In this document: piece after piece, positions 1 through 64,000 of the stretch
Layout: each line of letters opens with the position of its first letter
How positions within the stretch are numbered: position 1 is the first letter of the stretch
Sequence record: OQ718158.1
Source: Escherichia phage vB_Ec-M-J
Length of the DNA: 64,000 nt
Reading direction: 5' to 3' (one strand)
Translations under genes and position numbers: made by a program
Notes under the pieces: generated by a model
Databases searched by the model: none
What the model was told of the DNA's origin: nothing
Seen by the model: only the letters and a program-made list of their open reading frames with translations

Positions 1-70
1 AGTAGGCAGAGGAAGTCTGCCGTACTTTGTAGTTTCCAAGCTCCTTTTCCATTTTGCAAATTACATCAAA

Positions 71-98
71 TGTAATCAAAAGTAATCAAAAGTAATCA
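71..98. repeat. tandem ~10-bp direct repeat (A)AGTAATCA(A) x3
   Basis: tgtaatcaaa/agtaatcaaa/agtaatcacg read directly. Confidence 0.6.
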
Positions 99-375
99 CG
101 CAATGATTAGTACTGAATTATTACTTTCACCTTAATTTCAATTACCCCTTTACCCTTCGGGGTAAAATTCCATTACCCCTTGAGGCTCCAGCAAAAAGTT
201 GGTTAGTACTCCATCCTAAATCTCGATCCTAAAAATTTTGGAGTACCTATGAAATAAAAGTTGGATCTTCGAAATTTGAAATTTACGTTGGGACGTTTAT
301 GATTTGTGGGATATAATGATGTTTGTAGTCGGGTAGTTTTCAAGAATATCAGCACTGAATAATGAAAGAAAGCTA

Positions 376-403
376 TTGACATTATGATTCAGTACTGTAT
401 AAT
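376..403 (+). promoter_or_regulatory. sigma70-like promoter in left non-coding region
   Basis: TTGACA-16-TATAAT followed by GTTCTACATAGGG (same downstream box as early promoters). Confidence 0.5.
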
Positions 404-731
404 GTTCTACATAGGGTGATGAGTTGCTGCGAACAATTCATTTACTCTACCTCCTGTCGTGAGACAGTACAGAAAAGATAGTTCCTCCTGTGGTGGTACA
501 TCTTTTTGAACCTCATATGAAAATCGTAATAACAGTACTGATATTAACAGAATGGTGTCAGTACTGATTTTAATCTAAAGCATTATGCCACCAGCACAAG
601 CTGGTGGATTCCCTCTAACAGTATTCAGTACTACATGATGGTCTTCATCCTCCTAGGGTAACATAGTGAGGGCTATGATGGCAGTACTGAATACTCCCTT
701 TCAAAAGATAGATCTATGGTATAGTACTGAC

Positions 732-920
732 GGATTTTGGGCGTAGTTACCCTGGATGGATTTTGGACGTAGATATGTCTAGCCCTCCAGAAGTCTGGAA
801 GTAAAGATGGCTATCCATCTAGACGGCTAAACGGCTAGATTTCTGGATGGCTAGATGGCTAGACGTTTGGACGGCTAAACGGCTAGATGGTTACACGTCT
901 GGAAGTATAGACGGCTAAAT
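732..920. repeat. iteron-like cluster of short direct repeats
   Basis: GGATTTTGG(G/A)CGTAG x2; GTCTGGAAGTA x2; ACGGCTAAACGGCTAGAT x2; GGCTAGATGGCTAGACG. Confidence 0.6.
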
Positions 921-1355
921 CAAAATTTTATTTTGTTTTTCCAATAGTTCCCCTACCGCGTGGGGATAGTTTCCCCGCAGTATCTGGAGTTAGATTTTTC
1001 TGAATCTGGAATCATTATCTTATAAACTGGGGGCAATGTCAACGACCTGGACGGATATTTTTAAAAATTTTTTCAGTACTGAATTTTGGGCGTAACTATG
1101 CACCCGGTGGGCTTGAGTCTTTCTCGACTTGATGGAACTATTATACAGTACTGAAAAAATAAAGCAATACCCTGGAAGCAAAAAAGTTTTAATTAATTTG
1201 CTTGCTATCCTGGGCCGGACTATGGTACTATATTTCAGTACTGAGAAAGTGCGTTTACCTGCTAGGGTGCGGGAGTGTATCCTTTTTTTATATCTTGAAT
1301 TTTGGGCGTAATTCCGCACCCTCTGGGGTTTCCGCTTTCTCGCGTCTATGTAGTA

Positions 1356-1383
1356 ATTATACGCTTTTTCAGGATCAAGTCAA
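1356..1383 (-). promoter_or_regulatory. candidate leftward promoter
   Basis: minus strand TTGACT-16-TATAAT; transcribes toward a GCACCC..GGG box. Confidence 0.35.
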
Positions 1384-1676
1384 TACCTAAAAACAAAATA
1401 ATTGAAAATAATTTAACGCGTTTAAACGGCCCGTAAAGCCCTGGAATGATTGGAATGGTGCAAATGTATAGCTTAGGTGTATTAATGCGTTAGAATGCGT
1501 CTGAGGCCGTTTTACGGGGTATAGGGATGATTTGGTGGATTGATTCAGTACTGAATGATAGTACTACTATATAGAAAGATAGTTCCCCTGGATGGTTGCA
1601 GTACTGAATGATAGTACTGAATAATAGTTCCCCTATATAGAAAGAAAACTATTTTAAAAGTATTTGTAGAAAGTAC

Positions 1677-1734
1677 TTGCAAACTAAGTTTAACGGCGTA
1701 TAATGTTTTACATCGAGAGCGGGAACACTTCCCG
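1677..1734 (+). promoter_or_regulatory. early promoter + 5' stem-loop
   Basis: AAAGTACTTGCAA-16-TATAAT-GTTTTACATC then hairpin GCGGGAAcacTTCCCGC. Confidence 0.65.
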
Positions 1735-1759
1735 CTACATATTACGAGAGATTAAAACG

Positions 1760-2122
1760 ATGGCGACTCAAATCACTAAAATTATTGCTAACCTGGTTAA
1801 CTTTCGCGACGAGATGAAAGATCTTCCGGCAGAAACGGTAAAAATTCACATTTCAGCTTATCGGGAACTTATTGCAATGTTACCGCTTAAGCGTGAACAA
1901 TACGCCGCGACCGTGATGCTTGATGCGATGATCCATAAGATGATCGCCAGTGATTTAACGATGGTTTATCAGTATATGGGCGAAAATTTCGCGGTGTATA
2001 GTAAACCAGTACCAGGAATGGAAAGTACAGAAGTATTACACGGTTTAAATTTAAAACAAGATGCATGGGATAATATGCCTCGTTTCCTGGTATGGGCTGA
2101 CAGTGGCAAGATTTACGAATAA
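1760..2122 (+). CDS. hypothetical early protein (120 aa)
   Basis: ORF in track frame; start moved to ATG after RBS GAGAG; track start 1703 lies in promoter -10. Confidence 0.65.
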   Translation: MATQITKIIANLVNFRDEMKDLPAETVKIHISAYRELIAMLPLKREQYAATVMLDAMIHKMIASDLTMVYQYMGENFAVYSKPVPGMESTEVLHGLNLKQDAWDNMPRFLVWADSGKIYE

Positions 2123-2136
2123 GTTTTAAAAAGTAC

Positions 2137-2196
2137 TTGCAAACTAAGTTTAAAAGCGTATAATGTTTTACATCAGGTGGGGAATAGTTCCCCACT
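2137..2196 (+). promoter_or_regulatory. early promoter + 5' stem-loop
   Basis: TTGCAA-16-TATAAT-GTTTTACATC; hairpin GTGGGGAAtagTTCCCCAC. Confidence 0.65.
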
Positions 2197-2216
2197 ATAA
2201 TTAAGAGATTAATTTC

Positions 2217-2450
2217 ATGAGTACTATTTTAACTGTTTCTCAATCCGTTGCACTGACTGACCTATTAAACGCTTTAAGCCGTTGCACTGAGGTTGGCTTG
2301 TTTGATGTGGTAGACGTTGCACCGGACGTTATTAATCATTTTTGTGATGCGATGGAAGAATGTAAGGAAGATGATAGCCGTATGATGGCGGTCGCCTTTG
2401 AGGAAGTACAACCAGGTGAGATCAAAGGTTTACCAGTACTGAAAAAATAG
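2217..2450 (+). CDS. hypothetical early protein (77 aa)
   Basis: track ORF; own promoter and RBS. Confidence 0.65.
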   Translation: MSTILTVSQSVALTDLLNALSRCTEVGLFDVVDVAPDVINHFCDAMEECKEDDSRMMAVAFEEVQPGEIKGLPVLKK

Positions 2451-2453
2451 TAC

Positions 2454-2512
2454 TTGCAAACTAAGTTTAAAAGCGTATAATACTTTCTATCAGGTGGGGA
2501 ATAGTTCCCCAC
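2454..2512 (+). promoter_or_regulatory. early promoter + 5' stem-loop
   Basis: TTGCAA-16-TATAAT; hairpin GGTGGGGAAtagTTCCCCACT. Confidence 0.65.
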
Positions 2513-2532
2513 TATATAAGAGGATTTAAAAA

Positions 2533-2772
2533 ATGGCTAAATCAAAAATGTTCTTAGGTCACAAAAACAAAACTCATTGGAATGTAAGCCTTTGGATTAA
2601 TAACGATGAGTCATTGTACCGGTTGGCCCAGGACTTTATTAACGATAGCACTAATCGCAATGATGCGGCCCGTCATATGATGTTATTTTTAGAACAGACT
2701 GGACAAGATAAAACACCGGACGGATTCAAATATAGCACTACTGCGATCCGTGCGGCGATGGTTGGAATGTAA
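2533..2772 (+). CDS. hypothetical early protein; paralog of 4636..4875
   Basis: track ORF; shares HKNKTHWNVSLWINN...TPDGFKYSTTAIRAAMVGM with 4636 gene. Confidence 0.7.
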   Translation: MAKSKMFLGHKNKTHWNVSLWINNDESLYRLAQDFINDSTNRNDAARHMMLFLEQTGQDKTPDGFKYSTTAIRAAMVGM

Positions 2773-2798
2773 TAGAATAGAATTTATTTAAAGTACTA

Positions 2799-2823
2799 TT
2801 GCACGGGGATAGTACTTTATAAT
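2799..2823 (+). promoter_or_regulatory. degenerate promoter (short spacer)
   Basis: TTGCAC-13-TATAAT; the homologous element at 15302 has an intact 17-bp spacer. Confidence 0.3.
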
Positions 2824-2860
2824 AGTGTTTTATTCATACACCAACGATAAGGGCAACAGC

Positions 2861-3127
2861 ATGAATATTAAGTATTTTGCGACGCGTGAACAAGCTCGGA
2901 TCGCCGCACGGCAGGACGGGGCAACGTTTAAAGATATGGGCGTACAATCGGAACGTGGTAAACGTTGGGCCATTGTAAAGCGTAGTACCGCCAGATCATT
3001 ACAGTACTGGTTAGCGGCCTTAAAAAGTCCCGATAGTGTATCGCGTCGAGTGGTAGAAATAAAGCTCGACCGAAAGGGCAACCGCGTGACTGTGTACCGT
3101 ACTAAAAAGATTGCAGTACTTGAATAA
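2861..3127 (+). CDS. hypothetical early protein; paralog of 15375..15770
   Basis: start moved to ATG after RBS AAGGG; shares KYFATREQARIAAR...RKGNRVTVY with 15375 gene. Confidence 0.6.
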   Translation: MNIKYFATREQARIAARQDGATFKDMGVQSERGKRWAIVKRSTARSLQYWLAALKSPDSVSRRVVEIKLDRKGNRVTVYRTKKIAVLE

Positions 3128-3134
3128 AAAGTAC

Positions 3135-3193
3135 TTGCAAACTATGTTTAATGGCGTATAATGTTTTACATCGAGAGCGGGAACACTTCCCGC
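3135..3193 (+). promoter_or_regulatory. early promoter + 5' stem-loop
   Basis: TTGCAA-16-TATAAT-GTTTTACATC; hairpin GCGGGAAcacTTCCCGC. Confidence 0.65.
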
Positions 3194-3214
3194 CTATAAC
3201 CTGGAGTAATAAAA

Positions 3215-3445
3215 ATGACTAATATGTATATGACTGAAGTTAAAACCGTAAAAGATACTACCACGAATAAAACTACTTACTTACAGCGGATCTGCGGTGT
3301 ATGGCAACGTATCAGCAAATCAAAGTACTTTAAATTAACATCATATGCAAACCGTTCGGATTCATTCAGTACTGAAATAAAAGGTAATAAAGTACACCAA
3401 TACGGCACTTATTATTATTATAGCCTGGACGCGATTGCAGTCTAA
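3215..3445 (+). CDS. hypothetical early protein (76 aa)
   Basis: track ORF; promoter + RBS GGAG. Confidence 0.6.
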   Translation: MTNMYMTEVKTVKDTTTNKTTYLQRICGVWQRISKSKYFKLTSYANRSDSFSTEIKGNKVHQYGTYYYYSLDAIAV

Positions 3446-3475
3446 GCAGTTTACAAATCTTTACAATTGCCGGTA

Positions 3476-3504
3476 TTGACTTATTTTGTCAGTACTGGCA
3501 TAAT
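3476..3504 (+). promoter_or_regulatory. sigma70-like promoter upstream of conserved box
   Basis: TTGACT-17-CATAAT. Confidence 0.5.
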
Positions 3505-3536
3505 GTATTCATTGGCAGATAAGCCGTAGCCCATAG

Positions 3537-3565
3537 GGTGCGGGAGTGTATCTATAGAAAAATTA
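3537..3565 (+). promoter_or_regulatory. conserved ~29-bp box (TAGCCCAyAGGGTGC..GTGTATCTAT)
   Basis: one of about 10 copies in the window, always 25-50 bp downstream of a promoter. Confidence 0.5.
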
Positions 3566-3567
3566 GT

Positions 3568-3600
3568 TTAGTACAGTTACAATTGTGCACCCGGTGGGTT
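3568..3600 (-). promoter_or_regulatory. inverted copy of conserved box
   Basis: reverse complement of GTGCACCCGGTGGGTTAGC matches the box. Confidence 0.45.
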
Positions 3601-3619
3601 AGCTGTTGTCATGGGGTAT

Positions 3620-3648
3620 ATTATGCCAGTACTTGATAATGCTGTCAA
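3620..3648 (-). promoter_or_regulatory. leftward promoter convergent with 3476 promoter
   Basis: minus strand TTGACA-17-CATAAT. Confidence 0.45.
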
Positions 3649-3693
3649 TACTTTTTTAATATTCAGTACTGAAAACTATTTTTAAAAAGTACT

Positions 3694-3720
3694 TGCAAAC
3701 TATGTTTAAAGGCGTATAAT
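3694..3720 (+). promoter_or_regulatory. early promoter (no immediate hairpin; long leader)
   Basis: TTGCAA-15-TATAAT-GTTTTACATC. Confidence 0.6.
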
Positions 3721-3810
3721 GTTTTACATCAGGACGGGGAACGAAATAAGTAACTTCCCGTTAAGTAGCCCAGGAGTAAGGCACACGAAAAACTCCCCTG
3801 ATAAAATAGT
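3721..3810 (+). promoter_or_regulatory. structured ~90-nt leader, duplicated at 14175..14262
   Basis: CAGGACGGGGAACGAAA.AAGTAAC..CCCGTTAAGTAG.CCAGGAGTAAG...AAAAACTCCCCTGATAAAATAG nearly identical in both copies. Confidence 0.5.
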
Positions 3811-3838
3811 TTGACAATTGTTTTTAAAAGCGTATAAT
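3811..3838 (+). promoter_or_regulatory. second (tandem) promoter before 3871 gene
   Basis: TTGACA-16-TATAAT. Confidence 0.5.
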
Positions 3839-3870
3839 ACTTACATCAACTACTGAATGAGGGTTACAAA

Positions 3871-4545
3871 ATGAAAACTATCACTACTACTACTTTCGTT
3901 ATGGATTTTTCTGAATTGAATGAGGGTTGCAAAGCGAAAACTGTCACTAATACTACTTTCGTTATGGATTTTTCTGAATTGAACGCAGAACAAAAAACGT
4001 CAGCTATCGAACTGGTTCGGGAACGTGAAAAAAACTTAAACGATGATTATTTTTCTGAAAGTGAAATTGAATACTATAAAGAAACAGTACTACCGGAATA
4101 TGGCATTAATGACGCTGAAATACAATTCAGTGGTTTTTGGTCCCAGGGTGACGGTGCATCAATCAGTACTGACCACGTTGACGCAGTGAAGTTTTTACGC
4201 AAGGTAAGAGCATTAACTAAATATCGCTCAATCCGTCACTTGCTGAATGAAGATGATTTGGCGATGAGTGTAAAGCGTTCTCACTCCCACTACTCGCATG
4301 AGAATACTGTAAGCGGGTACATTGAATCGGCTTACACTGATTTAACCGCAAAACAAGAAACGTTAGTTAATGAGCTTGAGGAACTACTCACTGAAACTAT
4401 TCGTGAATTATCCCGCAAGTTGTACCGTGATTTAGAGAATGCATATGAGGATCAATTCACTACTGAAAACATTACGGCACTGATTGAGGGTAACGAATAT
4501 CAATTCAATGTTATTAATGGCGTAGTAGAATCAATCGAATATTAA
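3871..4545 (+). CDS. hypothetical protein (224 aa) with N-terminal tandem duplication
   Basis: track ORF; TTTFVMDFSELN(E/A) repeated twice near N-terminus. Confidence 0.7.
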   Translation: MKTITTTTFVMDFSELNEGCKAKTVTNTTFVMDFSELNAEQKTSAIELVREREKNLNDDYFSESEIEYYKETVLPEYGINDAEIQFSGFWSQGDGASISTDHVDAVKFLRKVRALTKYRSIRHLLNEDDLAMSVKRSHSHYSHENTVSGYIESAYTDLTAKQETLVNELEELLTETIRELSRKLYRDLENAYEDQFTTENITALIEGNEYQFNVINGVVESIEY

Positions 4546-4557
4546 TTTAAAAAGTAC

Positions 4558-4619
4558 TTGCAAACTAAGTTTAAAGGCGTATAATACTTTATATCGAGGC
4601 GGGGAGTGGTTCCCCGCTC
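4558..4619 (+). promoter_or_regulatory. early promoter + 5' stem-loop
   Basis: TTGCAA-16-TATAAT; hairpin GAGGCGGGGAgtggTTCCCCGCTC. Confidence 0.65.
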
Positions 4620-4635
4620 AAACGAGGATTAAAAA

Positions 4636-4875
4636 ATGGCTAGTACTAAAACTTACAACGGGCACAAAAACAAAACTCATTGGAATGTTTCCTTATGGAT
4701 TAATAACGGTGAGTCATTGTATCGGCTTGCTCAAAGTTGCATCGCACAAAGTAGAACTAAAGATATTGCTGCGGAATGTATGTACCGCAGATTAAAAGCC
4801 AACGGTACTACTACAACGCCGGACGGATTCAAGTATAGCACTACGGCGATCCGTGCTGCAATGGTTGGAATGTAA
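4636..4875 (+). CDS. hypothetical early protein; paralog of 2533..2772
   Basis: track ORF; conserved N- and C-terminal blocks with 2533 gene. Confidence 0.7.
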   Translation: MASTKTYNGHKNKTHWNVSLWINNGESLYRLAQSCIAQSRTKDIAAECMYRRLKANGTTTTPDGFKYSTTAIRAAMVGM

Positions 4876-4895
4876 TATTCAGTACTGTAACAATG

Positions 4896-4920
4896 GCGGG
4901 GAATGGTTCCCGCCTTTATT
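4896..4920 (+). terminator. hairpin + T-rich tail (terminator or 5' stabiliser)
   Basis: GGCGGGGAAtggTTCCCGCC then TTTATT. Confidence 0.45.
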
Positions 4921-4933
4921 GAGGGTTTATCTA

Positions 4934-5194
4934 ATGAGTAAAGTAATTAGCTATACAGTACTAAGCAAGTCATTATCTATTAGCCAGTGCACCGATGGTT
5001 ATTGGCTATTTGATGAAACGCGTGGAATGAATTTAGCTATGCGTGCAAAAACTGCTGAGGCGGCGTATCTTGAGGCACTGGAATACTACCAGGAACGTTT
5101 AACGGAAGTAGAAGAAGATTATAAAAGCCTCAAAGCGAAAGTAGATCATTTCGTCGGTCAATTCATCGAGGAAGACGACGACAAACAATATTGA
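4934..5194 (+). CDS. hypothetical early protein (86 aa)
   Basis: start moved to ATG after RBS GAGGG; track start 4853 runs through the hairpin. Confidence 0.55.
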   Translation: MSKVISYTVLSKSLSISQCTDGYWLFDETRGMNLAMRAKTAEAAYLEALEYYQERLTEVEEDYKSLKAKVDHFVGQFIEEDDDKQY

Positions 5195-5203
5195 AAAAGT
5201 ACT

Positions 5204-5261
5204 TGCAATTAGTTTTAAGTACTGTATAATGGTTTACATCAAAGGGAGAAATGGTTCTCCC
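5204..5261 (+). promoter_or_regulatory. early promoter + 5' stem-loop
   Basis: TTGCAA-15-TATAAT; hairpin GGGAGAAatggTTCTCCC. Confidence 0.65.
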
Positions 5262-5280
5262 TGGTAATGAGGAAAATAAA

Positions 5281-5502
5281 ATGGCTAATATCACTACTCT
5301 TTCCCAACTGGAAGCACTGGTTAAATCTATGCGGGAACATGCCGACAAAATCGGCGTACAAGATCCAGCCGTTTGCTTCTGCGACGAATTGAATGATGAT
5401 ACCCTGGTAATAGCAGAAGTCCAGGACGTTTCTAACTATTCCTCGCGTTACACTGGCGGCGTAGCAAATAAAGGTGACTTCTGTTTATACCTTACAAAAT
5501 AA
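5281..5502 (+). CDS. hypothetical early protein (73 aa)
   Basis: start moved to ATG after RBS GAGG; track start 5251 lies in hairpin. Confidence 0.6.
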   Translation: MANITTLSQLEALVKSMREHADKIGVQDPAVCFCDELNDDTLVIAEVQDVSNYSSRYTGGVANKGDFCLYLTK

Positions 5503-5505
5503 CAA

Positions 5506-5537
5506 CGCGGGGAGATAATAACTCCCCGTTACTTTTT
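5506..5537 (+). terminator. rho-independent terminator candidate
   Basis: CGGGGAGataataaCTCCCCG then TTACTTTTT. Confidence 0.5.
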
Positions 5538-5608
5538 CAGTACTGAATCATTTAATAGACGGATCTCGGCACCCGGTGGGTTAGTGACTGTTTCGTCTTG
5601 ATGTAGTA

Positions 5609-5637
5609 ATTATGCCAGTACTGGATGCACTTGTCAA
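5609..5637 (-). promoter_or_regulatory. leftward promoter reading into inverted box copy
   Basis: minus strand TTGACA-17-CATAAT; GCACCCGGTGGGTTAG downstream. Confidence 0.4.
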
Positions 5638-5670
5638 CAATTATTTTTCAAATACTTTTTATTAAAATAC

Positions 5671-5725
5671 TTGCAATTAGTTTTTAAACGCGTATAATGT
5701 TTTGCATAGGGGGAGCGGTTCCCCT
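5671..5725 (+). promoter_or_regulatory. early promoter + 5' stem-loop
   Basis: TTGCAA-16-TATAAT; hairpin GGGGGAGcggTTCCCC. Confidence 0.6.
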
Positions 5726-5745
5726 GGTAACTAAGGAATAAGAAA

Positions 5746-5982
5746 ATGGTCGAACAAATCAAATCAACGTCTTCGAATGTAACGGGAACGGTAGCACACT
5801 TTACTAGTGATGAATCGCGGGGCGTTCCCTATTGTGCTGTACATGTAAACACTGAGGGTAACTACTGGTTTACGGTTTACGGATCATATTCATTTGGACG
5901 GCCAGGGCATCAAAAAATTCTGGATAAAGTACAACCAACGGGTAAAAATATCACTGCCGAAATGTTTTATAAAAAATCATAA
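5746..5982 (+). CDS. hypothetical early protein (78 aa)
   Basis: track ORF; RBS AAGGAA. Confidence 0.6.
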   Translation: MVEQIKSTSSNVTGTVAHFTSDESRGVPYCAVHVNTEGNYWFTVYGSYSFGRPGHQKILDKVQPTGKNITAEMFYKKS

Positions 5983-5987
5983 AGTAC

Positions 5988-6046
5988 TTGCAATTAGTTT
6001 TTAGTACTGTATAATATTTTACATCGCAAGGGGGAGCGGTTCCCCC
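5988..6046 (+). promoter_or_regulatory. early promoter + 5' stem-loop
   Basis: TTGCAA-16-TATAAT; hairpin GGGGGAGcggTTCCCCC. Confidence 0.6.
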
Positions 6047-6066
6047 TGGTAACTAAGGATAATCAA

Positions 6067-6366
6067 ATGAAAATTGCAATCATCGCCCTGGCTTTATCTG
6101 TTTCCTCTTTCGCTGTTAATGCGTCATTAGATGTAAGTAGTGAAAAATTCATTCAGTGCACTGTTGCAATGACCGATGAAAGAACTGGCGAGATTGTATT
6201 AAAGGATTTAGAGATCCAGCCGGAAGCATTTAAAAACGGGCCGTTCCATGAAGAAGACGAAAAAGGTAGCACGACAATTTATTACGATGCCAGTACTAAA
6301 CGCGGTTCGGTCACTGTAATGGATACTGAGAAAGTAACTCATACTGGCGTTATTAATTGCCGTTGA
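6067..6366 (+). CDS. secreted/periplasmic small protein (signal peptide)
   Basis: N-terminus MKIAIIALALSVSSFAVNA-S looks like a Sec signal peptide. Confidence 0.65.
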   Translation: MKIAIIALALSVSSFAVNASLDVSSEKFIQCTVAMTDERTGEIVLKDLEIQPEAFKNGPFHEEDEKGSTTIYYDASTKRGSVTVMDTEKVTHTGVINCR

Positions 6367-6387
6367 TAGATACTACGGGGTAACATC

Positions 6388-6618
6388 ATGACTAAGCGAA
6401 TTGTTTTACTTAACGAAAGCAGTACTACACAACTACTTAACGCCGTGCATTATGATATTGAAACGAGCGTTAATCTTATCAGTACTGTCGTACTGTTGGA
6501 CACTGGAAAGGTCGCCAATGATAAAGCGATTGCAGGTATATTAACGGATCTTGAGCCTGGTAGCAGTGCACCCATAACGTTAAATGGTAAAGTGTTTAAT
6601 ATTTTACTCACTGATTAA
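6388..6618 (+). CDS. hypothetical protein (76 aa)
   Basis: track ORF directly after 6067 gene; RBS GGGG. Confidence 0.55.
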   Translation: MTKRIVLLNESSTTQLLNAVHYDIETSVNLISTVVLLDTGKVANDKAIAGILTDLEPGSSAPITLNGKVFNILLTD

Positions 6619-6624
6619 GTACAT

Positions 6625-6650
6625 AGCCCACCTGGTGGGCTTTTTTTGTT
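6625..6650 (+). terminator. rho-independent terminator
   Basis: AGCCCACctgGTGGGCT then TTTTTTTG. Confidence 0.7.
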
Positions 6651-6701
6651 TTTGTAGTATCGTAGTACTGAGATACTTTGAAAATAGTTTTAAAAAAGTA
6701 G

Positions 6702-6729
6702 TTGACATTACCGCAGAAAAGCGTAGAAT
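6702..6729 (+). promoter_or_regulatory. sigma70-like promoter with long leader
   Basis: TTGACA-16-TAGAAT. Confidence 0.5.
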
Positions 6730-6852
6730 GTATTACATCAAGACGGGGAGCACTAAGTAGACCGCCAGTAAGTCGAACGAAAAACTGGACACGTCGAGAA
6801 AACTTTGATACACTAATAAACGTAAACTAAACTTTAATTGAGGATTTATAAA

Positions 6853-7335
6853 ATGGCTAATGTAAAATCATTCATCAAAGCACTGGTAGCAAATGAAACT
6901 AACGTCGCGGCTGAGATCCTGGCTGAACTGGATAACGATACCATGAAAGCGGTACGCAATAATTTTAACATCGCGTACAGTACTGCGAAAGAACTACAAG
7001 CAAATAAAGCGGCAGAAATTGAAGCGGCAAAGGCTGCCCGTGAAGCAGAACTACAAGCAACAATCGAAAGTATTCAGGCGGCAGTAGTTGGATTGGATCT
7101 GGAAGTAGTTACAGAGATGGCACAAAAAGCCCTGGCGGTTAAGTATGGGGAAGACAAGCCAGAAGTAAAAGCCAAAAAATGGATTCAGGAACGCGTAGCG
7201 GTAGTACTGGATAATGGGGAAGAATATCTGATTCCGGTGCGTGGTAACTGTATTGCGGTAGTACTGGACGCGATTAACGCCAGCGGTATGACTCGCGAGG
7301 AATGGATCGAATCTCATCGCAAAGTTGAAGCATAA
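6853..7335 (+). CDS. hypothetical protein, Ala/Glu/Lys-rich helical N-terminus (160 aa)
   Basis: track ORF; start moved from TTG to ATG after RBS GAGG. Confidence 0.65.
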   Translation: MANVKSFIKALVANETNVAAEILAELDNDTMKAVRNNFNIAYSTAKELQANKAAEIEAAKAAREAELQATIESIQAAVVGLDLEVVTEMAQKALAVKYGEDKPEVKAKKWIQERVAVVLDNGEEYLIPVRGNCIAVVLDAINASGMTREEWIESHRKVEA

Positions 7336-7356
7336 CAATTAAAGTACTGAATCACT

Positions 7357-7386
7357 AGCCCACTGTATAAGTGGGCTTTTTTGTGT
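7357..7386 (+). terminator. rho-independent terminator
   Basis: AGCCCACtgtataaGTGGGCT then TTTTTTG. Confidence 0.7.
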
Positions 7387-7393
7387 TTATCGT

Positions 7394-7500
7394 TTACCAG
7401 GCCACCAGCACCGCCTAGAAACGATTCTAACGTATTAAACTGTTTATCTGATGCATTGCCCTAGCTGGTGGCGTGAAGGTCGTTAGAATGCGATTGAGAG
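7394..7500. repeat. long imperfect inverted repeat
   Basis: CCACCAGC..GCTGGTGG and CGATTCTAACG..CGTTAGAATGCG arms; CGTTAGAATGCG also at ~1486 and ~11794. Confidence 0.45.
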
Positions 7501-7536
7501 CGTTTAAAGTATTTTGCAAAAAGTAATAAAAAGTAC

Positions 7537-7597
7537 TTGCACGATTAAGAGATTAGCGTATAATGTTTTACATCGAGAGGGGGAAACGGTTCTCCTT
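7537..7597 (+). promoter_or_regulatory. early promoter + 5' stem-loop
   Basis: TTGCAC-16-TATAAT-GTTTTACATC; hairpin GGGGGAAacggTTCTCC. Confidence 0.6.
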
Positions 7598-7619
7598 CCA
7601 AATCAAAGGAATCAAAACA

Positions 7620-7847
7620 ATGGCTATCGTAATCACTCGCGTAACTGGTACTACTGGCAATTCTTCTACTGTTGCTGTAATTACTAATAAGAAAGGTGCG
7701 GAATTGCATTTTGCAATGGATAAATGGGCCGTTAATGAGTTCGGTCAGTGGGCAAGTGTAGCATACATTGAAACCTATCAAGTGCCGTCGATTAGTTTAA
7801 CTGATTTGGGCGTTGAGCGTATCCTTTGCCTTGATGAATTAAATTAA
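7620..7847 (+). CDS. hypothetical early protein (75 aa)
   Basis: start moved to ATG after RBS AAGGA; track start 7563 lies in promoter. Confidence 0.65.
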   Translation: MAIVITRVTGTTGNSSTVAVITNKKGAELHFAMDKWAVNEFGQWASVAYIETYQVPSISLTDLGVERILCLDELN

Positions 7848-7853
7848 AAAAGT

Positions 7854-7914
7854 ACTTGCAAAGTAAATCGAATAAAGTATAATACATTACATCAAGGGGA
7901 GAAATGGTTCTCCC
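7854..7914 (+). promoter_or_regulatory. early promoter + 5' stem-loop
   Basis: TTGCAA-18-TATAAT; hairpin GGGGAGAAatggTTCTCCCC. Confidence 0.6.
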
Positions 7915-7932
7915 CACTACAAGGAAACTAAA

Positions 7933-8076
7933 ATGAAAACTTGTCAATGTGGTCAGAAATCTATTACGGGTTTAAAGCGGGGCGTTGCTCTTTGCCAGTA
8001 CCATTATAATTTACAAGTATGGGGTAAAGAATGGGCCGACCAGGTGGAAGCAGCAAAGAAAGCAAAAAGTAAGTAA
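7933..8076 (+). CDS. small Cys/His-containing protein (47 aa), not in ORF track
   Basis: ATG after RBS AAGGAA; CQCG...LCQYH could bind metal. Confidence 0.5.
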   Translation: MKTCQCGQKSITGLKRGVALCQYHYNLQVWGKEWADQVEAAKKAKSK

Positions 8077-8094
8077 AATATTATCACAGTACTA

Positions 8095-8123
8095 TTGACA
8101 TAGTTTGATAGTACTGGCATAAT
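8095..8123 (+). promoter_or_regulatory. class-B early promoter
   Basis: ATTATCACAGTACTATTGACA-17-CATAAT; same cassette at 8389, 11231, 11502, 19423. Confidence 0.6.
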
Positions 8124-8156
8124 AGATTTTATCAAGACAACTAAGAGGAAACAATA

Positions 8157-8369
8157 ATGGCTATCATCACAAAAATCAAAGTTAACAAATCACTGGTTAA
8201 ACTTGAACAAGTGAAAGCAGGTTATAAAGTATCGTGGTGCGGTATGTATCGGATGTTCACCGATATAGACAATGCAATCAAGTACTACACTGACACCGTT
8301 GCCTCATTCGTTCGTGCTGATGTGGTTATGGCAGTGGCAACGCACAAAGCAGCGAAAGAAAGTAAGTAA
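8157..8369 (+). CDS. hypothetical early protein (70 aa)
   Basis: track ORF; RBS AAGAGGAAA. Confidence 0.65.
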   Translation: MAIITKIKVNKSLVKLEQVKAGYKVSWCGMYRMFTDIDNAIKYYTDTVASFVRADVVMAVATHKAAKESK

Positions 8370-8388
8370 AAATATTATCACAGTACTA

Positions 8389-8417
8389 TTGACATAGTTT
8401 GATAGTACTGGCATAAT
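8389..8417 (+). promoter_or_regulatory. class-B early promoter
   Basis: TTGACA-17-CATAAT, near-identical to 8095 copy. Confidence 0.6.
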
Positions 8418-8458
8418 AGATTTTATCAAGACAACATATTAATTTAAGGAATACAAAA

Positions 8459-8782
8459 ATGGCTAAAACTATCATTAACACCGTTTCCCTGGCTGCAATC
8501 CGTGCAATCAATGTTGACGGTAAACGTTGGACTGATTCATATGGCAATACTTATCATTCTTGTCATGTAAGCGTTGAACTGGATAACGGTTTGAATGATC
8601 TGGCGGTTGAATCATTTACTTATGGCTATGAAGATGCATATCAACAAACGGCGTTATCTCTCTTAAAGGAATCAGTAGACGGGCTTAATACTGATGAAAC
8701 CTCCCTTACTCGTGTGTGCAATGATCTTAATATCCCGTTGCATTGTACTGTACAGAATGTTAAACGCAAAAAAGATCTTTAA
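8459..8782 (+). CDS. hypothetical early protein; paralog of 14956..15279
   Basis: track ORF; shares RWTDS(Y/H)GNTYHSC.VS...FTYGY...KRKKD with 14956 gene. Confidence 0.7.
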   Translation: MAKTIINTVSLAAIRAINVDGKRWTDSYGNTYHSCHVSVELDNGLNDLAVESFTYGYEDAYQQTALSLLKESVDGLNTDETSLTRVCNDLNIPLHCTVQNVKRKKDL

Positions 8783-8861
8783 TTAGCTTTACTTTATGCA
8801 GATACTTTGATATAGTGTCTGCATAGGGGAAAGAAATTAAACTACTTAAGAGGATCGTATA

Positions 8862-9131
8862 ATGAAAAATATCAGTACTTTAATCGATGCAGGTACTCAT
8901 GTTCGTCGGTCTATGGTTGCAACCAGTACTACAAAACAAGTAGCGAGCGGTTATCTTGTATTTGTGCACGATGGTAAACTCCTGGAACGTTCAATCAATT
9001 TTGATGTTAAAAACAATTGCCGTTTTATTATCTTTAAGCGTGAGCAATATAAAATTGATTTACCAGCAAAGCCCATTAGTGGGGCGTACAACGTGCAATC
9101 ATTGTTTGAACGTCAACCATACACCTATTAA
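8862..9131 (+). CDS. hypothetical protein (89 aa)
   Basis: track ORF; RBS AAGAGGA. Confidence 0.55.
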   Translation: MKNISTLIDAGTHVRRSMVATSTTKQVASGYLVFVHDGKLLERSINFDVKNNCRFIIFKREQYKIDLPAKPISGAYNVQSLFERQPYTY

Positions 9132-9182
9132 TCAAAACATCGTTAGCGGTCGATTCAGGCCGCTTATATTGGGGATTATACC

Positions 9183-9455
9183 ATGAACGTTAATCAAGTA
9201 CTGAATGAGATCGAAAGCATCATTAAACCGATGAAGCGTACTGATGCTATGTTAACACCGGAAGAATGCCGCCTTTATGAGCGTTACAGCGTCGAACAAG
9301 TCCAGGCAATGGCTATGGCTACCCCAGCCGTTAAACCGCCTGAGAATGCGTTACAGGACGTTACAGGGGATTATATCATCAATCCAGTACTAGGGAAGAT
9401 GGCTGCAATCACCGAAGATCAACAAGACTACTTAAGCCAGTACTTAAAAGGTTAA
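9183..9455 (+). CDS. hypothetical protein (90 aa)
   Basis: track ORF; RBS GGGGA. Confidence 0.55.
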   Translation: MNVNQVLNEIESIIKPMKRTDAMLTPEECRLYERYSVEQVQAMAMATPAVKPPENALQDVTGDYIINPVLGKMAAITEDQQDYLSQYLKG

Positions 9456-9460
9456 TTAAT

Positions 9461-9670
9461 ATGCTTACTGTACAGGATAAGATCGACATCTTAAAGGTTA
9501 ATATGTATGTGATTGATGCAGTACCTGGTAAAGTATTTGCCTACGATGACACCACTGTAAGCGATTTCTACTATAGCCAGGCCGTGGGGGATCTTTCTGT
9601 ACAGTCGGTTATTGAAAACGTAGTTAATGCAGCGTATGAGCATTTACTTTCAAATAGTACTTGCAATTAG
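9461..9670 (+). CDS. hypothetical protein (69 aa)
   Basis: track ORF; 3' end runs into next promoter -35. Confidence 0.5.
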   Translation: MLTVQDKIDILKVNMYVIDAVPGKVFAYDDTTVSDFYYSQAVGDLSVQSVIENVVNAAYEHLLSNSTCN

Positions 9671-9720
9671 TTTTTAAACGCGTATAATGTTTTACATGAA
9701 GGGGAGAAATGATTCTCCCC
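9661..9720 (+). promoter_or_regulatory. early promoter + 5' stem-loop
   Basis: TTGCAA-16-TATAAT; hairpin GGGGAGAAatgaTTCTCCCC. Confidence 0.6.
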
Positions 9721-9739
9721 ACTAATTAAGGAATATGAA

Positions 9740-9886
9740 ATGAAAGCATCAAAAAAGAGTACTAACAAGAAAGCACGTTCAACCTTAGATGGGGTATTCC
9801 CTTTACGTTTCGTTGATGAAGTGGTTTCCTACCCGCCTGGCCTTACTCCTGAGATGGTAGAAAGTTTGCGTAAATCTAAAAAATAG
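9740..9886 (+). CDS. small basic protein (48 aa), not in ORF track
   Basis: ATG after RBS AAGGAA following promoter-hairpin. Confidence 0.5.
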   Translation: MKASKKSTNKKARSTLDGVFPLRFVDEVVSYPPGLTPEMVESLRKSKK

Positions 9887-9889
9887 TAC

Positions 9890-9949
9890 TTGCAATTAGT
9901 TTTTAGTACTGTATAATGTTTTACATGAAGGGGAGAAATGATTCTCCCC
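9890..9949 (+). promoter_or_regulatory. early promoter + 5' stem-loop
   Basis: TTGCAA-16-TATAAT; hairpin GGGGAGAAatgaTTCTCCCC. Confidence 0.6.
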
Positions 9950-9967
9950 AATAACAGGAGAAACAAA

Positions 9968-10120
9968 ATGAAACAATACAACGCTCGGTTTGATGTTACT
10001 ATCGGTAACGGCAAAGGTCAATTCTCTTTCAGTACTCGCAAAAGTTATACAGAAAACTTCCTGCGTAATTGTGCACTGACCGCCGCACAAATTAAACATT
10101 ACTTTCAGGCTAAAAAATGA
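9968..10120 (+). CDS. hypothetical small protein (50 aa)
   Basis: start moved to ATG after RBS AGGAG. Confidence 0.55.
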   Translation: MKQYNARFDVTIGNGKGQFSFSTRKSYTENFLRNCALTAAQIKHYFQAKK

Positions 10121-10206
10121 AATCATTAGCTTACTATAGTTCTGCGGTGATCGGTGCATTGATCGCGGCGTTGTTAGTAACCTATCTATTCTTTATGGTG
10201 ATTTAA
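10117..10206 (+). CDS. small hydrophobic peptide (29 aa, one predicted TM helix)
   Basis: ATGA overlap with upstream stop; MKSLAYYSSAVIGALIAALLVTYLFFMVI. Confidence 0.4.
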   Translation: MKSLAYYSSAVIGALIAALLVTYLFFMVI

Positions 10207-10350
10207 ATGAATCCAACAGGTTTAAACTATAAAAGTTGTTCGGCGTTTACGAAAGCAAATAAAGCGAATGCACGTAAAGCGAAAGTACAGGAATACATCA
10301 AGCAAGGCATGACGCGAAAAGCGGCGATTATAAAAGCTAAAAATAAATGA
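10207..10350 (+). CDS. small Lys/Ala-rich basic protein (47 aa)
   Basis: ATG immediately after upstream TAA. Confidence 0.4.
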   Translation: MNPTGLNYKSCSAFTKANKANARKAKVQEYIKQGMTRKAAIIKAKNK

Positions 10351-10440
10351 AAAAAGTGGTTGACTCCGGTCAGCCATTTTGCTATTATATATTCATTGAG
10401 AGATAGCTCACTAGCCCACAGGGTGCATAAGTGTATCTAT
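10351..10440 (+). promoter_or_regulatory. composite element: terminator-like hairpin overlapping promoter, then conserved box
   Basis: AAAAAGTGGTTGACtccgGTCAGCC; TTGACT-17-TATTAT; TAGCCCACAGGGTGCATAAGTGTATCTAT. Confidence 0.55.
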
Positions 10441-10481
10441 TATATGAGTATTGAGTACTGAAAACTATTTTTAAAAAGTAC

Positions 10482-10541
10482 TTGCAAACTATCTCAATAA
10501 GCGTATAATGTTTTACATCGAGAGGGGGAAACGGTTTCCCC
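10482..10541 (+). promoter_or_regulatory. early promoter + 5' stem-loop
   Basis: TTGCAA-16-TATAAT-GTTTTACATC; hairpin GGGGGAAacggTTTCCCC. Confidence 0.65.
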
Positions 10542-10561
10542 TGGTAATAAGGAAACAAATC

Positions 10562-10903
10562 ATGACTATCTCAATTGCTCAATCTAACTTTGAAAATGAA
10601 ATCATCGCCCAGGCACTGCGTTTAAATGATGGTCGGGCCGAAATTAATTACGGTTTCAATTCAGGCGGTTGCGAAAACTATCAGTACTTTGTAACGGCTG
10701 ATGGCGGTGTCCTGGGTATCAATACAGTTATTGTAAACATCCAAAAAATTAATTTCAATGATCCAGACGATAGCCAGTTTTACATCACTGGCGTAGACGT
10801 GAACTATGAGGATGACTCACTAACTGATGATCACACTGGCGAGCGGTTAGAAAGTGCATACGGTGAAGATGATTATCAGTCCGGTCCAGAAGATTTCGAA
10901 TAA
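10562..10903 (+). CDS. hypothetical acidic protein (113 aa)
   Basis: start moved to ATG after RBS AAGGAA. Confidence 0.65.
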   Translation: MTISIAQSNFENEIIAQALRLNDGRAEINYGFNSGGCENYQYFVTADGGVLGINTVIVNIQKINFNDPDDSQFYITGVDVNYEDDSLTDDHTGERLESAYGEDDYQSGPEDFE

Positions 10904-10916
10904 TATAAAAAATAGT

Positions 10917-10976
10917 TTGACAATAGATTATAGTACTGTATAATTAATTACATCAAGGGGAGAAAAACTTCTCCCC
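10917..10976 (+). promoter_or_regulatory. early promoter + 5' stem-loop
   Basis: TTGACA-16-TATAAT; hairpin GGGGAGAAaaacTTCTCCCC. Confidence 0.65.
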
Positions 10977-10998
10977 ACTAACAGAGAGAGAAAACAAA

Positions 10999-11211
10999 AT
11001 GGCTAATATCCGGTCGAAATTAAAAAATGCAAAACAAGTTTTATTTTCAGATCATGAATACTTTAATAAAGATATTACAGGAGTTACAAGTATCAAGGAA
11101 GTAAAAGAAAAAACCGGCGTTTTGTGTGATGTGCGATTAGTTGGGACATTTGGGAATAACGTGCTATATCGCTGCGGTGATTACAATTTTACACTGACTA
11201 TCATTAACTAA
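10999..11211 (+). CDS. hypothetical early protein (70 aa)
   Basis: track ORF; RBS GAGAGAGA. Confidence 0.6.
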   Translation: MANIRSKLKNAKQVLFSDHEYFNKDITGVTSIKEVKEKTGVLCDVRLVGTFGNNVLYRCGDYNFTLTIIN

Positions 11212-11230
11212 AAATATTATCACAGTACTA

Positions 11231-11259
11231 TTGACATAGTTTGATAGTACTGACATAAT
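11231..11259 (+). promoter_or_regulatory. class-B early promoter
   Basis: TTGACA-17-CATAAT. Confidence 0.55.
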
Positions 11260-11294
11260 AACTTTTATCAACTACACTACTAAGGAATTAAAAA

Positions 11295-11474
11295 ATGGCT
11301 ATCATCGCAAAAACTGAAATCGTTGGTCTGGATTCTATCATCATGACGTTTGAAGATCAAAAAGGTATGTATGTAGTTTCCTATGGTGATTATGTTCGGG
11401 AGTATGAAACGGTAGACGAAGCCTTTGAAAGTTATATTCGCCAGGTGAATAAAGCATACGACGACTACCGCTAA
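11295..11474 (+). CDS. small protein (59 aa), not in ORF track
   Basis: ATG after RBS AAGGAA downstream of class-B promoter. Confidence 0.5.
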   Translation: MAIIAKTEIVGLDSIIMTFEDQKGMYVVSYGDYVREYETVDEAFESYIRQVNKAYDDYR

Positions 11475-11501
11475 AATATATTACCAGTACTATTAAATCT
11501 A

Positions 11502-11529
11502 TTGACAACGTTTGATAGTACTGTATAAT
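11502..11529 (+). promoter_or_regulatory. class-B early promoter
   Basis: TTGACA-16-TATAAT. Confidence 0.55.
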
Positions 11530-11573
11530 AAGTTTTATAAACAGTAGTTAACTTAACCTAAGAGAGAAACAAA

Positions 11574-11717
11574 ATGATCGCACTGGATTCATTCATCGAC
11601 GCAGTACTGGCAAAAACTGGCGAGGATCTGACCGCAGAACAATACGCGATGATCGAGCAATGTCAGCAAAACGGTAAATCGGTGAAAGATACTGTTAAGA
11701 TTATCCGCAAGATGTAA
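11574..11717 (+). CDS. small protein (47 aa), not in ORF track
   Basis: ATG after RBS AAGAGAGAAA. Confidence 0.5.
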   Translation: MIALDSFIDAVLAKTGEDLTAEQYAMIEQCQQNGKSVKDTVKIIRKM

Positions 11718-11723
11718 TATTAT

Positions 11724-11752
11724 AGCCCACTGGTTAACGCTGGTGGGCTTTA
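11724..11752 (+). terminator. terminator-like hairpin
   Basis: AGCCCACtggttaacgctgGTGGGCT then TTTAAT. Confidence 0.45.
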
Positions 11753-11816
11753 ATCATTTACCCTATACAATGCCAGTACTAAACCGTTTATCTCGTTAGA
11801 ATGCGTTACAGGACGT

Positions 11817-12020
11817 TTGACAATGATTAGCATGAAATCAGTACAAAAACAAATAGAAACATTATCAAAAATTAAACGTAAACAATACTCGTTAGAATAT
11901 ACAATCAATGGTAACTATCATCTAATGAAAGAAAATAATTTTATAGTCATTGATGAATCATTGCAAGTTATTAGTATAGTACTGAAAGCATTAATTAATG
12001 ATAGAAAAAAATTAAAATAA
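11817..12020 (+). CDS. hypothetical protein (67 aa), AT-rich
   Basis: track ORF; no clear RBS or promoter. Confidence 0.4.
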   Translation: MTMISMKSVQKQIETLSKIKRKQYSLEYTINGNYHLMKENNFIVIDESLQVISIVLKALINDRKKLK

Positions 12021-12023
12021 TTG

Positions 12024-12052
12024 TTGACATACAATGCCAGTACTGGCATAAT
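12024..12052 (+). promoter_or_regulatory. sigma70-like promoter upstream of box and GATC cluster
   Basis: TTGACA-17-CATAAT. Confidence 0.5.
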
Positions 12053-12077
12053 ACTTACATCAAGACGAGAACGTCAC

Positions 12078-12106
12078 TAACCCATAGGGTGCACAAATGT
12101 AACTAT
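12078..12106 (+). promoter_or_regulatory. conserved box copy
   Basis: TAACCCATAGGGTGCACAAATGTAACTAT. Confidence 0.45.
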
Positions 12107-12110
12107 ATAA

Positions 12111-12190
12111 TATCGATCAATAAATGATCAAAAAAGTACTGGATCAATTTAGCATAAGGAGTATAATTCTGATCAATTCTTGATCAAAGG
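12111..12190. repeat. cluster of five GATCAA repeats
   Basis: cGATCAAtaaatGATCAAaaaagtactgGATCAAttt..ctGATCAAttcttGATCAAagg. Confidence 0.6.
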
Positions 12191-12348
12191 CAATATACGC
12201 AGTTGAATTTATATAGACAGTACAAAGGCGTTACTATCCGTGGTAATGCTGATGGATATGTAGTATCATACGGTTTGAATAAGATAAGCACTAGTAGTAT
12301 TATTGTAGCATTACAGTACTATAGTATTTTTATAATGAGGTTAAAATA

Positions 12349-12606
12349 ATGGCTGTTGGATTCGCGAAGGACGGGGCCGAGCAAGACGAGATTAACGCAG
12401 TTATTCAGGCCGCTGTAAACCACGCTAGAACGCAAATTAACGCACAAATAGAATCACTGATACATTGCCTCGACTGTGGCGATAAAATCCCTGAGAATCG
12501 CCGCCAGGTCGTTAAGGGGTGTAAGTACTGTATCACTTGCCAGGAGGATCATGATAGTACTTTTAAACGTCAACCGCGTAATTGTTGGCATAGATCTATG
12601 AGATAA
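12349..12606 (+). CDS. TraR/DksA-family C4 zinc-finger protein
   Basis: C-x2-C-x15-C-x2-C-x2-C (HCLDCGDKIPENRRQVVKGCKYCITCQ), typical of TraR/DksA zinc fingers. Confidence 0.7.
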   Translation: MAVGFAKDGAEQDEINAVIQAAVNHARTQINAQIESLIHCLDCGDKIPENRRQVVKGCKYCITCQEDHDSTFKRQPRNCWHRSMR

Positions 12607-12612
12607 AAAGTA

Positions 12613-12640
12613 TTGACAGTACTATCCAGTAGTGTATAAT
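12613..12640 (+). promoter_or_regulatory. early promoter
   Basis: TTGACA-16-TATAAT-GTTTTATATC. Confidence 0.55.
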
Positions 12641-12669
12641 GTTTTATATCTTAACTGAGGATAGAAATC

Positions 12670-13026
12670 ATGGGAATACAACATATCACGCGTACTACTG
12701 ACAATGGCGAGATCACTGGCTATCAAGTACAGGGCAAAGTAGCACAATTGCAGTACTGGTTTGTTAAACGTGGAATCATTGCACCGGATCTTGATTATGA
12801 CCGTGTAGCGTTTATTGATTCTCTTTATGTTGATCCTGATAGTCGGGGGAATGGTGAAGGTAACGAATTAATGAATGCCTTTATTGATGCCGCCGATGAT
12901 TCAGATTGTATCATCTTAGAATGCGATACGGGAGAAGATAACGCCTTTAATCTTAAAGAATGGTATGAAGGTTTCGGATTCGAGGTACTGATCGATAGTG
13001 AATATCCTATCATGATTTTATCATAG
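12670..13026 (+). CDS. GNAT-like acetyltransferase (putative)
   Basis: acetyl-CoA motif A-like VDPDSRGNGEGNELMNAF (R-x-x-G-x-G) and C-terminal Y..GFGFE. Confidence 0.5.
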   Translation: MGIQHITRTTDNGEITGYQVQGKVAQLQYWFVKRGIIAPDLDYDRVAFIDSLYVDPDSRGNGEGNELMNAFIDAADDSDCIILECDTGEDNAFNLKEWYEGFGFEVLIDSEYPIMILS

Positions 13027-13028
13027 TA

Positions 13029-13089
13029 CTTGCATTTAGTTTTCAGTACTGTATAATAGTTTACATGAAGGGGAGAATAGTTCTCCCCA
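13029..13089 (+). promoter_or_regulatory. early promoter + 5' stem-loop
   Basis: TTGCAT-17-TATAAT; hairpin GGGGAGAAtagTTCTCCCC. Confidence 0.6.
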
Positions 13090-13105
13090 CTACAAGGAAA
13101 GACAA

Positions 13106-13294
13106 ATGGAAAACTTATCAAGTATTTTAGTACAAGATGATTTCGGTAATCCTGGAAGTGCTATCATTGTTCGGGGTAATAAAGCAACGTTTGTTATTGC
13201 TGGTGGACCCGTACAGCGTAGCATTAAAAATAATGCTGTTACCATTAATAATGTACGCTATCGCTTAGATAAAGAATTAATTCATAAACTGTAA
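13106..13294 (+). CDS. hypothetical early protein (62 aa)
   Basis: track ORF; RBS AAGGAAAGA. Confidence 0.6.
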   Translation: MENLSSILVQDDFGNPGSAIIVRGNKATFVIAGGPVQRSIKNNAVTINNVRYRLDKELIHKL

Positions 13295-13302
13295 AAAAGT
13301 AC

Positions 13303-13363
13303 TGGACAATAGATTATAGTACTGTATAATAAGTTACATGAAGGGGAGAAAATGATTCTCCCC
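13303..13363 (+). promoter_or_regulatory. early promoter + 5' stem-loop
   Basis: TGGACA-16-TATAAT; hairpin GGGGAGAAaatgaTTCTCCCC. Confidence 0.55.
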
Positions 13364-13380
13364 ACTAAGAGGAAAGAAAA

Positions 13381-13593
13381 ATGCAAGGTCAACTAATCGT
13401 TCGTAAATGGTCTGATACTAACGCTAAACCGTGGGATGTACAATACATCGCCCCCAATGGTGAATCCAGATATCAACCAGGTGTAACGCATAGTACTGAG
13501 CAATTCGCCGCCGCTCATCGTGAACGTCTGTTACAATCAATGCAGCAAGGTTTCGGTGAAAAATTCATTCAGGATCATTGGCTGAAAGATTAA
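13381..13593 (+). CDS. hypothetical early protein (70 aa)
   Basis: track ORF; RBS AAGAGGAAAG. Confidence 0.6.
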   Translation: MQGQLIVRKWSDTNAKPWDVQYIAPNGESRYQPGVTHSTEQFAAAHRERLLQSMQQGFGEKFIQDHWLKD

Positions 13594-13600
13594 AAAGTTC

Positions 13601-13660
13601 TTGCACAGTACTGAATAAAGTGTATAATGTTTTATATCGAGAGGGGAATAGTTCCCCTCC
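13601..13660 (+). promoter_or_regulatory. early promoter + 5' stem-loop
   Basis: TTGCAC-16-TATAAT; hairpin GAGGGGAAtagTTCCCCTC. Confidence 0.6.
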
Positions 13661-13679
13661 TAACAAAAAGGAAAGTATA

Positions 13680-13853
13680 ATGATCCAAGTAGAATTATCA
13701 GTACTGAAAGATCTATTTTATCGGTTAGGTACTAATGGCGAGTATCCTAAAAGTGATACCGCAAAACTTTTTGTATCACTCGACTTATGGCAACGCGAAC
13801 AATTAGTAATGTCGTGGCGTAAAGGTAAAGCAGATCGCGAGGTGAAAGCATGA
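13680..13853 (+). CDS. hypothetical early protein (57 aa)
   Basis: start moved to ATG after RBS AAGGAAAG; track start 13578 is a TTG in the promoter. Confidence 0.55.
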   Translation: MIQVELSVLKDLFYRLGTNGEYPKSDTAKLFVSLDLWQREQLVMSWRKGKADREVKA

Positions 13854-13999
13854 AAGAATTCTTATTTGAAGTAGTGTTTCAAGGTGTCGGTAGTAACCAA
13901 CTGATTCGCTCAAGTGGTTACAATGTTAACCAGGCATGGAATAACATTAAACAAATGTACCCGAACGCTATCACATATCGCAACCCGAAAGAAGTTTAA
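13850..13999 (+). CDS. small protein (49 aa), not in ORF track
   Basis: ATGA overlap with upstream stop; coordinates +/-1. Confidence 0.4.
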   Translation: MKEFLFEVVFQGVGSNQLIRSSGYNVNQAWNNIKQMYPNAITYRNPKEV

Positions 14000-14005
14000 A
14001 AATAA

Positions 14006-14092
14006 TTGAAAAAGGGATTGACTCCGGTCAGTCCCTTTGCTATTATATACGCATAGAAACAAATTAGCCCACCGGGTGCATAAATGTATCTA
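14006..14092 (+). promoter_or_regulatory. composite element: hairpin/promoter + conserved box
   Basis: AAAAAGGGATTGACtccgGTCAGTCCC; TTGACT-17-TATTAT; TAGCCCACCGGGTGCATAAATGTATCTAT. Confidence 0.55.
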
Positions 14093-14146
14093 TTGTTTGC
14101 TGGTGGCTAGTACTATCAAGTACTGAAAACTATTTTTAAAAAGTAC

Positions 14147-14174
14147 TTGCAAAGTATCACGATAAGCGTATAAT
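14147..14174 (+). promoter_or_regulatory. early promoter (long leader)
   Basis: TTGCAA-16-TATAAT-GTTTTACATC. Confidence 0.6.
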
Positions 14175-14262
14175 GTTTTACATCAGGACGGGGAACGAAA
14201 CAAGTAACCCCGTTAAGTAGTCCAGGAGTAAGACATACGAAAAACTCCCCTGATAAAATAGT
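14175..14262 (+). promoter_or_regulatory. structured leader, second copy of 3721..3810
   Basis: near-identical sequence to 3721..3810. Confidence 0.5.
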
Positions 14263-14290
14263 TTGACAATAGAAAGTAAACGAGTATAAT
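14263..14290 (+). promoter_or_regulatory. second (tandem) promoter before 14324 gene
   Basis: TTGACA-16-TATAAT. Confidence 0.5.
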
Positions 14291-14323
14291 ACTTACATCA
14301 ACCACTGATAAGGAAACATTAAA

Positions 14324-14599
14324 ATGCGGATTCTACTGACAGCTAACGAAATCGAACAAGTACTGACTACTAACCTGGAAGACTGGAAACGTGAAGCAGA
14401 TATCCAGGCGGTTCAATGGCTTAATGATAAGTTAACGCCGGATGATTTAAGTAAGATTGTAGATCCTCAATTCTACGAAGATATTCACGACACCGCGTTA
14501 AGCGTCGAGGATGTACTTGATAAGCACTACATTGATACTGATTTACATGTTTACGGTCGTAAAAACTTTATCACTATTCACGACATTTACAATACTTAA
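14324..14599 (+). CDS. hypothetical early protein (91 aa)
   Basis: track ORF; RBS AAGGAAA. Confidence 0.65.
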   Translation: MRILLTANEIEQVLTTNLEDWKREADIQAVQWLNDKLTPDDLSKIVDPQFYEDIHDTALSVEDVLDKHYIDTDLHVYGRKNFITIHDIYNT

Positions 14600-14602
14600 G
14601 TA

Positions 14603-14662
14603 TTGACAAAGTATCTTAGTACTGTATAATAGTTTACATCGAGAGGGGAAACGGTTCCCCTC
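14603..14662 (+). promoter_or_regulatory. early promoter + 5' stem-loop
   Basis: TTGACA-16-TATAAT; hairpin GAGGGGAAacggTTCCCCTC. Confidence 0.65.
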
Positions 14663-14685
14663 CTAACAAAGAGAGAGAAATAAAA

Positions 14686-14868
14686 ATGGCTAAGTGCACT
14701 ATCTGCAAGAAAGAAATAGTATTAGTTCCAAGTGCCCGTGAACGTGCCGCTCGGTTTGGTGGCAAAGCGTCAGACTATACAAAAATGTTTACTGCCCATA
14801 CAGCTTGCCAGGTAGCAAAACGTTCACAAGAAAGCGTAGAATTAATGCGTAAACTTTCCAAAAAATAA
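14686..14868 (+). CDS. small basic protein with CxxC..C (60 aa)
   Basis: track ORF; MAKCTICKK...HTACQ. Confidence 0.6.
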   Translation: MAKCTICKKEIVLVPSARERAARFGGKASDYTKMFTAHTACQVAKRSQESVELMRKLSKK

Positions 14869-14871
14869 GTA

Positions 14872-14931
14872 TTGACAAAGTATCTTAGTACTGTATAATA
14901 GTTTACATCAAGCGAGGGGAATGGTTCCCCT
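14872..14931 (+). promoter_or_regulatory. early promoter + 5' stem-loop
   Basis: TTGACA-16-TATAAT; hairpin GAGGGGAAtggTTCCCCTC. Confidence 0.65.
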
Positions 14932-14955
14932 CCTAACAAAGAGAGAGAAATAAAA

Positions 14956-15279
14956 ATGGCTATGATCCTTACCCAGAAAGTAGAACTGAAAATTGTAACC
15001 TCCTTTGACATTAACGTTAATCGGTGGACTGATTCACACGGCAATACTTACCACTCTTGCTACGTGTCTGCGTTAATTGGCGACCGCTGGGAAGACCTGG
15101 GACACGAAACCTTTACATACGGTTACGGTACACAAGGCGAATACACGGGCTTGGAGATCATTAAAGAAACCGTTATAGGTTTCAACCCGAAAGAAAAAGT
15201 TATTCACCGCATCGAGGAAGAGATCAACAAAGAAATAACAGTTCGATACAACGATGTAAAACGTAAGAAAGACATGTAA
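14956..15279 (+). CDS. hypothetical early protein; paralog of 8459..8782
   Basis: track ORF; conserved RWTDSHGNTYHSC block. Confidence 0.7.
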   Translation: MAMILTQKVELKIVTSFDINVNRWTDSHGNTYHSCYVSALIGDRWEDLGHETFTYGYGTQGEYTGLEIIKETVIGFNPKEKVIHRIEEEINKEITVRYNDVKRKKDM

Positions 15280-15301
15280 TAGAATCCATTTAAAGTACTA
15301 T

Positions 15302-15330
15302 TTGACATTGCCCAGATAGTACTTTATAAT
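15302..15330 (+). promoter_or_regulatory. sigma70-like promoter
   Basis: TTGACA-17-TATAAT. Confidence 0.55.
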
Positions 15331-15374
15331 AGACTCTAACTTGTAGTACTAACTCAACTAATAGGATGTATACC

Positions 15375-15770
15375 ATGATTACTAAATTCTACGCTACCCG
15401 TGAAGCTGCCCGTATTGTTGCACGCGAGGAAGGAGCAGCATTTAAAGACATGGGCAAAGATGCACCGAAAGGTCAACGCTGGGCCGTACAGTTCAAAGAA
15501 ATCTCTGATATTGTGAATTCACCTGAGCCAGTACTGACAGCAGCAGAACTAAAACGAGCGGATATGCTGGCGGCAATACTTGACGCACAAGATGAGTTTA
15601 TCGCTGATTCTGATATCAAAGTACAGGTAAACCACACCGCATGGACTCACGCGGATCACCTGGCAAACCTTAAGCGTCCAAGTGAACTGATTCGCAACCA
15701 GAAAGAGATCCGACACGACCGTAAGGGTAATCGTGTAACAGTATACAGTAAACGCCGCCAGGTTATCTAA
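15375..15770 (+). CDS. hypothetical early protein; paralog of 2861..3127
   Basis: start moved to ATG aligning with paralog (MITKFYATRE); track start 15366 is also possible. Confidence 0.6.
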   Translation: MITKFYATREAARIVAREEGAAFKDMGKDAPKGQRWAVQFKEISDIVNSPEPVLTAAELKRADMLAAILDAQDEFIADSDIKVQVNHTAWTHADHLANLKRPSELIRNQKEIRHDRKGNRVTVYSKRRQVI

Positions 15771-15800
15771 TAACTTGCAGTACTAACAACACGGCGGGAT

Positions 15801-15826
15801 CAGTTCCCGCCTTTTTTATAGGACAA
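15801..15826 (+). terminator. rho-independent terminator
   Basis: GGCGGGAtcagtTCCCGCC then TTTTTTAT. Confidence 0.7.
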
Positions 15827-15831
15827 ACAAC

Positions 15832-16086
15832 ATGATTAAGGTTCAACTATCAAACGATAATGTATTACGGGTACACTATAAAGCACCTCAGAGAATCATC
15901 ACAAAGGCCGTACAGCTTGCTAATGAGTTTATTAATGGTAACCTATTACCTAGGAAGTTAAGCAACGGGAAACTGCGTGTAATCGACGTGGACACTAACA
16001 ACAGGATAGTAATCGAGAACACAGGAAAGATAAACCTTTATGAGCATCAACAATACAATAAGAAAATAAAACTAATATCACGTTGA
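15832..16086 (+). CDS. hypothetical protein (84 aa)
   Basis: track ORF; RBS AGGA. Confidence 0.55.
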   Translation: MIKVQLSNDNVLRVHYKAPQRIITKAVQLANEFINGNLLPRKLSNGKLRVIDVDTNNRIVIENTGKINLYEHQQYNKKIKLISR

Positions 16087-16112
16087 CAGTACTCAATTGT
16101 TTTAGTACTATG
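16084..16112 (+). promoter_or_regulatory. promoter (leader duplicated at 16359)
   Basis: TTGACA-17-TACTAT; GTACTCAA.TGTTTTAGTACTAT conserved in both copies. Confidence 0.45.
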
Positions 16113-16139
16113 TACACATACCAACACGGGAGAAACAAA

Positions 16140-16358
16140 ATGAAATTATCTAAAATCGAAAAGAAAACTATTGATGAAGCAGTTAAGCACGGTTATACCT
16201 TTCGTAATGATTCACATTTTACCAATTTTCAACAAGGGTATCGTACTATTAAAAAACTAATTGACAAAGGTTTATTAGTTGAAGTCAATAACGGTAACGG
16301 TATCGAGTATCAACCAACACAGGACGCATTTTATTTTAAGAAATATAATATTATCTAA
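16140..16358 (+). CDS. hypothetical protein (72 aa)
   Basis: start moved to ATG after RBS GGGAGAAA; track start 16083 is the TTG of the -35. Confidence 0.6.
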   Translation: MKLSKIEKKTIDEAVKHGYTFRNDSHFTNFQQGYRTIKKLIDKGLLVEVNNGNGIEYQPTQDAFYFKKYNII

Positions 16359-16387
16359 TTGACAGTACTCAAATGTTTTAGTACTAT
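16359..16387 (+). promoter_or_regulatory. promoter, duplicate of 16084
   Basis: TTGACA-17-TACTAT. Confidence 0.45.
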
Positions 16388-16415
16388 ATGTACATACCAA
16401 CACGGGGGAAACAAA

Positions 16416-16658
16416 ATGATTACTTTAGAAAAACGTATCAAAGAAACTACATCGCTGGTGGAACTGTTAACAGTACTCAAATGTAAAACAACACCATTCA
16501 GCACGCCGGACTTTATTAATATGGTTGATGTTAATGGTCGCTATCGTATCACGGTCGAACAAGGAGCGGCGAAAGTATTCAGTACTAAAAACACTAAGGA
16601 AGTGATCCACGCCGTTAATGTTAAAAAAGTAGTTGCCATTGATAGTAAAGTACTGTAA
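16416..16658 (+). CDS. hypothetical protein (80 aa)
   Basis: start moved to ATG after RBS GGGGGAAA. Confidence 0.6.
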   Translation: MITLEKRIKETTSLVELLTVLKCKTTPFSTPDFINMVDVNGRYRITVEQGAAKVFSTKNTKEVIHAVNVKKVVAIDSKVL

Positions 16659-16689
16659 TATAGTTTCATTAACTCAAGGAGAACATGCA

Positions 16690-17274
16690 ATGCGTAATTA
16701 TACTAAATTCATCCGTACACTGTCAGAAATGGAAACCAACAAAGAGATCCTTTCAGCTTGTCGGTTAGCTGGACTGGAGATCATCGGTGCTGGTTCTTCC
16801 CGTATAGTATTCGCTTTAAATGATCGGTTAGTGATTAAGGTCGCGAATTGTGATGCGGGTGTAGAACAAAATGAAACTGAATGTAAGGTATGGAATTTTT
16901 TAGACTATGACCGCCCTCAGTTGAAACAGTACTTTGCAAAGGTGCATATGCATTTATGCGATCCTGATAATATGTTTATCGTTATGGATCGGTTGAGTAC
17001 TGCAAGTAAAGGCAGTGTGAAGCACGTTAACGCGTGCAATGAATTAAAGTACAATATTAAACGTAATGCAATTGAACGCCAGCACCGCTTTGCTGATGCA
17101 CTACAACACGTCGATGATACATTATCAACACTAACGATAAGAGATATCAGAAAACAGAATATCGGCCAGGATCGTAATGGCCTTATTAAAGTACTTGATT
17201 ACGGTTTAACCTGCAATATCTGGAATCAGTACTATAAAAAGCGTGATGTGGCAGCAAGTAAGGTAACACGATAA
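16690..17274 (+). CDS. putative protein kinase-like protein (Hanks-type motifs)
   Basis: IIGAGSSRIV (G-x-G loop), VIKVA (Lys), IRDIRKQN (catalytic loop), VLDYGL (DFG-like) in canonical order and spacing; RBS AAGGAG. Confidence 0.5.
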   Translation: MRNYTKFIRTLSEMETNKEILSACRLAGLEIIGAGSSRIVFALNDRLVIKVANCDAGVEQNETECKVWNFLDYDRPQLKQYFAKVHMHLCDPDNMFIVMDRLSTASKGSVKHVNACNELKYNIKRNAIERQHRFADALQHVDDTLSTLTIRDIRKQNIGQDRNGLIKVLDYGLTCNIWNQYYKKRDVAASKVTR

Positions 17275-17280
17275 AAAAGA

Positions 17281-17370
17281 TTAAAAAAGGGATTGACTCC
17301 GGTCAGTCCCTTTGCTATTATATATTCATTGAGAGATAACTCACTGACCCATAGGGTGCGGAAGTGTATC
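17281..17370 (+). promoter_or_regulatory. composite element: hairpin/promoter + conserved box
   Basis: AAAAAAGGGATTGACtccgGTCAGTCCC; TTGACT-17-TATTAT; TGACCCATAGGGTGCGGAAGTGTATCTAT. Confidence 0.55.
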
Positions 17371-17416
17371 TATTATATAAGTATTCAGTACTGAAAACTA
17401 TTTTAAAAAAAAGTAC

Positions 17417-17476
17417 TTGCATTGTACTTAGAATCAAGTATAATGTTTTATATCGAGAGGGGGAAATGGTTCTCCC
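17417..17476 (+). promoter_or_regulatory. early promoter + 5' stem-loop
   Basis: TTGCAT-16-TATAAT; hairpin GGGGGAAatggTTCTCCC. Confidence 0.6.
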
Positions 17477-17498
17477 TGGTATATTAAGGAATAAAATC

Positions 17499-17720
17499 AT
17501 GACTACAATGACTTGCATTTACGCTTCCAATCTTCTGAATGATGCGGCCTTTAATGTTGATTCAGAATATCAATGTTATCGGGATGAAAATAAAAAAGTT
17601 TTTGTAGTTGATAATAATGGTTTCCATATTGAATTACAATCCGGCTTCACTGGCGTTGATGGTAAATCAGTATGGGGCGTACAGGATGATAAAGGTACAT
17701 ATCATTTTAAACGTAATTAA
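17499..17720 (+). CDS. hypothetical early protein (73 aa)
   Basis: start moved to ATG after RBS AAGGAATAA. Confidence 0.6.
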   Translation: MTTMTCIYASNLLNDAAFNVDSEYQCYRDENKKVFVVDNNGFHIELQSGFTGVDGKSVWGVQDDKGTYHFKRN

Positions 17721-17723
17721 GTA

Positions 17724-17782
17724 TTGACAAAGTATCTTAGTACTGTATAATAGTTTACATCAAGGGGAGAATAGTTCTCCCC
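17724..17782 (+). promoter_or_regulatory. early promoter + 5' stem-loop
   Basis: TTGACA-16-TATAAT; hairpin GGGGAGAAtagTTCTCCCC. Confidence 0.65.
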
Positions 17783-17803
17783 GATACTAAAAGGAATAAA
17801 ATC

Positions 17804-18211
17804 ATGACTACTACTAATCAAGCTCGGTCCATCGCCAACGATAAAAATCATGCTGAAATGGTCGCTGGTTACATTGAAGCTATGCAATTCAGTACTGTAC
17901 ACAATGAGAACGGCGAATACCTGGAAGATTATGAATTATCAGAGCAAGCCCATCAAGCGGCAGTGATTGCATGTTCACGTTTCCTTGCTGTACATGGTGA
18001 AGATATGGAAACAGTACAAAAACACCATAATCCTGATTATACTTATAGTCATGCGGGTCATGATCTCTTTCTTACTCGCGAAGGTCACGGCACTGGTTTT
18101 TGGGATCGTGATATCGGTCACTATGATGATATATTCACTAAGTACTGCGAAGAAATCAACGTTTGCGATCCCTATGTAGGCGATGATAATCTAATCTATA
18201 TGGGCGAATAA
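17804..18211 (+). CDS. hypothetical early protein, His-rich (135 aa)
   Basis: track ORF; RBS AAGGAATAA. Confidence 0.65.
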   Translation: MTTTNQARSIANDKNHAEMVAGYIEAMQFSTVHNENGEYLEDYELSEQAHQAAVIACSRFLAVHGEDMETVQKHHNPDYTYSHAGHDLFLTREGHGTGFWDRDIGHYDDIFTKYCEEINVCDPYVGDDNLIYMGE

Positions 18212-18217
18212 AAGTAT

Positions 18218-18276
18218 TTGACAAAGTATATCAGTACTGTATAATAGTTTACATCAAGGGGAGAATAGTTCTCCCC
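18218..18276 (+). promoter_or_regulatory. early promoter + 5' stem-loop
   Basis: TTGACA-16-TATAAT; hairpin GGGGAGAAtagTTCTCCCC. Confidence 0.65.
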
Positions 18277-18298
18277 ACCAATAAAAGGAAACAAAATT

Positions 18299-18571
18299 AT
18301 GTCCAGCTACTCCGCTACTATGATCATTAAAGATATGAACGGTAATCCTACTTCTGCTGGTGGATCATTTGGAAACATTAATTTAGATGGTCGGTTATCC
18401 ATGCAATCAGCCATCGATGCAGCGAAAGAAGTTTTTAAGAATGAATGTACTGTAAGTAAGCTGGATTATATGGGATTCGCTATCGAAAAAACTAATCGTT
18501 TTGTGAACTACAAAAATCCACTGATGATCGATACTAACCTGAAAGCAAACGAAGTGGGGTACTTATTATGA
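18299..18571 (+). CDS. hypothetical early protein (90 aa)
   Basis: track ORF; RBS AAGGAAAC. Confidence 0.65.
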   Translation: MSSYSATMIIKDMNGNPTSAGGSFGNINLDGRLSMQSAIDAAKEVFKNECTVSKLDYMGFAIEKTNRFVNYKNPLMIDTNLKANEVGYLL

Positions 18572-18759
18572 CAGTAGAAGAAGTTAAAAAAGTACTGGCA
18601 GTACTACGCTATCATAATCATTGCAAGGTGAAGAATGATCCTGATTATCTCGATTCATCCCTGGAAGAGGATACACTACAAGCAATAAGCCATATGCAAA
18701 AAATGCTTAAGCGTATGACCGAAAAGAATAGGCCGGACTATATCGGAAATAAAATTTAA
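18568..18759 (+). CDS. hypothetical protein (63 aa)
   Basis: track ORF; ATGA overlap with upstream gene. Confidence 0.55.
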   Translation: MTVEEVKKVLAVLRYHNHCKVKNDPDYLDSSLEEDTLQAISHMQKMLKRMTEKNRPDYIGNKI

Positions 18760-18766
18760 AAAGTAC

Positions 18767-18826
18767 TTGCATTGTAGTTAGATTAACGTATAATGTTTTA
18801 TATCGAGAGGGGGAAATGGTTTCCCC
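18767..18826 (+). promoter_or_regulatory. early promoter + 5' stem-loop
   Basis: TTGCAT-16-TATAAT; hairpin GAGGGGGAAatggTTTCCCCTC. Confidence 0.6.
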
Positions 18827-18846
18827 TCAAGTCCAGGAGATACACC

Positions 18847-19110
18847 ATGAACACTATCGAAATCACTATCAATGCACACGTATACGACAACGTAGTACTG
18901 CAAACTACTATGACCGCTAATGATACCAGTACTTTGCGGAATACTGTTATTAGTGCCGTATGTGCTGCAATCGGTGATGTCGCCCTGGAAAATGCAGAAC
19001 ACATCAACAACGGTTTCACTATGTGCAAACGTGATAACGCAAAACATATCATCGTAGAAGGTTACGGCGGTGTAGAATTTAATGTTTATATGAAAAAAGT
19101 ACTTGCATAA
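18847..19110 (+). CDS. hypothetical early protein (87 aa)
   Basis: start moved to ATG after RBS CAGGAGA. Confidence 0.6.
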   Translation: MNTIEITINAHVYDNVVLQTTMTANDTSTLRNTVISAVCAAIGDVALENAEHINNGFTMCKRDNAKHIIVEGYGGVEFNVYMKKVLA

Positions 19111-19159
19111 TAACTAAAACAAAGTATAATGTTTTGCATAGGGGGAGATATCCTCCCCC
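19104..19159 (+). promoter_or_regulatory. early promoter + 5' stem-loop
   Basis: TTGCAT-15-TATAAT; hairpin GGGGGAGAtatcCTCCCCC. Confidence 0.6.
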
Positions 19160-19177
19160 ACTAAAAGGAGTAATAAA

Positions 19178-19402
19178 ATGGCTAACTTTGATGAACTGAT
19201 GCGGGAAGTAGCTAACCTGGCAGAAGAGAAGAAATCATTCGATTCTATCTATAACACCGCTCACCGTGATTCAGTACTGGCATGTAACCAGGATCAAAAA
19301 GATGAACTAATCGCCACCTATCATGAAGCATGGAAGTACTACCGACAATGGGAGAAAGAAGAAAGTGAGTCTACCATCGAAGGTATCAATAATCTAATCT
19401 AA
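19178..19402 (+). CDS. hypothetical early protein (74 aa)
   Basis: track ORF; RBS AAGGAG. Confidence 0.65.
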   Translation: MANFDELMREVANLAEEKKSFDSIYNTAHRDSVLACNQDQKDELIATYHEAWKYYRQWEKEESESTIEGINNLI

Positions 19403-19422
19403 AAGTTTTATTTCAGTACTAT

Positions 19423-19450
19423 TGACATAGCTTGATAGTACTGATGTAAT
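19423..19450 (+). promoter_or_regulatory. class-B early promoter
   Basis: TTGACA-16-TGTAAT. Confidence 0.5.
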
Positions 19451-19478
19451 AACTTTACTAACTACAAGGGGAAACATA

Positions 19479-19736
19479 ATGGATCAATTCACACAATATC
19501 GGGTAAATCCTCAATCTATGGCCTACGTAGAAGACCATAAAACGTTACCAGTACTGCAACCAGTTAAAGGCCGTATCTATCGTGGCCTTGCCTGGGATAC
19601 GGCCCAGGATGGATATAAAACCGTCGCCGTGGGGATGTATTGCGGGAATGGTGAATGGTTTGATCCTAACAATCCGATTGCACTTGACAGTACTGAAAAA
19701 ATGAAATGGGCCGACTACATCGAAGATATTTCATAA
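19479..19736 (+). CDS. hypothetical early protein (85 aa)
   Basis: track ORF; RBS AAGGGGAAA. Confidence 0.6.
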   Translation: MDQFTQYRVNPQSMAYVEDHKTLPVLQPVKGRIYRGLAWDTAQDGYKTVAVGMYCGNGEWFDPNNPIALDSTEKMKWADYIEDIS

Positions 19737-19743
19737 AAACTAT

Positions 19744-19806
19744 TTGACAGTACTAACCAGTAATGTATAATGTTTTACATAGAGCGGGGGAATAGTTCTC
19801 CCGCCA
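19744..19806 (+). promoter_or_regulatory. early promoter + 5' stem-loop
   Basis: TTGACA-16-TATAAT-GTTTTACAT; hairpin GAGCGGGGGAAtagTTCTCCCGCC. Confidence 0.6.
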
Positions 19807-19826
19807 ATAGTTTGGAGTTAAACATT

Positions 19827-20027
19827 ATGTCTATCGCTATCGCCCTGGTTGAAGTACTGAAAGAAGCTAAAGCCAACCTTATCGATGTACAGATTAAGGA
19901 ATTGCAAAACGGCTTAATCGGCTGTACTTGTACCGCTGGTGGAGCGGCAGACTATCGAGAACACGAATCACTCGAATCACTGGTTCGGTATCTTACCATG
20001 ATCGTTGATGATTGGAGAATCATCTAA
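19827..20027 (+). CDS. hypothetical early protein (66 aa)
   Basis: start moved to ATG after RBS GGAG. Confidence 0.6.
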   Translation: MSIAIALVEVLKEAKANLIDVQIKELQNGLIGCTCTAGGAADYREHESLESLVRYLTMIVDDWRII

Positions 20028-20036
20028 CAAAAAAGA

Positions 20037-20126
20037 ATAAAAAAGGGATTGACTCCGGTCAGTCCCTTTGCTATTATATACGCATAGACAAAAACTAGCC
20101 CACAGGGTGCATAAGTGTATCCAAAA
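20037..20126 (+). promoter_or_regulatory. composite element: hairpin/promoter + conserved box
   Basis: AAAAAAGGGATTGACtccgGTCAGTCCC; TTGACT-17-TATTAT; TAGCCCACAGGGTGCATAAGTGTATCC. Confidence 0.55.
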
Positions 20127-20189
20127 TATATAGTTAATAACGGTGAGTAACTATCTGCTGGTGGAGTGAAAACTATTAATAAAAAAGTA

Positions 20190-20218
20190 TTGACAAAGTA
20201 TATCAGTACTGCAATAAT
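20190..20218 (+). promoter_or_regulatory. sigma70-like promoter
   Basis: TTGACA-16-CAATAAT. Confidence 0.45.
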
Positions 20219-20271
20219 GTATCTCGTAGGGCGGCAATGGTGCGACGGCCCACAAAGTTAGGAGCTTCAAA

Positions 20272-20604
20272 ATGACTACTTCAATCGCTATCGTTAAAGC
20301 TTTCATCCGTACTAATGTTTCCTCTGTATTCATCGACGGCCTCGACCGTAACGTAGAATACTCAATCATTATCGCACAAACGGCAAACGGTTCTCGGTAC
20401 ATCCTGAATGATAGTGAAGCAAATCACTACTACTTCACTAAAGCCACTGGCTTTAAACGCATCGATGCTGATGTAGTATACGCTAAGATGAATAAGCTGG
20501 TAGATAAGATTAACGCTAAAGGTACTATAGATTTACAGTACTGGACCGAAACCGATCCAGAATATGGATCTCACCGCTACCTGAATCCAGGTATTAAAAT
20601 GTAA
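20272..20604 (+). CDS. hypothetical protein (110 aa)
   Basis: track ORF; RBS TTAGGAG. Confidence 0.65.
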   Translation: MTTSIAIVKAFIRTNVSSVFIDGLDRNVEYSIIIAQTANGSRYILNDSEANHYYFTKATGFKRIDADVVYAKMNKLVDKINAKGTIDLQYWTETDPEYGSHRYLNPGIKM

Positions 20605-20611
20605 AAAGTAC

Positions 20612-20672
20612 TTGCATAGTACTTAGATTCATGTATAATGTTTTACATAGAGAGGGGGAAATGGTTCTCCCT
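20612..20672 (+). promoter_or_regulatory. early promoter + 5' stem-loop
   Basis: TTGCAT-16-TATAAT-GTTTTACAT; hairpin GAGGGGGAAatggTTCTCCCTC. Confidence 0.6.
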
Positions 20673-20693
20673 CCTAAATTAAGGAGTTTTATC

Positions 20694-21095
20694 ATGACCT
20701 TCTCAATCACTTCCTTCGCTGACGTTTTAGTACTGGCTCGGACTTTTGGTAAAGATGCACTGGAGTACGCTGTAAGTAATGGCACTATCCAACCGGAACA
20801 GTGCCGCATCATTGGAAACTGCAAACGTTGGGCGGTATCCAATACTATTGCACTGGAAAACTTCAACGATGGCAACAATGAATATTCTGTTGATGCAGTA
20901 TTCGAAGCCGTAGACCTGGGCGGTATCTATAACACTAACCTGAATGATGTGCGTATCGTTCGCACGGGGTTCGGTGCTTATGATGTATCTATCCGTGAAG
21001 CTATGGACAATGGATACATTAGCAAGGACTTACTTGCTCACATCATGCAGCTATGGACGGAACGTAACGAAGCACGCACTATCTTAGGGCTGTAA
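20694..21095 (+). CDS. hypothetical protein (133 aa)
   Basis: start moved to ATG after RBS AAGGAG. Confidence 0.65.
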   Translation: MTFSITSFADVLVLARTFGKDALEYAVSNGTIQPEQCRIIGNCKRWAVSNTIALENFNDGNNEYSVDAVFEAVDLGGIYNTNLNDVRIVRTGFGAYDVSIREAMDNGYISKDLLAHIMQLWTERNEARTILGL

Positions 21096-21120
21096 GCGTT
21101 ACACATCACTAAACATCATA

Positions 21121-21140
21121 GGCCGCTCTCTAGCGGCCTT
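21121..21140 (+). terminator. GC hairpin (weak terminator candidate)
   Basis: GGCCGCTctctAGCGGCC, no clean T-run. Confidence 0.3.
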
Positions 21141-21163
21141 AACTATATCAGGAGGGCATACAT

Positions 21164-21373
21164 ATGTTCTATACAGTATATAGCGTTATAGGCACTATTG
21201 CAGGCGTACATGATAACGTCGATAGTGCTATGCGTACAGTACTGCAACAGGTTCCACTTAAGCCTAAGACCATTAAGCAGATGACAGCACGACTAACCAG
21301 GGCGACGGCTGGCGTGGAAGTATGGCAGGACTATGGGGATACACAGATAATCGTAAGCGTAACGAAGGATTAA
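21164..21373 (+). CDS. hypothetical protein (69 aa); last gene before composition shift
   Basis: track ORF; strong RBS AGGAGG. Confidence 0.6.
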   Translation: MFYTVYSVIGTIAGVHDNVDSAMRTVLQQVPLKPKTIKQMTARLTRATAGVEVWQDYGDTQIIVSVTKD

Positions 21374-21565
21374 TGCGTAAAAGGATTTAGTACTGAATCA
21401 TAAAAAAGTCAAGGTATTTTTAAACTTCAGCGTTAAAAAAATGCATAGGTAATCCCTTGACTTTTATGAATAAAAAGGGATTGGACTATGGCAAAATGCG
21501 TAGGGGGCTAAAGGGCGGGTAACCTTTAGCGACTTCGATAAAGGGGTATTACTAATAAAATGTTA

Positions 21566-21594
21566 TTGACTTTTTATATGAATTGTATATTATA
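21566..21594 (+). promoter_or_regulatory. promoter at head of F1 array
   Basis: TTGACT-17-ATTATA. Confidence 0.5.
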
Positions 21595-21623
21595 TGATTG
21601 ATATTATTTTTAATGGAGTCCCT

Positions 21624-21821
21624 ATGCGTATTTTAACTCAAGAAGAGCACAACGACACACTCATATCCAACATGGCATATATCCTACATATGTCACATAT
21701 CCGTGGTATTGCATATAAGCGTGAATTGGTTATGAAACTTTTCATAGGAACTAACTATCAAGAAAAGTATATCGAACTATACTTACAAGAATTACGAAGG
21801 GACATAAAAGGAAGACGATGA
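21624..21821 (+). CDS. F1 paralog (small GTNYQ-motif protein)
   Basis: start moved to ATG after RBS GGAG; C-terminal FIGTNYQEKYIELYL. Confidence 0.55.
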   Translation: MRILTQEEHNDTLISNMAYILHMSHIRGIAYKRELVMKLFIGTNYQEKYIELYLQELRRDIKGRR

Positions 21822-22018
21822 AAATGCGTATTTTAAATAAAGAAGATTATCAAGAACTGTTACGTAAAAACATGGTAAAGATTTATAACACAGACACAAA
21901 CTTAGAACGAATTGAGTTATACCTTTTGATTACATTGGGAACAAGCTATCAGGGAAGATGGGTGATTCAATATATTGATGCATTGAAAAATGAAATATTG
22001 TCCACGAGGAAACAATGA
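21818..22018 (+). CDS. F1 paralog
   Basis: ATGA overlap; LGTSYQGRWVIQYI. Confidence 0.55.
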   Translation: MKMRILNKEDYQELLRKNMVKIYNTDTNLERIELYLLITLGTSYQGRWVIQYIDALKNEILSTRKQ

Positions 22019-22224
22019 AAACTATAACACGAACCCAATCATTCGGTCTTATCTTGAAATACATGGACTTAATGTTTGATATCAGCAAAGACCTTTCTAA
22101 AACTGAAATCCAAGTTGCAAGAGCAGAGATCCGCATGTTGGCTGTACTGAACACAAACCATCAGGAAGAGTATGTTGACGATTGGATTCATTTTTTAATA
22201 GAAGATATTAAGAGTAAACTATGA
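22015..22224 (+). CDS. F1 paralog
   Basis: ATGA overlap; LNTNHQEEYVDDWI. Confidence 0.55.
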   Translation: MKTITRTQSFGLILKYMDLMFDISKDLSKTEIQVARAEIRMLAVLNTNHQEEYVDDWIHFLIEDIKSKL

Positions 22225-22436
22225 TTTTTTTAACACCAGAAGAATATAAGATACGTTTTGTTTCTGTCCAGAATAAAATCTTACTGATATATGCTTCTTT
22301 AAATGTAGACCTTAACTTATCAAGGGCAATGGAGAAGGATTTACTCATGGGTGCATTTTTGGATACAGACTTTCAGGAGTATTATGTAGGGGAATACTTA
22401 ATTGCACTCAAGAATTATATTAAGAGTAAACTATGA
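22221..22436 (+). CDS. F1 paralog
   Basis: ATGA overlap; FLDTDFQEYYVGEY. Confidence 0.55.
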   Translation: MIFLTPEEYKIRFVSVQNKILLIYASLNVDLNLSRAMEKDLLMGAFLDTDFQEYYVGEYLIALKNYIKSKL

Positions 22437-22648
22437 ATATCATTGCAAACTCAAATCAATATACCGAACGCGTCGCTGCCAGACAACTTGAAATTCTCAT
22501 AGTATATGAAGAGACTGATGATTTGAACTTAGCATTAGTATTGGAAAATGATATACTATTGGGTGCATTCCTCGGCACAGACTATCAGGAGCATTTCTTG
22601 AATGAGTATATAATTGCACTCCAGAAATACATTAAGAGCAAACTATGA
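22433..22648 (+). CDS. F1 paralog
   Basis: ATGA overlap; LGTDYQEHFLNEYI. Confidence 0.55.
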   Translation: MNIIANSNQYTERVAARQLEILIVYEETDDLNLALVLENDILLGAFLGTDYQEHFLNEYIIALQKYIKSKL

Positions 22649-22863
22649 AACATTTAAGTAATTCCGAGAAGAATAAAATTATCATTGCTGCAATAAACAA
22701 ATATTTTACACTTCCTCACACAGAAGGTTTATGTGTAAGAGAACACAGGATAAACACCACCGATATACGCATGATGGCTGTACTGGGGACTAACTTTCAG
22801 GAAGAGTATGTTGTTGCACACATAGTTGCCCTCACTGATCTAATAAGGGACAAATGTAAATGA
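22645..22863 (+). CDS. F1 paralog
   Basis: ATGA overlap; LGTNFQEEYVVAHI. Confidence 0.55.
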   Translation: MKHLSNSEKNKIIIAAINKYFTLPHTEGLCVREHRINTTDIRMMAVLGTNFQEEYVVAHIVALTDLIRDKCK

Positions 22864-23117
22864 AACACTTAACACTAGATGAATATGAAACTATAGTCCG
22901 TAAACTAACCCCTATAGCAAGGATAGTCTACGATGACCCCAGCCTTACATGGAACCAAATGCGAGCTAAAGTTAATGAGCTATGGTTGCTGTACTTTATG
23001 GGAACGCAATATCAAGATAAGTTTTGCACAGAATATGTCGAACAATTAATGAATGTTATACAGGATAAACTAGATGATTATTGGCTCACAAAACATGAAG
23101 ACTTTATCAGGAGTTGA
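22860..23117 (+). CDS. F1 paralog
   Basis: ATGA overlap; MGTQYQDKFCTEYV. Confidence 0.55.
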   Translation: MKHLTLDEYETIVRKLTPIARIVYDDPSLTWNQMRAKVNELWLLYFMGTQYQDKFCTEYVEQLMNVIQDKLDDYWLTKHEDFIRS

Positions 23118-23346
23118 GTATCAAACTGCCCTATTCTCTTTAATCCATACCCTTAGAAAAAACAATGCCTTACATGGTGCACCTGAAGTGGATGTTATCA
23201 ACGGTGAACTTTATCTTATGAAATTCATTGGAACAAACTATCAAGATCTGTTCATTCAACGATACCTATCAGCATTAAGAAACCAAATCCAATATAAAAC
23301 CATCAAGGCCAAAAAAGAATGGAATAAACAATGCGACACAGACTAA
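23095..23346 (+). CDS. F1 paralog
   Basis: in-frame ATG chosen (track 23074); FIGTNYQDLFIQRYL. Confidence 0.5.
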   Translation: MKTLSGVEYQTALFSLIHTLRKNNALHGAPEVDVINGELYLMKFIGTNYQDLFIQRYLSALRNQIQYKTIKAKKEWNKQCDTD

Positions 23347-23582
23347 ATCACAAAATGTATTGTAAACTATTACAGACACTGGCACAGAAACACTATGACA
23401 CGGTATCTGAAATATTACCCTATGATATCATGCGTTTACTTCACTGTGAGGCCGAGATGCTTGTACTGATGACAGGCACTGATAAAAAAGCAATTGCCAA
23501 ATCAATAGATATGTTCATCGAAGCACAATGTCAACACATTAGAACCGAGATATGGAGACGAGAGAATGATAACACTAAATGA
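23331..23582 (+). CDS. F1 paralog (divergent, MTGTD)
   Basis: track ORF; LMTGTDKKAIAKSI. Confidence 0.45.
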   Translation: MRHRLNHKMYCKLLQTLAQKHYDTVSEILPYDIMRLLHCEAEMLVLMTGTDKKAIAKSIDMFIEAQCQHIRTEIWRRENDNTK

Positions 23583-23781
23583 GTTTCAGTATCATTGGAG
23601 GTTACAAGCTATAAGAAGGAAAGTTGTTAGTATTTCTTTAGACAAGTCTATTGCACAAGAGGACAAATGTGTTATAATAGCTGAAATGAAGTTGGGTGTA
23701 TTCGTAGGAACAAACTATCAAAACATCTACACTGACGTATTGTTAAGTGCCTTACGTAACAAGGTGATATCAAAAGAATGA
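23566..23781 (+). CDS. F1 paralog
   Basis: track ORF; FVGTNYQNIYTDVLL. Confidence 0.55.
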   Translation: MITLNEFQYHWRLQAIRRKVVSISLDKSIAQEDKCVIIAEMKLGVFVGTNYQNIYTDVLLSALRNKVISKE

Positions 23782-23996
23782 GAAAATTAATAGGTTACGA
23801 ATATGTTAAGCTTCTGAAAACATGTGCCAACAGAAGAGTAAAGATTCAATCTGATAAGAGCATCCCTGCCAACCTAAAACATGCAATGGTAGCTGAACTC
23901 TATGCAGGGGCACTCATAGGGACAAACTATCAACAAATGTATATAGACATGTGGGTTGATGCATTAGTCAAGGAGATCCAAAGTAAATGCAAATGA
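23778..23996 (+). CDS. F1 paralog
   Basis: ATGA overlap; LIGTNYQQMYIDMWV. Confidence 0.55.
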   Translation: MRKLIGYEYVKLLKTCANRRVKIQSDKSIPANLKHAMVAELYAGALIGTNYQQMYIDMWVDALVKEIQSKCK

Positions 23997-24205
23997 TTAA
24001 TTTAAGTAAAGATGAATATTATGTTCGTCTTGCAAAAACTTATCCAGCACGTAACGCCGTTTATAATAGTAACATTATTGAACGCTCAAAGAAGTTGATT
24101 GTAGTAAATGAGATTAAGATGCTTTCAGTCTTAGGAACAAACTATCAAGAGAATGCTGTACTGTTGTTAATTGATGCCCTCAAGAGAGAGATACAAAGTA
24201 AATGA
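23987..24205 (+). CDS. F1 paralog
   Basis: track ORF; LGTNYQENAVLLLI. Confidence 0.55.
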   Translation: MQMINLSKDEYYVRLAKTYPARNAVYNSNIIERSKKLIVVNEIKMLSVLGTNYQENAVLLLIDALKREIQSK

Positions 24206-24441
24206 TTAATTTATCTTTCCATGAATATCAAAAACGTTTAAATGCATCAAGGGATATAAGGATTCAAATCTTCAATAACAAAAAATTGAAACCTGACACC
24301 AGAAGAATCAAAATAATAGAAGCAGAGTTATGCAACTTCCTGGGGACGAACCATCAGGAAGGTAAGATAAAAAACTATCTTAGAGAACTAATGATTTGTA
24401 TCGAAAATAAATGTGATGCTTTGGAGAATAAAAATGATTAA
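24202..24441 (+). CDS. F1 paralog
   Basis: ATGA overlap; LGTNHQEGKIKNYL. Confidence 0.55.
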   Translation: MINLSFHEYQKRLNASRDIRIQIFNNKKLKPDTRRIKIIEAELCNFLGTNHQEGKIKNYLRELMICIENKCDALENKND

Positions 24442-24691
24442 TTTAAGTAAAGATGAATATACCGAGCGTATGACAAAAATTACGCACAAACGTAATACAA
24501 TCTATCACAACCCAGAAATTCAACACAGTAAGAAAATGATTATGATGCGTGAGTTAAAGATGGGTGTATTCTTGGGAACAAACTATCAAGAGCCAGAAGT
24601 AAATCGATTAATTGATGAGTTACTATTGGAAATCAAAGGTAAGCTGTACTTTCATCAAATGACCCAACCACTGAGGTGTACTGATCGATGA
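24434..24691 (+). CDS. F1 paralog
   Basis: start moved to ATG after RBS GGAG (track 24413); LGTNYQEPEVNRLI. Confidence 0.55.
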   Translation: MINLSKDEYTERMTKITHKRNTIYHNPEIQHSKKMIMMRELKMGVFLGTNYQEPEVNRLIDELLLEIKGKLYFHQMTQPLRCTDR

Positions 24692-24939
24692 ATGCGATGA
24701 ATATTGTGAATAACATCAGATTAGCAGAAAGATTTGATAGAATTGGGGAAGCACTGAGAAGATACGATAAAGAATATGGTCATTTGAGCTTTTCTATAGA
24801 AAAGAGATATGAACTTGAAGCAGAGTTTAAAATGCAGAGTCTCTTAGGCACACAGTATCAAAACCAATATATTCAAACTTGGATTGATTGTTTAATCCAG
24901 ACAATTTACGTAAGAAACATTAAATGCAAAATGAAATGA
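24688..24939 (+). CDS. F1 paralog
   Basis: ATGA overlap; LGTQYQNQYIQTWI. Confidence 0.55.
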   Translation: MNAMNIVNNIRLAERFDRIGEALRRYDKEYGHLSFSIEKRYELEAEFKMQSLLGTQYQNQYIQTWIDCLIQTIYVRNIKCKMK

Positions 24940-25184
24940 TATACTTAACCTATAATGAATACGTCGAGAGATTAGTTCGTGCCAAGAGATATACCAATAA
25001 ACGTCCAATTGACCTAAACCAAACCCCAGCAGAAAGGAGTGCAGAAGTATTATTCCAATCACTACCATATCTTCTGGGAACTGATAGACAAGAGGAATAT
25101 GTTGCACGTATGATTAGATATCTTAAAATCACTATTAAGGAAAAAGTAAATGCAAATGCAAATGAAATACTTAACAGACGATGA
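24924..25184 (+). CDS. F1 paralog
   Basis: track ORF; LGTDRQEEYVARMI. Confidence 0.5.
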   Translation: MQNEMIYLTYNEYVERLVRAKRYTNKRPIDLNQTPAERSAEVLFQSLPYLLGTDRQEEYVARMIRYLKITIKEKVNANANEILNRR

Positions 25185-25407
25185 GTTAAAAGAACGATTA
25201 ATTAAATCCAGAAAACTTACAAATCAACTTCCAAACGACACAAACAAGTCACATGCCGAAAGGAGTGCAGAAGTTTTATACATTCAACTCCTGTACTTTC
25301 TTGGAACTGACAGACAAGAGTATTACATTGAAAGTATGCTTCGATATCTTAAATTCTCTATAAAGGAAAAGGTACATGCTCAAGAATTTAAAAATCCTAA
25401 CAGTTAA
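25150..25407 (+). CDS. F1 paralog
   Basis: track ORF; LGTDRQEYYIESML; close paralog of 24924 gene. Confidence 0.5.
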   Translation: MQMQMKYLTDDELKERLIKSRKLTNQLPNDTNKSHAERSAEVLYIQLLYFLGTDRQEYYIESMLRYLKFSIKEKVHAQEFKNPNS

Positions 25408-25618
25408 TGAATATCATAAGATTGTAATGAAAACTAATAGTGCAATTTCTAAAAAATCAAACCCAAAGTACATACTGGAACACACATTTGAAGAACGTCA
25501 ATTAGCTTTAGTTGAAGCAAAACTTCTTGCACTATTAGGAACAAACTATCAGGAAGAATACATCAGAAAACTAATATACCTTTTAACTAAACACATCAGG
25601 AAAAGAAAAAAAGCATGA
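25376..25618 (+). CDS. F1 paralog
   Basis: track ORF; LGTNYQEEYIRKLI. Confidence 0.5.
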   Translation: MLKNLKILTVNEYHKIVMKTNSAISKKSNPKYILEHTFEERQLALVEAKLLALLGTNYQEEYIRKLIYLLTKHIRKRKKA

Positions 25619-25845
25619 AGCACTTGACAGATGATGAACATGGGCTTATAGTAATGGATGTAATCAACATCGAATACAAAAAGTTGATACGCTACCGTTG
25701 TTATGAAGATAAGCAACTCGTTCTAGCAGAACAGAAGTTGTTTCGACTCTTAAACACAAACTTCCAAGCACAATACGAAGAATCGTATATGTACCTTTTG
25801 GCGAGGAAAGCAAAAAGAGATTATGAAAATTTTAAGCCACAGTGA
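25615..25845 (+). CDS. F1 paralog
   Basis: ATGA overlap; LNTNFQAQYEESYM. Confidence 0.5.
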   Translation: MKHLTDDEHGLIVMDVINIEYKKLIRYRCYEDKQLVLAEQKLFRLLNTNFQAQYEESYMYLLARKAKRDYENFKPQ

Positions 25846-26038
25846 ACAAACAGAATTGTTAATCTTTAATACAAGTAAATTCTTAAACATAACATTGTCT
25901 GATATAGATGATGATGAAAAAGAGTTACTTAGAGCAGATTTAAGAGTTCTTTTATATATTGGAACTAACTTCCAAGAGCAATTCGTTGAGGACTACATCG
26001 ATGAACTTAAAGAATCTGTACTGAGAACATGCAAATGA
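25823..26038 (+). CDS. F1 paralog
   Basis: track ORF; IGTNFQEQFVEDYI. Confidence 0.5.
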   Translation: MKILSHSEQTELLIFNTSKFLNITLSDIDDDEKELLRADLRVLLYIGTNFQEQFVEDYIDELKESVLRTCK

Positions 26039-26262
26039 AAATCCTTTCACCAAGTGAATACCACGAACTATTAAGTAGTTTAATTCTAAAATTGTATATA
26101 GCAAAGACCACAGATTTACCTGATGAAGAAAAAAATATTCTAATGAGTGAAATCTATGTTAATTCTACCCTAGGGACTAACTATCAAGAATGCAATATTA
26201 ATGATTACATCAATGAACTAAAAAGGTTTATCCAATGCAAATGCGAATCATTACCGAAGTAG
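26029..26262 (+). CDS. F1 paralog
   Basis: track ORF; LGTNYQECNINDYI. Confidence 0.5.
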   Translation: MQMKILSPSEYHELLSSLILKLYIAKTTDLPDEEKNILMSEIYVNSTLGTNYQECNINDYINELKRFIQCKCESLPK

Positions 26263-26477
26263 AATACCTAACAATCATAAATGGACTGTTTTCGAAGTTA
26301 TTTGCCATTAACACATCAAAACTTCCAGATACTGATAAAATTATTAAGTTAAATGAAATCTACGTTCAAGCTACTCTAGGAACAAACTATCAAGAAGCCA
26401 ATGTGTATAATTACATTAATACACTCAAAAGGGTAATACAATTAAAATGCACAGACAGCACACACACAAACCCCTAG
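26235..26477 (+). CDS. F1 paralog
   Basis: track ORF; LGTNYQEANVYNYI; close paralog of 26029 gene. Confidence 0.5.
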   Translation: MQMRIITEVEYLTIINGLFSKLFAINTSKLPDTDKIIKLNEIYVQATLGTNYQEANVYNYINTLKRVIQLKCTDSTHTNP

Positions 26478-26677
26478 GAACAGCAGAATACATTGAACTA
26501 ATGGCTGCAAACTTCTCATCCTTTAAGAAACTGATGCAAGAATCAAATAATGATTTAGAATATCATATCAAAAGTTCAGATTTAAGATTGCTACTCACTC
26601 TAGGAACAGACAGTCAGTACAAATTCGTACAGGAGCATATTAGAGCACTTTTAAATGGCATCAGGGATAAACTATGA
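26447..26677 (+). CDS. F1 paralog
   Basis: track ORF; LGTDSQYKFVQEHI. Confidence 0.5.
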   Translation: MHRQHTHKPLGTAEYIELMAANFSSFKKLMQESNNDLEYHIKSSDLRLLLTLGTDSQYKFVQEHIRALLNGIRDKL

Positions 26678-26889
26678 AGGAAATATCAAATCAAGAGTAC
26701 TTGGCACTGTTCAGAAAAAATAGTCAAGAATTTCTGAATATTGATACAAGGACTGATATAAGTGAACTTCAGAAAAATCTTTTGCGTTCAGAGATGATAG
26801 TACTGACACTCTTAGGAACACAGCATCAAGAGAGAACTGTTAATTCACACATAGGTATTCTTATACAGATAGTACAGGAAAAGATATGA
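26674..26889 (+). CDS. F1 paralog
   Basis: ATGA overlap; LGTQHQERTVNSHI. Confidence 0.5.
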   Translation: MKEISNQEYLALFRKNSQEFLNIDTRTDISELQKNLLRSEMIVLTLLGTQHQERTVNSHIGILIQIVQEKI

Positions 26890-27107
26890 GAATCATAACA
26901 CAAAAAGATATTTTTAAGTACGCAAGGGTTCATGCATCTGAAATGAATGCTATATTATCAAAAAGTTACAATGACCCTTATACACAAGATGTACTGTATC
27001 AGGAATTATGGTTGAATATACTTATAGGTACTAACTACCAAGATGAGTGCGTTCAGAGGTATTTGACAGCTTTACGTGATGCTACAGCTAATGGAGTACG
27101 TGTTTAA
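26886..27107 (+). CDS. F1 paralog
   Basis: ATGA overlap; IGTNYQDECVQRYL. Confidence 0.5.
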   Translation: MRIITQKDIFKYARVHASEMNAILSKSYNDPYTQDVLYQELWLNILIGTNYQDECVQRYLTALRDATANGVRV

Positions 27108-27108
27108 T

Positions 27109-27360
27109 ATGAAAGTACTGAGTGAATTAGAAATGCATAATAGATTATACAAGTACTACCATTTACTTAAACCTATACAGAGGATTAAGTGTCCCTTTGA
27201 AGTGAAACAGGTTTTGATTTATGAGCATAAGTTCTTTGTATCATTAGGTACTAATCATCAAGAGTACTTTTTGAAGTTGTACTTGATTACATTAATAGAT
27301 TTAATTCACTATAAAACCACACAATCTAAACAAGCTAATAAAGAGAAATATGAAAACTAA
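27109..27360 (+). CDS. F1 paralog
   Basis: ATG 1 nt after upstream stop (track 27076); LGTNHQEYFLKLYL. Confidence 0.5.
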   Translation: MKVLSELEMHNRLYKYYHLLKPIQRIKCPFEVKQVLIYEHKFFVSLGTNHQEYFLKLYLITLIDLIHYKTTQSKQANKEKYEN

Positions 27361-27688
27361 TATAAAACTCAAGGTATATAAATCATTTGCAAGTACATAC
27401 ATCAAATGCCATACATGTAACTCTGTAATGGACTACAAAGGTAAGCCATTTGCACTTACTTACGATAATACAAGAGGTTTTTATATATCTTTTGCTGATT
27501 ACAAATATAACATATACGAACACATTGACATTGAAGATTTAAGTACTTTATCTGAAGAGGAATACTTTCAAGAATCATTAGTATGGGATTTGGAGTTTCC
27601 TATGTCATTGGTACATAAGATGATAGTACTAATAAAAGAAACTAAGCCTGTACCTAATGGTTATGAAGATCACATTATTGAGTATTAA
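27350..27688 (+). CDS. F2 paralog (EExxFQ-S motif protein)
   Basis: track ORF; SEEEYFQESL; N-terminal C-x-x-C. Confidence 0.6.
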   Translation: MKTNIKLKVYKSFASTYIKCHTCNSVMDYKGKPFALTYDNTRGFYISFADYKYNIYEHIDIEDLSTLSEEEYFQESLVWDLEFPMSLVHKMIVLIKETKPVPNGYEDHIIEY

Positions 27689-27702
27689 TATATAAGGTAA
27701 CT

Positions 27703-28044
27703 ATGAAAACTAATATACAACTCAATGTATACAGTTCAGAAGAACATACATATATCAAATGCAGTCTATGTAAAGATGTAATGGACTACAAAGGTAAGCC
27801 ATTCACAATTACCTATGATTCTGATGTTAATGATTTATATATATCATTTCTTAATTACGAAAATAAAATATACAAGCACGTTGATATTAAAGATTTAAGT
27901 ACTTTATCAGCAGAGGAATACTTTCAGGAATCATTAGTATGGGATTTAGAGTTTCCTATGCCATTAGTACATAAGATGGTAGTACTAATGAAAGAAGCTA
28001 AACCAGAGTTTAACGGTTATGAAGAACACACAATTGAGTATTAA
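27703..28044 (+). CDS. F2 paralog
   Basis: track ORF; SAEEYFQESL; close paralog of 27350 gene. Confidence 0.6.
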   Translation: MKTNIQLNVYSSEEHTYIKCSLCKDVMDYKGKPFTITYDSDVNDLYISFLNYENKIYKHVDIKDLSTLSAEEYFQESLVWDLEFPMPLVHKMVVLMKEAKPEFNGYEEHTIEY

Positions 28045-28260
28045 ATGAAAAGATTATCATACAAAGATTACACCAATCTTATCAGGACTTTACAACCAGA
28101 AATTAAAAGAATTAATTCTCTTCCTATATCTCCTACAGATTGTGCAGTACTGAAAGATGAGTTAATCTTAAAACACACAGTAGGAACAAACTATCAAGCT
28201 GATAGTGTTCGATATTTAATTTGGGGGTTGATGTGTCAAATAAAGTCCAAATGCAAATGA
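28045..28260 (+). CDS. F1 paralog
   Basis: ATG adjacent to upstream stop; VGTNYQADSVRYLI. Confidence 0.55.
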   Translation: MKRLSYKDYTNLIRTLQPEIKRINSLPISPTDCAVLKDELILKHTVGTNYQADSVRYLIWGLMCQIKSKCK

Positions 28261-28266
28261 CAGTAC

Positions 28267-28295
28267 TTGACAGTACTTTTCATTACTGATATAGT
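28267..28295 (+). promoter_or_regulatory. internal array promoter
   Basis: TTGACA-17-TATAGT. Confidence 0.45.
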
Positions 28296-28326
28296 ACCTG
28301 TACGTTAATCATTAGGGTAGAAAATT

Positions 28327-28572
28327 ATGTTGAATTTTTTAAATTTCCTTATCGTCTTGTGTATTGTTCTTGGGATTGCACCATTTGTATTGTATTTCAT
28401 GGAGTCCGATGAAATGCAAAAGATGAATTGCACAAGGACAGGACAGAGTAGAGAAGAGACGATTCTTATGCCTGTTACGGTTATTGTTAATAATATGCCC
28501 ATTACAAACATGGTCCCTACCCTAACGACAACGTACCAGTACTCTTGTACAGACGGAGAGAGGTGGAGATGA
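28327..28572 (+). CDS. small membrane protein (N-terminal TM helix)
   Basis: track ORF; MLNFLNFLIVLCIVLGIAPFVLYF hydrophobic. Confidence 0.5.
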   Translation: MLNFLNFLIVLCIVLGIAPFVLYFMESDEMQKMNCTRTGQSREETILMPVTVIVNNMPITNMVPTLTTTYQYSCTDGERWR

Positions 28573-28895
28573 CACGTAAATTCAATTGTATTGTACGTAA
28601 GAATTCATGTTACATTGTAGTAGCTGATTTTAATACAGGTGCTGGGTTGAAGATATTTGAGTACAGAAAATGCAATAATTCTTTTCATTGGAAATTGGGT
28701 GCAAGAAAAGCAAAAACAATTTCAGTACCGAATTTATGTTCTATCTCTGAAGAAGAAGAGTTTCAGTACTTGTTAGTACATGATGATTCTTTAGGATTTA
28801 CATTCGAAGACATGAAGGAAGTACAAAAGCAGATGATTGCACATTGTCATCTTCCAAAGAATTTTGTTCAACGCGTATGTGAATTCTACATATAA
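28569..28895 (+). CDS. F2 paralog
   Basis: ATGA overlap after RBS GGAGGTGGAG (track 28545); SEEEEFQYLL. Confidence 0.55.
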   Translation: MTRKFNCIVRKNSCYIVVADFNTGAGLKIFEYRKCNNSFHWKLGARKAKTISVPNLCSISEEEEFQYLLVHDDSLGFTFEDMKEVQKQMIAHCHLPKNFVQRVCEFYI

Positions 28896-28904
28896 GAGAA
28901 GAAT

Positions 28905-29216
28905 ATGAAATTTAATATAGCAAAAACATCGAGTATATGTATTTTTGGTTATGCCGAAGAGTTGGGTGATATTGACATTCTTTTGTACAAAAAGGATGGT
29001 GTTATGCATTTCAAGTACCAGGATGAAGAGGCAGACAATTATCTTTTACCTAATTTAGTACAAATGCAGGAAGAGGAATTATTCCAGTACAGCTTAATAT
29101 ACGACATTGATATTTGCACGATGCCAGTATTAATTAATATACAAAAAGTTATGCTCGATATGTATGATAAGCTAATACAAGGTATGTCAGGGAGGATCAT
29201 TGAAATCGATATATAA
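28905..29216 (+). CDS. F2 paralog
   Basis: track ORF; QEEELFQYSL. Confidence 0.55.
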   Translation: MKFNIAKTSSICIFGYAEELGDIDILLYKKDGVMHFKYQDEEADNYLLPNLVQMQEEELFQYSLIYDIDICTMPVLINIQKVMLDMYDKLIQGMSGRIIEIDI

Positions 29217-29412
29217 GAATTTACCTAATGAATATATGTTGAAGTACAAAGAGTTTATTAAAGATGTATATGTAGATCCTTTCAATATCAAATTTGCAGA
29301 GTTCGAAGTATCATTTTATCTAGGGACAATAGTACAGGACCAATACGTTGATAATCTAATAAGGTGTTTGAAAAAGGAGATACAATGCAGACCCAAAGGT
29401 ATAAAAAGGTAG
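29200..29412 (+). CDS. F1-like paralog
   Basis: track ORF; FYLGTIVQDQYVDNLI. Confidence 0.45.
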   Translation: MKSIYKNLPNEYMLKYKEFIKDVYVDPFNIKFAEFEVSFYLGTIVQDQYVDNLIRCLKKEIQCRPKGIKR

Positions 29413-29657
29413 ATTCTTTATTGTACGCTTCAAAGTACAGGGATTTTTGTTTACGCGGTTCTGGAGGGGGAGAGGAAGATTTCGCTCTGAGATTATCAGA
29501 ATTCAATATGTTATTTTATCTTGGTACAAAAGAACAAGAAGATACAGTACAGAAATTTATCAATCACCTTGTACAAAAAATTAATATGCAAATTTTGATG
29601 CTTGAGTTACAGAATGAGATAAATGAATATGAATCCAGAAATAGTTCAGGATCTTAA
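29385..29657 (+). CDS. F1-like paralog
   Basis: start moved to ATG after RBS AAGGAG (track 29364); FYLGTKEQEDTVQKFI. Confidence 0.45.
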   Translation: MQTQRYKKVDSLLYASKYRDFCLRGSGGGEEDFALRLSEFNMLFYLGTKEQEDTVQKFINHLVQKINMQILMLELQNEINEYESRNSSGS

Positions 29658-30033
29658 AAAAGTAATATTTCTTTTGAATACAAGAAGTTCTTTATATAAG
29701 GAGTTCAAGGATATTAAAACATCGTGTAATATAGATTTTTTTGAAACCATACATGCGGAGTTTCGTGATTTAATTATAGATGTATTGTTTGAATTTTCCG
29801 AGAAATATCAAGGTACAGTCTTCGGTGTTAAGAATGTTCTTCGTCCAAGTACAGGTACAAGGAAGATTGAGTTATCACATTTTACAATTGGTAACAACGA
29901 TTTATTCAGTTATAACCCCAGTACATCTTTATATTTTATTCCTAAAGGAGAAAAGAATAGTCCTATTCATTACGGATGGATTATATCTTATACAATAAAT
30001 GGAACGGAGTATCCTATCAAATGGCACGATTAG
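29623..30033 (+). CDS. hypothetical protein (136 aa)
   Basis: track ORF; no family motif. Confidence 0.5.
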   Translation: MNMNPEIVQDLKKVIFLLNTRSSLYKEFKDIKTSCNIDFFETIHAEFRDLIIDVLFEFSEKYQGTVFGVKNVLRPSTGTRKIELSHFTIGNNDLFSYNPSTSLYFIPKGEKNSPIHYGWIISYTINGTEYPIKWHD

Positions 30034-30173
30034 GGTGTGAAGATTATAATATGAATATATTATTAAGAAATATTAATGCAGATTATTGTGTATGGGTTAA
30101 GAATAGAGATATGATGTATTATGATTTTTATTTAGATTGTGCCATTAAGCGTTTTTTAAGAGAAGAACATTAA
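29976..30173 (+). CDS. hypothetical small protein (start uncertain)
   Basis: track ORF overlapping upstream gene end. Confidence 0.3.
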   Translation: MDYILYNKWNGVSYQMARLGCEDYNMNILLRNINADYCVWVKNRDMMYYDFYLDCAIKRFLREEH

Positions 30174-30355
30174 TGAAAACCGTTAATACAAAAGCAATAA
30201 ATGATTTAAATGATTCTTTATTAGTAAGTATCAAGATGTATTACAATATACATTTAAAGGGTGGTATAGATAATTACAATTATTATCTTTCATTAGTTAC
30301 AATAGAACATTTAAATTATATAGATCAGTTATTACATCCAAATCCACCAAATTAA
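30173..30355 (+). CDS. hypothetical small protein (60 aa)
   Basis: track ORF; start overlaps upstream stop. Confidence 0.35.
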   Translation: MKTVNTKAINDLNDSLLVSIKMYYNIHLKGGIDNYNYYLSLVTIEHLNYIDQLLHPNPPN

Positions 30356-30366
30356 GGAATACCAAT

Positions 30367-30927
30367 ATGAATGATATTGAGTTATTGGTACATAAGATTT
30401 GCACAATATCGTTAGTGCTGAACAATGCGAATACAGTACAGAGTTCCCTTTTAAGAATTAATAAAGTTGGGAGTAGTTTATATTTGGAAGTAAAAGCTGG
30501 TTTTGCAGGACAGTACAATGATAAAATCAAAGAAGAAGTTAAGGGAAATGAAGATGCTTTCATTGAGGTTTGTGCAACAGTTGGTTCAAATCCAATTTCA
30601 GTATCACCTTTAATGCGAAATGAAAATTCAGAATTTGATTCCAGTTTTGAAGGTTATTTGTGGTACAATGCTGGTGATGATTATTTTATATATCAGAATT
30701 CCAAAACGGATTATAGTGAAGAAGGTATAAAATTCATTGATCCTTACAATGAAGCAGAAGTATTTCAGACATCCCTAATATACAATGCAAATCAAATGAA
30801 GTATCTTATGTTGTTTAGTACAATGCATTTGAATCCATTGAAAGATAATTTAAAATTTTTCATTCGTTTAGAATTAGTTGATATTGCTTATGATCTTTTA
30901 ATGCAAGGATACAGTTATGAAGTATAA
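30367..30927 (+). CDS. F2 paralog (LLMQGYSYEV C-terminus)
   Basis: track ORF; EAEVFQTSL; C-terminal 60 aa near-identical to 31004 gene. Confidence 0.6.
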   Translation: MNDIELLVHKICTISLVLNNANTVQSSLLRINKVGSSLYLEVKAGFAGQYNDKIKEEVKGNEDAFIEVCATVGSNPISVSPLMRNENSEFDSSFEGYLWYNAGDDYFIYQNSKTDYSEEGIKFIDPYNEAEVFQTSLIYNANQMKYLMLFSTMHLNPLKDNLKFFIRLELVDIAYDLLMQGYSYEV

Positions 30928-30928
30928 A

Positions 30929-30997
30929 ATGCTGTATACAAAAGATATGATTTATGTTGAATTAGAAGTCAATGACGATGTATCCATCAATAGGTAA
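30929..30997 (+). pseudogene. 22-codon remnant of an MLYT-type F2 gene
   Basis: MLYTKDMIYVELEVNDD matches N-termini of 31512 and 31844 genes, then stops. Confidence 0.5.
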
Positions 30998-31003
30998 TAA
31001 TAT

Positions 31004-31510
31004 ATGAATGAGATAGAATTATTAGCACACAAGATTAGTACAGTAATGCTTATGCTCAAGAATAATCATTCTATGCATAAGTACATTTTTATAGGTGATT
31101 TACGCATAGAAGATAGATATGATAAATTATCGTTTATGTTTAAAGATGAAAGTAATGCAAAAGTTTGTTTTGCAGCATTTGCCCAAGGCAATCCAGAACA
31201 AGCATCTCCTGTTATATACGAAAATAGTGAAGGGTATTTGTGGGTCAACACAAACGATTATTTCTTTTATGTTTTGAAACAAGATGATGAAGTAGAAGCA
31301 CGAATTGATTTAATTGATATTAGTTCAGATTGTAGTGCTGAATTATTTCAGAAATCGTTATTATACAGTCCTCGTCAAATACATTATCTAAAGTTATTCA
31401 GTTCATTGTACGCGAATCCTTTAATTAAGGGTTTTAAATTTTATATCAAAATTCCGCACCTTTCAAACGTTTATGATTTATTAATGCAAGGATATAGTTA
31501 TGAAGTATAA
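31004..31510 (+). CDS. F2 paralog (LLMQGYSYEV C-terminus)
   Basis: track ORF; SAELFQKSL. Confidence 0.6.
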   Translation: MNEIELLAHKISTVMLMLKNNHSMHKYIFIGDLRIEDRYDKLSFMFKDESNAKVCFAAFAQGNPEQASPVIYENSEGYLWVNTNDYFFYVLKQDDEVEARIDLIDISSDCSAELFQKSLLYSPRQIHYLKLFSSLYANPLIKGFKFYIKIPHLSNVYDLLMQGYSYEV

Positions 31511-31511
31511 A

Positions 31512-31811
31512 ATGCTGTATACATTAACATTAATATATGTAGAATTAGAATCCGATTCAGATGCATGGAATTTGGTTAAAGAGGTCGATACCAATCAATG
31601 GTACATGGCAAATTTAGACGCACAGGTTGTTACGGATTATTTTATAGATTTTAATACATTATCTGAAGAAGAATTTTTCCAAATGCAATTGGTGGTTGAC
31701 ATGTACGGACATGACATGGTAACATTAAGAAATATACAGAAAGCCGTTAATGAATTCCAAAGCAAGAAAGATTATGAGGTAGGAGCGTATTATGACATCG
31801 ACGTACAGTGA
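31512..31811 (+). CDS. F2 paralog (MLYT type)
   Basis: ATG 1 nt after upstream stop (track 31500 in frame); SEEEFFQMQL. Confidence 0.55.
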   Translation: MLYTLTLIYVELESDSDAWNLVKEVDTNQWYMANLDAQVVTDYFIDFNTLSEEEFFQMQLVVDMYGHDMVTLRNIQKAVNEFQSKKDYEVGAYYDIDVQ

Positions 31812-31843
31812 AAGCAATGAGTACAATAGTTATGAAGTATAAA

Positions 31844-32149
31844 ATGCTTTATACATTATCAGGGATATATGTAGAATTAGAACCCGATTATCCAGATGGA
31901 TGGAATTTTATCAAACGCTCCGAAAGAAATACATGGTACATGGCACATTTGGATAATGACGTAATATTAGACAATTTTGTGGATTTTAATACATTATCAG
32001 AAGAAGAATTCTTCCAAATGCAATGTGTGCTTGACACAAAAGGATTTGATGTGCTATTATTAAAGAATATACAGAAAGCTGTTAACGAATTAATATCCAA
32101 TGACGAGTTAGGCAAAGTGAGGCTGTTCCATGATCTCGAAGTACAATGA
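31844..32149 (+). CDS. F2 paralog (MLYT type)
   Basis: start at MLYT ATG (track 31808 is GTG); preceded by fossil ...agttatgaagtataaa; SEEEFFQMQC. Confidence 0.5.
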   Translation: MLYTLSGIYVELEPDYPDGWNFIKRSERNTWYMAHLDNDVILDNFVDFNTLSEEEFFQMQCVLDTKGFDVLLLKNIQKAVNELISNDELGKVRLFHDLEVQ

Positions 32150-32705
32150 AAGCAATGAGTACAATGAAATTCAGTACACCTACGCTAATGCAATCCTTAT
32201 GGGACAAAAGTTAGCTTGTATTGTTGCAGCCTTATATAATGCACAGAAAGATTACAAGCGTCACATCCACAAATGTATTGGTATTATTCCATCGAAGTAC
32301 AATACATATATTGCGTGCACGAGACATTTTGATAAACGATTCAATACACCTGATACCCCAAATGCCCATAGTGTTATTGGTCTTTTGGATTTTGCCCCTG
32401 GTGCTGTTATTGGAAAGAATGATTTAGAGTACGCATGGTATAATAAAAATGCCCCGTTAGTAATGGTAAAATATGATACAGAAACGAACAAAGCAATAGA
32501 GTACAATACATATAAATCAGAGGAAGAATTTTTCCAAGGTTCATTGCTTGTGCCAGTGCGTTTGTTATTTTATAATGTCATAATGAGTACAGTACACGAT
32601 AGTCCATTACACAAGAATCACAAAATTAATTTCAATTTTTGTGCTTATGCGATTGATGGTGTTTATGAGTGCTTAATGGAGGTATTGAGTTATGAAGCTG
32701 AATAA
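32130..32705 (+). CDS. F2 paralog
   Basis: track ORF (start uncertain); SEEEFFQGSL. Confidence 0.5.
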   Translation: MISKYNESNEYNEIQYTYANAILMGQKLACIVAALYNAQKDYKRHIHKCIGIIPSKYNTYIACTRHFDKRFNTPDTPNAHSVIGLLDFAPGAVIGKNDLEYAWYNKNAPLVMVKYDTETNKAIEYNTYKSEEEFFQGSLLVPVRLLFYNVIMSTVHDSPLHKNHKINFNFCAYAIDGVYECLMEVLSYEAE

Positions 32706-33033
32706 TACATTTGATATTAAGAAGTTAAGAGAATGGTTTAATAGTATTGAAATTGACGCCATTCCTTATCATACATATGAACAAAGTGATTTACAAAGTA
32801 TTGATATCAGTGAGTTGTACAAATATTATCAGAGTGCATTAGAGATGCATAAGTTATTTTTGAGTACAAATTTCATTCTAAATTACAATTTTGAGGAATT
32901 TAATAATTATAATTTAGTACAGAAATATGTAGTAGCAAAGTACATGTACAATCAAGGAATTAAAGATTGCCTCGAATTCAATACCGTTCTTATTTTAGTT
33001 GAGGTAATTTTATGCACCGCATGTCTGATTTAG
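32692..33033 (+). CDS. hypothetical protein (113 aa)
   Basis: track ORF; no clear family motif. Confidence 0.4.
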   Translation: MKLNNTFDIKKLREWFNSIEIDAIPYHTYEQSDLQSIDISELYKYYQSALEMHKLFLSTNFILNYNFEEFNNYNLVQKYVVAKYMYNQGIKDCLEFNTVLILVEVILCTACLI

Positions 33034-33509
33034 AGTTCAGTTTAGATGCAGCCTTTAAATTTGTTCACAAAATAGAAACAATATATCGTACATTATGTGC
33101 AATAACATCAGTATCAAAAGAGTTTGATGTTGGTGAAAGGTATCAGGTGTGGAATAATTCATTTTATAATAAAGAACATTCTGCGACGGCATTTTATATT
33201 TTAGCATTTAATCCCAGCAATTGTTACCCAGAGAAGCATGAACGTTATCCAAATGACGACATGTGGTTTGAGTACAAAGAAGATGCTGATATGTCGTCAA
33301 TTGTAGTTCCTGATGATTTTAATGCACAAGATTTAACAGAAGAGTGGTGGTTCCAGCAGAATTTAGTACATGATGATATTGATTTATTTTTCTATATTGC
33401 ATTTAAAATGCTTTATCACAACAATATAGTTAAAGAAAGTTTATCGTTTTCATGTCTATATATTGATGATTTGTACAATGAAATTCAAATAAACATGCCT
33501 GTATCGTAA
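33012..33509 (+). CDS. F2 paralog
   Basis: track ORF; TEEWWFQQNL. Confidence 0.55.
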   Translation: MHRMSDLEFSLDAAFKFVHKIETIYRTLCAITSVSKEFDVGERYQVWNNSFYNKEHSATAFYILAFNPSNCYPEKHERYPNDDMWFEYKEDADMSSIVVPDDFNAQDLTEEWWFQQNLVHDDIDLFFYIAFKMLYHNNIVKESLSFSCLYIDDLYNEIQINMPVS

Positions 33510-33527
33510 GATATGGGCTTTTTTTGT

Positions 33528-33556
33528 TTGACACGAGTACAAATGCATGGTACAAT
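33528..33556 (+). promoter_or_regulatory. internal array promoter
   Basis: TTGACA-17-TACAAT, preceded by T-run. Confidence 0.5.
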
Positions 33557-33581
33557 GTGTAATCATTTTAAGGAGATACCT

Positions 33582-34157
33582 ATGGAAAATTTTAAAATAC
33601 CAGATGATTTCAATTCAGTACAAGAGATTGTACACAAGGTTCATTATATTTTTAATGAATTAATTATTGCCAATTCATCCGGTATGCAAATTGAGTTAAA
33701 GGATATTGATAGAGAAGAAGTTTTTTTGGGTTCCCCAAATTCAATCATTCCTTTTTATGGTCAGGACCGTTTATGGTTCATGAGAGATACCCCAATTGAC
33801 AAATACAAAATACAAACAAAATCAGAGTTTTATTCTATTTTTGAATATCTTAATATTACATTACAAACACAAGATATAAATGCAATAAGTGCCATGAGTG
33901 CTGAGGAATATTTTCAGTACAGTACATTGCATAGTCCAGAAGAAATCTTTGTTGTTATGCTCGTTGCAAAATTGAGTACAGTTGATTTTGGGACGTACCC
34001 AAATAAATCATTCAAGATTATTATTCCTGCATTCGTTGATCTTTATGATTTCATTGTGCACAAGAAAGAAAGTACAGTGTACGATATGTATCGTTCAAAT
34101 ATCAGTTTATTTGCATCAAGTGCAGTAAATGCAGTGATTACAGGGGAATTAAAATGA
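33582..34157 (+). CDS. F2 paralog
   Basis: start moved to ATG after RBS AAGGAG (track 33513 overlaps promoter); SAEEYFQYST. Confidence 0.6.
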   Translation: MENFKIPDDFNSVQEIVHKVHYIFNELIIANSSGMQIELKDIDREEVFLGSPNSIIPFYGQDRLWFMRDTPIDKYKIQTKSEFYSIFEYLNITLQTQDINAISAMSAEEYFQYSTLHSPEEIFVVMLVAKLSTVDFGTYPNKSFKIIIPAFVDLYDFIVHKKESTVYDMYRSNISLFASSAVNAVITGELK

Positions 34158-34762
34158 ACATAGATCAATTAATGAAGTACAGTACAAATACAATTCCAGT
34201 GCTAAGTAAAGCATTAGATGCATTCAATGCTAAGTACCCTGAAGGTTCAGAGTTAAATATTCCTTTTACCACAGAAGGGATTGTTGATACGTACATTGTA
34301 AACATCAGTAGTACAGGTATTGTTTTGAAGCAAAAGTACGGCGAAAGTGAATATTATGGATTGAAGCTGGATAATATTTCAGGAGAGAAGACACCTTATG
34401 AGTTTTGGGTTCCGAATAACATTGAGTCATGGAAAACAAATATTAATAAGAGAGACGAAAGAAATTTACCTCTTGTACAAAATAATGAAAAAAGAATTGA
34501 TGTATTTTATTATTACAGTACAGCCCAGTTTCCAGAAGAGATTTATTTAAATTCAGAGGTGCATGAAGATATTGAATCATTTTTCTTTCAGTTATCATTG
34601 GTACAGGATATCATGCCTGTGCAAATGTTCAGGGATGAAATAAATTTAGCGAAAGAGATTTCGGATATGTTACCTGAATTTAGTGTTCTTTATGGTAGTA
34701 GAGCTTTACCTGAAAATGTTTACAAAGAATTTATTTCCATTGTTAAAGGGTTGAATATATAA
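34154..34762 (+). CDS. F2 paralog
   Basis: ATGA overlap; ESFFFQLSL. Confidence 0.55.
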   Translation: MNIDQLMKYSTNTIPVLSKALDAFNAKYPEGSELNIPFTTEGIVDTYIVNISSTGIVLKQKYGESEYYGLKLDNISGEKTPYEFWVPNNIESWKTNINKRDERNLPLVQNNEKRIDVFYYYSTAQFPEEIYLNSEVHEDIESFFFQLSLVQDIMPVQMFRDEINLAKEISDMLPEFSVLYGSRALPENVYKEFISIVKGLNI

Positions 34763-34763
34763 T

Positions 34764-34958
34764 ATGACCGCCTATGATATCAAACAAAGGCATACGAAGT
34801 TTGATTTGTTCACATACCAATTCCACAATGATATAGTGAATTTTAACATCAATGCGTCCTTGCATCCTACATCACAAGATGATTTTGACAACAGAGTGCT
34901 TAACATCGTGGTGCTTTTGTGTTATAATCATTTCAGTGAATATTTTAACGCCAAATGA
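34764..34958 (+). CDS. hypothetical small protein (64 aa)
   Basis: track ORF; no family motif. Confidence 0.35.
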   Translation: MTAYDIKQRHTKFDLFTYQFHNDIVNFNINASLHPTSQDDFDNRVLNIVVLLCYNHFSEYFNAK

Positions 34959-34965
34959 GGCACAC

Positions 34966-35484
34966 ATGTATCAGGCCAAGTACAATACATCATATGCATT
35001 TGCACACAACATTTTGAAGATCATCAAAGCGTTAGAGGGTGGATTGCTTAGTCATAAGTACACCAAAGTAGGTGACAATTGGTTCAGAAATGATGATGAG
35101 TTCAGAAGTCATAAGATTGTTTACAGCAATAATTACAGTGCCAATTACCTTCAGGATGTTGCTATGTGCTTCGAATACGTGTTACAGTTCAGGGGTTCCA
35201 TCAGTCCTGATCTAAGAGAACACATGTACATTCGATACCTACCAATGCTTAAGGATGAGAAATCAATATTCAATTCAGTACACCACAGAGTACGAGAGAG
35301 AACATTCAGGGATATTTTAGAAGATGAAGCTGCATATTTCCAGCAATCATTGATTGATGCTCCTGATGTGTTACAGATGCAGAATTTGTATAATGTATTA
35401 GATGCGAACATCGATACGGATATCTTTTTTTCCTTAAGTGATTATGAAACATTTTTGGAAGATTTAAAGGAAATAGGATTATGA
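34966..35484 (+). CDS. F2 paralog
   Basis: start moved to ATG after RBS TGAGG (track 34852); DEAAYFQQSL. Confidence 0.55.
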   Translation: MYQAKYNTSYAFAHNILKIIKALEGGLLSHKYTKVGDNWFRNDDEFRSHKIVYSNNYSANYLQDVAMCFEYVLQFRGSISPDLREHMYIRYLPMLKDEKSIFNSVHHRVRERTFRDILEDEAAYFQQSLIDAPDVLQMQNLYNVLDANIDTDIFFSLSDYETFLEDLKEIGL

Positions 35485-35825
35485 GTAGATTTTCAGTTTA
35501 TATAGTAAACGTCAGTAAAGATGGTAGTTTAATTGAATTTGATGTAGTTGATAACAATGATAATTCATATGGTATTAAGGTACAGGACAATGATGTACAG
35601 TTCAGTACAAGGACAAATTTTGAGAATCCAGTCCAAGTTCCGAATTTCATAGAAGATGAAGCTGCACGATTCCAACACGAAACGGCCTTTGATAATTTAG
35701 CGATGCATATTATTATGCAACAGAGTTTAGTTCAATTGCTTCAGGTATTCAGACAAAATATATATGTACATGAAGTGTCGATTAATGGCATTCAAAGTTC
35801 CGTTTTGTTCGGTACAAATATGTAA
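35481..35825 (+). CDS. F2 paralog
   Basis: ATGA overlap; DEAARFQHET. Confidence 0.5.
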   Translation: MSRFSVYIVNVSKDGSLIEFDVVDNNDNSYGIKVQDNDVQFSTRTNFENPVQVPNFIEDEAARFQHETAFDNLAMHIIMQQSLVQLLQVFRQNIYVHEVSINGIQSSVLFGTNM

Positions 35826-35835
35826 GGAAAGTACA

Positions 35836-36390
35836 ATGAGTTCAATGAGTTTATTAGATACATTAGAAAAAGACAGAAGTGCCATTAAGAGATTAAAAAA
35901 TCTTGTCCAGAGCATTGCGAACAACGCTGAGAAGTTCAGTGACAATCTTAGTATAGGTGATATAACCAGTACAGGAATAAAAACCCTGAAGTCAGATTTA
36001 TTAATTCATAAGGAAGATAAATTATTATTTGTATTGAGTTCAGATTTAATGGTTGCAAGTAATGGTTTCAATTCGATATCAACACAAGATGGTAGCACAG
36101 GATTATATCTATCACAGGGTGTCCAGACGAACGAACAAAAGTGTTTTAGTTCAGGAGTACAGAATCCCTTTAAGTTCAGTACAGAACAAGCTACAGAGCT
36201 TTTAGATGCTTCAGAAGAGATGTTATTTCAGTACAAAACGGTTCATACAGATTTTGAATTACGATGCATGTACGCTGTTAAGCATTATGTTCAGGAGTTC
36301 GAGAATTTAAGTTATCTTTTAGTTCGAACGAATACAAAGAACATTGGTGCATTAGAAGATTACATTTCAAAAGTTGTTAAAGGGTGCTAA
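35836..36390 (+). CDS. F2 paralog
   Basis: start moved to ATG after RBS AAGGA (track 35764); EEMLFQYKT. Confidence 0.55.
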   Translation: MSSMSLLDTLEKDRSAIKRLKNLVQSIANNAEKFSDNLSIGDITSTGIKTLKSDLLIHKEDKLLFVLSSDLMVASNGFNSISTQDGSTGLYLSQGVQTNEQKCFSSGVQNPFKFSTEQATELLDASEEMLFQYKTVHTDFELRCMYAVKHYVQEFENLSYLLVRTNTKNIGALEDYISKVVKGC

Positions 36391-36553
36391 AGGGTGCTGA
36401 TGAAAGAGTTATTTGAAGAACAGTTCGATACATATGTGGATAATATTCTTTATTCTAGTCGTGCTAGTCAACGAGGAAATCGTGCTTACAACATAGATTA
36501 CCTATTAACGGTGCTGAGTTCACAGTACACCTACGCTGTGCAGAGGACATATT

Positions 36554-36757
36554 ATGGATAATTTTAGAGATGTTGCAAAGGAGAAGTTCAAGTGCAGTTT
36601 AGATTACGGTTTAAATGATTTTCTTACATGCACAATGTACAGGAATGATGATTATGAGCAATCCGTAATTTCGTTGCACAGATATTTCGAAATAATTTAC
36701 GCAAGATATCTTAGAAGGTTAGATGGGACAGGGGATTGGAATTATGATTACGTTTGA
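36554..36757 (+). CDS. hypothetical small protein (67 aa)
   Basis: track ORF. Confidence 0.35.
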   Translation: MDNFRDVAKEKFKCSLDYGLNDFLTCTMYRNDDYEQSVISLHRYFEIIYARYLRRLDGTGDWNYDYV

Positions 36758-36968
36758 AGAGCCGGAAGTGGTATATTGCTTTAGTGTGAAAGGTTTTGAA
36801 TACATGATGGATTCGATTTTGAAGGATACATATTTGGTTCAGATTGAAGTTACAGATAATACAGATAATGCATTACAGCGAGTATTGAATATATACGAGA
36901 GGACGAGTCGAAGGCTTTGTGCGATGAAAAGGATTGAAGAAATCAAGCTTTCTAGGCTGAATAAATAG
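36744..36968 (+). CDS. hypothetical small protein
   Basis: in-frame ATG after RBS GGGGA (track 36723). Confidence 0.35.
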   Translation: MITFEEPEVVYCFSVKGFEYMMDSILKDTYLVQIEVTDNTDNALQRVLNIYERTSRRLCAMKRIEEIKLSRLNK

Positions 36969-37174
36969 AGACGTTTCATTTTCACAGGCCGCAGGAGGGG
37001 GGGTCAAAAAAATTTTCGCTGAAAAACATGTTAAGGTATATGTTTAATATAAAGTTTTAAAATGTGTTCACAGAGTACAGTTCATGTTTCCTTAAACAAA
37101 AAAATACCCAGCCGCCGAACGTGCTCCTTATATTGGAGTTTACCTTATTAATTACAGTAGAGATTACAATTGAA

Positions 37175-37558
37175 ATGAAGATGCAAATAAAATATAATGA
37201 ATTTTGTGCAAGGACATTCATGTACACTGGTGAATTAGTTACGCACTGTAACTTATACAAGGGTGATTTAAACTACACAAGGGACAAGCTTATAAAATAC
37301 GAAAATGCTGACTTTTATTTGATGGATTTTAGTACTGGGTTTCATGGGATATCTATCGAGATGCCGGACTATACCGTACTTGATGATGCTGCACTGTTTC
37401 AGGAGGCATTAGTATTTGATAAGAAGTACATCTGTACATTAGAAGAGATAGTTGAAATCCAGCGTAGAATTAAATGTATTCACAGGGAATGTATAGATAT
37501 CTGGTGCAGGACTGGTGAGGCTGATTTCTGGAAATTTTTTAATCTAGGGGAAGAGTGA
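37175..37558 (+). CDS. F2 paralog (CNL.KGD subfamily)
   Basis: start chosen by alignment with 37555 and 37911 paralogs (track 37064); DAALFQEAL. Confidence 0.5.
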   Translation: MKMQIKYNEFCARTFMYTGELVTHCNLYKGDLNYTRDKLIKYENADFYLMDFSTGFHGISIEMPDYTVLDDAALFQEALVFDKKYICTLEEIVEIQRRIKCIHRECIDIWCRTGEADFWKFFNLGEE

Positions 37559-37914
37559 TGGAATTTGATTTTGTAATATCAGTACATTCTTTTAAGAACA
37601 GTTTTCAGTACTTTTGTAATTTAAACAAAGGTGATTTAATGCACAGTGCAAATGAGTATATTCATTACACTCAGGGTAAATTTACATTCATTGATTACAA
37701 TTCATTACAGTATCCACATCAAGATATGCCGGACTATACAGTAATGGATGCCGCTGAACTATTTCAGGAGTCATTAGTATTTGATAAGAAGTACTTGTGT
37801 ACATTTGAAGAAGTAATTGCAATACAAAATGAAATGAAAGAGTATGACTCTTTGAATAAAGGCAATGTCAGTATTAATCAAGAATACAAATTCAATATAG
37901 GAATTCCAGAATGA
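37555..37914 (+). CDS. F2 paralog (CNL.KGD subfamily)
   Basis: ATGA overlap; AAELFQESLVFDKKYLCT. Confidence 0.6.
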   Translation: MMEFDFVISVHSFKNSFQYFCNLNKGDLMHSANEYIHYTQGKFTFIDYNSLQYPHQDMPDYTVMDAAELFQESLVFDKKYLCTFEEVIAIQNEMKEYDSLNKGNVSINQEYKFNIGIPE

Positions 37915-38255
37915 CATTTGATTTTTCTATGTTTATACCTAAGATTAGTACTTCACTGGAAGTGTATTGCAATCTTAACAAAGGTGATTATGAACACAAA
38001 ATGGATCAGTACATTAAATTTAATGGTTCTTACTTTAGCTTCATTGATTATCAGGCCAAAGGAACAGTTGTAGAAAATATGAAAGACTATGCAACTGTAC
38101 ATGGTGAGGCTGAAATATTTCAAGAGTCATTAATATTTGACAAGAAGTACTTGTGTACACTAGAGGAAGTTATTGAACTCCAACAGAAGATGAAAGAATA
38201 TAGAAGAATCTGCATAGAGACTGATTCCAAAGATAGGTATTGTTTTAAGCTATGA
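37911..38255 (+). CDS. F2 paralog (CNL.KGD subfamily)
   Basis: ATGA overlap; EAEIFQESLIFDKKYLCT. Confidence 0.6.
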   Translation: MTFDFSMFIPKISTSLEVYCNLNKGDYEHKMDQYIKFNGSYFSFIDYQAKGTVVENMKDYATVHGEAEIFQESLIFDKKYLCTLEEVIELQQKMKEYRRICIETDSKDRYCFKL

Positions 38256-38437
38256 ATAAAAAAGAACAAATGGAATCATTCATGAATACAATACTTCGAC
38301 GATTCGTAATTGATATTAGACATAACAACAGCATTAGGAATGATATGTACTTCGGTACATATGATATTAGTGAATTGTATATAGCTAATATTCACATGGT
38401 GTACCGAGATTATATCAAGACACAACACAGGAGTTGA
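38252..38437 (+). CDS. F1-like divergent paralog
   Basis: ATGA overlap; YFGTYDISELYIANI. Confidence 0.4.
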   Translation: MNKKEQMESFMNTILRRFVIDIRHNNSIRNDMYFGTYDISELYIANIHMVYRDYIKTQHRS

Positions 38438-38438
38438 T

Positions 38439-38909
38439 ATGAGTTTTTCAAGAGCATTAGAAATTGCTAAGTTAATTGATTTATGTAAAAAGGAAATAGT
38501 ACTCAATCGTCTCAATGGGTATCTATTCAAGGAAGGTAAAGCTTATTGTCGAATGATATACGATGACAGTAGTGAGTACATTCACATGTACGAAGAAAAC
38601 TTAGATTCTTCTGAAACAACACTCACTGGGTGTGATGTTAATCTGGAAGATAATTACATGTACTTCTGTCGTGATGCTGATATTTTAATACAATATACTG
38701 ACATTATAACTGGTGCAGCAGAAAAACATCTTCCGTATTCAGTACTGGATAATGACTGGGGAAGTGAAGAGTTCTACTTCCAGCAGAATACTATCTACGA
38801 GGAATATGTGCTTGACAAGCTTGTCATTCTGTGGTACTTTAATAATACCGATTGTCCTAGCTTCTATCTGGACTTGGATCTACTACGAGTTATTAAAGAG
38901 GATATATGA
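38439..38909 (+). CDS. F2 paralog (WG.EE.YFQ / WYF subfamily)
   Basis: track ORF; DNDWGSEEFYFQQNT...VILWYF. Confidence 0.6.
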   Translation: MSFSRALEIAKLIDLCKKEIVLNRLNGYLFKEGKAYCRMIYDDSSEYIHMYEENLDSSETTLTGCDVNLEDNYMYFCRDADILIQYTDIITGAAEKHLPYSVLDNDWGSEEFYFQQNTIYEEYVLDKLVILWYFNNTDCPSFYLDLDLLRVIKEDI

Positions 38910-39346
38910 GTTTAGCAAGTGCACTTAAACTGGCACACAAAATACATCACTTCCACGATAACATAAAAAGTGGTTTCTATGGTGATAAAGTAAGTGCATT
39001 TGGTAATGAGTATTATCTATCAGGTATAAAGACATACTCTGATGATATTTTACTTATGGGCCATGATAAAGACAATACTATACAGTACTCTTCATGTAGT
39101 CAATATACTAGTTTTTTTGTATATATTCCAGGTACTAAGATTACTTTTGACACATCAAATACACCTGTTGACTTCGGGATACTTGATGGGCCGTGGGGTA
39201 CTGAAGAGTATTACTTCCAACAGAGTCTTATTTTTAACCAAGAAATGCTTGATTCCTTGGTTGTTTTGTGGTACTTTAAGGAATTGAATTTTGAACCCTT
39301 CTTCCTTGACTGGGGAGCATGTGAATATTTAAGTACAGGGGATTAG
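38906..39346 (+). CDS. F2 paralog (WYF subfamily)
   Basis: ATGA overlap; GPWGTEEYYFQQSL. Confidence 0.6.
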   Translation: MSLASALKLAHKIHHFHDNIKSGFYGDKVSAFGNEYYLSGIKTYSDDILLMGHDKDNTIQYSSCSQYTSFFVYIPGTKITFDTSNTPVDFGILDGPWGTEEYYFQQSLIFNQEMLDSLVVLWYFKELNFEPFFLDWGACEYLSTGD

Positions 39347-39348
39347 TA

Positions 39349-39837
39349 ATGTCATTACAAAGTGCATTGAAAGAAGCAAAGAAGATTCATGAGTACATGA
39401 TTATGGTACAAGAAGGTTCAGTGCCTGGTGTGTATAAAACATCTGATACTGAATTTTTTGTAAAAGACCGCGACGATTATGATGAGTCAGAGATACATGC
39501 AGAAACGTTAGTACTACACACTGATACGGGTGATACTGATGACTGTGAATATCATATGTACAATCAATACATTAGTTATTGTAGAGATGAAGATATTATA
39601 ATTTACAGCCCTGATTACGATGATTATGACACAATCATTCCGTATTCAGTACTGGAAGGTCCGTGGGACAGTGAGGAATATTACTTCCAGAACAGTACTG
39701 TGTACAATGAAGAAGAATTAGATGTTATTGTAATTATGTGGTACTTTAAAAGTATTGGTTCTGGTAGTTTCTATTTCGATTATGAATACGTAGAGAATAC
39801 TGTAGGGGAAGATAATGTCATTACGAAGTGCTCTTGA
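39349..39837 (+). CDS. F2 paralog (WYF subfamily)
   Basis: track ORF; GPWDSEEYYFQNST. Confidence 0.6.
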   Translation: MSLQSALKEAKKIHEYMIMVQEGSVPGVYKTSDTEFFVKDRDDYDESEIHAETLVLHTDTGDTDDCEYHMYNQYISYCRDEDIIIYSPDYDDYDTIIPYSVLEGPWDSEEYYFQNSTVYNEEELDVIVIMWYFKSIGSGSFYFDYEYVENTVGEDNVITKCS

Positions 39838-40258
39838 TAAAGCAAAAGAACTACAGGCATATATTGAAGATATTAAGGCTGGGAAGTTCGAAGAAGTATA
39901 CAAAGCCGAGAATGGTAACTACTACAAGGATTGTGATTTTGCTACAACTACAGTTATTCTTGGGTTGAATTCCAAAAGTCCCGCAGATTTTTCACAATAC
40001 AATCCAGATGCAGAATTTATCAGTTATGCTTATGGTGGTGAAATCCGTTTTTATAATCGCAGCAGACCTTTAAAATTGAACTTTGAAGTACTGAAAGGTC
40101 CGTGGGATAGTGAAGAGTATTACTTTCAGAATAGTACTTTGTATGATGATGAAGTACTAGATACTTTAGTTATTATGTGGTACTTTAAAAGTATTGATAG
40201 CACAAGATTTTATTTGGATTATGAATATGTACGTGCAGCACATAAGGGTAAACGATGA
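39815..40258 (+). CDS. F2 paralog (WYF subfamily)
   Basis: track ORF; GPWDSEEYYFQNST. Confidence 0.6.
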   Translation: MSLRSALDKAKELQAYIEDIKAGKFEEVYKAENGNYYKDCDFATTTVILGLNSKSPADFSQYNPDAEFISYAYGGEIRFYNRSRPLKLNFEVLKGPWDSEEYYFQNSTLYDDEVLDTLVIMWYFKSIDSTRFYLDYEYVRAAHKGKR

Positions 40259-40569
40259 AATTCTTATACAGTATTCAGTACATTCCAGGTACAATTAGTT
40301 TAATGTATTTCTTCGATCATGATAATTTCCAGCACCTTGCCGTTAGAAGATGTAATGAATCTTTAATGATTGAATATCTTCACGATTGTGATTATATTCC
40401 CGACTTTCTTGAATGTGATTACAGAGATGATCATGAAACATTTCTTTTTCAGGAATCACTTATATGGGATAAGAGAATTAATTTTCATGCCTTAATTGAG
40501 ATACAAAAACAAGTGAAGTACTACTGGGATTACTTAATTACCCAAGAATATATAGAGATTGAAATATAA
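40255..40569 (+). CDS. F2 paralog
   Basis: ATGA overlap; HETFLFQESL. Confidence 0.55.
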   Translation: MKFLYSIQYIPGTISLMYFFDHDNFQHLAVRRCNESLMIEYLHDCDYIPDFLECDYRDDHETFLFQESLIWDKRINFHALIEIQKQVKYYWDYLITQEYIEIEI

Positions 40570-41012
40570 TGTACGAAAGTGATCTTAAGCACGCTGAAGA
40601 ATTAGTTAATATAGTAAAGTTCTTTCAAAATAATATAAAGTACTTAGACTATAAAGGGGCATATATTAGTACTATAAGTGTTGGTACTGATATTCTAGGA
40701 TTAGGTAATGAATATAAGTACGAGTCACATGATTATGATTTGGAATTCAAGTACTTCGTATGGGATTCTGGAACTTTCTATTATATAGAGGAAGGTGGAA
40801 AATATTTTGAATTCACAGAAGAAGAAGTACTATTTTTAAATTCAGAAGATGCTTACTTCCAGTACAGTACTATATACCCAAATGGGGCGTTAAGAGCTTT
40901 AGTAGTTTTTAATGCATTCCTGAAAGAGAACTTTAATAATTCTATATTCATTGATTTAGATTATGTATATGAACTAAATCAGGTGATATATATGGAGTCC
41001 AGAGAAAAATGA
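40569..41012 (+). CDS. F2 paralog
   Basis: track ORF; EDAYFQYST. Confidence 0.55.
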   Translation: MYESDLKHAEELVNIVKFFQNNIKYLDYKGAYISTISVGTDILGLGNEYKYESHDYDLEFKYFVWDSGTFYYIEEGGKYFEFTEEEVLFLNSEDAYFQYSTIYPNGALRALVVFNAFLKENFNNSIFIDLDYVYELNQVIYMESREK

Positions 41013-41455
41013 GTTATGAAAGTGCACTAAAAAAGGCTAATGATATTCTACGCGTTGTTCAGTTCTTAAAGGACTATCCTGATTATGTAGATGATGAACG
41101 AAGAGAAGTTTCTAATGGCACGAAGATTACAATTGATTCTTTATTTGACACTAGCAACGACAACTGTAGTACTATTGAATTAGCATACGATTATATTTCA
41201 TTGAACAGAAAATATGATGAAGTTACGATAGAGCGTCATGAGAATGAAGAATCTTTTAAAATTTCTGATATTTTATCTCTGAGTACAGAAGAAGGGTACT
41301 TCCAGGGAAGTACTGTTTATAATGAAGGAACACTTGACAATCTATGTACATTTAGTGTACTATATCAGAAGTCAGTACTGGATATATTTTATCTAGACAC
41401 TGAAAAACTTGATAGGTTAGTTGATTTCGTTACTATAGAAGAGGCATCCTTTTGA
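41009..41455 (+). CDS. F2 paralog
   Basis: ATGA overlap; TEEGYFQGST. Confidence 0.55.
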   Translation: MSYESALKKANDILRVVQFLKDYPDYVDDERREVSNGTKITIDSLFDTSNDNCSTIELAYDYISLNRKYDEVTIERHENEESFKISDILSLSTEEGYFQGSTVYNEGTLDNLCTFSVLYQKSVLDIFYLDTEKLDRLVDFVTIEEASF

Positions 41456-41985
41456 GAAAAATTAACATTAATGATTATGATGCATTACAAGATTTATCAA
41501 AAAAGATTCGCACTATCGTACCAGTACTGAAAAAATGCAGTACTGGATTAATTGATCCTAGTACAGTTATTAGTGAGAAGTACGATTTCCATAAACTGTT
41601 ACAAGGGAATGGTGCATTCCAGAAGTGTGAGATACGTGAGAAACACGTCATTGATACATCATTGCTTTCAATTGGTTCAGCCGTTCATAAGAATGTTGTA
41701 TACCTTGAATCCAGATCTGAAACTATTCGACAGATGACTTTTAAGAAAAAGTGTACTGAAATTGACGTGTACACTATGATATGGGGTTATCCAGAGTTAT
41801 ATCGTACTATTAATATTCCTAAGTACAATTACAATTCATTTGAAGAACAGTGCTTTCAACTATCTTGTACTGATCCTGACTATGCTATTATTCAGTTCTA
41901 TATGGAATTACAGATGGCATTTAACAGTAATTTAAATATCAATTTATTAAAGGTTGATTTCGATGAAGTATTCAAAAACATTTAA
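41452..41985 (+). CDS. F2 paralog
   Basis: ATGA overlap; FEEQCFQLSC. Confidence 0.5.
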   Translation: MRKININDYDALQDLSKKIRTIVPVLKKCSTGLIDPSTVISEKYDFHKLLQGNGAFQKCEIREKHVIDTSLLSIGSAVHKNVVYLESRSETIRQMTFKKKCTEIDVYTMIWGYPELYRTINIPKYNYNSFEEQCFQLSCTDPDYAIIQFYMELQMAFNSNLNINLLKVDFDEVFKNI

Positions 41986-42181
41986 TCGAATTGAATACAT
42001 GAGAACTGTGAGTGCAGTGTGGGACATATGGTTCACTACTAAACCAAAAATGGATTACCATGACTTTAAGCTATTGTTCTTCGTTGGCTCTAACAAACAG
42101 GATGTTGCAATGAAGGGTTATATTCAGCACTTACAGGAACTAATCCAGAAGAGAATATATGAAAATAATAGACCAAGATGA
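41954..42181 (+). CDS. F1 paralog (embedded in F2 array)
   Basis: track ORF; FVGSNKQDVAMKGYI. Confidence 0.45.
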   Translation: MISMKYSKTFNRIEYMRTVSAVWDIWFTTKPKMDYHDFKLLFFVGSNKQDVAMKGYIQHLQELIQKRIYENNRPR

Positions 42182-42350
42182 TATTGCTAAACTATTCAAT
42201 ATATATTCTTCTAAAATGATGCAAACCGACTCATATAGTACTGAATTCAAAGAATTAAAAGTACTGATGTATTTGGGCACACAGTATCAGGAACAAGTTG
42301 TTAAAGAATATATTGATTCTTTACAGAAGGATATCCGTTATGTACAATGA
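42159..42350 (+). CDS. F1 paralog (embedded in F2 array)
   Basis: track ORF; LGTQYQEQVVKEYI. Confidence 0.5.
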   Translation: MKIIDQDDIAKLFNIYSSKMMQTDSYSTEFKELKVLMYLGTQYQEQVVKEYIDSLQKDIRYVQ

Positions 42351-42894
42351 ACTTGACTTAGCATTTGAGCGTGTAAAAATCTTCATTGAAACTTATCTTA
42401 TGCATGAAACTATACTGAAAACAAAAGGAATATGGTTCACTGATAAATTTCTTACTATGGCTATGAGAGGTGGAATGAAACATCTGTACTGCACAGATAA
42501 TGCAAGAATTTCAGTACTGAATTATGATGAAAGTGTAGCATCCAGTACCAGTTTAATTTCTACATACAATGATAATGTTATTAGTATTATGTGCAATATG
42601 AATGTCCCATCTATTTCTGTATATAAAAACTGTGATAGTTCATTGGAGTACAAGATTGAGCAGTACTTATATCCTAACACAGAAGAAAACATCTTTCAAA
42701 ATAGTCTTATGTGGGATGATACATCTACTAAGTGCATATATCTTTATAATAAATTAAAAGAGTACATTGTTGATAGTTCAATTAGTACTGCTGTATTCAG
42801 TGTTACTGTTTTTAATGATAATCGTGAAGATATGAGTTATTACAGAGACATTGTAAGAATACATGCAATGTATAAGGATCTACTATGTTATTAA
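42340..42894 (+). CDS. F2 paralog
   Basis: start moved to ATG after RBS GAAGG (track 42298); EENIFQNSL. Confidence 0.5.
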   Translation: MYNELDLAFERVKIFIETYLMHETILKTKGIWFTDKFLTMAMRGGMKHLYCTDNARISVLNYDESVASSTSLISTYNDNVISIMCNMNVPSISVYKNCDSSLEYKIEQYLYPNTEENIFQNSLMWDDTSTKCIYLYNKLKEYIVDSSISTAVFSVTVFNDNREDMSYYRDIVRIHAMYKDLLCY

Positions 42895-43487
42895 ATGCAA
42901 ATAAATGTTGTAGTACTGAGGTTCATTTGTATTTTAAGAAATTAGTAAATGATATTATCTATATGCAAGAAATCATTTATCACAAAAGAATGGACTTAGA
43001 AAAAGCATTAGTTCAGTTCTCTTTTAATCTCGATGGTGATATATCGTTAGATGGTGATGGATTGCGTATAGCATTTGACGGTAATACAAATAGGGTTTTC
43101 TTTTGGATAGATAATAAATTATGTTCATCAATATGTCGTACTTTTTATAACCCTATTTCGGACTTATATCAATTGGTGTATTCTAAAGGTGCAGTTGAAG
43201 CATCATACGGTGATAGCTTTGCACTAGGGAAGAGTATCCCATATATGCAATCATTTGATATTGAATTAGTCAGTACTGATGAAGATGCAATGTTCACAAA
43301 TGATATAACAATGCAGCGTGAATCTGCAATGAGATATATTACAAATTCTATGCATACATTCTTCGAAAGAGCAGAATTTGATAATGTGTACATAGCAAAT
43401 GTAAATATTTTTACTGACCTTTGTCAGTTCTTGAGAAGTATTTTTGATTTCGATGAAAGCTATTGTAAGCTTTATACTGAGGTTTAA
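42885..43487 (+). CDS. hypothetical protein (200 aa), weak F2-like
   Basis: track ORF; motif degenerate (DEDAMFTND). Confidence 0.45.
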   Translation: MLLNANKCCSTEVHLYFKKLVNDIIYMQEIIYHKRMDLEKALVQFSFNLDGDISLDGDGLRIAFDGNTNRVFFWIDNKLCSSICRTFYNPISDLYQLVYSKGAVEASYGDSFALGKSIPYMQSFDIELVSTDEDAMFTNDITMQRESAMRYITNSMHTFFERAEFDNVYIANVNIFTDLCQFLRSIFDFDESYCKLYTEV

Positions 43488-43492
43488 ATGCC

Positions 43493-43852
43493 ATGAATAC
43501 CATTAGTATTACGTACTACACAACGAAAAAATACGTTTGTTGTTTACTTTCATTAAAGACAAATGATGATATGTTTGAAATGGCGGCATATACATTAGGA
43601 TTATCCGAGGATGGTTTTCAATGTCATGAAGCGTACTCAAATACACGTGAAGATACAATTGATACTACTTTAATGCAAGAAGATGAGTTGTTTCAAGAAA
43701 GTTTAGTATGGGATAAAAAATACTATTGTGATTTTGATTTTCTTTGTTTAATCCAGAAAGAAATGAAAAGGATCTTCGACAATTATCCGGTGAAGAGATT
43801 GAGTACTAAGCCGGAGCAGTACAGGAGAATTTTATTCCGTTATGAAGACTGA
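43493..43852 (+). CDS. F2 paralog
   Basis: track ORF; EDELFQESLVWDKKYYC. Confidence 0.55.
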   Translation: MNTISITYYTTKKYVCCLLSLKTNDDMFEMAAYTLGLSEDGFQCHEAYSNTREDTIDTTLMQEDELFQESLVWDKKYYCDFDFLCLIQKEMKRIFDNYPVKRLSTKPEQYRRILFRYED

Positions 43853-44180
43853 ATTAGTAAAAATAATGTACGCAACTCACACCAAGTTATTATTGGTTAA
43901 AATGGATTACAACAGAAAACATAATGAATTCTGTACATTAATCCGAAATGAGGAATCATTTACATTGCGTACAAATGATAAGCCAATGCTAACTATAAAT
44001 GATTTTTCAGGTTTAGATACAGGTGAATTGTTTCAGGAGTCATTAGTACTGGATAGTAGTATACATTTGGAAATTGAAGTACTACAACAGTACCAGATAC
44101 TTTTGAATCGTATTATGGAAAATTATCCATGTGAAGTTGGTGGACCAATGCAATTCAAATCAAAGATGTATGAACTATGA
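43842..44180 (+). CDS. F2 paralog
   Basis: track ORF; TGELFQESL. Confidence 0.55.
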   Translation: MKTELVKIMYATHTKLLLVKMDYNRKHNEFCTLIRNEESFTLRTNDKPMLTINDFSGLDTGELFQESLVLDSSIHLEIEVLQQYQILLNRIMENYPCEVGGPMQFKSKMYEL

Positions 44181-44187
44181 GGTTAGT

Positions 44188-44721
44188 ATGTTAGATAAAA
44201 TAAAGAACGAGGGAACTCTATACAATCATCTTAAGTTGGATACGTTCGAGGCAGCAATCAGTACTGCACAAGATATAATTGATATTATCAAGTACATTAA
44301 AGAAAATAAGTTAAAATGTGTGAAAACGCCAGAACGTACAATGTACAAAGATGACGACCTTCACGTATCAGTTGTTAAGCCAAAAGATAAGGATGGTAAT
44401 AGAGATTTCTATAATAACAGTGCACAGTATGAATGTGAATATGATCCCGAATTTAGAGGTGGATTCATGTGCTTCAGTAAAACAGATACTTCACATGTTG
44501 AGATACGTACATTAAAAGGTCTAGGTAGATTTGAGTTCATGGATATAGAACTAAATGAAGAAAACTACTTCCAACAATCATTACTTAATACTGAATACAA
44601 TTTAGGTGTACTATTCATGTACAAGTACTTATATGAGCACTTAAATGAAGACTTCTATCTGGACTTAGAAGATTACCATTTAGTATGGAAAGAAATGGTA
44701 GAACTTCGTGAGAACTCTTGA
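44188..44721 (+). CDS. F2 paralog
   Basis: start moved to ATG after RBS GAGG (track 44131); EENYFQQSL. Confidence 0.55.
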   Translation: MLDKIKNEGTLYNHLKLDTFEAAISTAQDIIDIIKYIKENKLKCVKTPERTMYKDDDLHVSVVKPKDKDGNRDFYNNSAQYECEYDPEFRGGFMCFSKTDTSHVEIRTLKGLGRFEFMDIELNEENYFQQSLLNTEYNLGVLFMYKYLYEHLNEDFYLDLEDYHLVWKEMVELRENS

Positions 44722-44747
44722 CACCCTCCAAATCTTTGTGATATAAT
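44718..44747 (+). promoter_or_regulatory. internal array promoter
   Basis: TTGACA-18-TATAAT with TG extended -10. Confidence 0.5.
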
Positions 44748-44780
44748 CTCTTTATATTAATTGTAAAGGGTTATATCACA

Positions 44781-45263
44781 ATGTCCAAAGACCTATCATT
44801 TAGCAATGCACAAAAAATCGCACAAAATATCATTAAACTTCATAAGTTCCTTTTAACAGTTAAAGAGAATATAATTCTCCCACGATGCACACTTTATGCG
44901 TACAAAAATTATTTGTCAATGAATAGCAATTTGTTGCATACTACAGATGAGAATTTCTGTGGTATTCGTGTACTTGACGATGCACCAACAGGGGATTTTA
45001 TCTCATATTGTTTCCATACATCTGATAGTTTTAAGTACTATCATCCTAGATTTAATGATGATGAATATGAATATGACACATTTAATGTTAGATCAGAAGA
45101 AGAATTCTTCCAGTACAGTACTTTGTACAATGAGAGAATCGTGTTTAGTTCTACAATTTTTACAGTACTTAAAGATGAACTCAATGACGCAGATGATAGA
45201 TTCTATATGGATTTAAACTTCGTAGATGAAATCATTGAGTACATGGAGAAAAATGGTCTATGA
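44781..45263 (+). CDS. F2 paralog
   Basis: track ORF; SEEEFFQYST. Confidence 0.6.
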   Translation: MSKDLSFSNAQKIAQNIIKLHKFLLTVKENIILPRCTLYAYKNYLSMNSNLLHTTDENFCGIRVLDDAPTGDFISYCFHTSDSFKYYHPRFNDDEYEYDTFNVRSEEEFFQYSTLYNERIVFSSTIFTVLKDELNDADDRFYMDLNFVDEIIEYMEKNGL

Positions 45264-45742
45264 TTACAACAGAATATGATTACGATGGTGTTTTAGAATT
45301 TGCATCTAACATTCATCGCATTGCAAAGGAGTTCAGAAGTCCCCAACCTTTCGGTGGAATGCCTTTTGGTGGAATGTTCCAATATGACCAATTCAGTTCA
45401 ACCAAAGGAAGACTTGCCTTTAAAAATAATAAGGGCAATCAAGTATATGCTGAGTTCTTTGACGATAATGACTTTCACTACAGAGCTGAATATATTTCAT
45501 ATTGCCAAGGGTCTGATTTGAAGATTAACATTGATACATTTAGAGATTCAGTGTTTATCCCTTATAGTGAGTTAGTTTTCATGACAGAAGAAATGTACTT
45601 CCAAGGGTCTTGTATTCATGATGCAAAAGTACTTAATGCTATATTACTTTATGGTGCACTACTTCATCATTACAAATACAAACAACGATTCTTTATAGAT
45701 TTAGTTGTATACCATCAATGCGTGGATTATTTGAATGCATAA
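45260..45742 (+). CDS. F2 paralog
   Basis: ATGA overlap; TEEMYFQGSC. Confidence 0.6.
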   Translation: MITTEYDYDGVLEFASNIHRIAKEFRSPQPFGGMPFGGMFQYDQFSSTKGRLAFKNNKGNQVYAEFFDDNDFHYRAEYISYCQGSDLKINIDTFRDSVFIPYSELVFMTEEMYFQGSCIHDAKVLNAILLYGALLHHYKYKQRFFIDLVVYHQCVDYLNA

Positions 45743-46097
45743 TACAACAACAATTCAGTACATGACGGATGGCAATGATTGCTTTGCTTCAAGATATGAA
45801 TTCATCAAGAACCATTTTGTAACCTATATCCCTGAATATAATCAGTTTTATCTACAGATTTACCAAAATGATTCATATATGAATGAGATATATTCTGAAA
45901 TAAAAATCCCTGATTATAGTACTTTATCAGAAGAGGAATTGTTTCAGGAGAGCACTGTCAATACTGAAGATGTGTACGAACTAATGGAATACCAGAAGGT
46001 ACTTAAATATTTCCATGAAGTTCAGGATATACAAATGGATAGTGTTAAAACGTGGAATTATAACACATACGAGGTAAATTATGTTCGAAATGATTAA
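45735..46097 (+). CDS. F2 paralog
   Basis: track ORF; SEEELFQEST. Confidence 0.55.
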   Translation: MHNTTTIQYMTDGNDCFASRYEFIKNHFVTYIPEYNQFYLQIYQNDSYMNEIYSEIKIPDYSTLSEEELFQESTVNTEDVYELMEYQKVLKYFHEVQDIQMDSVKTWNYNTYEVNYVRND

Positions 46098-46494
46098 AAT
46101 TATGCAACGATGCATTGTTGACCAACATGGAATATATGGATATAGTTTAAGTGCAGCTATTGACAAAAACAAAACAACCTATGTAAGCTATAATTCAGTA
46201 CTTGGATTTGATATATTCATTGATGCCAACAATAAAATCAAACAAGCCAAGGATGTATCTATAATGACCCCTGATGAGCTATTTCAGTACAGCTTAGTTC
46301 TGCCCACCTGTATTGATTTACAACGCCTAGGAGCTATACAGAAGGTTTTACGCGAACATAAAGTACAACCAAATAAAATTACACACATTCCAGAAACATT
46401 CTACAAACCCATAGAAGTAGAAACACCTGATTATATGTTAAGTGATGATGAGTTCTACAAGAAACACTTCCCTGGTAAAGTTTGGAGAGATTAA
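46081..46494 (+). CDS. F2 paralog
   Basis: track ORF; PDELFQYSL. Confidence 0.55.
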   Translation: MFEMIKIMQRCIVDQHGIYGYSLSAAIDKNKTTYVSYNSVLGFDIFIDANNKIKQAKDVSIMTPDELFQYSLVLPTCIDLQRLGAIQKVLREHKVQPNKITHIPETFYKPIEVETPDYMLSDDEFYKKHFPGKVWRD

Positions 46495-46976
46495 TGAACC
46501 GAAAGTACAGAGAAACTATGAAGTTCGCTAAGGAGTGTTTAGAGACAGTTGATTTCATTTTCGATAACAAAGACTCATTGGGTCGCCACTTCGTAATTAC
46601 AAAGAAAGAAGATAAGAGATACAAATGTCAACGATTAGGATACAGTATTGAGTTCTCCTTAATGATTGATGGCATGATAAACTCCTTATATGAATGTGGT
46701 AAGACTGATTACATTTCATTTAGATCTTGGAGTGAACGTGTCATGTTCTTGACTCCAAATGGAGTTGTATATCCTTTTCTTGATGATTTATCAGAAGAAA
46801 GTTACTTTCAAAATAGTTTAATTTACACAGAAAAAGAACTCAAAATGCTATTCATTATGTCGTACTTTAAAAAGTACTGCAATTTTAAATCATTATCTTT
46901 TGAGATCTCTGCAATGAAAGTATTCATTAAAAATGTAAAAGAATTAAAGAGGATTTACGATGTACATAGAAAATGA
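46482..46976 (+). CDS. F2 paralog
   Basis: track ORF; SEESYFQNSL. Confidence 0.55.
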   Translation: MERLMNRKYRETMKFAKECLETVDFIFDNKDSLGRHFVITKKEDKRYKCQRLGYSIEFSLMIDGMINSLYECGKTDYISFRSWSERVMFLTPNGVVYPFLDDLSEESYFQNSLIYTEKELKMLFIMSYFKKYCNFKSLSFEISAMKVFIKNVKELKRIYDVHRK

Positions 46977-47502
46977 TAATGTAAAATGCATTGCCGACAT
47001 TTGTATAAAATTAATGAAAATTTTCATTAACCCAAAATACAAGACTCGTTCTTTACGTCATAATATTGATGATCATTGTGTAATTACTATTCTAGGTAGT
47101 ATGCTTGATGTAAAGTACGATGGTAAATTGTTATTCGGTGTCCGAGAAGAGAAGATAGATGATGTCTTCTTTTCTCCTAAAGATAAGTTTGAACCTTCTG
47201 ATTATAAAGTAATTATTCGTGATGATAGTATCTACATTAGTAGTGACTATTCAAATTACGTCGAACAGATATACACTGAAAATGTTGACTACAACCATGA
47301 ACTACTAGATTTACCAACATCAGACATAGATATGGAGAGAATCAAATTTTCATTATCAAATAATGAGTACTTAGGTATACAAACATATTATGCACTTCAG
47401 GGAAAGATTCCACCTGCGATGTATATAAGAATTGAGATTGGTAATGTATTCAGTGATACGGTTATATCAATTGCTGATAAAATATTGAAGGTACAATTAT
47501 GA
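46960..47502 (+). CDS. hypothetical protein (180 aa)
   Basis: track ORF; no clear family motif. Confidence 0.45.
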   Translation: MYIENDNVKCIADICIKLMKIFINPKYKTRSLRHNIDDHCVITILGSMLDVKYDGKLLFGVREEKIDDVFFSPKDKFEPSDYKVIIRDDSIYISSDYSNYVEQIYTENVDYNHELLDLPTSDIDMERIKFSLSNNEYLGIQTYYALQGKIPPAMYIRIEIGNVFSDTVISIADKILKVQL

Positions 47503-48056
47503 ATTTTACTAATTATAATTTACATAGACTTGAATTACGTCATTGTATTGCATTTGCAAAAACATTAATGTGCATCATTGATACACTATCATCTAAAACT
47601 TTTCGAAAGGATAATGATTTATGCCTTAAAAAAGGTAAAGTACAAAAATACGATTATACAGATGAAACGTATTTTGATATCTTTTTGGGAACAAATGATA
47701 GTACAAGAGTAGGATGTTTGGGAACAGTTGGAACACATTGCTTTACATGGAATCCAAATTCAAGTAAAGTACGAATTGACACCAACGATACATGTTATGC
47801 TGACCTTAGTACTGAATCTGATTTAGAATCAGTTATGTTCCAACACATGTTAATTCATAAACCAAATGAAATTCTTTATCTTGTTGCTTTTAGTTATCTC
47901 TTACAAAATTATAAATCAGGTTTTACTATTGAAACTGATATCGATGAGATTATGGATGAGATTCCTAGTTTAAAAGATATTCTTGAAGAAAAAGATTTCT
48001 ATCAGGACTTTAGAGATTTATACAACATGCACAGGGAGTTATCTGATAATGAATAA
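47499..48056 (+). CDS. F2 paralog
   Basis: ATGA overlap; ESVMFQHML. Confidence 0.5.
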   Translation: MNFTNYNLHRLELRHCIAFAKTLMCIIDTLSSKTFRKDNDLCLKKGKVQKYDYTDETYFDIFLGTNDSTRVGCLGTVGTHCFTWNPNSSKVRIDTNDTCYADLSTESDLESVMFQHMLIHKPNEILYLVAFSYLLQNYKSGFTIETDIDEIMDEIPSLKDILEEKDFYQDFRDLYNMHRELSDNE

Positions 48057-48567
48057 AGATGATATTCTAATCAGACTAATCAACAGTCTGTTAAAATTCG
48101 TGAATAGTGATAGTGATACACACAATGTAGGTGACATTGAATTCAAATCATTTGGAATGTACGGTGAGGACAAAACATATTATGCATCAATGAAATTCCA
48201 AGATTATTATGAAATGTTAATTGCGTTAACATACGAAGATGTGGACCCAAGATGGAGTTCCAGTATTTCTCTGTCGAGAATGGTAATTCGTAGTAAACAT
48301 CGTTACATTTCGTCAAAGAATACTCCTAATTTGTTTGATATTGTTTTGAATGAAAATACCAACCCCCCATCTAAACATGATATCGTACCTTTAACTGATG
48401 AAGTACAGTTTCAATTGAGTACCATTTGTGATGAAGATGTGATATCATGTATGAAAATTTACGAGAAGATTGGTAGTGATATCCCTAAGAACTATTACAT
48501 AACAATAGATGGAACGTACCTCCGAGATGAGGCTCTAGCGTACATTGACAGCGTTTTACCAAAATAA
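48049..48567 (+). CDS. F2 paralog
   Basis: start moved to ATG after RBS AGGGAG (track 47983); DEVQFQLST. Confidence 0.5.
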   Translation: MNKDDILIRLINSLLKFVNSDSDTHNVGDIEFKSFGMYGEDKTYYASMKFQDYYEMLIALTYEDVDPRWSSSISLSRMVIRSKHRYISSKNTPNLFDIVLNENTNPPSKHDIVPLTDEVQFQLSTICDEDVISCMKIYEKIGSDIPKNYYITIDGTYLRDEALAYIDSVLPK

Positions 48568-48590
48568 AGACCCTTATGGGTCTTTTTGTG
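48568..48590 (+). terminator. rho-independent terminator
   Basis: AGACCCttatGGGTCT then TTTTTG. Confidence 0.7.
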
Positions 48591-48598
48591 TTTAGTGC

Positions 48599-48627
48599 TT
48601 TACATGAGCATTCAGGTGTGTTATAAT
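48599..48627 (+). promoter_or_regulatory. internal array promoter
   Basis: TTTACA-17-TATAAT. Confidence 0.5.
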
Positions 48628-48654
48628 CGCTTTTAACAGAGTACAGGAGAAGAT

Positions 48655-49218
48655 ATGAGTACTGAATTAATTAAAGAAATCACATTGTTGGTAAAGCATT
48701 GTTTTAAGTTCATTGATGATAATGGTTCACGCCAGTACATTAAAGTTAATGAGAAATATAACATTAACGTCCTAAAGAATGAAACCGTTAACAGTTATGC
48801 AAACATTGAGTTAGATGTTGAGGACAAATACACAGCATTACACATCATTTCGTCCGGCGATAGAAAACAAGATTATCGTTCTACATTTTATGATGATAGT
48901 GTTACTGTTGGTTATAAATTTCATAAAAATAAAATTGCCTATAAGAATACATACACACATGAAGTAATTGAAGAGTACAATTATAAAATTAAAAAAGACG
49001 AGTACGATGTACTTTTATTCAATGCGAACCTCATACACAACGCTGGTACTGTTCGCAATCTTATGTTAGCATATGAAATTCCAAAGATTATAGAAAGAAA
49101 TGAATTGATAATCTTTAAAACTATATTAAAATTCAGTACAGAAGAATTAGAAGATCTAGTACTGGCTCTTAAGACGTTCATCAATGAACATGTACCTGTT
49201 AAATTAGAGGACTTATAA
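48655..49218 (+). CDS. hypothetical protein (187 aa)
   Basis: track ORF; RBS CAGGAGAAG; motif absent. Confidence 0.5.
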   Translation: MSTELIKEITLLVKHCFKFIDDNGSRQYIKVNEKYNINVLKNETVNSYANIELDVEDKYTALHIISSGDRKQDYRSTFYDDSVTVGYKFHKNKIAYKNTYTHEVIEEYNYKIKKDEYDVLLFNANLIHNAGTVRNLMLAYEIPKIIERNELIIFKTILKFSTEELEDLVLALKTFINEHVPVKLEDL

Positions 49219-49802
49219 TGCAAGCTGAACACATTCAAATTATGAAATTGATGCATGACATTGCAGAACTATCTGAAAAGCACAACATTACTGAACATGA
49301 GCCTATTGGAAATTATCGTCTTAAAGTTGAATGCAAATCACCATATCGTTTTGGTTCAGTAGTACTGGAGTCTTATAAAGTTTACGATTATGGAACGACG
49401 AAAAAAGGTTCATGGGATACTATGGCAATGTATATCCGAACATCAAGGCATAGTGAGCAAATCGGTTCCATTACTCCAAACATGATATTTGTCAATGCTT
49501 TACACGAAGATATTAATCGAATTGTTGAATCTAATTTTGATGACGTAGAGAATGATACATATTTGGAAATTCCACCAGAACTAGATCAAAGTGAAGACAT
49601 TCGTGAAGCATACATTTTCCAGAGATCAGTACTTGACAACTTCAAGGAGTTTGAGTACATGATGCTTTGCTATGAAACTGCAAAAGCTATTGACACTGGT
49701 GAATTGGTAATGTATAGTAAGTTCATTAACTGTGAATCCGATACATTAAAAGAGCTACACACGGCAATCAAAAACATCAAGGATACATATGAACGCTTAT
49801 AG
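49218..49802 (+). CDS. F2 paralog
   Basis: track ORF; REAYIFQRSV. Confidence 0.5.
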   Translation: MQAEHIQIMKLMHDIAELSEKHNITEHEPIGNYRLKVECKSPYRFGSVVLESYKVYDYGTTKKGSWDTMAMYIRTSRHSEQIGSITPNMIFVNALHEDINRIVESNFDDVENDTYLEIPPELDQSEDIREAYIFQRSVLDNFKEFEYMMLCYETAKAIDTGELVMYSKFINCESDTLKELHTAIKNIKDTYERL

Positions 49803-50367
49803 TTATATGACAGCCCGACACCAACAGCTATATGATATCAGTACAAAGATGCTACACATTGTTGGTAGTGCCAAAGAAATTAACAAACATTACCTCATTC
49901 GTGATGTGTCATTTTCATCTAAATGTATGTCCAAAGAATATTACGATCACGGTATTCTTACTATTTCTGGTGCCAGGAATATTTGTATTGTAAAAAATAA
50001 TAGTAAAAGTAATGAAGAGTGCGAGATTAGATCCGATATCCAAATTAATGATGATGGAAGTTTTTCACACCATCCATTTCATATTAGTACTGTTGGTGTT
50101 TTATATAATATTAAAGTACTATTCGGTGATAAAGAGTATGAGTTAAAAGCTATCAATCCAGAATCAAGTACAGTTGATGAAGAACTGTTTCAGATGAGCA
50201 CCGTTATACCTGAAGAGGTTCTTAGTACTGTTATTTTTTGTAGTTTAATTTATCACACATACAAAAAGTTCCAGTTCGATTTCCACATTTTAGGAACGTA
50301 CATCTTCAATACTTTGAATGTTGATCGTTTAAAAGCATTAAATGCAGCAATGGATAAGGTGCTATAA
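49789..50367 (+). CDS. F2 paralog
   Basis: track ORF (start could be 49807); DEELFQMST. Confidence 0.5.
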   Translation: MNAYSYMTARHQQLYDISTKMLHIVGSAKEINKHYLIRDVSFSSKCMSKEYYDHGILTISGARNICIVKNNSKSNEECEIRSDIQINDDGSFSHHPFHISTVGVLYNIKVLFGDKEYELKAINPESSTVDEELFQMSTVIPEEVLSTVIFCSLIYHTYKKFQFDFHILGTYIFNTLNVDRLKALNAAMDKVL

Positions 50368-50795
50368 TGACAAGAGATGAATGCTTATACATATGGGATA
50401 TAATTGAAACTACACTTTCAAATCCAGAAAATTATAAAACAAAAAAAAGACAACGACACAAAATATGGATAGATTTGTTCGTTGAGGGCATACACGCAGT
50501 GACTATTTGGGATTCACCGAGGGCATCATCATCTACTCTGTTGGACAATGAATGCATTGATTGCATTAATTCCAATTTTCATCTCCACGGTACTACATAT
50601 TTCGGCACATTTCTGGATATTGAAAGTAAAGATGATATTGATTCACTTGCGTTACAATACCAAGTACTGTATGATACTAAATTAATTTACGATTTAGTAC
50701 TAGCTTCTTATGTGTATAAATTAATGATGAAATATAATCATATTTCAGTTTCAGTTTATACTAAGGATATTCTTTCATTAAGAGACAAAACATGA
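50367..50795 (+). CDS. hypothetical protein (142 aa)
   Basis: track ORF; motif degenerate. Confidence 0.45.
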   Translation: MTRDECLYIWDIIETTLSNPENYKTKKRQRHKIWIDLFVEGIHAVTIWDSPRASSSTLLDNECIDCINSNFHLHGTTYFGTFLDIESKDDIDSLALQYQVLYDTKLIYDLVLASYVYKLMMKYNHISVSVYTKDILSLRDKT

Positions 50796-51298
50796 GTTTA
50801 TTAAATGCACGAGAATTAGTTGAGATGTATGAGATCTTATCTTCATATAAAAATTCCCCAAAAGATGTAATTCTCAACAAAAAGTTCCATGTCAATGTTG
50901 ATCATATGAAAAATATAGATATGATTTCTTTAGTGGAAAGTCGTAAATCGGGTCTTGAGCGTGATATCATGCGTTTGATTTATATTAACAAACCATCATA
51001 TACTAATGATAGTTCAATTAGTAATGAGACGTTTTTGTACACTCCTTATACTGATTGTACTTTAGTTTCAATGTCTAATCAGAAACAAGATACTATCCAA
51101 TTCATCAATACCAGTACTGATAACATTGAAGAAAATGAATTCCAAAACAATACATTAAGTTCATGTAGTAGTGTTATAACCTTTATGTCATATCTGTGGT
51201 CAATCAAATCAAATGCAATTGTATATAGTTCTAATTACACACAAGATAGTATTGTTGAATCATTTAAAGTTCTAAAGGAATACTATGAAAATAACTAA
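50792..51298 (+). CDS. F2 paralog
   Basis: ATGA overlap; EENEFQNNT. Confidence 0.5.
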   Translation: MSLLNARELVEMYEILSSYKNSPKDVILNKKFHVNVDHMKNIDMISLVESRKSGLERDIMRLIYINKPSYTNDSSISNETFLYTPYTDCTLVSMSNQKQDTIQFINTSTDNIEENEFQNNTLSSCSSVITFMSYLWSIKSNAIVYSSNYTQDSIVESFKVLKEYYENN

Positions 51299-51866
51299 TG
51301 ATTTTATTAGAAGCTTAGTGCACCCTATGCTTGGTGTTATGAAAAAACTACAGACTCTACCTGAAGACAACGATTACAAGTTTAATCGTTTTGATTCGGA
51401 TGTGTTTTGTATTGAAATGGAAATTAATAACAATCGTTATTTTCATTTAAAATTCAAAGAATCGTCGAGTTCGCACTACAACTTTGACATGAATTTTAAA
51501 ATAAGCAATGATATTGAAGAAAACGCAATATCAAATCATATTAGCAGAAATGGTTTCATGCATAGAACTAATATGTTCAATAATAAAAACAGTATTATAT
51601 CTAAATGGAATCATCAATTCACTAAAATTTGTGATATTGATTGCAGTACATTTGGTGAAGAACAATACTTTCAGTTAAGTACAATACATGAACTTCCACC
51701 ATATGATTGTGTAAAAACATGGTTTGATATTCATAATATAATTGATGATGCAATCGTACTTCCATTTGGGTTGTCAATATCATATACTGCACCTAAAACG
51801 TTTGTTTTTACTGAAGATATGATTATGAAAAAGATATGGGCGATGATGCCACTTATGCTTGATTAA
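51285..51866 (+). CDS. F2 paralog
   Basis: track ORF; GEEQYFQLSTIHEL. Confidence 0.55.
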   Translation: MKITNDFIRSLVHPMLGVMKKLQTLPEDNDYKFNRFDSDVFCIEMEINNNRYFHLKFKESSSSHYNFDMNFKISNDIEENAISNHISRNGFMHRTNMFNNKNSIISKWNHQFTKICDIDCSTFGEEQYFQLSTIHELPPYDCVKTWFDIHNIIDDAIVLPFGLSISYTAPKTFVFTEDMIMKKIWAMMPLMLD

Positions 51867-51877
51867 CGGAGAACTAC

Positions 51878-52429
51878 ATGAATCAAAGTCATGATCTTTT
51901 TAAATTATGTGCATCCAAAGATGTGGAAGGATGGGCAGATAAAATCAATACAATTATTAACCGTTATCTTGGCTTCTGTGCACGATCACGAAGTGAAGGT
52001 TCAATGCGTTTCCAAATAACCATGACAATCGATGGTGTTACGATTTATGTCAACGAAGAACGTCTTGGTATTAATCTCTATGATAGTTGTGTCTTTGCTA
52101 TTCACCAGAAAATGGGGGCAGGTTGGGGTTGTAATAATATGAACACCAATGCATTTTTCTGGGTAGGTCATAGCAACACAGTACTTGATCCTTCAAAGAA
52201 ATCAAACCTTTTAGATGATAATTTGGTATATGATTTAGCTTACTCTGAAGAACAACATTTCCAGTTAAGTACAATACATAGCTTAGTTCAATATGACGAT
52301 TGTATCAAAGCATTAGAATTATGCCATTCACTTGAACTTAAAGAAAAATTGATACAAATTTACCCATTGTTCTTCCATGAAGAAGTACAATGCACACTAG
52401 ATCATATTTTATATGGGTACGACAAATGA
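51878..52429 (+). CDS. F2 paralog
   Basis: track ORF; SEEQHFQLSTIHSL; paralog of 51285 gene. Confidence 0.55.
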   Translation: MNQSHDLFKLCASKDVEGWADKINTIINRYLGFCARSRSEGSMRFQITMTIDGVTIYVNEERLGINLYDSCVFAIHQKMGAGWGCNNMNTNAFFWVGHSNTVLDPSKKSNLLDDNLVYDLAYSEEQHFQLSTIHSLVQYDDCIKALELCHSLELKEKLIQIYPLFFHEEVQCTLDHILYGYDK

Positions 52430-53028
52430 GAAAAAGTTATCAAGAAGCTATTGACCTAATTCGAGAAGTTATTAAGGCGGCTCCAGGTGCGATAGCATTC
52501 AAGAAGTCCCTATATAAAAAGTATGGTCCCATGTCAAGTATGTGCTGTCAAAAGAAACGTAGTAAATTTACTACGCAGTACTGGCATGATTCTATTATCC
52601 TGAGTAATGAACATCAGCGTATTTTAACAATCGAATCAGTAGATAATCAATATGGTGAAGGAATGATTTGTGTTCCTGACTATGATGAAATTAATTTCAA
52701 TTGTGGAGATTATGAGACAACATTATTATTACACGAGGGTTACCCTGAAGGTGATGTAATGGCAGAGTATAATCCAAAAACCAAAATACTGAAACGTGGT
52801 ATGCAGTTCAAAATCAATAACAAAGATGATGTGGAAGCAGCACTAATGCAACTTAGTACTAGTGAACCTATCACTATTGATGTAGAAGAGTTATGGGGCA
52901 TCATTTCAGTACTTAATGAGTGTTATAAAATTAAATCATTACATAAGTACTCTATCATTTTACATACTAATTGTGCAATGATAAAATGCAAGAACATACA
53001 AGAGATGGTGGTTCCAGATGAACTTTAA
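52426..53028 (+). CDS. F2-like paralog
   Basis: ATGA overlap (track 52390); variant motif EAALMQLST. Confidence 0.45.
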   Translation: MRKSYQEAIDLIREVIKAAPGAIAFKKSLYKKYGPMSSMCCQKKRSKFTTQYWHDSIILSNEHQRILTIESVDNQYGEGMICVPDYDEINFNCGDYETTLLLHEGYPEGDVMAEYNPKTKILKRGMQFKINNKDDVEAALMQLSTSEPITIDVEELWGIISVLNECYKIKSLHKYSIILHTNCAMIKCKNIQEMVVPDEL

Positions 53029-53602
53029 AGAAATAGAAAGTAAAATTAAGTACTTCAAAGATATTAAAAAACTTTGGGAAAAGTATAAAATTGATTATCA
53101 GTTCCAAGATGATGATACTGTTCAAAACATTGATATTAATATTCGTGTGAAGTTCAAGAATGGTAGTTATGGTGAAGTTAAATTGAATGCTATTGGTGTA
53201 TTCCTTAAAGATTATGATGGTTCTTCACTTGCTCAATTCGATTTCACACCTGATCCTGATGATATGTTACTGAGTGAAATCAATGCATATGACCTTGAGA
53301 TGTTTAGTGGGAAGCCTTTACTATTCCGCTTATCAGATGAATGGGATGAGGTTTACTACACATACAAAGATGGAGTGATTCGAGACGTGAATGATGAAGT
53401 AGTAAATGATATGGAAGAACGTCTATTTCAAGAATCATGTGTGTCATCGGAGTCATATACATATCAATATCTTCTTGACATGTTCGATTTGTATAGTAAA
53501 ATAGATTCAGAAATGAGTACTTTAAGTATTCAATACCTTACAATCAACGACTATGCACAACTTGAAACAGTAGTGAAAGCTCTGGTCAAAGTACTGAAAT
53601 AG
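53018..53602 (+). CDS. F2 paralog
   Basis: track ORF; EERLFQESC. Confidence 0.5.
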   Translation: MNFKEIESKIKYFKDIKKLWEKYKIDYQFQDDDTVQNIDINIRVKFKNGSYGEVKLNAIGVFLKDYDGSSLAQFDFTPDPDDMLLSEINAYDLEMFSGKPLLFRLSDEWDEVYYTYKDGVIRDVNDEVVNDMEERLFQESCVSSESYTYQYLLDMFDLYSKIDSEMSTLSIQYLTINDYAQLETVVKALVKVLK

Positions 53603-53611
53603 GAATGAATT

Positions 53612-54025
53612 ATGAAACTGTATCATGCGAGTACTGTAAAAATTGATAACTTTTATATCCCGTATGGTGGCCTTCATATGGGAGGCAAACACAGTGCTCT
53701 AGAAGCTGCATTACGCAAGCTGAGAAGCCCACTAAACGTCGTTGACGCTGATACAGTATACTTGCATACCTTAGAAGTTGATGTTGATAACGTGCTTCTA
53801 TGGGAAGATTTAGGTAGTGATGATGAGTGGCGTGGGCTGATTGAACATTGTAATTCTAAAGGTTACGATGCTGTTCAGTACACAAATGAATACGAGCCGG
53901 ATAATGTTCCTAGTTATATGATTTGGGATACATCTAAAATTCGTATTATTGAAGTTGATGCGATGCATATGGATGATGCAGAAATGATCATCGAAGATTT
54001 CCTTGATGAATATGAAGGTGTATAA
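53612..54025 (+). CDS. hypothetical acidic protein (137 aa)
   Basis: track ORF; RBS AGGAATGAA; no family motif. Confidence 0.5.
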   Translation: MKLYHASTVKIDNFYIPYGGLHMGGKHSALEAALRKLRSPLNVVDADTVYLHTLEVDVDNVLLWEDLGSDDEWRGLIEHCNSKGYDAVQYTNEYEPDNVPSYMIWDTSKIRIIEVDAMHMDDAEMIIEDFLDEYEGV

Positions 54026-54543
54026 TGATTGAACCTATGACAGTACTAGCACGTACTAAACTATTATTGAAGATTGCTGAGATATTCACTGTTCTTATGT
54101 ACAAAAATAAAGACATAACTGACTTAGGTATTAAGCAACCTTGGTCTGTGTCAAGGTTCTCTGCATTCTACAGATTATCATATAATGGTGAAACTGTTCT
54201 TGATTTTAATCCAAAAGCCAAGTTTATGAATTACGCTGCATTATATGAATGTAATGGTGGATTAACAAATGACTTCACTGAAATAAAAGTACAATCAGAA
54301 TCATTAGAATTTAATGACTTACTATATCCAGAATTTAAGTTAACTGAAGAAATACTTTTCCAGTACTCTCTGATTCTCAAAGATACCAAAAGTCTTGAGT
54401 ACTACAAAGAGTTAGTAGATATTTTTAAGAATACTCGATTTACAAAAGATATTGTGATATTCTGGTATGCAGAGCATGTTACTGAGGAATTGCTTGAAGA
54501 ATTTCTTCTAAATATGACAGCAATCAAGGAGAAGTTATGTTAG
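54025..54543 (+). CDS. F2 paralog
   Basis: track ORF; TEEILFQYSL. Confidence 0.55.
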   Translation: MIEPMTVLARTKLLLKIAEIFTVLMYKNKDITDLGIKQPWSVSRFSAFYRLSYNGETVLDFNPKAKFMNYAALYECNGGLTNDFTEIKVQSESLEFNDLLYPEFKLTEEILFQYSLILKDTKSLEYYKELVDIFKNTRFTKDIVIFWYAEHVTEELLEEFLLNMTAIKEKLC

Positions 54544-55010
54544 ACATTTTAGGAAACATCGATACAGCAAATTATTTTATTCAAGATGCACTGTTCAATA
54601 CAGTACAGAAAGGGTTGGATGTACGATGTAATATCCATCAGGGAGATGGGTATTTTGTTGATATCACTGAAACACGCAAGAACGTGTTCAATTTAAACAT
54701 TACCACATTGACACGTCAGAACATTGCACGTATTTTGGTCAATAAAGATGAAGTAGTTCTTCGTTATAATTCCAAATTCCTGTTCACATACAAGAAGAAG
54801 ACTGACATGTTCAGTACTAATTTGTTTGATGAACCCTTCAATCTGGAAGACTTAGAAGCAACATTCTTTACACAGAATACTATGCTGAAATTCAATGATG
54901 TTGAATTTTCATCAGAAGTAATGTCTGAAACACTACAAATGGTTAAGGTAGTATTCTATGCTTTTCAACAGTTTAACGAAGAACGAAACAAGGTTAACAA
55001 CAACAGATGA
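54537..55010 (+). CDS. F2-like paralog
   Basis: track ORF; variant EATFFTQNT. Confidence 0.45.
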   Translation: MLDILGNIDTANYFIQDALFNTVQKGLDVRCNIHQGDGYFVDITETRKNVFNLNITTLTRQNIARILVNKDEVVLRYNSKFLFTYKKKTDMFSTNLFDEPFNLEDLEATFFTQNTMLKFNDVEFSSEVMSETLQMVKVVFYAFQQFNEERNKVNNNR

Positions 55011-55023
55011 ACTAATCGCGGCG

Positions 55024-55371
55024 ATGGGAGCCAATGAGAAATACTTCAATGGGATTCATTTTTTTAAAACGTATCTTAGTGAAAGTAAAGTACTATATGT
55101 ATACGGTTCCCAGTACTGCATTGTCGCAAAGCACCCAGATTCGATTTCACTAAAATTTAACACTTATTCAAAAAACTTCTTGACGATTAATAAAAGCAAT
55201 GTTACTATGTCTGGTATAGGGAATCAGGTTGTTGAGATTCCTTTGGACTCAATTGATTCTATTGAGTTCTTTCAATACGAGTGCTTAGGTGTTGATTTTG
55301 GTACTGTCAGTACTGAATCTATGCGAACATTAATTAATTTACTTAAAGGTAAAGTTCATGCTTTTAACTAA
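55024..55371 (+). CDS. F2-like paralog
   Basis: first in-frame ATG after upstream stop (track 54958); IEFFQYEC. Confidence 0.45.
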   Translation: MGANEKYFNGIHFFKTYLSESKVLYVYGSQYCIVAKHPDSISLKFNTYSKNFLTINKSNVTMSGIGNQVVEIPLDSIDSIEFFQYECLGVDFGTVSTESMRTLINLLKGKVHAFN

Positions 55372-55858
55372 TTCGATGAAGAATTCATTTAAAATTATCA
55401 AAGAAATACTAAATGGGTCTAAAACTTCTAGTGGGTCTTCCTTTACTAGTGACCAGATCCAACACAGTACAAAGGATTGTACTGTAATCTTTGGGTTACA
55501 TAGTCTGCGTTTGACAATAGTAAATAATATTGATAACACAGCAATTGTAATCACCCCATGTCATATTCAGAATGAAACAGGTGCATACTTACACCACATG
55601 GGGACTGTATTCTACATCTTCAATACTGAAGAAAACATTGTTAAAGAATACAACACACTCAATGTTGATGCAGGTGAGTTATTCCAATTGAGTACTGTCA
55701 ATGATTGTAACTTCAGTGACAATGCAGAAGTACTTCCATTGTTTCTAAGTCTTCTCAATAACATGGAAAAACTAACCACTGCATACAACAAAAGTGACGT
55801 ACCGCAAGCAGTATTGAATATCACCGAAGCAATGGAGAAATACAAAGCTGTGACCTAA
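55358..55858 (+). CDS. F2 paralog
   Basis: track ORF; AGELFQLST. Confidence 0.5.
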   Translation: MLLTNSMKNSFKIIKEILNGSKTSSGSSFTSDQIQHSTKDCTVIFGLHSLRLTIVNNIDNTAIVITPCHIQNETGAYLHHMGTVFYIFNTEENIVKEYNTLNVDAGELFQLSTVNDCNFSDNAEVLPLFLSLLNNMEKLTTAYNKSDVPQAVLNITEAMEKYKAVT

Positions 55859-55900
55859 TATATGTGCACATGGAGTGCCTTTGAAGATCAAGGATAGATC

Positions 55901-56374
55901 ATGGAGATTAAAACTGTTGAGAATGGAAAGATAGATGACATTTTAGAGTTGGACGCATTCAAAGTTCATGATATAATGTTCAATGTAAAGGACATAATTC
56001 AGTGCTTGTTTTTATGCAGTAAAACTATGCACGACTTCTTTCACAATCCAAATACTAATGTTTTCATACTAACAATCAGTACTAGCAATTCGTTTATCAT
56101 GGGTATGCCTATGAGTACAAATGACGAGTACATTGATTGTGTTATTCGTAACAATGATAATATTACCCCACAATCTGAAGTACGTAAGAAAAAGAATACA
56201 TACACTATCAAAGATGATAAAATCATGATGTGTTGTAGTAAAGGGTTTATTTTGGATAATTTTAAAGTGAAAGATAGTTATCATGATTTTAAAGTATCAG
56301 AGACACAAACTAATGTAGTTCTTTACGCAAGTGATATTGAAAGCCTAACAGTTAAAGATCCCGATTTGGAGTAA
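55901..56374 (+). CDS. hypothetical protein (157 aa)
   Basis: track ORF. Confidence 0.5.
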   Translation: MEIKTVENGKIDDILELDAFKVHDIMFNVKDIIQCLFLCSKTMHDFFHNPNTNVFILTISTSNSFIMGMPMSTNDEYIDCVIRNNDNITPQSEVRKKKNTYTIKDDKIMMCCSKGFILDNFKVKDSYHDFKVSETQTNVVLYASDIESLTVKDPDLE

Positions 56375-56376
56375 GT

Positions 56377-56508
56377 ATGGCTAAAAATGTAAACAACTTT
56401 GTACAAAAGCATATGAATGAGTTTAATAAACCTCAAACACATGTGGACCGTAAAAAAGCAATGAAGAATGGTAAAGTAAAACACAAGTCGAGATTTATTC
56501 TCGACTAA
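56377..56508 (+). CDS. small Lys-rich basic protein (43 aa), not in ORF track
   Basis: ATG 2 nt after upstream stop; MAKNVNNFVQKHMNEFNKPQTHVDRKKAMKNGKVKHK. Confidence 0.35.
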   Translation: MAKNVNNFVQKHMNEFNKPQTHVDRKKAMKNGKVKHKSRFILD

Positions 56509-56541
56509 TTTTTTATCCGAAATTTAGGAGATTGTATTACT

Positions 56542-57390
56542 ATGGATACAACAGATTTTCGTAATTTCAAAAAGTATTCAGTACTTGAACATATCAACGA
56601 ATTTCTGAATTCCCCAACACCATTTGGTATCAGTACATCAGATACATACGATGGATATAGAATCTTCCCATGCAATGACTTTCAAATTTCTGTCAAAAAA
56701 GGTACTTCAAAAGAAGTTGCAATTCGTGATGTAGTACTGTATAGCGATTCTTCTATTTCTTACTGTCATGATGTGAACAATTTTGAATCTCTTTCAACAC
56801 CTAATTGTTCATACTACAAATCCAATGACACAATGATGTACAAAGAAGAACACATCAATGGGGTTTCGTTTTATAAAACCGCCAGCGATAAATCATATAC
56901 ATCTAGAGATGATTTTGGAAAATATACATGCACTATGTATACGGATGATGAAAAATCAAATCGTATTCATTCATTCGAATCCAAATTCAAAGAGAGTGAA
57001 GTTTCAAATATCACTATACAAGAAAAGGTTACCGAAGATGGTGTTGTGTATCGTAGTACTGCATTCTTCCGAATGAAAGATATTGCAACTGGTCGCCCAA
57101 TGATGTATAATATTGACATATTCATGAAAGGTGAATCATCGGAAGTGGTGATTAGTACTGGTTATCGTGCCAACTACACATTTACAATGGAATCACCTGA
57201 TGCATCGTTGGTACATCTATTCAACAATTTATATACTTTCCAATTCGAACTTGGTTTCGAAACAAATGAATATCAAATATTTGAGATATTAAAAAGTAAT
57301 ATTATTAATAAATTGGAATATTACTTCAAGTTAGGCGGGAAGATGAACATAGTTAATACTATGTTACGCAACATAAAAGAAACAATGTAA
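56542..57390 (+). CDS. hypothetical protein (282 aa)
   Basis: track ORF; RBS AGGAG. Confidence 0.65.
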   Translation: MDTTDFRNFKKYSVLEHINEFLNSPTPFGISTSDTYDGYRIFPCNDFQISVKKGTSKEVAIRDVVLYSDSSISYCHDVNNFESLSTPNCSYYKSNDTMMYKEEHINGVSFYKTASDKSYTSRDDFGKYTCTMYTDDEKSNRIHSFESKFKESEVSNITIQEKVTEDGVVYRSTAFFRMKDIATGRPMMYNIDIFMKGESSEVVISTGYRANYTFTMESPDASLVHLFNNLYTFQFELGFETNEYQIFEILKSNIINKLEYYFKLGGKMNIVNTMLRNIKETM

Positions 57391-57406
57391 TTATGGAGGA
57401 TTTGGT

Positions 57407-57700
57407 ATGGATACTAAATTCAAACTTATGTTCAAAACAGAGCCGTATATCCCTTATACTGGTGAACGTTTTATTCCACCTGGTGCAGTGGAGATTGAGC
57501 ATCCTGATGGAACAAAATTGTATCTCAGCCCATGTTCGTATGAACGTGCAGTTGAAATGCTAATTATGAATAGTAAACATTGTAGTAATAAGTACATTAG
57601 CTACTTATACAATGAACATATTCTAGAATTTAATGATGAGAATATGTTCATGCTGGCTATTAACGATTTCAATAACTGGCACGAAAGTTTGACTATTTGA
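57407..57700 (+). CDS. hypothetical protein (97 aa)
   Basis: track ORF; RBS GGAGGA. Confidence 0.6.
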   Translation: MDTKFKLMFKTEPYIPYTGERFIPPGAVEIEHPDGTKLYLSPCSYERAVEMLIMNSKHCSNKYISYLYNEHILEFNDENMFMLAINDFNNWHESLTI

Positions 57701-57707
57701 TAAAATA

Positions 57708-57738
57708 TTGTGGACATGACAATTCCTTGTGATATAAT
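57708..57738 (+). promoter_or_regulatory. extended -10 promoter
   Basis: TTGTGG ... TGTGATATAAT (TGn-TATAAT). Confidence 0.45.
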
Positions 57739-57771
57739 GTTCACATCTTTTTTTGATAAATGGAGATATAG

Positions 57772-58158
57772 ATGAATACAAGTTCTGTTCTAAAAGCTAT
57801 TGGTGGTGTACTTCTGATTGAAGTCCAGGGTGAACCTAAGCTATGTTGCTTAGAAGACATGAAGAATACTAAACACTTCAGTACTGGACAGATTTTCAAT
57901 GCTATTCGTGTTCTTAACGACAAATCAGTACAAGACTATGGAAAGGTATGGCCTTCGTATGTAAATCCTGAAGGTGAAATTAGTGCTGATTGGAAAACAA
58001 TTGAAGCAGTACGTGTGAGTTGTGAGAGCGATTGGGATTTCATCGTTGAAGTATGTGACCAACTGCAAGAAGATGTGCCAGAGATTGTCGAACGTAAAGA
58101 AGTTCTAGCACAACTTGATAAATTCCGTCACGGTACTCTACCGTATGACGTAATCTAA
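57772..58158 (+). CDS. hypothetical protein (128 aa)
   Basis: track ORF; RBS TGGAGA. Confidence 0.6.
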   Translation: MNTSSVLKAIGGVLLIEVQGEPKLCCLEDMKNTKHFSTGQIFNAIRVLNDKSVQDYGKVWPSYVNPEGEISADWKTIEAVRVSCESDWDFIVEVCDQLQEDVPEIVERKEVLAQLDKFRHGTLPYDVI

Positions 58159-58209
58159 TCTGATTTATTAAAAACTATCTAACTAACATTATATAAAAAG
58201 GAATTTAAA

Positions 58210-58515
58210 ATGGAAGACAACGGAATGAAATTTGATATGTTTGAAGGTGTACCAGAGTTCGATTTCAATAAACTTGAAAATGGTGAAGAATCAGAACTAG
58301 TAAGTGTTACACTAAAATCAGATACCAAAAAGAAATATTCCCCATCAGTTCGTGCTCGTTCTCAAGAAGAATATGAAACCTTCATTGAGAGTATTCATTA
58401 CGAAACGTTCCATCATGCAGATGGTACTCCGTATGAAGTTCGTGTTACAGTACTGAAGCCTGAAGTAAACCCAATGGAAAATCTACGTCCTGTTTACTGC
58501 TGGGCAAGCCACTAA
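58210..58515 (+). CDS. hypothetical protein (101 aa)
   Basis: track ORF; RBS AAAGGAA. Confidence 0.6.
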   Translation: MEDNGMKFDMFEGVPEFDFNKLENGEESELVSVTLKSDTKKKYSPSVRARSQEEYETFIESIHYETFHHADGTPYEVRVTVLKPEVNPMENLRPVYCWASH

Positions 58516-58524
58516 TAAACCAAA

Positions 58525-58555
58525 GGACGGGATATAATATCTCGTCCTTTTTTTG
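58525..58555 (+). terminator. rho-independent terminator
   Basis: GGACGGGATataatATCTCGTCC then TTTTTTTG. Confidence 0.7.
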
Positions 58556-58566
58556 TCGGGAGATAT

Positions 58567-59415
58567 ATGAAACTTTATCTAATCGTTGACTACAGTAAGG
58601 GTTATTATGACTACGCAGAAGAATCTGAAGGGTATTGCTCGTCTACTAATGTCAATGTACGCACAAGTAATACACATGAGCATGAATCTATTACAAGCCT
58701 AAAAGATTTCATCGCATATCGAGCATTTGAAAAGAATTTCTGTCGTAGTAGATATTCGAAGTTTGAGTACCCGTTAATTGATGTTCCTGATGAATTGATG
58801 TTCCAGTTAATGCTCACTGGAGTACAAGATTATGATTACATCGCGTACAATCACATTACTAAGAAAATTTATATCGGTACGTCAACACATGACATTTCTA
58901 TGTATGCATCATGCCCCGATGATCGAATGAATGATAGAAAATCATACTATAGTGGATCAGTTGGTTCAAATGATTCATTAAATGAAAATTTATTCTTTGA
59001 GTACGAGTTTGATAATCATCGAGGGAATAAAGACCGAGAAGATTATTGTACTGAAATTGATAGTACCAATGGATATGAAGAAGTGAAAGAAGCGTTAATG
59101 CCATATATCCTTGACAAGTACTACAAAGATTTTCAGTACTGTAGTAATTTTCTAATCAGAAATTCTATCATAATAGGTCGTCAAAGTACTGCATTCTCTA
59201 AGTACTACAATGATTCCCCTGTTGCTGAAAATGAAAACTGTAATGTTCTCTCAATCCCACGTGAAGATATGGTATTCATGTTCACATCTTTCATTGAAGA
59301 TGATGAGTTGTATGTAAAAAACAAGCACAGGTTCATGCCAAGTAAGATTGAGGTTATGAGAAGCTTAAGTGCAGATATCTTAACGAATTTCACTGAAAAA
59401 ACAGAATACAACTGA
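58567..59415 (+). CDS. hypothetical protein (282 aa)
   Basis: track ORF; RBS GGGAGA. Confidence 0.65.
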   Translation: MKLYLIVDYSKGYYDYAEESEGYCSSTNVNVRTSNTHEHESITSLKDFIAYRAFEKNFCRSRYSKFEYPLIDVPDELMFQLMLTGVQDYDYIAYNHITKKIYIGTSTHDISMYASCPDDRMNDRKSYYSGSVGSNDSLNENLFFEYEFDNHRGNKDREDYCTEIDSTNGYEEVKEALMPYILDKYYKDFQYCSNFLIRNSIIIGRQSTAFSKYYNDSPVAENENCNVLSIPREDMVFMFTSFIEDDELYVKNKHRFMPSKIEVMRSLSADILTNFTEKTEYN

Positions 59416-59445
59416 GACATACCATAAGTTTATGATATAATGTAA

Positions 59446-59477
59446 GGTGACAGCAGAATATGTTGTCACCTTTTTTT
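59446..59477 (+). terminator. rho-independent terminator
   Basis: GGTGACAgcagaatatgtTGTCACC then TTTTTTT. Confidence 0.7.
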
Positions 59478-59479
59478 AA

Positions 59480-60005
59480 TCCTGAAAGGTTCCATATGGA
59501 AATGATTGAAGCCTAATCCACTCGAAAAGTAGAGGGTAGATGAGTAGTCCTTTCAGTACGAACAGCAAATGAAACCCGTTAGATGATGGCATAGTTTGAA
59601 CCACTCACGGCAATGCGGCTGTATAAAGAACTCCAATAGGATAAAGAGAGTTCCTCGATAGACATATAAGGATCGCACCTTACCAATTATCTAAGGGAGA
59701 TTTCATGAGAAATTTGCGGTCGTAATTTATACAAAATAGTTGCGTCCAAAATTCGTGAAATCAAATACAAGTACTGGTCATATGGTATTTGTATTATGTG
59801 TCGGGATGTTTAAGACCGACGACCGTTGCTACAAGAACCGCGATAGAGAGAAACAGAGCAACCCGCTTTCGCCTCGTAAGAGAATTCGTGATATGAACTA
59901 TGTGAAGGCCACCAGCGTCAAACTTTTTTTGTTCTTTCCCCTGCGGGGGGATGAAATATGCTCAAGCAAACCCCGTCAATATTAATTAAAACAAATCATA
60001 GTACT
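59480..60005. other. ~520-bp GC-richer non-coding island (candidate structured RNA or degraded gene)
   Basis: no RBS-supported ORF; composition differs from flanks; ends with CCCCtgcGGGG hairpin. Confidence 0.3.
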
Positions 60006-60009
60006 TTCG

Positions 60010-60038
60010 TTGAATTAGACATGCGAAGCGTGTATAAT
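60010..60038 (+). promoter_or_regulatory. sigma70-like promoter
   Basis: TTGAAT-17-TATAAT. Confidence 0.5.
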
Positions 60039-60096
60039 TCGACTGGTGTTGATGAAGTCAACGCCATGTACAGTCATTGATGTTTCCATAGGAATA

Positions 60097-60642
60097 ATGA
60101 TGTCATTTATTAAAAAATCTAAAAGCGTCACTTATAAAACACTAGAATTTGTTGATTCAGACAATCAGAACCAAGACCAGGAGAATTTTACTGGTTTTGT
60201 TGTGATTAAAGAAAAGGGATGTATTTCGTACATCAAAGAGTTGCAGTGCGGTTTTGAATTAACTTCCATTAAGTTATTCCCAACCAAGAAGCCTACAATT
60301 CTTAAAGCTCGTTATGGGAACTACTACGAAGAGCGTTATAGTAATAATCTAATCAGTGCGAAAGCACATATCGTCAATGGTGAACTAGAAGGAGAATATA
60401 GAAAATTCAACCCACAAGGAAAATGTGTTTGGGTTAAATACTTCAATTCAGGAAATGATGTAACATCAGAAATTATTGAGTTTTTAGGTTTAACATGTAC
60501 CCTTGAAACTCTTCATGATTACAAATTTAATACTGAAGAAGAGTTTAATCTGATGATGCGTTATGGATCACATTTTAAATTTTTATATGAATACAACATT
60601 GACAGTAGTACTTTTGATGACATAGTACTTAACTGTCTATAA
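60097..60642 (+). CDS. hypothetical protein (start uncertain: 60049, 60097 or 60100)
   Basis: track ORF 60046 (GTG) begins at predicted TSS; RBS-like AGGA before ATGATG. Confidence 0.5.
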   Translation: MMSFIKKSKSVTYKTLEFVDSDNQNQDQENFTGFVVIKEKGCISYIKELQCGFELTSIKLFPTKKPTILKARYGNYYEERYSNNLISAKAHIVNGELEGEYRKFNPQGKCVWVKYFNSGNDVTSEIIEFLGLTCTLETLHDYKFNTEEEFNLMMRYGSHFKFLYEYNIDSSTFDDIVLNCL

Positions 60643-60658
60643 TCAAAGGAAATTATGT

Positions 60659-61183
60659 ATGTCGAAGAAGGATGCTTCGAAGAAAAAACAATCAGTACAT
60701 TTCAGTACTGGAAAAGATAACTGGACTACTCCAAAGGATTTCTTTGAAGATTTGGATGAACTCTGGGAATTTACACTAGATGCAGCGTGTGTCAAAGAAA
60801 CTGCATTGTGTGATAAGTTCTTTACACCAGAAGACAATTCACTTGAACAGGACTGGGGAAACAATATCGTGTGGCTCAACCCACCGTACAGTGATTTGAA
60901 AACGTGGTTATCTAAGGCAGTTGATGCATATAATAACGGGGCAACTGTAGTTATTCTTGTACCCTCAAGAACCGATACAATTGCTTTTCAGGATTATGCT
61001 GCTAAAATATGTGATTGTATTTGTTTTATAAAAGGTCGCTTAAAGTTCGGCATTCCTGAAGAACCAGATAAAAAGACGGACAGTGCACCATTCCCTAGTT
61101 GTTTAATAGTACTTGATAAGTATTTGACTCCAGCTAAAATCAACTATCTTAAATCTCTTGGTCAGGTGATGAAGAACATATGA
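60659..61183 (+). CDS. DNA N6-adenine methyltransferase (phage Dam-like family)
   Basis: WTTPKDFFEDLDELWEFTLDAAC ... IVWLNPPYS: NPPY catalytic motif in the arrangement of small phage Dam-type MTases. Confidence 0.7.
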   Translation: MSKKDASKKKQSVHFSTGKDNWTTPKDFFEDLDELWEFTLDAACVKETALCDKFFTPEDNSLEQDWGNNIVWLNPPYSDLKTWLSKAVDAYNNGATVVILVPSRTDTIAFQDYAAKICDCICFIKGRLKFGIPEEPDKKTDSAPFPSCLIVLDKYLTPAKINYLKSLGQVMKNI

Positions 61184-61713
61184 AAGAAACATGTATATTA
61201 TCATTTATGCGATGTAACCCAATACATCACGGACATGGTTTAGTGTTTGAAAAAGCTCAAGCACTACAAGAACAGTACAATGCGGATTTGAAAATATTCC
61301 TTAGTACCAGTACTGATGCCGTCAAAAACCCATTACCTCCTGAACTGAAAATGTACTATACAGAAGGATTTTACCCATCTGTACAAGAAAATATCTATAC
61401 AGAAGATAATCTGTTTGATATAATGAGAGAACTGGATGGAAAGTACTTAGATGTTCTTTTCATATGTGGTTCAGATAGACTTGAACCATTCCAAAAAACA
61501 CTTGACACGTACAATGGGAAGTTATATAATTTTTGTTCAATCAAGGCAGTTCAAGCTGGAATTGACCGAAATGTAAGTCGCTACAGTTCCACACAGATGC
61601 GTGAGTTTGCCAAGAATGAAGATTTTAATAGCTTCAGTACTTTTCTACCTGGTAATGATGATGCACTGAAAATTAAACTATTTGAAGATGTAATAAAATA
61701 CATGAGGAAATAA
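61180..61713 (+). CDS. HxGH-motif nucleotidyltransferase (NMN/NaMN adenylyltransferase-like)
   Basis: FMRCNPIHHGH near N-terminus and SSTQMR near C-terminus (ISSTxxR-like); ATGA overlap with MTase gene. Confidence 0.55.
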   Translation: MKETCILSFMRCNPIHHGHGLVFEKAQALQEQYNADLKIFLSTSTDAVKNPLPPELKMYYTEGFYPSVQENIYTEDNLFDIMRELDGKYLDVLFICGSDRLEPFQKTLDTYNGKLYNFCSIKAVQAGIDRNVSRYSSTQMREFAKNEDFNSFSTFLPGNDDALKIKLFEDVIKYMRK

Positions 61714-61715
61714 CT

Positions 61716-62009
61716 ATGTCAGTACTGTTTAAAACTAACCCAGTACTTTGGGATCAGAATGAGGATTCGGGTTTCCGTTCAATCCATGTTGAATTCAAAG
61801 GTAATACGGTGGTTGCAATCATTGCAAACAAAACTTTAGGAAACTGGACTGCACAAGTTGTTCCTATGGGATATTCTTATACATCTGATGAAGTTGCGTT
61901 TCTGGCTGAATTATATAGTCAAACACCATTCATCATCAATGTTCTAGAGCGTAGTGATAAGTTAACACATGACGAAGTAATTGACTTCCTGGCGAACTTA
62001 CATGTCTGA
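61716..62009 (+). CDS. hypothetical protein (97 aa)
   Basis: track ORF; start 2 nt after upstream stop. Confidence 0.55.
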   Translation: MSVLFKTNPVLWDQNEDSGFRSIHVEFKGNTVVAIIANKTLGNWTAQVVPMGYSYTSDEVAFLAELYSQTPFIINVLERSDKLTHDEVIDFLANLHV

Positions 62010-62289
62010 TGATTCGAATCTAACAGGTTATTTTTTGCAAGAATCAATGATCAAATTCAGTGAACATTTTCCAGTACTAGATGGTGTGGAGATGTGGCAT
62101 GTAAAACCACTCTTCCACACTTTCAGTAAAGAGCACAAAATGTTATTGACTGAGGCTTGTAAATCGAATAAAATATGCCAAATCAAGATTGGTGTAAATG
62201 TCTACAAAGGATTAGTCATCTTTTTTGACAACAACAGCAACTACTTTTATATTGTTAAGGAGCATTACGTTGACAAATACAAATACTAA
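61981..62289 (+). CDS. hypothetical protein (102 aa)
   Basis: track ORF. Confidence 0.5.
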   Translation: MTSWRTYMSDDSNLTGYFLQESMIKFSEHFPVLDGVEMWHVKPLFHTFSKEHKMLLTEACKSNKICQIKIGVNVYKGLVIFFDNNSNYFYIVKEHYVDKYKY

Positions 62290-62887
62290 TACATACTTTC
62301 GTTATCTTCGCCTAGGGCTTTCCCTACGCCCAATCCGTGGTAAGTGTGATTCACTTGCTGATTTGGATTATGCATATGCATTACATTGTGATGGTGTTCA
62401 ATATGTATTAGGTGACTATGGCACATTCGAAGAATCCAATGACAGTTCAGAAATTATTGCTGGTGTTGCTAACCTTAACAACATTGCCAATAGTTCTCGT
62501 CATGAAATCGTTCTTGAAATTCAGAACTTCATTGAGAAAAATACTGGCAAGCGTACATGGTCATATGTCGGTACTGATGCACAAATGTCAATCGCATTTG
62601 GTAACGAAGATGGTTATGTAGCACAACTTATTATGGATTTCGAATCAGAAGAGAAGTTCCTAGAATACAAGGAAAAAATCATCCAATCCTTGTTGCAAAT
62701 GGGTATTCCTGAAGATCGTATGCCTGAAATTCAAAGCATTGATGAGTTTGTTCTTATCCCATCTGATGAAAAATATGATGCGATGTTTACAGCACTGAAC
62801 ATTCCTGGTGTAGTTGTTGAGTACTTCGATGATGGTGATGCTGACATTTACCTAGATCTCGACGACGATGATGACGATGATGAATAA
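62270..62887 (+). CDS. hypothetical protein with poly-Asp C-terminal tail
   Basis: in-frame TTG after RBS AAGGAG (track 62225 is also TTG); ends DLDDDDDDDE. Confidence 0.5.
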   Translation: MTNTNTNTYFRYLRLGLSLRPIRGKCDSLADLDYAYALHCDGVQYVLGDYGTFEESNDSSEIIAGVANLNNIANSSRHEIVLEIQNFIEKNTGKRTWSYVGTDAQMSIAFGNEDGYVAQLIMDFESEEKFLEYKEKIIQSLLQMGIPEDRMPEIQSIDEFVLIPSDEKYDAMFTALNIPGVVVEYFDDGDADIYLDLDDDDDDDE

Positions 62888-62894
62888 TACATAT

Positions 62895-62923
62895 AGCCCG
62901 ACATAAGTTCGGGCTATTTTTTT
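62895..62923 (+). terminator. rho-independent terminator
   Basis: AGCCCGacataagttCGGGCT then ATTTTTTT. Confidence 0.7.
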
Positions 62924-62933
62924 AAGGGGAAAT

Positions 62934-63203
62934 ATGAATTACAAACATATACAATTCACTTATATGGAATTATTTAAATTACACCATAATCACAGAAGTA
63001 CTAACACAATTAATAAAAATGCGTTTACTCATAAATTATGGTCAAATTACCTAGAAGAATTACGTGAGTATTTTATTGATACTGAAATTTTCATTAATGG
63101 AAAAAAACGAAAGATACTTAGAGTCGATAGTTTTGGTGGTAGATTAGTACTTTCATATAAATTTGATAACGACTTATTCTCTGTTGATTTGGTGAATATA
63201 TGA
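62934..63203 (+). CDS. F3 paralog (MNYK..QFTY family)
   Basis: track ORF; N-terminus MNYKHIQFTYMELF. Confidence 0.55.
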   Translation: MNYKHIQFTYMELFKLHHNHRSTNTINKNAFTHKLWSNYLEELREYFIDTEIFINGKKRKILRVDSFGGRLVLSYKFDNDLFSVDLVNI

Positions 63204-63460
63204 ATTATAAAGATTTCCAATTAACATTCAAGTGCATTCGTGACCTAGCAAATAAAAATAATAGTATATTTTTAGAAGATACATGTATTGAAATGATTAA
63301 TATTGTGCGTGAGAGGATTAAAGAAAAATTCAGTACTGTAATTATCAACAACGATCATGCAGAATTTTCAGATATAATCATTAAGCTCGATGGTAAAGTA
63401 GAGGTACAGTTCTACACTGATTTTGGATTTACGAGTGTTCCTCTGGAGATATTCCCTTGA
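63200..63460 (+). CDS. F3 paralog
   Basis: ATGA overlap; MNYKDFQLTFKCI. Confidence 0.55.
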   Translation: MNYKDFQLTFKCIRDLANKNNSIFLEDTCIEMINIVRERIKEKFSTVIINNDHAEFSDIIIKLDGKVEVQFYTDFGFTSVPLEIFP

Positions 63461-63768
63461 AATTAAATTTGAATGATGTTCAATTCACGTATAAAAATAT
63501 ATATGGTTTGTATGACATGTATCTTTTTAGTGGGAAGATTGGTGAACATGTCGAATCAAAAGAATCACCATTTATTAATAATTACTATGATTACTTAGAT
63601 TCTATTGCTGAATATATAAAAAAGAATTACAGTACTTACACTGATGGAGATGACATATTTGAATATTCAGGTGTAAAATCTTATCAAGGTATTATCCATG
63701 TAGAATTTCTTGAAAAAACTGATAGGGAATTTATGGAGATTAAAGTTATGAAGTTAACGGACCTATAA
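63457..63768 (+). CDS. F3 paralog
   Basis: ATGA overlap; MKLNLNDVQFTYKNIYGLY. Confidence 0.55.
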   Translation: MKLNLNDVQFTYKNIYGLYDMYLFSGKIGEHVESKESPFINNYYDYLDSIAEYIKKNYSTYTDGDDIFEYSGVKSYQGIIHVEFLEKTDREFMEIKVMKLTDL

Positions 63769-63778
63769 GAGTTGACAT

Positions 63779-64000
63779 ATGAATATTAATGATATACAAT
63801 TCACATACAAATTTTTGTATATCCAATACGCTACGGTTGATGCTGGAGAATATCTCTACGGTGAAATCTATCGTTCGGTATGGATAAAGTTTTTGGATGA
63901 ATTACATGAATATTACCATGATTTGTGTATAGTTCGTGATAATAAAATATACAAATTCCGCGATATTGTTAGTCATAGCGGTAAGCTACGATTGGAATTA
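63779..64000 (+). CDS. F3 paralog (3'-truncated by window end)
   Basis: ATG after RBS AAGAG; MNINDIQFTYKFLYIQY; no stop before window end. Confidence 0.5.
   Translation, partial: MNINDIQFTYKFLYIQYATVDAGEYLYGEIYRSVWIKFLDELHEYYHDLCIVRDNKIYKFRDIVSHSGKLRLEL

Follow-up and report, generated by a model that had tools for sequence, protein, structure and literature searches.

The spacer at positions 7394-7500 was analysed in a stretch of 64,000 nucleotides from Escherichia phage vB_Ec-M-J (OQ718158.1), which is called the window below. It is an intergenic spacer within the direct terminal repeat (DTR) of an Asteriusvirus genome, a repeat of ~21.5 kb. The region around the spacer is matched by 45 phage records at 87-98% identity. 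The close matches all belong to the PBECO4/121Q group of Asteriusvirus jumbo coliphages, whose genomes are ~350 kb long. The position of the repeat in the window is as follows.

1 to ~21,527, no strand: DTR, placed from the terminal duplication of BF17 and the fEgEco12 terminus; window position 1 is the physical left end

In BF17, bases 1-20590 are 100% identical to the last 20590 bases of the genome, and the alignment of the window to BF17 starts at base 1. The DTRs of fEgEco12 are 20,993 bp long, and their termini were determined by PhageTerm and confirmed with restriction digests (PMC13070987). The first 80 nt of fEgEco12 and of the window are identical. Therefore, the duplication in BF17 and the identity with the fEgEco12 terminus place the physical left terminus at window position 1. 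The right boundary was extrapolated from the BF17 alignment and is accurate to a few tens of bases. The closest database relative, ECO103 4-12-1, is unannotated and was assembled as a complete genome of 351,992 bp, in which the DTR is collapsed and accounts for 6% of the genome. E. coli or Salmonella served as isolation hosts for the close relatives, and Klebsiella aerogenes for the distant relative fENko-Kae01. The DTR part of the window is a dense run of small early genes on the + strand. Most of these genes are preceded by a strong promoter of the form AAAAGTACTTGCAA-N16-TATAAT, and many also have an intrinsic terminator. Between relatives, the early region is highly mosaic. The following features were found in and around the spacer.

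7357-7377, + strand: intrinsic terminator of the upstream gene, AGCCCACT-gtata-AGTGGGCT and then a T run (terminator scan; inverted repeat I3)
7402-7409, - strand: Chi octamer, CCACCAGC on the top strand; left arm of pair 1, intact in 5 of 11 orthologues
7424-7439, - strand: partial inverted copy of the element described below, TTTAATACGTTAGAAT on the bottom strand; left arm of pair 2, weak nhmmer match
7464-7471, + strand: Chi octamer GCTGGTGG, invariant in 11 of 11 Asteriusvirus orthologues including the divergent EJP2
7476-7515, + strand: DTR element copy 2, units CGTTAGAATG / CGATTGAGAG / CGTTTAAAGT; nhmmer E 7.5e-10
7530-7564, + strand: early promoter of the AAAAGTACTTGCA(A/C)-N16-TATAAT family, -35 at 7537-7542 and -10 at 7559-7564

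The initial annotation had placed an inverted repeat between a terminator and the next promoter. This placement was borne out by the terminator at 7357-7377, whose counterpart is also called a terminator in the annotation of phage G17, and by the early promoter at 7537-7564. The promoter (TTGCAC-N16-TATAAT) was read by analogy with the many TTGCAA-N16-TATAAT sites listed by the promoter scan; the scan itself omitted it, as its -35 agrees at just 3 of 6 positions. The strings quoted as arms were all found, namely CCACCAGC at 7402-7409, CGATTCTAACG at 7422-7432, GCTGGTGG at 7464-7471, and CGTTAGAATGCG at 7481-7492, the last being the core 12-mer of element copy 2. The partial inverted copy at 7424-7439 of the window has an nhmmer E value of 16, and its counterpart in ECO103 has one of 0.37.

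The arms had been interpreted as one long imperfect inverted repeat that could form a cruciform or a long hairpin. The words themselves are present and the recurrent motif among them is non-random, but the reading as one hairpin did not survive the analysis. Two inverted repeats were recognised. In I1, 7398-7409 is complementary to 7464-7475 over 12 nt with one mismatch (92%), with CCACCAGC/GCTGGTGG as the core. In I2, 7424-7432 is perfectly complementary to 7481-7489 over 9 nt (ATTCTAACG/CGTTAGAAT), to which the complementarity within CGATTCTAACG and CGTTAGAATGCG is limited. The arms follow each other in the order A (7398-7409), B (7424-7432), A' (7464-7475), and B' (7481-7489). They are interleaved and do not make up a single repeat, and I1 and I2 are therefore mutually exclusive in a simple hairpin. 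The minimum-energy folds pair only I1, the Chi arms. The folding of both strands gave z-scores of -1.6 for the + strand RNA, -0.2 for the - strand RNA, and -0.8 for DNA, which is no clear gain over shuffled sequences. One perfect inverted repeat of 9 nt is ordinary in a 285-nt spacer (P ~0.10 in shuffles), and the probability of three inverted repeats of at least 8 nt, the terminator among them, is ~0.004 in shuffles.

For a comparative test of the hairpin, the spacer was aligned from 11 Asteriusviruses, whose mean identity of 84% gives the test limited power. The right arm of I1, GCTGGTGG, is unchanged in all 11 spacers. The left arm reads CCACCAGC in five phages, CCACTAGC in four, and CCGTCAGC in 121Q, and it is missing in EJP2; no compensation for these left-arm changes was seen in the 11 aligned spacers. 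Likewise for I2, the changes of CGTTAGAAT in TH47, slurp01, A4, and CMSTMSU are unmatched in ATTCTAACG, and half of this left arm (ATTCTAACG) is deleted in G17. Double-sided pair changes amount to one in I1 and none in I2, many cells of the comparison are broken, and the covariation score of the 11 spacers was matched or exceeded in 112 of 500 shuffles. The Rfam search of the region returned nothing at the gathering score, and the matches at a looser threshold lie only on the terminator hairpin or overlap it. The arms are thus conserved as sequence words rather than as pairing partners. It is highly improbable that the arm pairs fold into a long RNA hairpin or a DNA cruciform that acts between the terminator and the next promoter, for instance in attenuation, in processing, or as the target of a protein. 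Such a structure would agree with the presence of both arm pairs, with the excess of inverted repeats of at least 8 nt in the spacer over shuffles, and with the C-to-T change of the left Chi arm in five phages, which would still permit a G-U pair in the + strand RNA; however, it is opposed by the interleaved pairs, the three fold z-scores, the covariation at shuffle level with its many broken cells, the partly deleted arm of G17, and by EJP2, which is devoid of the whole left half yet retains Chi and the element. Besides, little RNA is expected across the spacer since it lies downstream of a strong terminator. For annotation, inverted repeats in such early regions can be coincidental neighbours of oriented sequence words. 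A separate candidate, GTTAGAAT as a tRNA-like D-arm, was rejected because no tRNA was found in a tRNA search of the region and no anticodon stem could be drawn.

The arms of pair 1, CCACCAGC and GCTGGTGG, are the E. coli Chi octamer in its two orientations. RecBCD of E. coli, Salmonella, and Klebsiella hosts recognises GCTGGTGG. The window contains 12 exact Chi octamers against 0.48 expected, a number that none of 100 shuffles reached. Eleven of the 12 fall within the DTR, from 588 to 20,164, nine on the top strand and two on the bottom strand. Apart from the two in the spacer, the Chi sites of the DTR are as follows.

588-607, both strands: two Chi sites arranged as a hairpin, CCACCAGC-acaa-GCTGGTGG, at 0.6 kb from the left terminus
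11739-11746, + strand: Chi in a terminator stem, exact octamer
13199-13206, + strand: Chi, coding, exact octamer
14099-14106, + strand: Chi, intergenic, exact octamer
16454-16461, + strand: Chi, coding, exact octamer
18356-18363, + strand: Chi, coding, exact octamer
19935-19942, + strand: Chi, coding, exact octamer
20157-20164, + strand: Chi, intergenic, ~1.4 kb from the right terminus of the right-hand DTR copy

Seven of these 11 sites are non-coding (588, 600, 7402, 7464, 11739, 14099, and 20157) and the remaining four are in differing codon phases. Therefore, codon usage, which is able to account for the Chi frequency of E. coli, is no explanation here. Of the 28 Chi sites in the genome of ECO103 4-12-1, 11 fall within the DTR and 17 are spread over the remaining 331 kb, so that the density differs tenfold. 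In the DTR of the same phage, the 168 permutations of the octamer average 0.40 copies and the next best of them has 4. Chi is the commonest G+C-rich octamer of the DTR, and its over-representation exceeds both composition and codon usage. A similar distribution was found in the Klebsiella phage fENko-Kae01, whose average nucleotide identity (ANI) with fEgEco12 is 28.6% (PMC13070987). Its annotated 19,736-bp DTR holds 14 Chi sites (12 top, 2 bottom) and the next 30 kb hold 2. It also has the same back-to-back pair, CCACCAGC-N4-GCTGGTGG, at 484-503, ~0.5 kb from the left end.

It is quite improbable that the enrichment is a by-product unrelated to RecBCD, arising from a phage repeat in terminator stems and promoter spacers or from a site for a phage protein. 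A by-product of this kind would be in line with the terminator-stem words CTGGTGGG and GGTGGGCT, which are likewise raised to 4 copies each in ECO103 4-12-1, with the one Chi in a terminator stem and with the four Chi sites of fENko-Kae01 in promoter spacers. The octamer CAGTACTG is even far more over-represented than Chi, so the genome does use private words. However, the contexts of Chi are varied (coding in three frames, spacers, a stem, and a hairpin), and the exact 8-mer tops the G+C-rich words in two genera with little nucleotide similarity between their DTRs. Moreover, the word is identical to the Chi of the hosts, which are enterobacteria in both cases, and its placement agrees with the physical ends.

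Chi is active only if RecBCD approaches GCTGGTGG from the right, which is its 3' side (10.1101/2021.07.08.451572). The DTR is carried at both ends of the virion DNA, and each physical end has a correctly oriented Chi within ~0.4-1.4 kb. On entry from the right end, the leftward path runs through nine top-strand Chi sites, the first ~1.4 kb in (20157), and the corresponding distance in fENko-Kae01 is 375 bp. On entry from the left end, the bottom-strand Chi at 588 is the first met and is followed by that at 7402; the equivalent sites of fENko-Kae01 are at 484 and 7013. Recognition of Chi would switch RecBCD from degradation to RecA loading on the 3' tail. Attenuation of the degradation at Chi would then spare the genome ends, and the RecA-loaded 3' tail, being homologous to the other DTR copy, could recombine with it to give circles or concatemers. 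As judged from this arrangement, the Chi island probably keeps the RecBCD nuclease in check at the ends of the genome and promotes DTR x DTR recombination. The proposal builds on findings about the word itself: it is present and enriched, it is confined to the DTR, it is oriented with respect to defined ends, and it is conserved between genera. From these findings we infer the dependence on RecBCD. Two observations count against the RecBCD reading: the left-hand Chi of the spacer (7402) is not conserved, and the T5 repeat holds just 2 Chi sites. These phages may also encode a RecBCD inhibitor that would make Chi irrelevant. In addition, a strand-linked cause other than RecBCD is possible because the 9:2 strand bias of Chi matches the direction of transcription.

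A precedent for the Chi island is phage P1, which has a Chi-rich terminal redundancy and for which a model of RecBCD/RecA recombination has been put forward (Subramaniam and Smith; 10.1101/2021.07.08.451572; cited in PMC12315714). In both cases, the genome is linear and terminally redundant, the host Chi clusters in its terminal repeats or close to them, no octamer of the same composition class is more frequent than Chi, RecBCD coming from either end meets an active site, and the proposed role is RecBCD/RecA recombination between the repeats. However, P1 is a temperate phage with headful packaging, permuted ends of ~5-10 kb, and 50 Chi sites over ~20-40 kb, whereas the phages considered here are virulent jumbo phages with exact, non-permuted repeats of 20-21 kb and 11-14 Chi sites counted inside the DTR. 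The back-to-back Chi hairpin conserved ~0.5 kb from one end is a further difference from P1. RecBCD dependence was demonstrated for P1, whereas for the jumbo phages we infer it. No mention of a Chi island in the DTR was found in the Asteriusvirus or Chi literature searched, and the fEgEco12 paper is without mention of Chi or RecBCD (PMC13070987).

The second component of the spacer is the motif CGTTAGAATGCG, which had been noted as recurring in intergenic regions. The recurrence is genuine. Exact copies start at 1488, 7481, and 11794 of the window, and those at 1488 and 11794 are both non-coding. A motif search across the whole 352-kb genome of ECO103 4-12-1 gave exactly 3 copies against ~0.04 expected by an arithmetic estimate, so that chance does not explain them. 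All three are in the DTR and on the + strand, and two 10-mers of CGTTAGAATGCG have no further occurrence in that genome. When up to 2 mismatches were allowed, the 12-mer was not enriched in the window (6 matches, with 2.9 expected). Nine other Asteriusviruses retain the three exact sites, which are orthologous. CGTTAGAATGCG proved to be the core of an element of ~40 bp, which consists of three or four 10-bp units with the consensus CGWTnnAnnG. The extended pattern is (TTAAnnn) CGTTAGAATG / CG[A/T]TnnAGnn / CGTTT[T/A]Annn, in which each unit starts with CG[T/A]T. Hypervariable positions separate the conserved blocks with a periodicity of ~10 bp, about one helical turn. The copies outside the spacer are as follows.

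1481-1521, + strand: DTR element copy 1, in the non-coding left-terminal region; nhmmer E 7.5e-11, conserved in all relatives examined
9141-9169, + strand: degenerate fourth copy, CGTTAGCGGTCGATTCAGGCCGCTTATAT; nhmmer E 0.3
11787-11828, + strand: DTR element copy 3, units CGTTTATCT / CGTTAGAATG / CGTTACAGGA / CGTTTGACAA (nhmmer, 121Q annotation)

In a profile search of the whole genome, only the three strong DTR copies were significant, and the weak matches, 9141 and 7424-7439, are both in the DTR as well. Copy 3 is situated 44 nt past the Chi-containing terminator and 29 nt ahead of the start of a 65-aa gene. A + strand Chi stands ahead of copies 2 and 3 by 9 and 47 nt, respectively, and one is found ~32 nt ahead of copy 1 in 121Q and UB but not in this window. 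The proximity of Chi and the element may reflect functional coupling or a common preference for spacers. A mini-ORF, MR(L/Y)R(P/A/T)F, starting from the ATG in the 12-mer was considered and rejected: the start codon is replaced by AAG in slurp01 and by ACG in A4, a Shine-Dalgarno sequence is not consistently present, and the variation in T5 does not fit codons. RNA covariation of the hypervariable 4-nt blocks was discarded too, as one left block occurs together with many different right blocks. The literature search for the 11-mer string returned nothing relevant.

T5-like phages carry this element too. In IMG/VR, a 25-nt pattern in which 19 bases are specified was found only in 121Q (three times) and in T5-like contigs, and those matches of T5 and 121Q that were located lie in their terminal repeats. 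The pattern common to T5 and Asteriusvirus is CGTTAGAA[T/A]GCG-N4-AGG-N-CG[T/C]TT.... The best T5 copy, copy A, is at 9343-9383 of AY543070, inside the annotated injection-stop region, and the copy itself is unannotated. It lies ~50 nt past the last pre-early terminator and ~55 nt before palindrome D and the DnaA-box repeats, and its nhmmer E value falls with those of the three strong window copies in the range 1e-9 to 1e-11. Two more T5 copies are the annotated inverted repeats B and B' (IRB, E 1.7e-3; IRB', E 9.5e-8), which lie on either side of the HNH gene hegG. Conservation of the element extends across T5-like phages.

The Asteriusvirus repeat therefore shares the same sequence of 25-40 nt with IRB/IRB' of T5 and with the copy upstream of IRD' (AY587007, AY543070; 10.1101/866236). 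Further likenesses are three copies per repeat, occurrence in the terminal repeat only, location in non-coding DNA after terminators, and genus-wide conservation. As a match to CGTTAGAA[T/A]GCG-N4-AG-N2-CG[T/C]TT with conserved flanks that is non-coding and restricted to the DTR, the element belongs to the T5-type class. In T5, two copies are inverted around the HNH gene and each of two copies is ~55 nt from a DnaA-box cluster, whereas the three strong copies of the Asteriusvirus repeat are all direct and the repeat has no consensus DnaA box; the consensus TT[A/T]TNCACA is absent from window positions 1-22000. Beyond the element, no further DNA similarity was found between the T5 and Asteriusvirus repeats, and tblastx found no protein homology between them. 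The paired DnaA boxes in large inverted repeats that adjoin the element in an injection-stop region of the T5 type were thus not found in the Asteriusvirus DTR.

Variants of the element were also encountered elsewhere. In a 243-kb jumbo contig and a 118-kb contig, they are just upstream of sigma-70 promoters and have the hexamer TACAGT or TACGGA. In ~52-kb phages, a variant adjoins the junction of an HNH gene. The element lies 67-79 nt upstream of the terminase small-subunit gene in one phage group (PHROG 57) and ~1.5 kb from a gp3-type small-subunit gene in another. The proximity to terminase genes is suggestive of nearness to genome ends, but it is too inconsistent to build on. About 10% of the complete genomes of E. 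coli have the variant CGTTATATTGCGATTGAGAGCGTTTAA in genomic islands, where it lies upstream of a 90-aa ORF that is divergent, and this island context gave no functional clue. The downstream 18-mer was found at 2 loci only in IMG/VR. The orientation of the element relative to transcription varies between phage groups.

From its sequence features, the element is probably a double-stranded DNA binding site, contacted on one face of the helix, for a protein that would most likely be a host factor. It is a candidate protein site because of its helical periodicity, the lack of RNA covariation, the inconsistent orientation, and the sharing by unrelated enterobacterial phages. Other possible roles are those of a weak promoter, of a signal for packaging or entry, or of a recombination boundary. 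The consensuses of IHF, Fis, CRP, the LacI family, boxA, and sigma-28/32/54/E, compared by eye as leads, gave none that fits all copies.

Several more specific identities were weighed. It is fairly unlikely that the 12-mer is a sigma-70 promoter without a -35, having TAGAAT as the -10, a G at -14, and a GCG discriminator, which would produce short-leader transcripts of the next gene (copy 3, locus L061) or a small RNA. TAGAAT agrees with TATAAT at 5 of 6 positions, and the E. coli island variant has TATATT. Copy 3 has a strong terminator before it and no other promoter, with AGGA at +16 and ATG at +29, and the module recurs at locus L061, there with AGGAGG and ATG. However, the promoter scan reports no pair of -35 and -10 hexamers 16-18 bp apart at 1488, 7481, or 11794, and the critical last T is not conserved in the homologous copies, which have TACGGA, TACAGT, TAGCGG, TAGAAA, and TAGAAC. 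In addition, T5 copy A is without a downstream gene, the element points against transcription at T1-like loci, and the conservation runs 30 nt past the hexamer, which is atypical of a -10 box. It is very improbable that the element marks a recombination boundary or was left behind by a mobile cassette, for example as the target or junction of a homing endonuclease, and equally so that horizontal transfer, not shared function, explains its occurrence in unrelated phages. The homology stops right after the element at loci L025 and L081, where an HNH gene (Pfam HNH_3, E 1.8e-8) abuts it, and copies B and B' of T5 flank the inserted HNH gene hegG; the high mosaicism of the early region would also suit a cassette. 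Against this, the T5 and Asteriusvirus repeats are without other protein or DNA homology. Besides, the three orthologous sites are kept genus-wide, and the element is kept across T5-like phages, which argues for selection on the element itself.

The resemblance to the operator of the host repressor DeoR, TGTTAGAA-TTCTAACA, was considered in the same way. There is hardly any likelihood that GTTAGAAT is a DeoR half-site, or that DeoR ties the functions of the DTR to deoxyribose-5-phosphate released by host DNA degradation. Both GTTAGAAT and ATTCTAAC correspond exactly to words of a half-operator. At operator positions 2-9, GTTAGAAT agrees at 8 of 8 bases, ATTCTAACG agrees with the other half at 8 of 9, all five GTTAGAAT words of the window are in the DTR, and T5 dumps deoxynucleosides via Dmp, which is encoded in the T5 repeat. 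The operator sequence and the binding of DeoR to a lone TTAGAATA are given in PMC5326754. However, the element has no palindrome: a search for the 16-bp palindrome with up to 3 mismatches yielded 2 weak matches elsewhere in the window against 6.6 expected and none at the element. The two half-sites face apart with 48 bp between them, and the count of the 8-mer is not raised (5 against 4.2 expected). The homologous elements swap GAA for TAT, CAG, or CGG, and their other blocks (GCG, AG, and CGTTT) lie outside the operator and are unrelated to it.

Returning to the element as a protein site, a more specific proposal is that it is a terminal-repeat signal common to T5-like siphoviruses and Asterius-like jumbo myoviruses, which are virulent lineages unrelated to each other, and that it is read by a host protein in the first minutes of infection. 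This proposal is decidedly unlikely as it stands. Such a signal might pause or anchor the entering DNA, as in the injection-stop region of T5, or it might organise end-to-end recombination with the adjacent Chi sites. If it is true, Asteriusviruses would share staged entry or end processing of the T5 type, and the cis-acting component of the first-step transfer of T5 would gain a 40-bp candidate. In any case, an element of ~40 bp common to the terminal repeats of T5-like phages and Asteriusviruses offers a comparative handle on the long-conserved repeat regions of T5.

Taken jointly, the results make it reasonably likely that the spacer combines a signal of the Chi island with one copy of a phased protein-site element and has no functional hairpin. 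Before a linear phage genome can replicate, it has to withstand RecBCD and its terminal repeats have to be joined. If the RecBCD reading is true, the tenfold Chi island in the exact 20-kb repeats of two jumbo genera extends the idea derived from P1: large virulent phages with fixed ends would exploit Chi and host recombination, beyond merely inhibiting RecBCD. With the Chi island, a known strategy gains a further example.

The organisation of the early region also recalls another system. Arbiol et al. 2010 are said to have reported promoter-plus-stem-loop cassettes that shuffle early genes in T4-type phages. As in such cassettes, the small early genes of the DTR are densely packed, every one of them has a terminator and a strong promoter that hardly differs between genes, and breakpoints lie at promoters. 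Unlike in the T4-type cassettes, Chi sites and the phased element are additional components, which are not described there. Next to the spacer, similarity to phages of the 121Q type breaks off at ~7578, just after the -10 box, and homology breakpoints between relatives fall at promoters.

The palindromic octamer CAGTACTG occurred 57 times in the whole window, where 0.55 copies were expected. The terminal repeat holds 36 of these copies, which makes it the commonest octamer there. In the distantly related Klebsiella phage fENko-Kae01, words containing AGTACT likewise head the octamer list. The octamer probably either binds a dimeric protein that is abundant or is a piece of promoter context. 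Several of its sites lie in the left-terminal 1.7 kb (window 1–1700), which is without coding and rich in repeats:

65–98: 10-bp unit, 3.4 copies
390, 533, 559, 682, 1074, 1546 and 1599: example sites of CAGTACTG
588–607: two back-to-back Chi octamers
809–917: arrays of 8, 24 and 32 bp, CTAGACGG and related units

Repeats such as the 10-bp unit and the arrays may be recognised by the terminase or serve the genome end in another way. The two Chi octamers make up a hairpin whose 8-bp stem has no mismatch and whose loop measures 4 nt; it lies roughly 0.5 kb from the physical left terminus. The same back-to-back pair was found in fENko-Kae01 at 484–503; the arrangement is kept in two genera.

Four Chi of fENko-Kae01 are located in promoter spacers, directly upstream of the –10 box:

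3711, 9192, 16840 and 18721 of fENko-Kae01: Chi in promoter spacers, for example TTGACT-actttat-GCTGGTGG-ga-TATACT

In the related phage BF17 (338,494–362,903), five bottom-strand Chi are present upstream of the right terminal repeat, within a run of paralogous minus-strand genes; the annotation of some of these genes is regulator of chromosome condensation (RCC1)-like. These five sites explain some of the Chi that were counted outside the repeat. The T5 terminal repeat carries two Chi, at ~8127 and ~8689, both on the top strand. Element copy A of T5, the copy inside the injection-stop region, is followed after about 40 nt by palindrome D, ACTGTATAAATATACAGT. This palindrome is shaped like a LexA box (CTGT-N8-ACAG).

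Variants of the ~40-bp element were found outside its strong copies. Within the ORF at 9183–9455 of the window, an in-frame CCTGAGAATGCGTTACAGGACGTT (9339–9362) is near-identical to element copy 3. This near-identity suggests either an old recombination between spacer and gene or a capture of the element by the ORF. Another variant, GGCCGTTATATTGCGATTGAGAGCGTTTAA, is carried on genomic islands by 523 of the 5426 complete E. coli genomes, together with a conserved flank of ~200 nt; it precedes a divergent gene for a hypothetical protein of 90 aa by about 42 nt:

~4001–4031 of two E. coli chromosomal loci (L149 and L150): element variant GGCCGTTATATTGCGATTGAGAGCGTTTAA

When window 7336–7578 was compared with the 121Q, A4 and G17 group, one subgroup among the relatives, the similarity ended just past the –10 promoter box at 7559–7564. 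This break fits gene shuffling via recombination at repeated promoters. The terminal repeat also encodes a DksA-like C4 zinc-finger protein (12349–12606), annotated as such in BF17 and 121Q, and its presence hints that the phage manipulates the host RNA polymerase early in infection.

Follow-up and report, generated by a model that had tools for sequence, protein, structure and literature searches.

A promoter-linked, non-coding RNA-type unit repeated in the terminal repeats of Rak2-like jumbo phages

The direct terminal repeat (DTR) of Escherichia phage vB_Ec-M-J carries a strongly conserved, promoter-linked, non-coding unit. The unit was found in a stretch of 64,000 nucleotides of this genome (the window), where it is confined to the DTR, and it combines a covarying 5' hairpin with a core under strand-specific constraint. 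It belongs to a previously undescribed family with about ten copies per terminal repeat in Rak2-like coliphages. Judged from the letters of the genomes, the units are most likely transcribed as RNA, and we infer that host polymerase transcribes them immediately on DNA entry and that they function as RNA.

Copies, promoters and surroundings in the terminal repeat

Between 9 and 12 kb the window is 91-98% identical to Asteriusvirus jumbo coliphages (Turkey5, fEgEco12, G17, phAPEC6 and PBECO4 relatives). These relatives align to it in two to five pieces over 3.5-8 kb, indicating that the region is plastic. A sequence match places base 1 of fEgEco12 at base 1 of the window, and the direct terminal repeats of fEgEco12 are 20,993 bp long, as confirmed by experiment (PMC13070987). 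The window is thus the left 64 kb of a PBECO4/121Q-type Asteriusvirus genome and its first ~21 kb are the DTR. Small genes, strong promoters and many small ORFans make up this repeat, a layout that is that of a host-takeover module, and nearly every gene in it has its own strong promoter. All DTR genes are annotated on the + strand, whilst about 40% of the units described here lie on the - strand. The terminal repeat is also packed with Chi sites, one of which, at 14099, lies near a copy of the unit at 14068.

A preliminary description of this DNA had listed a conserved box of about 29 bp in both orientations. Allowing one mismatch, the 12-nt core CCCAYNGGGTGC was found ten times in the 64-kb window compared with 0.28 expected, at the places listed. 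Six copies are on the + strand (core starts 3530, 10415, 12081, 14068, 17348 and 20099) and four on the - strand (core spans 1100-1111, 1316-1327, 3587-3598 and 5569-5580). The full 29-mer, with up to three mismatches, gave four matches (3527, 10412, 14065 and 20096), with none expected. Within the 29 bp, conservation is limited to the 12-nt core and to Y-R-Y-C-Y, a segment 7 nt on; the rest differs among copies. A sequence-only covariance model trained on the window and RaK2 copies added one partial + copy at 1264-1291. Neither of our two covariance models found a copy between 20.2 and 64 kb, and all window copies are thus inside the DTR. Long duplicated flanks are common to 10415 and 17348, and to 14068 and 20099. 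Duplication of flanking sequence nevertheless fails as an explanation of the family, because flanks, promoter class and the stems of the 5' hairpin (H1) differ among copies and genera whilst the core is identical.

The link to promoters that had been proposed also proved general. Each of the ten window copies is preceded on its own strand by a sigma70-like promoter (score of at least 9/12), mostly TTGAC(A/T)-17-(C/T)AT(A/T)AT with a TG extension, whose -10 element ends 21-28 nt before the core. In 30 copies from three genera (the window, RaK2 and CBB), the core lay 21-29 nt after a same-strand -10 in 28, compared with 9.7% of random positions. The likely start site, judged from the alignment, is a conserved CAT some 7 nt past the -10, and it would place the box at about +15 to +50 of the RNA predicted to arise from a strong sigma70 promoter. 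At four + copies a terminator-like hairpin (AAAGGGATTGACTCCGGTCAGTCCCTTT) covers the -35, confirming the composite first noted there; these hairpins lie at 10353-10380, 14011-14038, 17286-17313 and 20042-20069. The remaining six copies have no stem-loop at the promoter.

The focal unit is on the + strand. Its terminator-like hairpin (10353..10380; AAAGTGGTTGAC-TCCG-GTCAGCCATTTT, a 12-pair stem with a T-rich tail) closes the upstream gene and overlaps the -35 hexamer of a sigma70-type promoter at 10360..10388 (TTGACT-17-TATTAT with a TG extension). The predicted start is A10395, from the conserved CAT in the alignment. H1 follows at 10397..10410 (UGAG-AGAUAG-CUCA, covarying among copies) and is joined by the linker CUAG to the invariant core at 10415..10426 (CCCACAGGGTGC). 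Within the core, R-CCC/GGG-U would form a first helix (helix A), and GGGUG would provide the 5' strand of a second (helix B). The spacer and 3' strand of helix B occupy 10427..10440 (ATAAGT, GTATCT, AT), where the conserved unit ends.

Three other + units share the hairpin-overlapped promoter: 14068+ (14011..14093, core 14068-14079) and 20099+ (20042..20124, core 20099-20110), both without H1, and 17348+ (17286..17373, core 17348-17359), with the H1 stem GAG/CUC. Unit 20099+ is the last copy; the terminal repeat is expected to end some 0.9 kb beyond it. Unit 12081+ (12024..12106, core 12081-12092) has the promoter TTGACA-17-CATAAT and the H1 stem GACG/CGUC. Unit 3530+ (3476..3555; TTGACT-17-CATAAT; H1 GGC/GCC; core 3530-3541) is the left half of a convergent pair. 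The right half is unit 3587- (- strand, 3573..3648; TTGACA-17-CATAAT; no H1; core 3587-3598), and the pair has the same +57 geometry as pairs in CBB. Unit 5569- (- strand, 5555..5637; TTGACA-17-CATAAT; H1 GAC/GUC; core 5569-5580) is followed 52 nt downstream by a bidirectional terminator at 5508-5528, giving a predicted stand-alone RNA of about 100 nt. Two further - strand units face the left genome end: 1316- (1302..1383; TTGACT-16-TATAAT; H1 CGC/GCG; core CCCAGAGGGTGC at 1316-1327) and 1100- (1086..1167; TTGCTT-16-TATAAT; H1 AGUC/GACU; core 1100-1111). The partial + copy at 1264..1291 (13.6 bits) consists of the 3' half alone (AGGGTGCGGGAGTGTATCCT) followed by T7. Its helix B and T run form an intrinsic-terminator-like site that faces unit 1316-.

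We also checked what lies downstream of the boxes. In the 30 copies from three genera, no Shine-Dalgarno sequence (SD) with an ATG was found within about 90 nt; the unit is followed instead by another promoter, a copy facing it or a terminator. Convergent pairs account for 8 of the 30 copies, and the complement of the partner core begins 57 nt after the core in Asteriusvirus and Mimasvirus alike. Single copies on the - strand have a terminator 46-73 nt on (5569- in the window, 16294- and 23362- in RaK2, 10245- in CBB), for a predicted RNA of about 100 nt. These terminators are bidirectional, and that of CBB 10245- is a weak AT-rich stem. Single copies on the + strand have a second promoter at +49 to +91 and no terminator of their own, so these copies may be merely long 5' leaders of the downstream gene.

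The gene-proximal promoters of the DTR are of a different make, TTGCAA or TTGACA-16-TATAAT, and their transcripts open with a GC-rich hairpin (GGGGAGAAnnGUUCUCCCC), which is followed by an SD and an ATG. The promoters of the boxes do not serve genes, and the units are not mRNA leaders. The - units 1.1-1.3 kb from the left end lead no - strand gene, even with the context of the right-hand repeat included. The idea that - copies serve as promoters of - strand genes ending the unique region was rejected, as those genes are on the + strand in fEgEco12. CBB, BF and fENko-Kae01 again have two convergent copies at about 1 kb from the genome end. Taken together, the occurrence in both orientations and the lack of an ORF downstream indicate that the unit is orientation-independent and non-coding.

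Structure of the predicted RNA

H1 lies between the start site and the core and usually has a stem of 3-5 bp. At least 18 different stems were found, such as GAG/CUC, GGC/GCC, GACG/CGUC, AGUC/GACU, CGC/GCG, CCA/UGG, AGCA/UGCU, ACCG/CGGU and ACCAC/GUGGU, around loops that are alike and purine-rich (GNGAAA, AGAACAA or AGAUAA). In line with the covariation check suggested for the aligned copies, H1 covaries: its score was 0.457 compared with 0.236 in shuffles, none of 500 of which scored as high, and in each of the three modelled pairs both partners had changed in 37-46 of about 83 sequences; the alignment used for this had been fitted to the model. A chimera test does not depend on that alignment: native halves folded at a mean of -2.57 kcal/mol and chimeras at -1.26 kcal/mol, with none of 2000 permutations as low. 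H1 is thus a genuine hairpin. Because three of the ten window copies lack it, it is auxiliary.

The core region reads R-CCC-AYN-GGGUGC, and its GGG(U) can pair either back with (R)CCC, as helix A, or forward with Y-R-Y-C-Y, as helix B. Pairing in helix A (R-CCC/GGG-U) reaches 97.8%. The loop has three nucleotides (AYN), or four in copies of the Eneladusvirus type, for example CCCUAUAGGG, and the closing R, either A or G, faces an invariant U. The first G of its 3' strand changes to A only together with a C-to-U change opposite (CCU...AGG), as in CBB and the Yersinia phage fHe-Yen9-04. Helix B (GGGUG:Y-R-Y-C-Y) is 90-92% paired, compared with 21-75% when the partner was slid as a control. Its 3' strand takes at least 11 forms (UAUCU, CGUCU, CGCCC, CGUCC, UGUCC, UACCU and others), which differ by transitions alone and preserve G-U/G-C or U-A/U-G pairs, whereas the columns alongside show many transversions. 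Such G-U pairs are possible on the sense strand only. The core variant GGAUGC of GAP32 is compatible with helix B but not with helix A. Between the core and the 3' strand of helix B lies a 6-nt spacer of variable sequence, with no indels in 79 copies.

As the core is invariant, covariation cannot prove helix A or helix B, and because both use the GGG the two are mutually exclusive. On this modelling the core segment may be bistable or change its fold in the course of transcription. The sense-only G-U pattern and the tolerated 1-nt insertion argue for a constraint at the level of RNA and not of duplex DNA. Both helices are short (3-6 bp), and thermodynamic stability is unremarkable, with z-scores of -0.1 to -2.4 and minimum free energy (MFE) folds that are not the same among copies. 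The consensus after helix B is AUAAUAUA, with no U tract. A GC-rich hairpin followed by a U tract, the mark of an intrinsic terminator, was absent from the boxes and present only in the partial copy at 1264-1291.

General long-range pairing of the 5' region (AGAUA, AUAGA, AGACG) with the 3' strand was rejected, since native combinations were no better than permuted ones (478/2000). Such a 5'-3' helix is present in several MFE folds and may exist in the AGAUAA-loop subfamily only.

Distribution among phages and beyond

A search for the promoter-plus-box composite returned 85 phage records, all of them Rak2-like jumbo phages save for rV5-like matches, which had the second promoter only. The exact 12-mer is present in the early region or DTR of RaK2 (8 copies), GAP32 (11), CBB (11), fENko-Kae01 (8), Serratia BF (5) and Erwinia pEa_SNUABM_12 (5), and the matching region of RaK2, GAP32, CBB, fENko-Kae01 and Serratia BF holds 5-13 copies of the unit each. 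In the loci that were searched, the two covariance models gave 79 and 97 matches in six Rak2-like phages of five lineages and in related metagenomic contigs. In both CBB (DTR 1-22,456) and fENko-Kae01 (DTR 1-19,736), all copies are inside the annotated repeat. An exact-pattern scan of IMG/VR found only genomes and fragments apparently of the Rak2-like clade.

Host genomes were searched as well. None of 5,426 complete E. coli genomes matched the element, and neither complementarity nor identity to the E. coli rrnH operon (16S, 23S, 5S and operon tRNAs) rose above chance, so that a mimic or antisense of these host stable RNAs was rejected. A GTDB scan gave 70 single matches in unrelated taxa, none of them Enterobacterales, which is the chance level, with weak and partial structural-model scores. 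Rfam 15 gave no gathering-level match in the 64 kb. At E up to 5 it returned two unrelated weak matches in 1-22 kb, Trp_leader (at a terminator) and S15. Nor was the box identified as a tRNA, a tmRNA or a member of any known RNA family.

The literature that we searched does not mention the motif. The RaK2 genome paper does not discuss promoters, and the RpoD-like promoters listed in the part of the CBB paper available to us do not include the box. In fEgEco12 the element has been mis-called as a gene, g614. The box is thus a phage non-coding RNA or regulatory cassette that is absent from Rfam and from the searched literature. As a motif it is clade-wide, of RNA type and previously undescribed; its mechanism is what we infer below.

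Possible roles of the unit

A short RNA, an operator and a promoter for a phage-specific polymerase had all been put forward for the box. Of these the short RNA is best supported, given the promoter position, the covariation of H1, the sense-strand pairing, the tolerance of a 3-4-nt loop and the lack of an ORF. An operator is possible, whilst the phage promoter found no support.

Our leading, if tentative, explanation is that the units encode an immediate-early small RNA in many copies, and that its invariant core binds a single conserved partner in trans. From the strong sigma70 promoter of each unit in the ~21-kb terminal repeat, E. coli RNA polymerase would transcribe a short non-coding RNA. 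The predicted RNA starts at the A of the conserved CAT and would present the 5' hairpin first and then the invariant segment. With about ten copies per repeat, and so about 20 per genome, the units would flood the cell early with RNA of 50-100 nt. One partner, most likely a phage or host protein, would bind the invariant core, and the box RNA would act in trans as a decoy or cofactor, its ends protected by the 5' hairpin and helix B. Action in trans is favoured by the orientation independence of the units, the stand-alone - units with terminators, the high copy number and the very strong promoters. It is also favoured because read-through is unneeded where each gene has its own promoter. A gene for a trans-encoded sRNA would have a promoter and a terminator of its own and no ORF; the units have a promoter (28 of 30 copies) and no ORF, and a terminator on - singles but not on + copies. 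Pfam scans of 40 terminal-repeat ORFs showed no recognised RNA-binding protein, no DNA-binding candidate and no N- or Q-like protein, the only matches being to a DksA/TraR zinc finger, GNAT, a ParE-like protein, DUF7249 and a weak kinase.

A broader version of this explanation is possible but rather doubtful. It takes the family as a multi-copy immediate-early RNA effector, in which about 20 promoter-driven copies of a bistable RNA of ~50 nt would titrate or reprogramme a conserved host factor, or would modify polymerase in cis in the manner of put. If this were true, a host factor would be titrated or reprogrammed in the first minutes, as an RNA-based host takeover or anti-defence decoy, and the convergent pairs would be built-in collision terminators fixing the length of the RNA.

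Terminal repeats are known sites of host-takeover modules, as in the T5 pre-early region and the SPO1 terminal redundancy. The setting here resembles these in that long direct terminal repeats are crowded with tiny genes, which are driven by very strong promoters of host type. To our knowledge, the T5 and SPO1 modules hold no multi-copy conserved non-coding unit. Abundant repeat-encoded ncRNAs do have a precedent in a distantly related jumbo phage, the Pseudomonas phage PA5oct, whose ncRNA001 and ncRNA002 come from its long terminal repeat and are high in RNA-seq throughout infection (PMC7318152). They differ from the RNA proposed here in being 236-451 nt long, single-copy, unrelated and without the box. 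A search of the PA5oct terminal repeat over 7-24 kb found no box (best model score 5.3 bits).

The lambda nut sites and the put RNA of HK022, which lie close behind early promoters and cause antitermination in cis, suggest another role, in which the box acts from the nascent RNA on the polymerase transcribing it. We consider this unlikely, although several features fit. The 5' hairpin and the CCC:GGG hairpin would emerge at about +35 to +45 and bind the polymerase or recruit a factor, altering pausing, termination or read-through, and the alternative between helices A and B, which exclude each other, would act as a small attenuator-like switch. The box resembles nut and put in its fixed, promoter-proximal position, its several copies per genome and its pair of short hairpins, one of which has a purine-rich GNRA-like loop on a freely covarying stem beside the conserved segment, as in boxB. 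The spacing fits an elemental pause (G -10, U -1 and G +1 at columns 36, 45 and 46), and helix B with T7 is terminator-like in the partial copy at 1264. U-rich runs come soon after helix B in several copies of other genera, and intrinsic terminators lie downstream of some + copies (4895, 5507, 6625, 7357 and 15793). Multiple dispersed copies are normal for cis sites. For a trans-acting sRNA, by comparison, 10-20 dispersed copies would be unusual.

The differences are as plain. About 40% of the copies face the genome end or have all genes behind them, many copies lack an operon downstream, and with nearly every gene behind its own strong promoter read-through is not required. The box has no boxA consensus (CGCUCUUUA-like), and its H1 loops of 6-8 nt (GNGAAA, AGAACAA) are only loosely boxB-like. 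The sequence past helix B is the consensus given above and not a U tract, and the helices reach only 3-6 bp. The Pfam scans of the 40 terminal-repeat ORFs found no N- or Q-like partner. The box is about half the size of put, and neither the nut nor the put family gave an Rfam match.

An operator in the DNA itself is improbable; here a protein of phage or host would bind the duplex of CCCAYNGGGTGC and GTATCT and so stop or trap RNA polymerase at these immediate-early promoters. The invariance of the 12-mer in five lineages and the fixed 6-nt spacing to the second segment, free of indels, would suit a bound duplex, just as a position at +15 to +45 would suit a roadblock, and the convergent pairs are long inverted repeats in DNA. 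Other early transcripts of the phage also begin with a hairpin, so H1 need not belong to the box and would here be a general 5' stabiliser of all early transcripts. Dyad symmetry, however, is limited to CCC/GGG, short of what a dimeric repressor site has, and the Eneladusvirus copies tolerate a 1-nt insertion within the core. In the second segment all variation consists of transitions that keep wobble pairs intact on one strand, whilst its flanks show transversions, and the site is always co-oriented with its promoter. The same Pfam scans of 40 ORFs gave no candidate DNA-binding protein.

Still less probable is a cassette for recombination or replication, in which the composites would matter as DNA repeats or R-loop formers and not as functional RNA. 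It could serve PeSL-like shuffling of small ORFs, or transcription-primed origins or recombination hot spots with G-rich RNA beside AT-rich DNA. The PeSL cassettes of T4-like phages are terminator stem-loops fused to a near-consensus sigma70 early promoter, repeated and dispersed among the small ORFans of a plastic early region (PMC2839356, PMC4122927). The likeness is clear at four of the ten window copies (10353, 14011, 17286 and 20042), where a stem-loop abuts or overlaps a sigma70 early promoter in this terminator-plus-promoter architecture. The region is similarly full of small ORFans, and close relatives align to it in two to five pieces over longer spans. The long duplicated flanks of 10415/17348 and 14068/20099 and the abundance of Chi sites in the repeat are also in line with such a cassette, as is a G-rich non-template strand (GGGTGCGGAG) right after a strong promoter, although many copies have AUAA and not a G-rich spacer. 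PeSLs consist of stem-loop and promoter only, with no conserved transcribed segment downstream, whereas here the transcribed box is invariant and is found also behind promoters without a stem-loop and in both orientations. Recombination repeats need neither a 12-mer that is invariant across genera nor adjacent covarying stems.

That the box is a promoter read by a phage-encoded polymerase or sigma factor, or that it opens a mini-ORF (an SD-like GGGUG, then NUG-UAU-CUA-stop), is very improbable: copies are found neither outside the terminal repeat nor before middle or late genes or the genes at 20-64 kb, they already have a host-type promoter before them and many (~40%) face away from genes, and although many Asteriusvirus and RaK2 copies have GUG, AUG or UUG 5 nt after GGGUGC followed by UAU CUA and a stop, the 'start codon' in other genera is often AUC, UUA or GCA and frame lengths are not conserved, which led us to reject a leader peptide.

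The ~20-kb terminal repeats of Rak2-like phages have so far been annotated as strings of hypothetical proteins, and gene callers miss the conserved non-coding element within them or mis-call it as a gene. Rak2-like jumbo phages are widely isolated for therapy, and more than 80 genomes in the phage collection match. The element is invariant across genera infecting Escherichia, Klebsiella, Cronobacter, Pectobacterium, Serratia, Erwinia and Yersinia. Its strict conservation, its roughly 20 copies per genome and its strong promoters make it likely that it matters for early infection. The motif can be tested at low cost and lies in the host-takeover region, and is therefore of interest to phage biologists. 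Should it turn out to act as an RNA decoy or to modify the polymerase as RNA, the very short list of RNA-based phage takeover tools would gain a new case. The 12-nt core thus offers a concrete handle on how Rak2-like phages take over the cell.

Leader and promoter-associated elements of the early region

A second repeated leader family was found at gene-proximal promoters between 1677 and 19771, for example at 10482-10562. These promoters read TTGCAA or TTGACA-16-TATAAT, eleven having the perfect 12/12 consensus, and their predicted transcripts begin with 5' CAUC(R)AG-GGGGAGAAnnGUUCUCCCC and continue through an SD sequence to the ATG. This gene-proximal promoter-plus-leader is also matched in rV5-like phages (Justusliebigvirus and relatives).

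Nearly all early promoters carry the palindrome AGTACT immediately 5' of both the -35 and the -10 hexamer, and many copies of the box, the repeated promoter-linked non-coding unit with an invariant 12-nt core, have it 15-25 nt downstream. We counted 140 copies in the first 21 kb of the window against 6.8 expected from composition, and 118 against 14.4 expected in the remaining 43 kb. AGTACT may serve as a promoter element specific to the phage, or as a site for a regulator. The palindrome, which frequently takes the form CAGTACTG, occurs across the whole window and is densest at 1-21000.

Convergent box pairs have the same spacing in Asteriusvirus and Mimasvirus, with 45 nt between the cores. 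One pair lies in the window (3530/3598) and three in the Mimasvirus phage CBB (1008/1076, 3818/3886 and 20840/20908), where the pairs form inverted repeats that are perfect over 15 bp or more. In several genera one convergent pair is found roughly 1 kb in from the genome end, and CBB has a further pair some 1.5 kb away from the repeat's inner boundary.

The left terminal 1.7 kb

No convincing ORF was found in positions 1-1700. Gene g614 annotated in the relative fEgEco12 (99 aa) corresponds to a GTG-start ORF at 1020-1319 on the minus strand; the box units 1100- and 1316- (named by core position and strand) both overlap it, and it is probably a spurious gene call. The region contains a plus-strand TTGACA-17-TATAAT promoter (~367-400), the short repeated words GGCTAGAT and GACGGCTAAA (~780-920), isolated opposite-strand copies of the box 3' variant (TTTTGGGCGTA at ~735 and TTTTGGACGTA at ~760) and a terminator-like site (1264-1290). 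A long non-coding plus-strand transcript from this terminal segment is possible.

The segment at 945-975, ATAGTTCCCCtaccgcgtGGGGATAG, is similar to the type I-E CRISPR repeat of E. coli (GTTCCCC-N8-GGGGATA); it may represent a lone repeat-like unit, or the resemblance may be coincidental. The word ATAGTTCCCCT recurs twice near this segment, at ~1579 and ~1626.

Proteins and Chi sites of the terminal repeat

Pfam matches were obtained for six terminal-repeat ORFs. They comprise a GNAT acetyltransferase (12670-13026), a ParE-like toxin domain (15832-16086), two DUF7249 paralogues (2533-2772 and 4636-4875), a weak protein-kinase match (16633-17274) and a DksA/TraR C4 zinc-finger protein (12349-12606). 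The last, encoded immediately 3' of box unit 12081+, is likely an RNA-polymerase secondary-channel binder.

We counted 12 copies of the E. coli Chi sequence, GCTGGTGG, across the window, where 0.48 would be expected. All but one of these sites fall within the terminal repeat (588-, 600+, 7402-, 7464+, 11739+, 13199+, 14099+, 16454+, 18356+, 19935+ and 20157+; span 588-20164), leaving a single site in the other 44 kb. Nine of the 11 are on the plus strand, and the sites at 588 and 600 form an inverted pair some 600 bp in from the left end. Chi is likewise enriched in the DTR/early regions of RaK2, GAP32, CBB, fENko-Kae01 and BF, with 6-14 sites each, mostly on the plus strand. This enrichment suggests that the repeat has a role in RecBCD taming or recombination.

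Follow-up and report, generated by a model that had tools for sequence, protein, structure and literature searches.

The 64,000-nucleotide stretch of phage DNA analyzed here (hereafter, the window) carries an array that, judged from its conservation across lineages, is a real cis-regulatory element: pairs of TTGATCAA-type boxes, 7 to 8 bp each and exactly 11 bp apart within a pair, are situated on a predicted promoter of an accessory early gene cassette. The array is probably an operator and possibly a methylation-sensitive one, each box having a Dam site (GATC) at its core. Over a 1-kb region around the cluster, the DNA shares 89% to 97% identity with Asteriusvirus jumbo coliphages (Turkey3, Turkey5, 121Q, PBECO4, and others; ~350 kb), a similarity that places the window in an Asteriusvirus (121Q/PBECO4-like) jumbo phage.

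Direct terminal repeats of 20,993 bp have been defined in fEgEco12 by PhageTerm and restriction digests (PMC13070987), and the ortholog of the cassette occupies positions 11,167–11,478 of the fEgEco12 record, i.e., ~11–12 kb inside the ~21-kb terminal repeat. The terminal repeat region holds many small genes with sigma70-type promoters of their own, as seen from the open reading frames and promoter scan of the window and from the study of phage CBB (PMC5259590). The neighbors of the cluster encode small proteins without known function, together with TraR-like and GNAT proteins, and a scan of the window for tRNAs and Rfam families gave no match. The hexamer AGTACT is present in 258 copies in the window versus 16.6 expected (SD 4), and in 917 copies in the genome of TH47, a close relative for which the complete genome (352,450 bp) was assembled. 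Often the hexamer is part of CAGTACTG directly 5′ of a −10 element, and it is also found alone in intergenic DNA and within ORFs (examples at 12039–12044, 12135–12140, and 12315–12320); its density is highest in the first 21.4 kb and falls near 21.4 kb, consistent with the boundary of a ~21-kb terminal repeat.

The boxes belong to a 329-bp cassette that is either present or absent as a unit (Table 1). At least 80% of the cassette length was found in 26 phage records. In phAPEC6 and G17, alignment shows the cassette to be absent and the gene 292 homologue to adjoin the TraR-like gene directly, and the same two-piece match suggests that it is likewise absent from ph0011 and UE-S1. The preliminary description had placed the cluster in an intergenic region between a promoter and the TraR-like gene; this holds in outline only, given that a 48-codon gene intervenes and that a second, predicted promoter lies inside the cluster. 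The 48-codon ORF corresponds to annotated gene 293 of 121Q and has a PHROG of its own. Between the two clades of phages described below, its reading frame stays open with conservative replacements and 62.5% amino acid identity, starting with TTG in the window and GTG in clade B, and by this coding signature gp293 is a real gene.

The upstream promoter P_A and its leader constitute one of a set of dispersed promoter-leader units. The leader motif CCCATAGGGTGC has 10 copies in the window versus 0.17 expected, and is invariant as far as Erwinia phage Hallingskeid. Copies of the leader motif CCCAYMGGGTGC lie at 3530, 10415, 12081, 14068, 17348, and 20099 on the plus strand and at 1100, 1316, 3587, and 5569 on the minus strand; the motif sits ~25–30 nt 3′ of strong sigma70-type promoters and is followed by a −10-like CTATWATAT and, usually, by a second promoter. 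The unit is common to RaK2, K64-1, GAP32, and Erwinia and Salmonella jumbo phages, and has no Rfam match. The record of EC.P1 (PQ657772.1), deposited as complete, ends at the equivalent of window position 12106, the 3′ edge of this dispersed repeat, so that the end is probably an assembly break at the repeat rather than a physical end.

Table 1. Coordinates of the cassette, its component features, and associated genes in the window.
Feature	Position	Strand	Description
Gene 292 homologue	11823..12020	+	65 aa from the 121Q ATG; stop within the left copy of TTAAAATAAT
10-bp repeat TTAAAATAAT bounding the cassette	12012–12021 and 12341–12350		
Present/absent cassette, 329 bp	12022..12350	+	Delimited by alignment with relatives; holds all parts up to the gp293 stop
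Promoter P_A, early sigma70-type	12024..12052	+	TTGACA-17-CATAAT, TG extended −10; 11/12 matches
Leader motif CCCATAGGGTGC	12081..12092	+	~25–30 nt 3′ of the P_A −10
Repeat unit 1 (pair 1)	12106..12132	+	TATAAT-ATC-GATCAAT-AAA-TGATCAAA; GATC at 12115 and 12126
AGTACT, then box 3 (GATCAA at 12142)	12135..12147	+	TGGATC at 12140–12145, putative −35 of P2
TATAAT, predicted −10 of P2	12162..12167	+	16-nt spacer; predicted start near 12174
Pair 2, GATCAAT-TCT-TGATCAAA	12171..12188	+	GATC at 12171 and 12182; predicted start to ~+14
gp293, 48 aa	12203..12349	+	TTG start; coupled (TAATG) to the TraR-like gene
TraR/DksA-type C4 zinc-finger protein, downstream gene of the operon	12349..12606	+	PF01258, E 2.3e-11
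Phage N6-adenine DNA methyltransferase	60659..61183	+	Pfam "Dam" PF05869

The preliminary description of five clustered GATCAA repeats was borne out, and comparison with the background sets the cluster apart. Five GATC sites fall within 72 bp (12115–12185), all five as GATCAA, at successive spacings of 11, 16, 29, and 11 bp; the boxes thus follow a 2+1+2 layout, with TGATCA in 3 of the 5. The window has fewer GATC sites than expected (141 versus 207 ± 14 in dinucleotide shuffles), and 5 of its 17 GATCAA occurrences belong to the cluster. When 141 sites were placed uniformly, 5 or more fell within 72 bp in 0.2% of 20,000 trials, so that the density is above background in a sequence otherwise depleted of GATC; as ~10% of GATC sites are followed by AA, the chance of all five being so is of the order of 1e-5. 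The genome of TH47 contains 581 GATC sites versus a Markov expectation of 1243 (observed/expected 0.47), and the orthologous cluster is the densest in its 352 kb. The next densest, 4 sites in 88 bp, lies within a coding sequence and includes a single GATCAA among its four sites (GATCAAGG); the other local clusters in TH47 are also inside coding sequences, and none is of the repeated GATCAA type. Depletion is uneven, with observed/expected ratios of 0.85 in positions 1–21400 of the window (the terminal-repeat/early region) versus 0.40 in 21400–64000, and the cluster stands out even against the local density of the terminal repeat. Other short palindromes are missing altogether: GCGC is absent from the window (51 expected) and from the 352 kb of TH47 (172 expected), and CAGCTG (33.6 expected), AGGCCT (12.3), and CGATCG (8.2) are not present either, which looks like strong avoidance of restriction sites.

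The boxes are organized around a predicted promoter. A 27-nt repeat, TATAAT-N3-GATCAAT-N3-TGATCAAA, occurs at 12106–12132 and again at 12162–12188; the two copies are the same at 21 of 21 motif positions and differ at 6 of 6 spacer positions, a partition expected by placement once in 296,010. Sister promoter-leader units in the window and in GAP32 consist of the leader, an A/T-rich tract, and a second promoter, P_B, of the form AAAAAGTAC-TTGCAA-N17-TATAAT, and the cassette reads AAAAAGTAC-TGGATC-N16-TATAAT in the same frame, with TTGATC in clade B. We infer from the homology to P_B that the cassette contains an internal sigma70-type promoter, P2. The sister-unit comparison further implies that box 3 would be the −35 hexamer of P2, that pair 1 replaces its A/T-rich UP-like tract (at about −59 and −48), and that boxes 4 and 5 (pair 2) cover the predicted start to about +14. 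The P2 −10 element, TATAAT, is kept in clades A and B. Overlap of boxes with predicted promoter elements recurs in each lineage, on the −35 in clades A and B, on the −10 in the more distant (H-type) loci, and on the start site in clade A. Given the poor −35 of the window (TGGATC), P2 may be weak. Promoter-like matches on the minus strand, with TTGATC as the −35, were dropped since they are not conserved in clade B.

Comparison across lineages gives a phylogenetic footprint of the boxes. Clade A phages, 95% to 99% identical, keep all five boxes, except for the loss of the fifth in Turkey5. In clade B (~79% identical), the four boxes present are all 5′ of the P2 −10; they include an 11-bp pair on the −35 that is new, and pair 2 is lacking. 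A metagenomic recombinant of A and B carries boxes 1–3 only. In Hallingskeid, a gp293 homologue with 40% identity is preceded by the same layout of P_A, leader, and pair 1 (TTGATCAAGAAATGATCAA), after which come TTGACT-17-AATAAT and a second pair, one box on each side of the −10 (TGATC-AATAAT-TGATC). The six distinct H-type sequences comprise that of Hallingskeid and those of five metagenomic loci; they have 33% to 40% protein identity and are alignable at the DNA level only over P_A, the P_A leader, and pair 1. Both pairs are found in 6 of 6, with the fourth box lost in one; the spacing within pairs is always 11 bp, and the DNA between pairs differs in sequence and in length (31–33 bp). Among the distant gp293 loci, 27 of 29 box columns are invariant versus 22 of 58 elsewhere (Fisher p 5.5e-7). 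Pair 1 is thus kept in clade A, clade B, and all H-type loci, pair 2 downstream of the −10 being confined to clade A. Across lineages, 11 of 13 boxes are GATCAA, and the T 5′ of GATC is also conserved. The distance between pairs is 56, 16, or 31–33 bp depending on the lineage, and the A-run between boxes 2 and 3 varies by 1–2 bp in length among clade A phages, from which it follows that the pairs are not in fixed phase to each other. All H-type loci have a further GATC directly after the P_A −10 (TATTATAGATCC; 729–732 in the coordinates of one locus), at the predicted P_A start site.

Gain or loss of the single 329-bp cassette brings or removes the boxes and gp293 at once, and the gene 3′ of gp293, TraR-like here, is replaced by unrelated genes in the H-type loci, so that no gene other than gp293 is constantly associated with the boxes. 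The converse does not hold: no TGATCAA boxes were found at the four loci of a third subfamily of homologues (CBB-type), so that the gp293 gene is not always accompanied by boxes. The CBB-type homologues, unannotated in phage CBB, have a promoter between two AGTACT sites 21 bp apart (within 631–705 in the coordinates of one locus) and a perfect 12-bp inverted repeat (GTACTCGCATAG / CTATGCGAGTAC) around the start codon, which suggests translational control in place of TGATCAA boxes. Searches of IMG/VR with the pattern GATCAATNNNTGATCAA were unspecific, giving at least 120 unrelated matches, and a stricter leader-plus-pair pattern returned 121Q only. Two unrelated IMG/VR contigs contain four 11-bp tandem units TGATCAATCAG (at 2132–2170 and 2663–2701) abutting TATAAT and a Shine-Dalgarno sequence, with two further contigs showing the same match spacing; by their sequence, these are an independent case of GATCAAT boxes phased at 11 bp on a promoter. 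Outside the cassette, TH47 has a single GATCAAT-N3-TGATCAA pair, located between genes at 26415–26431, ~45 nt 5′ of a minus-strand ORF of 174 aa with no assigned function; it is unusable as a test of co-evolution because the segment is found in only 8 records, all of which have the cassette.

The leading candidate for a protein reading the boxes is gp293 itself. Used as a single query, gp293 recovered 1 protein in a word-indexed search, 121Q only in IMG/VR, and 1 true match plus a spurious repeat protein in a full HMMER search, and no paralogy between gp292 and gp293 was detectable. A profile built from four subfamily sequences identified 11 family members, including the H-type and CBB-type relatives. 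The family of 12 members has no Pfam match at E values up to 10, AP2 included, and gp293 has no match in the PDB by sequence. An AlphaFold2 model based on the 12-sequence alignment reached a pLDDT of 89.1 and consists of four strands and a C-terminal helix (a model from two sequences only, with a pLDDT of 57, was not used). The predicted sheet packed on the C-terminal helix is superposable on solved AP2 domains, and the predicted fold is AP2-like and of a DNA-binding type; Foldseek searches of the model against the PDB gave no match (E above 2), and the same fold is found in many small uncharacterized phage proteins (BFVD). At the end of strand 2, the box-associated proteins carry a basic residue, R in clades A and B and K in the H-type, in place of which the box-less CBB-type proteins have A or S. 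Single AP2 domains read 5–6-bp motifs, and PfSIP2 binds two 6-bp repeats 4 bp apart through tandem AP2 domains, one domain on each (PMC2829057). The box pairs, two 7-bp repeats 4 bp apart (TGATCAA-N4-TGATCAA), have the same geometry as this tandem-AP2 target. On these grounds, we tentatively propose gp293 as the binder of the boxes and candidate autoregulator, an assignment with somewhat less than even chances.

In the scheme that these data suggest, the TTGATCAA boxes would be a DNA operator array on and around P2, within the leader of a small early operon that is accessory, comprises gp293 and then the TraR-like protein, and is located in the phage terminal repeat. With pairs at 11 bp, one helical turn, the boxes would lie on the same face of the helix, and a protein bound to them would occlude the UP zone, −35 hexamer, and start site of P2 and also block the path of transcripts from P_A upstream, shutting down the operon. 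The prime candidate binder being the product of the first cassette gene, the module would be autoregulated. The Dam-site cores would make binding likely to be influenced by methylation, the sites being fully methylated on incoming DNA and hemimethylated after replication. That the boxes are a selected, sequence-specific operator array on P2 appears reasonably probable from the footprint of conservation. For the scheme as a whole, a gene switch in which the operator array is autoregulated by gp293 and affected by methylation, we put the chances at about even, the activity of P2, repression, the role of gp293 as the binder, and the effect of methylation all being inferred. A point against it is that the GATC core of every box would also be explained by a reader of the Dam/SeqA kind only. 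Speculatively, and with a low probability of being correct, gp293 may found a family of minimal (~48–60 aa) AP2-fold phage regulators that read TTGATCAA solely when its Dam sites are in a given methylation state, the cassette being a replication-state sensor that times a TraR-like modulator of RNA polymerase. Such a sensor would exploit the fact that the DNA would be fully methylated on entry and hemimethylated after the first round of replication.

A Dam/SeqA switch without a dedicated protein is unlikely. P2 and read-through from P_A would then be methylation-sensitive: after replication of the phage DNA, SeqA would coat the cluster in its hemimethylated form, or else methylation in the −35/start region would alter RNA polymerase binding. 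In both cases, the start of replication would switch the early operon off (or on). Every box is a Dam site, and the cluster is retained in a genome that otherwise avoids GATC. SeqA prefers GATC pairs ~10 or 20 bp apart, under 50 bp, and the 11-bp pairs have the spacing that it favors in vivo and in vitro (PMC2912659), which makes a methylation-sensitive element plausible. The reading of the cluster as methylation-sensitive in the preliminary description therefore stands insofar as the cluster is nonrandom, conserved, and composed of Dam targets at a SeqA-like spacing. It falls short as a complete account, since the conserved unit exceeds GATC. SeqA and Dam read GATC only, as is known from SeqA–DNA structures, whereas the T and AA flanking GATC are conserved next to scrambled spacers, the within-pair spacing is exactly 11 bp in every pair, stricter than SeqA requires, and the boxes co-vary with one small gene. 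The conservation of TTGATCAA in strict 11-bp pairs on promoter elements thus points to a sequence-specific protein rather than to Dam and SeqA alone, and an effect of methylation is plausible as a layer on this longer motif.

The hosts (E. coli, Salmonella, and Erwinia) are Dam+ enterobacteria, and the methyltransferase of the phage is accordingly dispensable to this argument. The window does encode a Dam-family N6-adenine methyltransferase, as had been noted from the sequence, with a PF05869 match at E 1e-32 and a TIGR01712 score of 92.3 bits, below the NCBIfam equivalog cut-off of 97.05. Phage-borne N6-adenine methyltransferases, as a broad class, include almost nonspecific enzymes (PMC3299994), so the specificity of the one in the window is not readable from its family.

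Rather more doubtful is an operator for another specific factor, of the host or encoded elsewhere in the phage, with gp293 merely regulated. The footprint evidence is the same as for an array bound by gp293, the intergenic pair at 26415 of TH47 is suggestive of a regulator that has other targets as well, and the CBB-type gp293 genes have no boxes. On the other side, the boxes and gp293 come and go together, gp293 has a predicted fold of a DNA-binding type, and no consensus of an E. coli regulator was matched. By eye and against the known consensus sequences, the conserved positions do not fit IHF, Fur, PhoB, ArcA, or a DnaA 13-mer; for IHF (WATCAANNNNTTR), the boxes fail at W and at the second T.

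An RNA element, in which (U)GAUCAA repeats of the P_A transcript, located in its 5′ leader, would serve as an array for an RNA-binding protein or as a hairpin controlling translation or stability of the gp293 mRNA, is improbable. The boxes are in the transcribed leader, nearly all have AA on the sense strand, and, being palindromic, they allow pair 1 to pair with pair 2 (26-nt arms, 77% complementary) in a hairpin seen in the centroid fold. The folding energies are ordinary (z −1.7 and −1.5), however, no Rfam family matches, and the fold differs between clade A and clade B, which is without pair 2. Moreover, the boxes coincide with the −35, −10, and start site even as their positions shift between lineages. 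Still less credit can be given to the array being a functionless by-product of 11-bp slippage or duplication: neighboring boxes do look like 11-bp tandem copies (CGATCAATAAA / TGATCAAAAAA) and the cassette is dispensable, but the boxes are invariant between fully diverged spacers in three lineages and six H-type sequences, and always lie on promoter elements.

An origin, one of the element types mentioned in the preliminary description, or a P1-like pac site made of methylatable TGATCA hexamers, is the least credible reading and is barely tenable: Dam-dependent TGATCA arrays are used by the RctB iterons (PMC3937223) and P1 pac (PMC10028697), and the segment is A/T-rich and 3′ of a strong promoter, but close relatives that share the replication and packaging genes do not have the cassette, the cassette lies ~11 kb inside a 21-kb terminal repeat whose ends are mapped elsewhere in fEgEco12 (PMC13070987), the only DnaA-box-like sequence in 11500–12900 (one mismatch) is at 11701, ~400 bp 5′ of the cluster, no extremum of the cumulative GC skew falls there, and the end of the EC.P1 record is of the kind expected for an assembly break at the edge of a repeat.

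An operator array read by gp293 would be of interest given that, in the Rak2-like/Asteriusvirus jumbo phages, the regulation of hundreds of small early genes in the terminal repeat is almost wholly obscure. The cassette is a compact and testable module of promoter, operator, and 48-aa candidate regulator, conserved from phages of E. coli to those of Erwinia, and a small fold shared by many uncharacterized phage proteins would thereby acquire a function.

Several known systems share parts of this organization. Clusters bound by SeqA, in oriC sequestration and modulation of transcription, have GATC pairs about one helical turn apart (PMC2912659), as does the cluster described here, where such a density is not diagnostic of an origin on its own; SeqA clusters need GATC only, whereas here the flanking T and AA and the exact 11 bp are conserved and tied to one small gene. 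The RctB iterons of V. cholerae chromosome II have TGATCA as their only fully conserved core and require methylation for binding (PMC3937223). Like the cluster, they are arrays of short repeats with a Dam site inside the TGATCA core, but they are 12-mers in a replication origin served by a large initiator, in contrast to promoter boxes in a dispensable 329-bp cassette with no initiator gene or origin features. P1 pac contains seven TGATCA/G hexamers in two groups, and their methylation state controls protein action (PMC10028697). Two groups of such hexamers are also found at the cluster, and P1 likewise encodes its own Dam; this is a mere resemblance, as P1 pac is contained within pacA and is where the DNA of a headful phage is cleaved for packaging, whereas the cluster is internal to a terminal repeat and missing in close relatives. 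AP2 and integrase-arm domains, such as those of PfSIP2 on the bipartite SPE2, have no sequence similarity to gp293; the canonical AP2 domain has three strands versus the predicted four of gp293, which, as a single 48-aa domain, would need to act as a multimer. Proteins of the Arc/Mnt or CopG type are small autorepressors of phages and plasmids whose operators overlap the promoter of their own gene, and the cassette resembles them in having a gene for a tiny protein behind its own putative promoter, with short symmetric boxes on successive turns. It differs from them in that the predicted fold is not ribbon-helix-helix, the operator cores are Dam sites, and a second strong early promoter precedes the whole module. 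Should gp293 prove to be a plain autorepressor, the cassette would be a commonplace type of element within an unusual genome; should its binding depend on Dam, it would be a further reader of methylated TGATCA beside those of the RctB iterons and P1 pac, here in the control of transcription.
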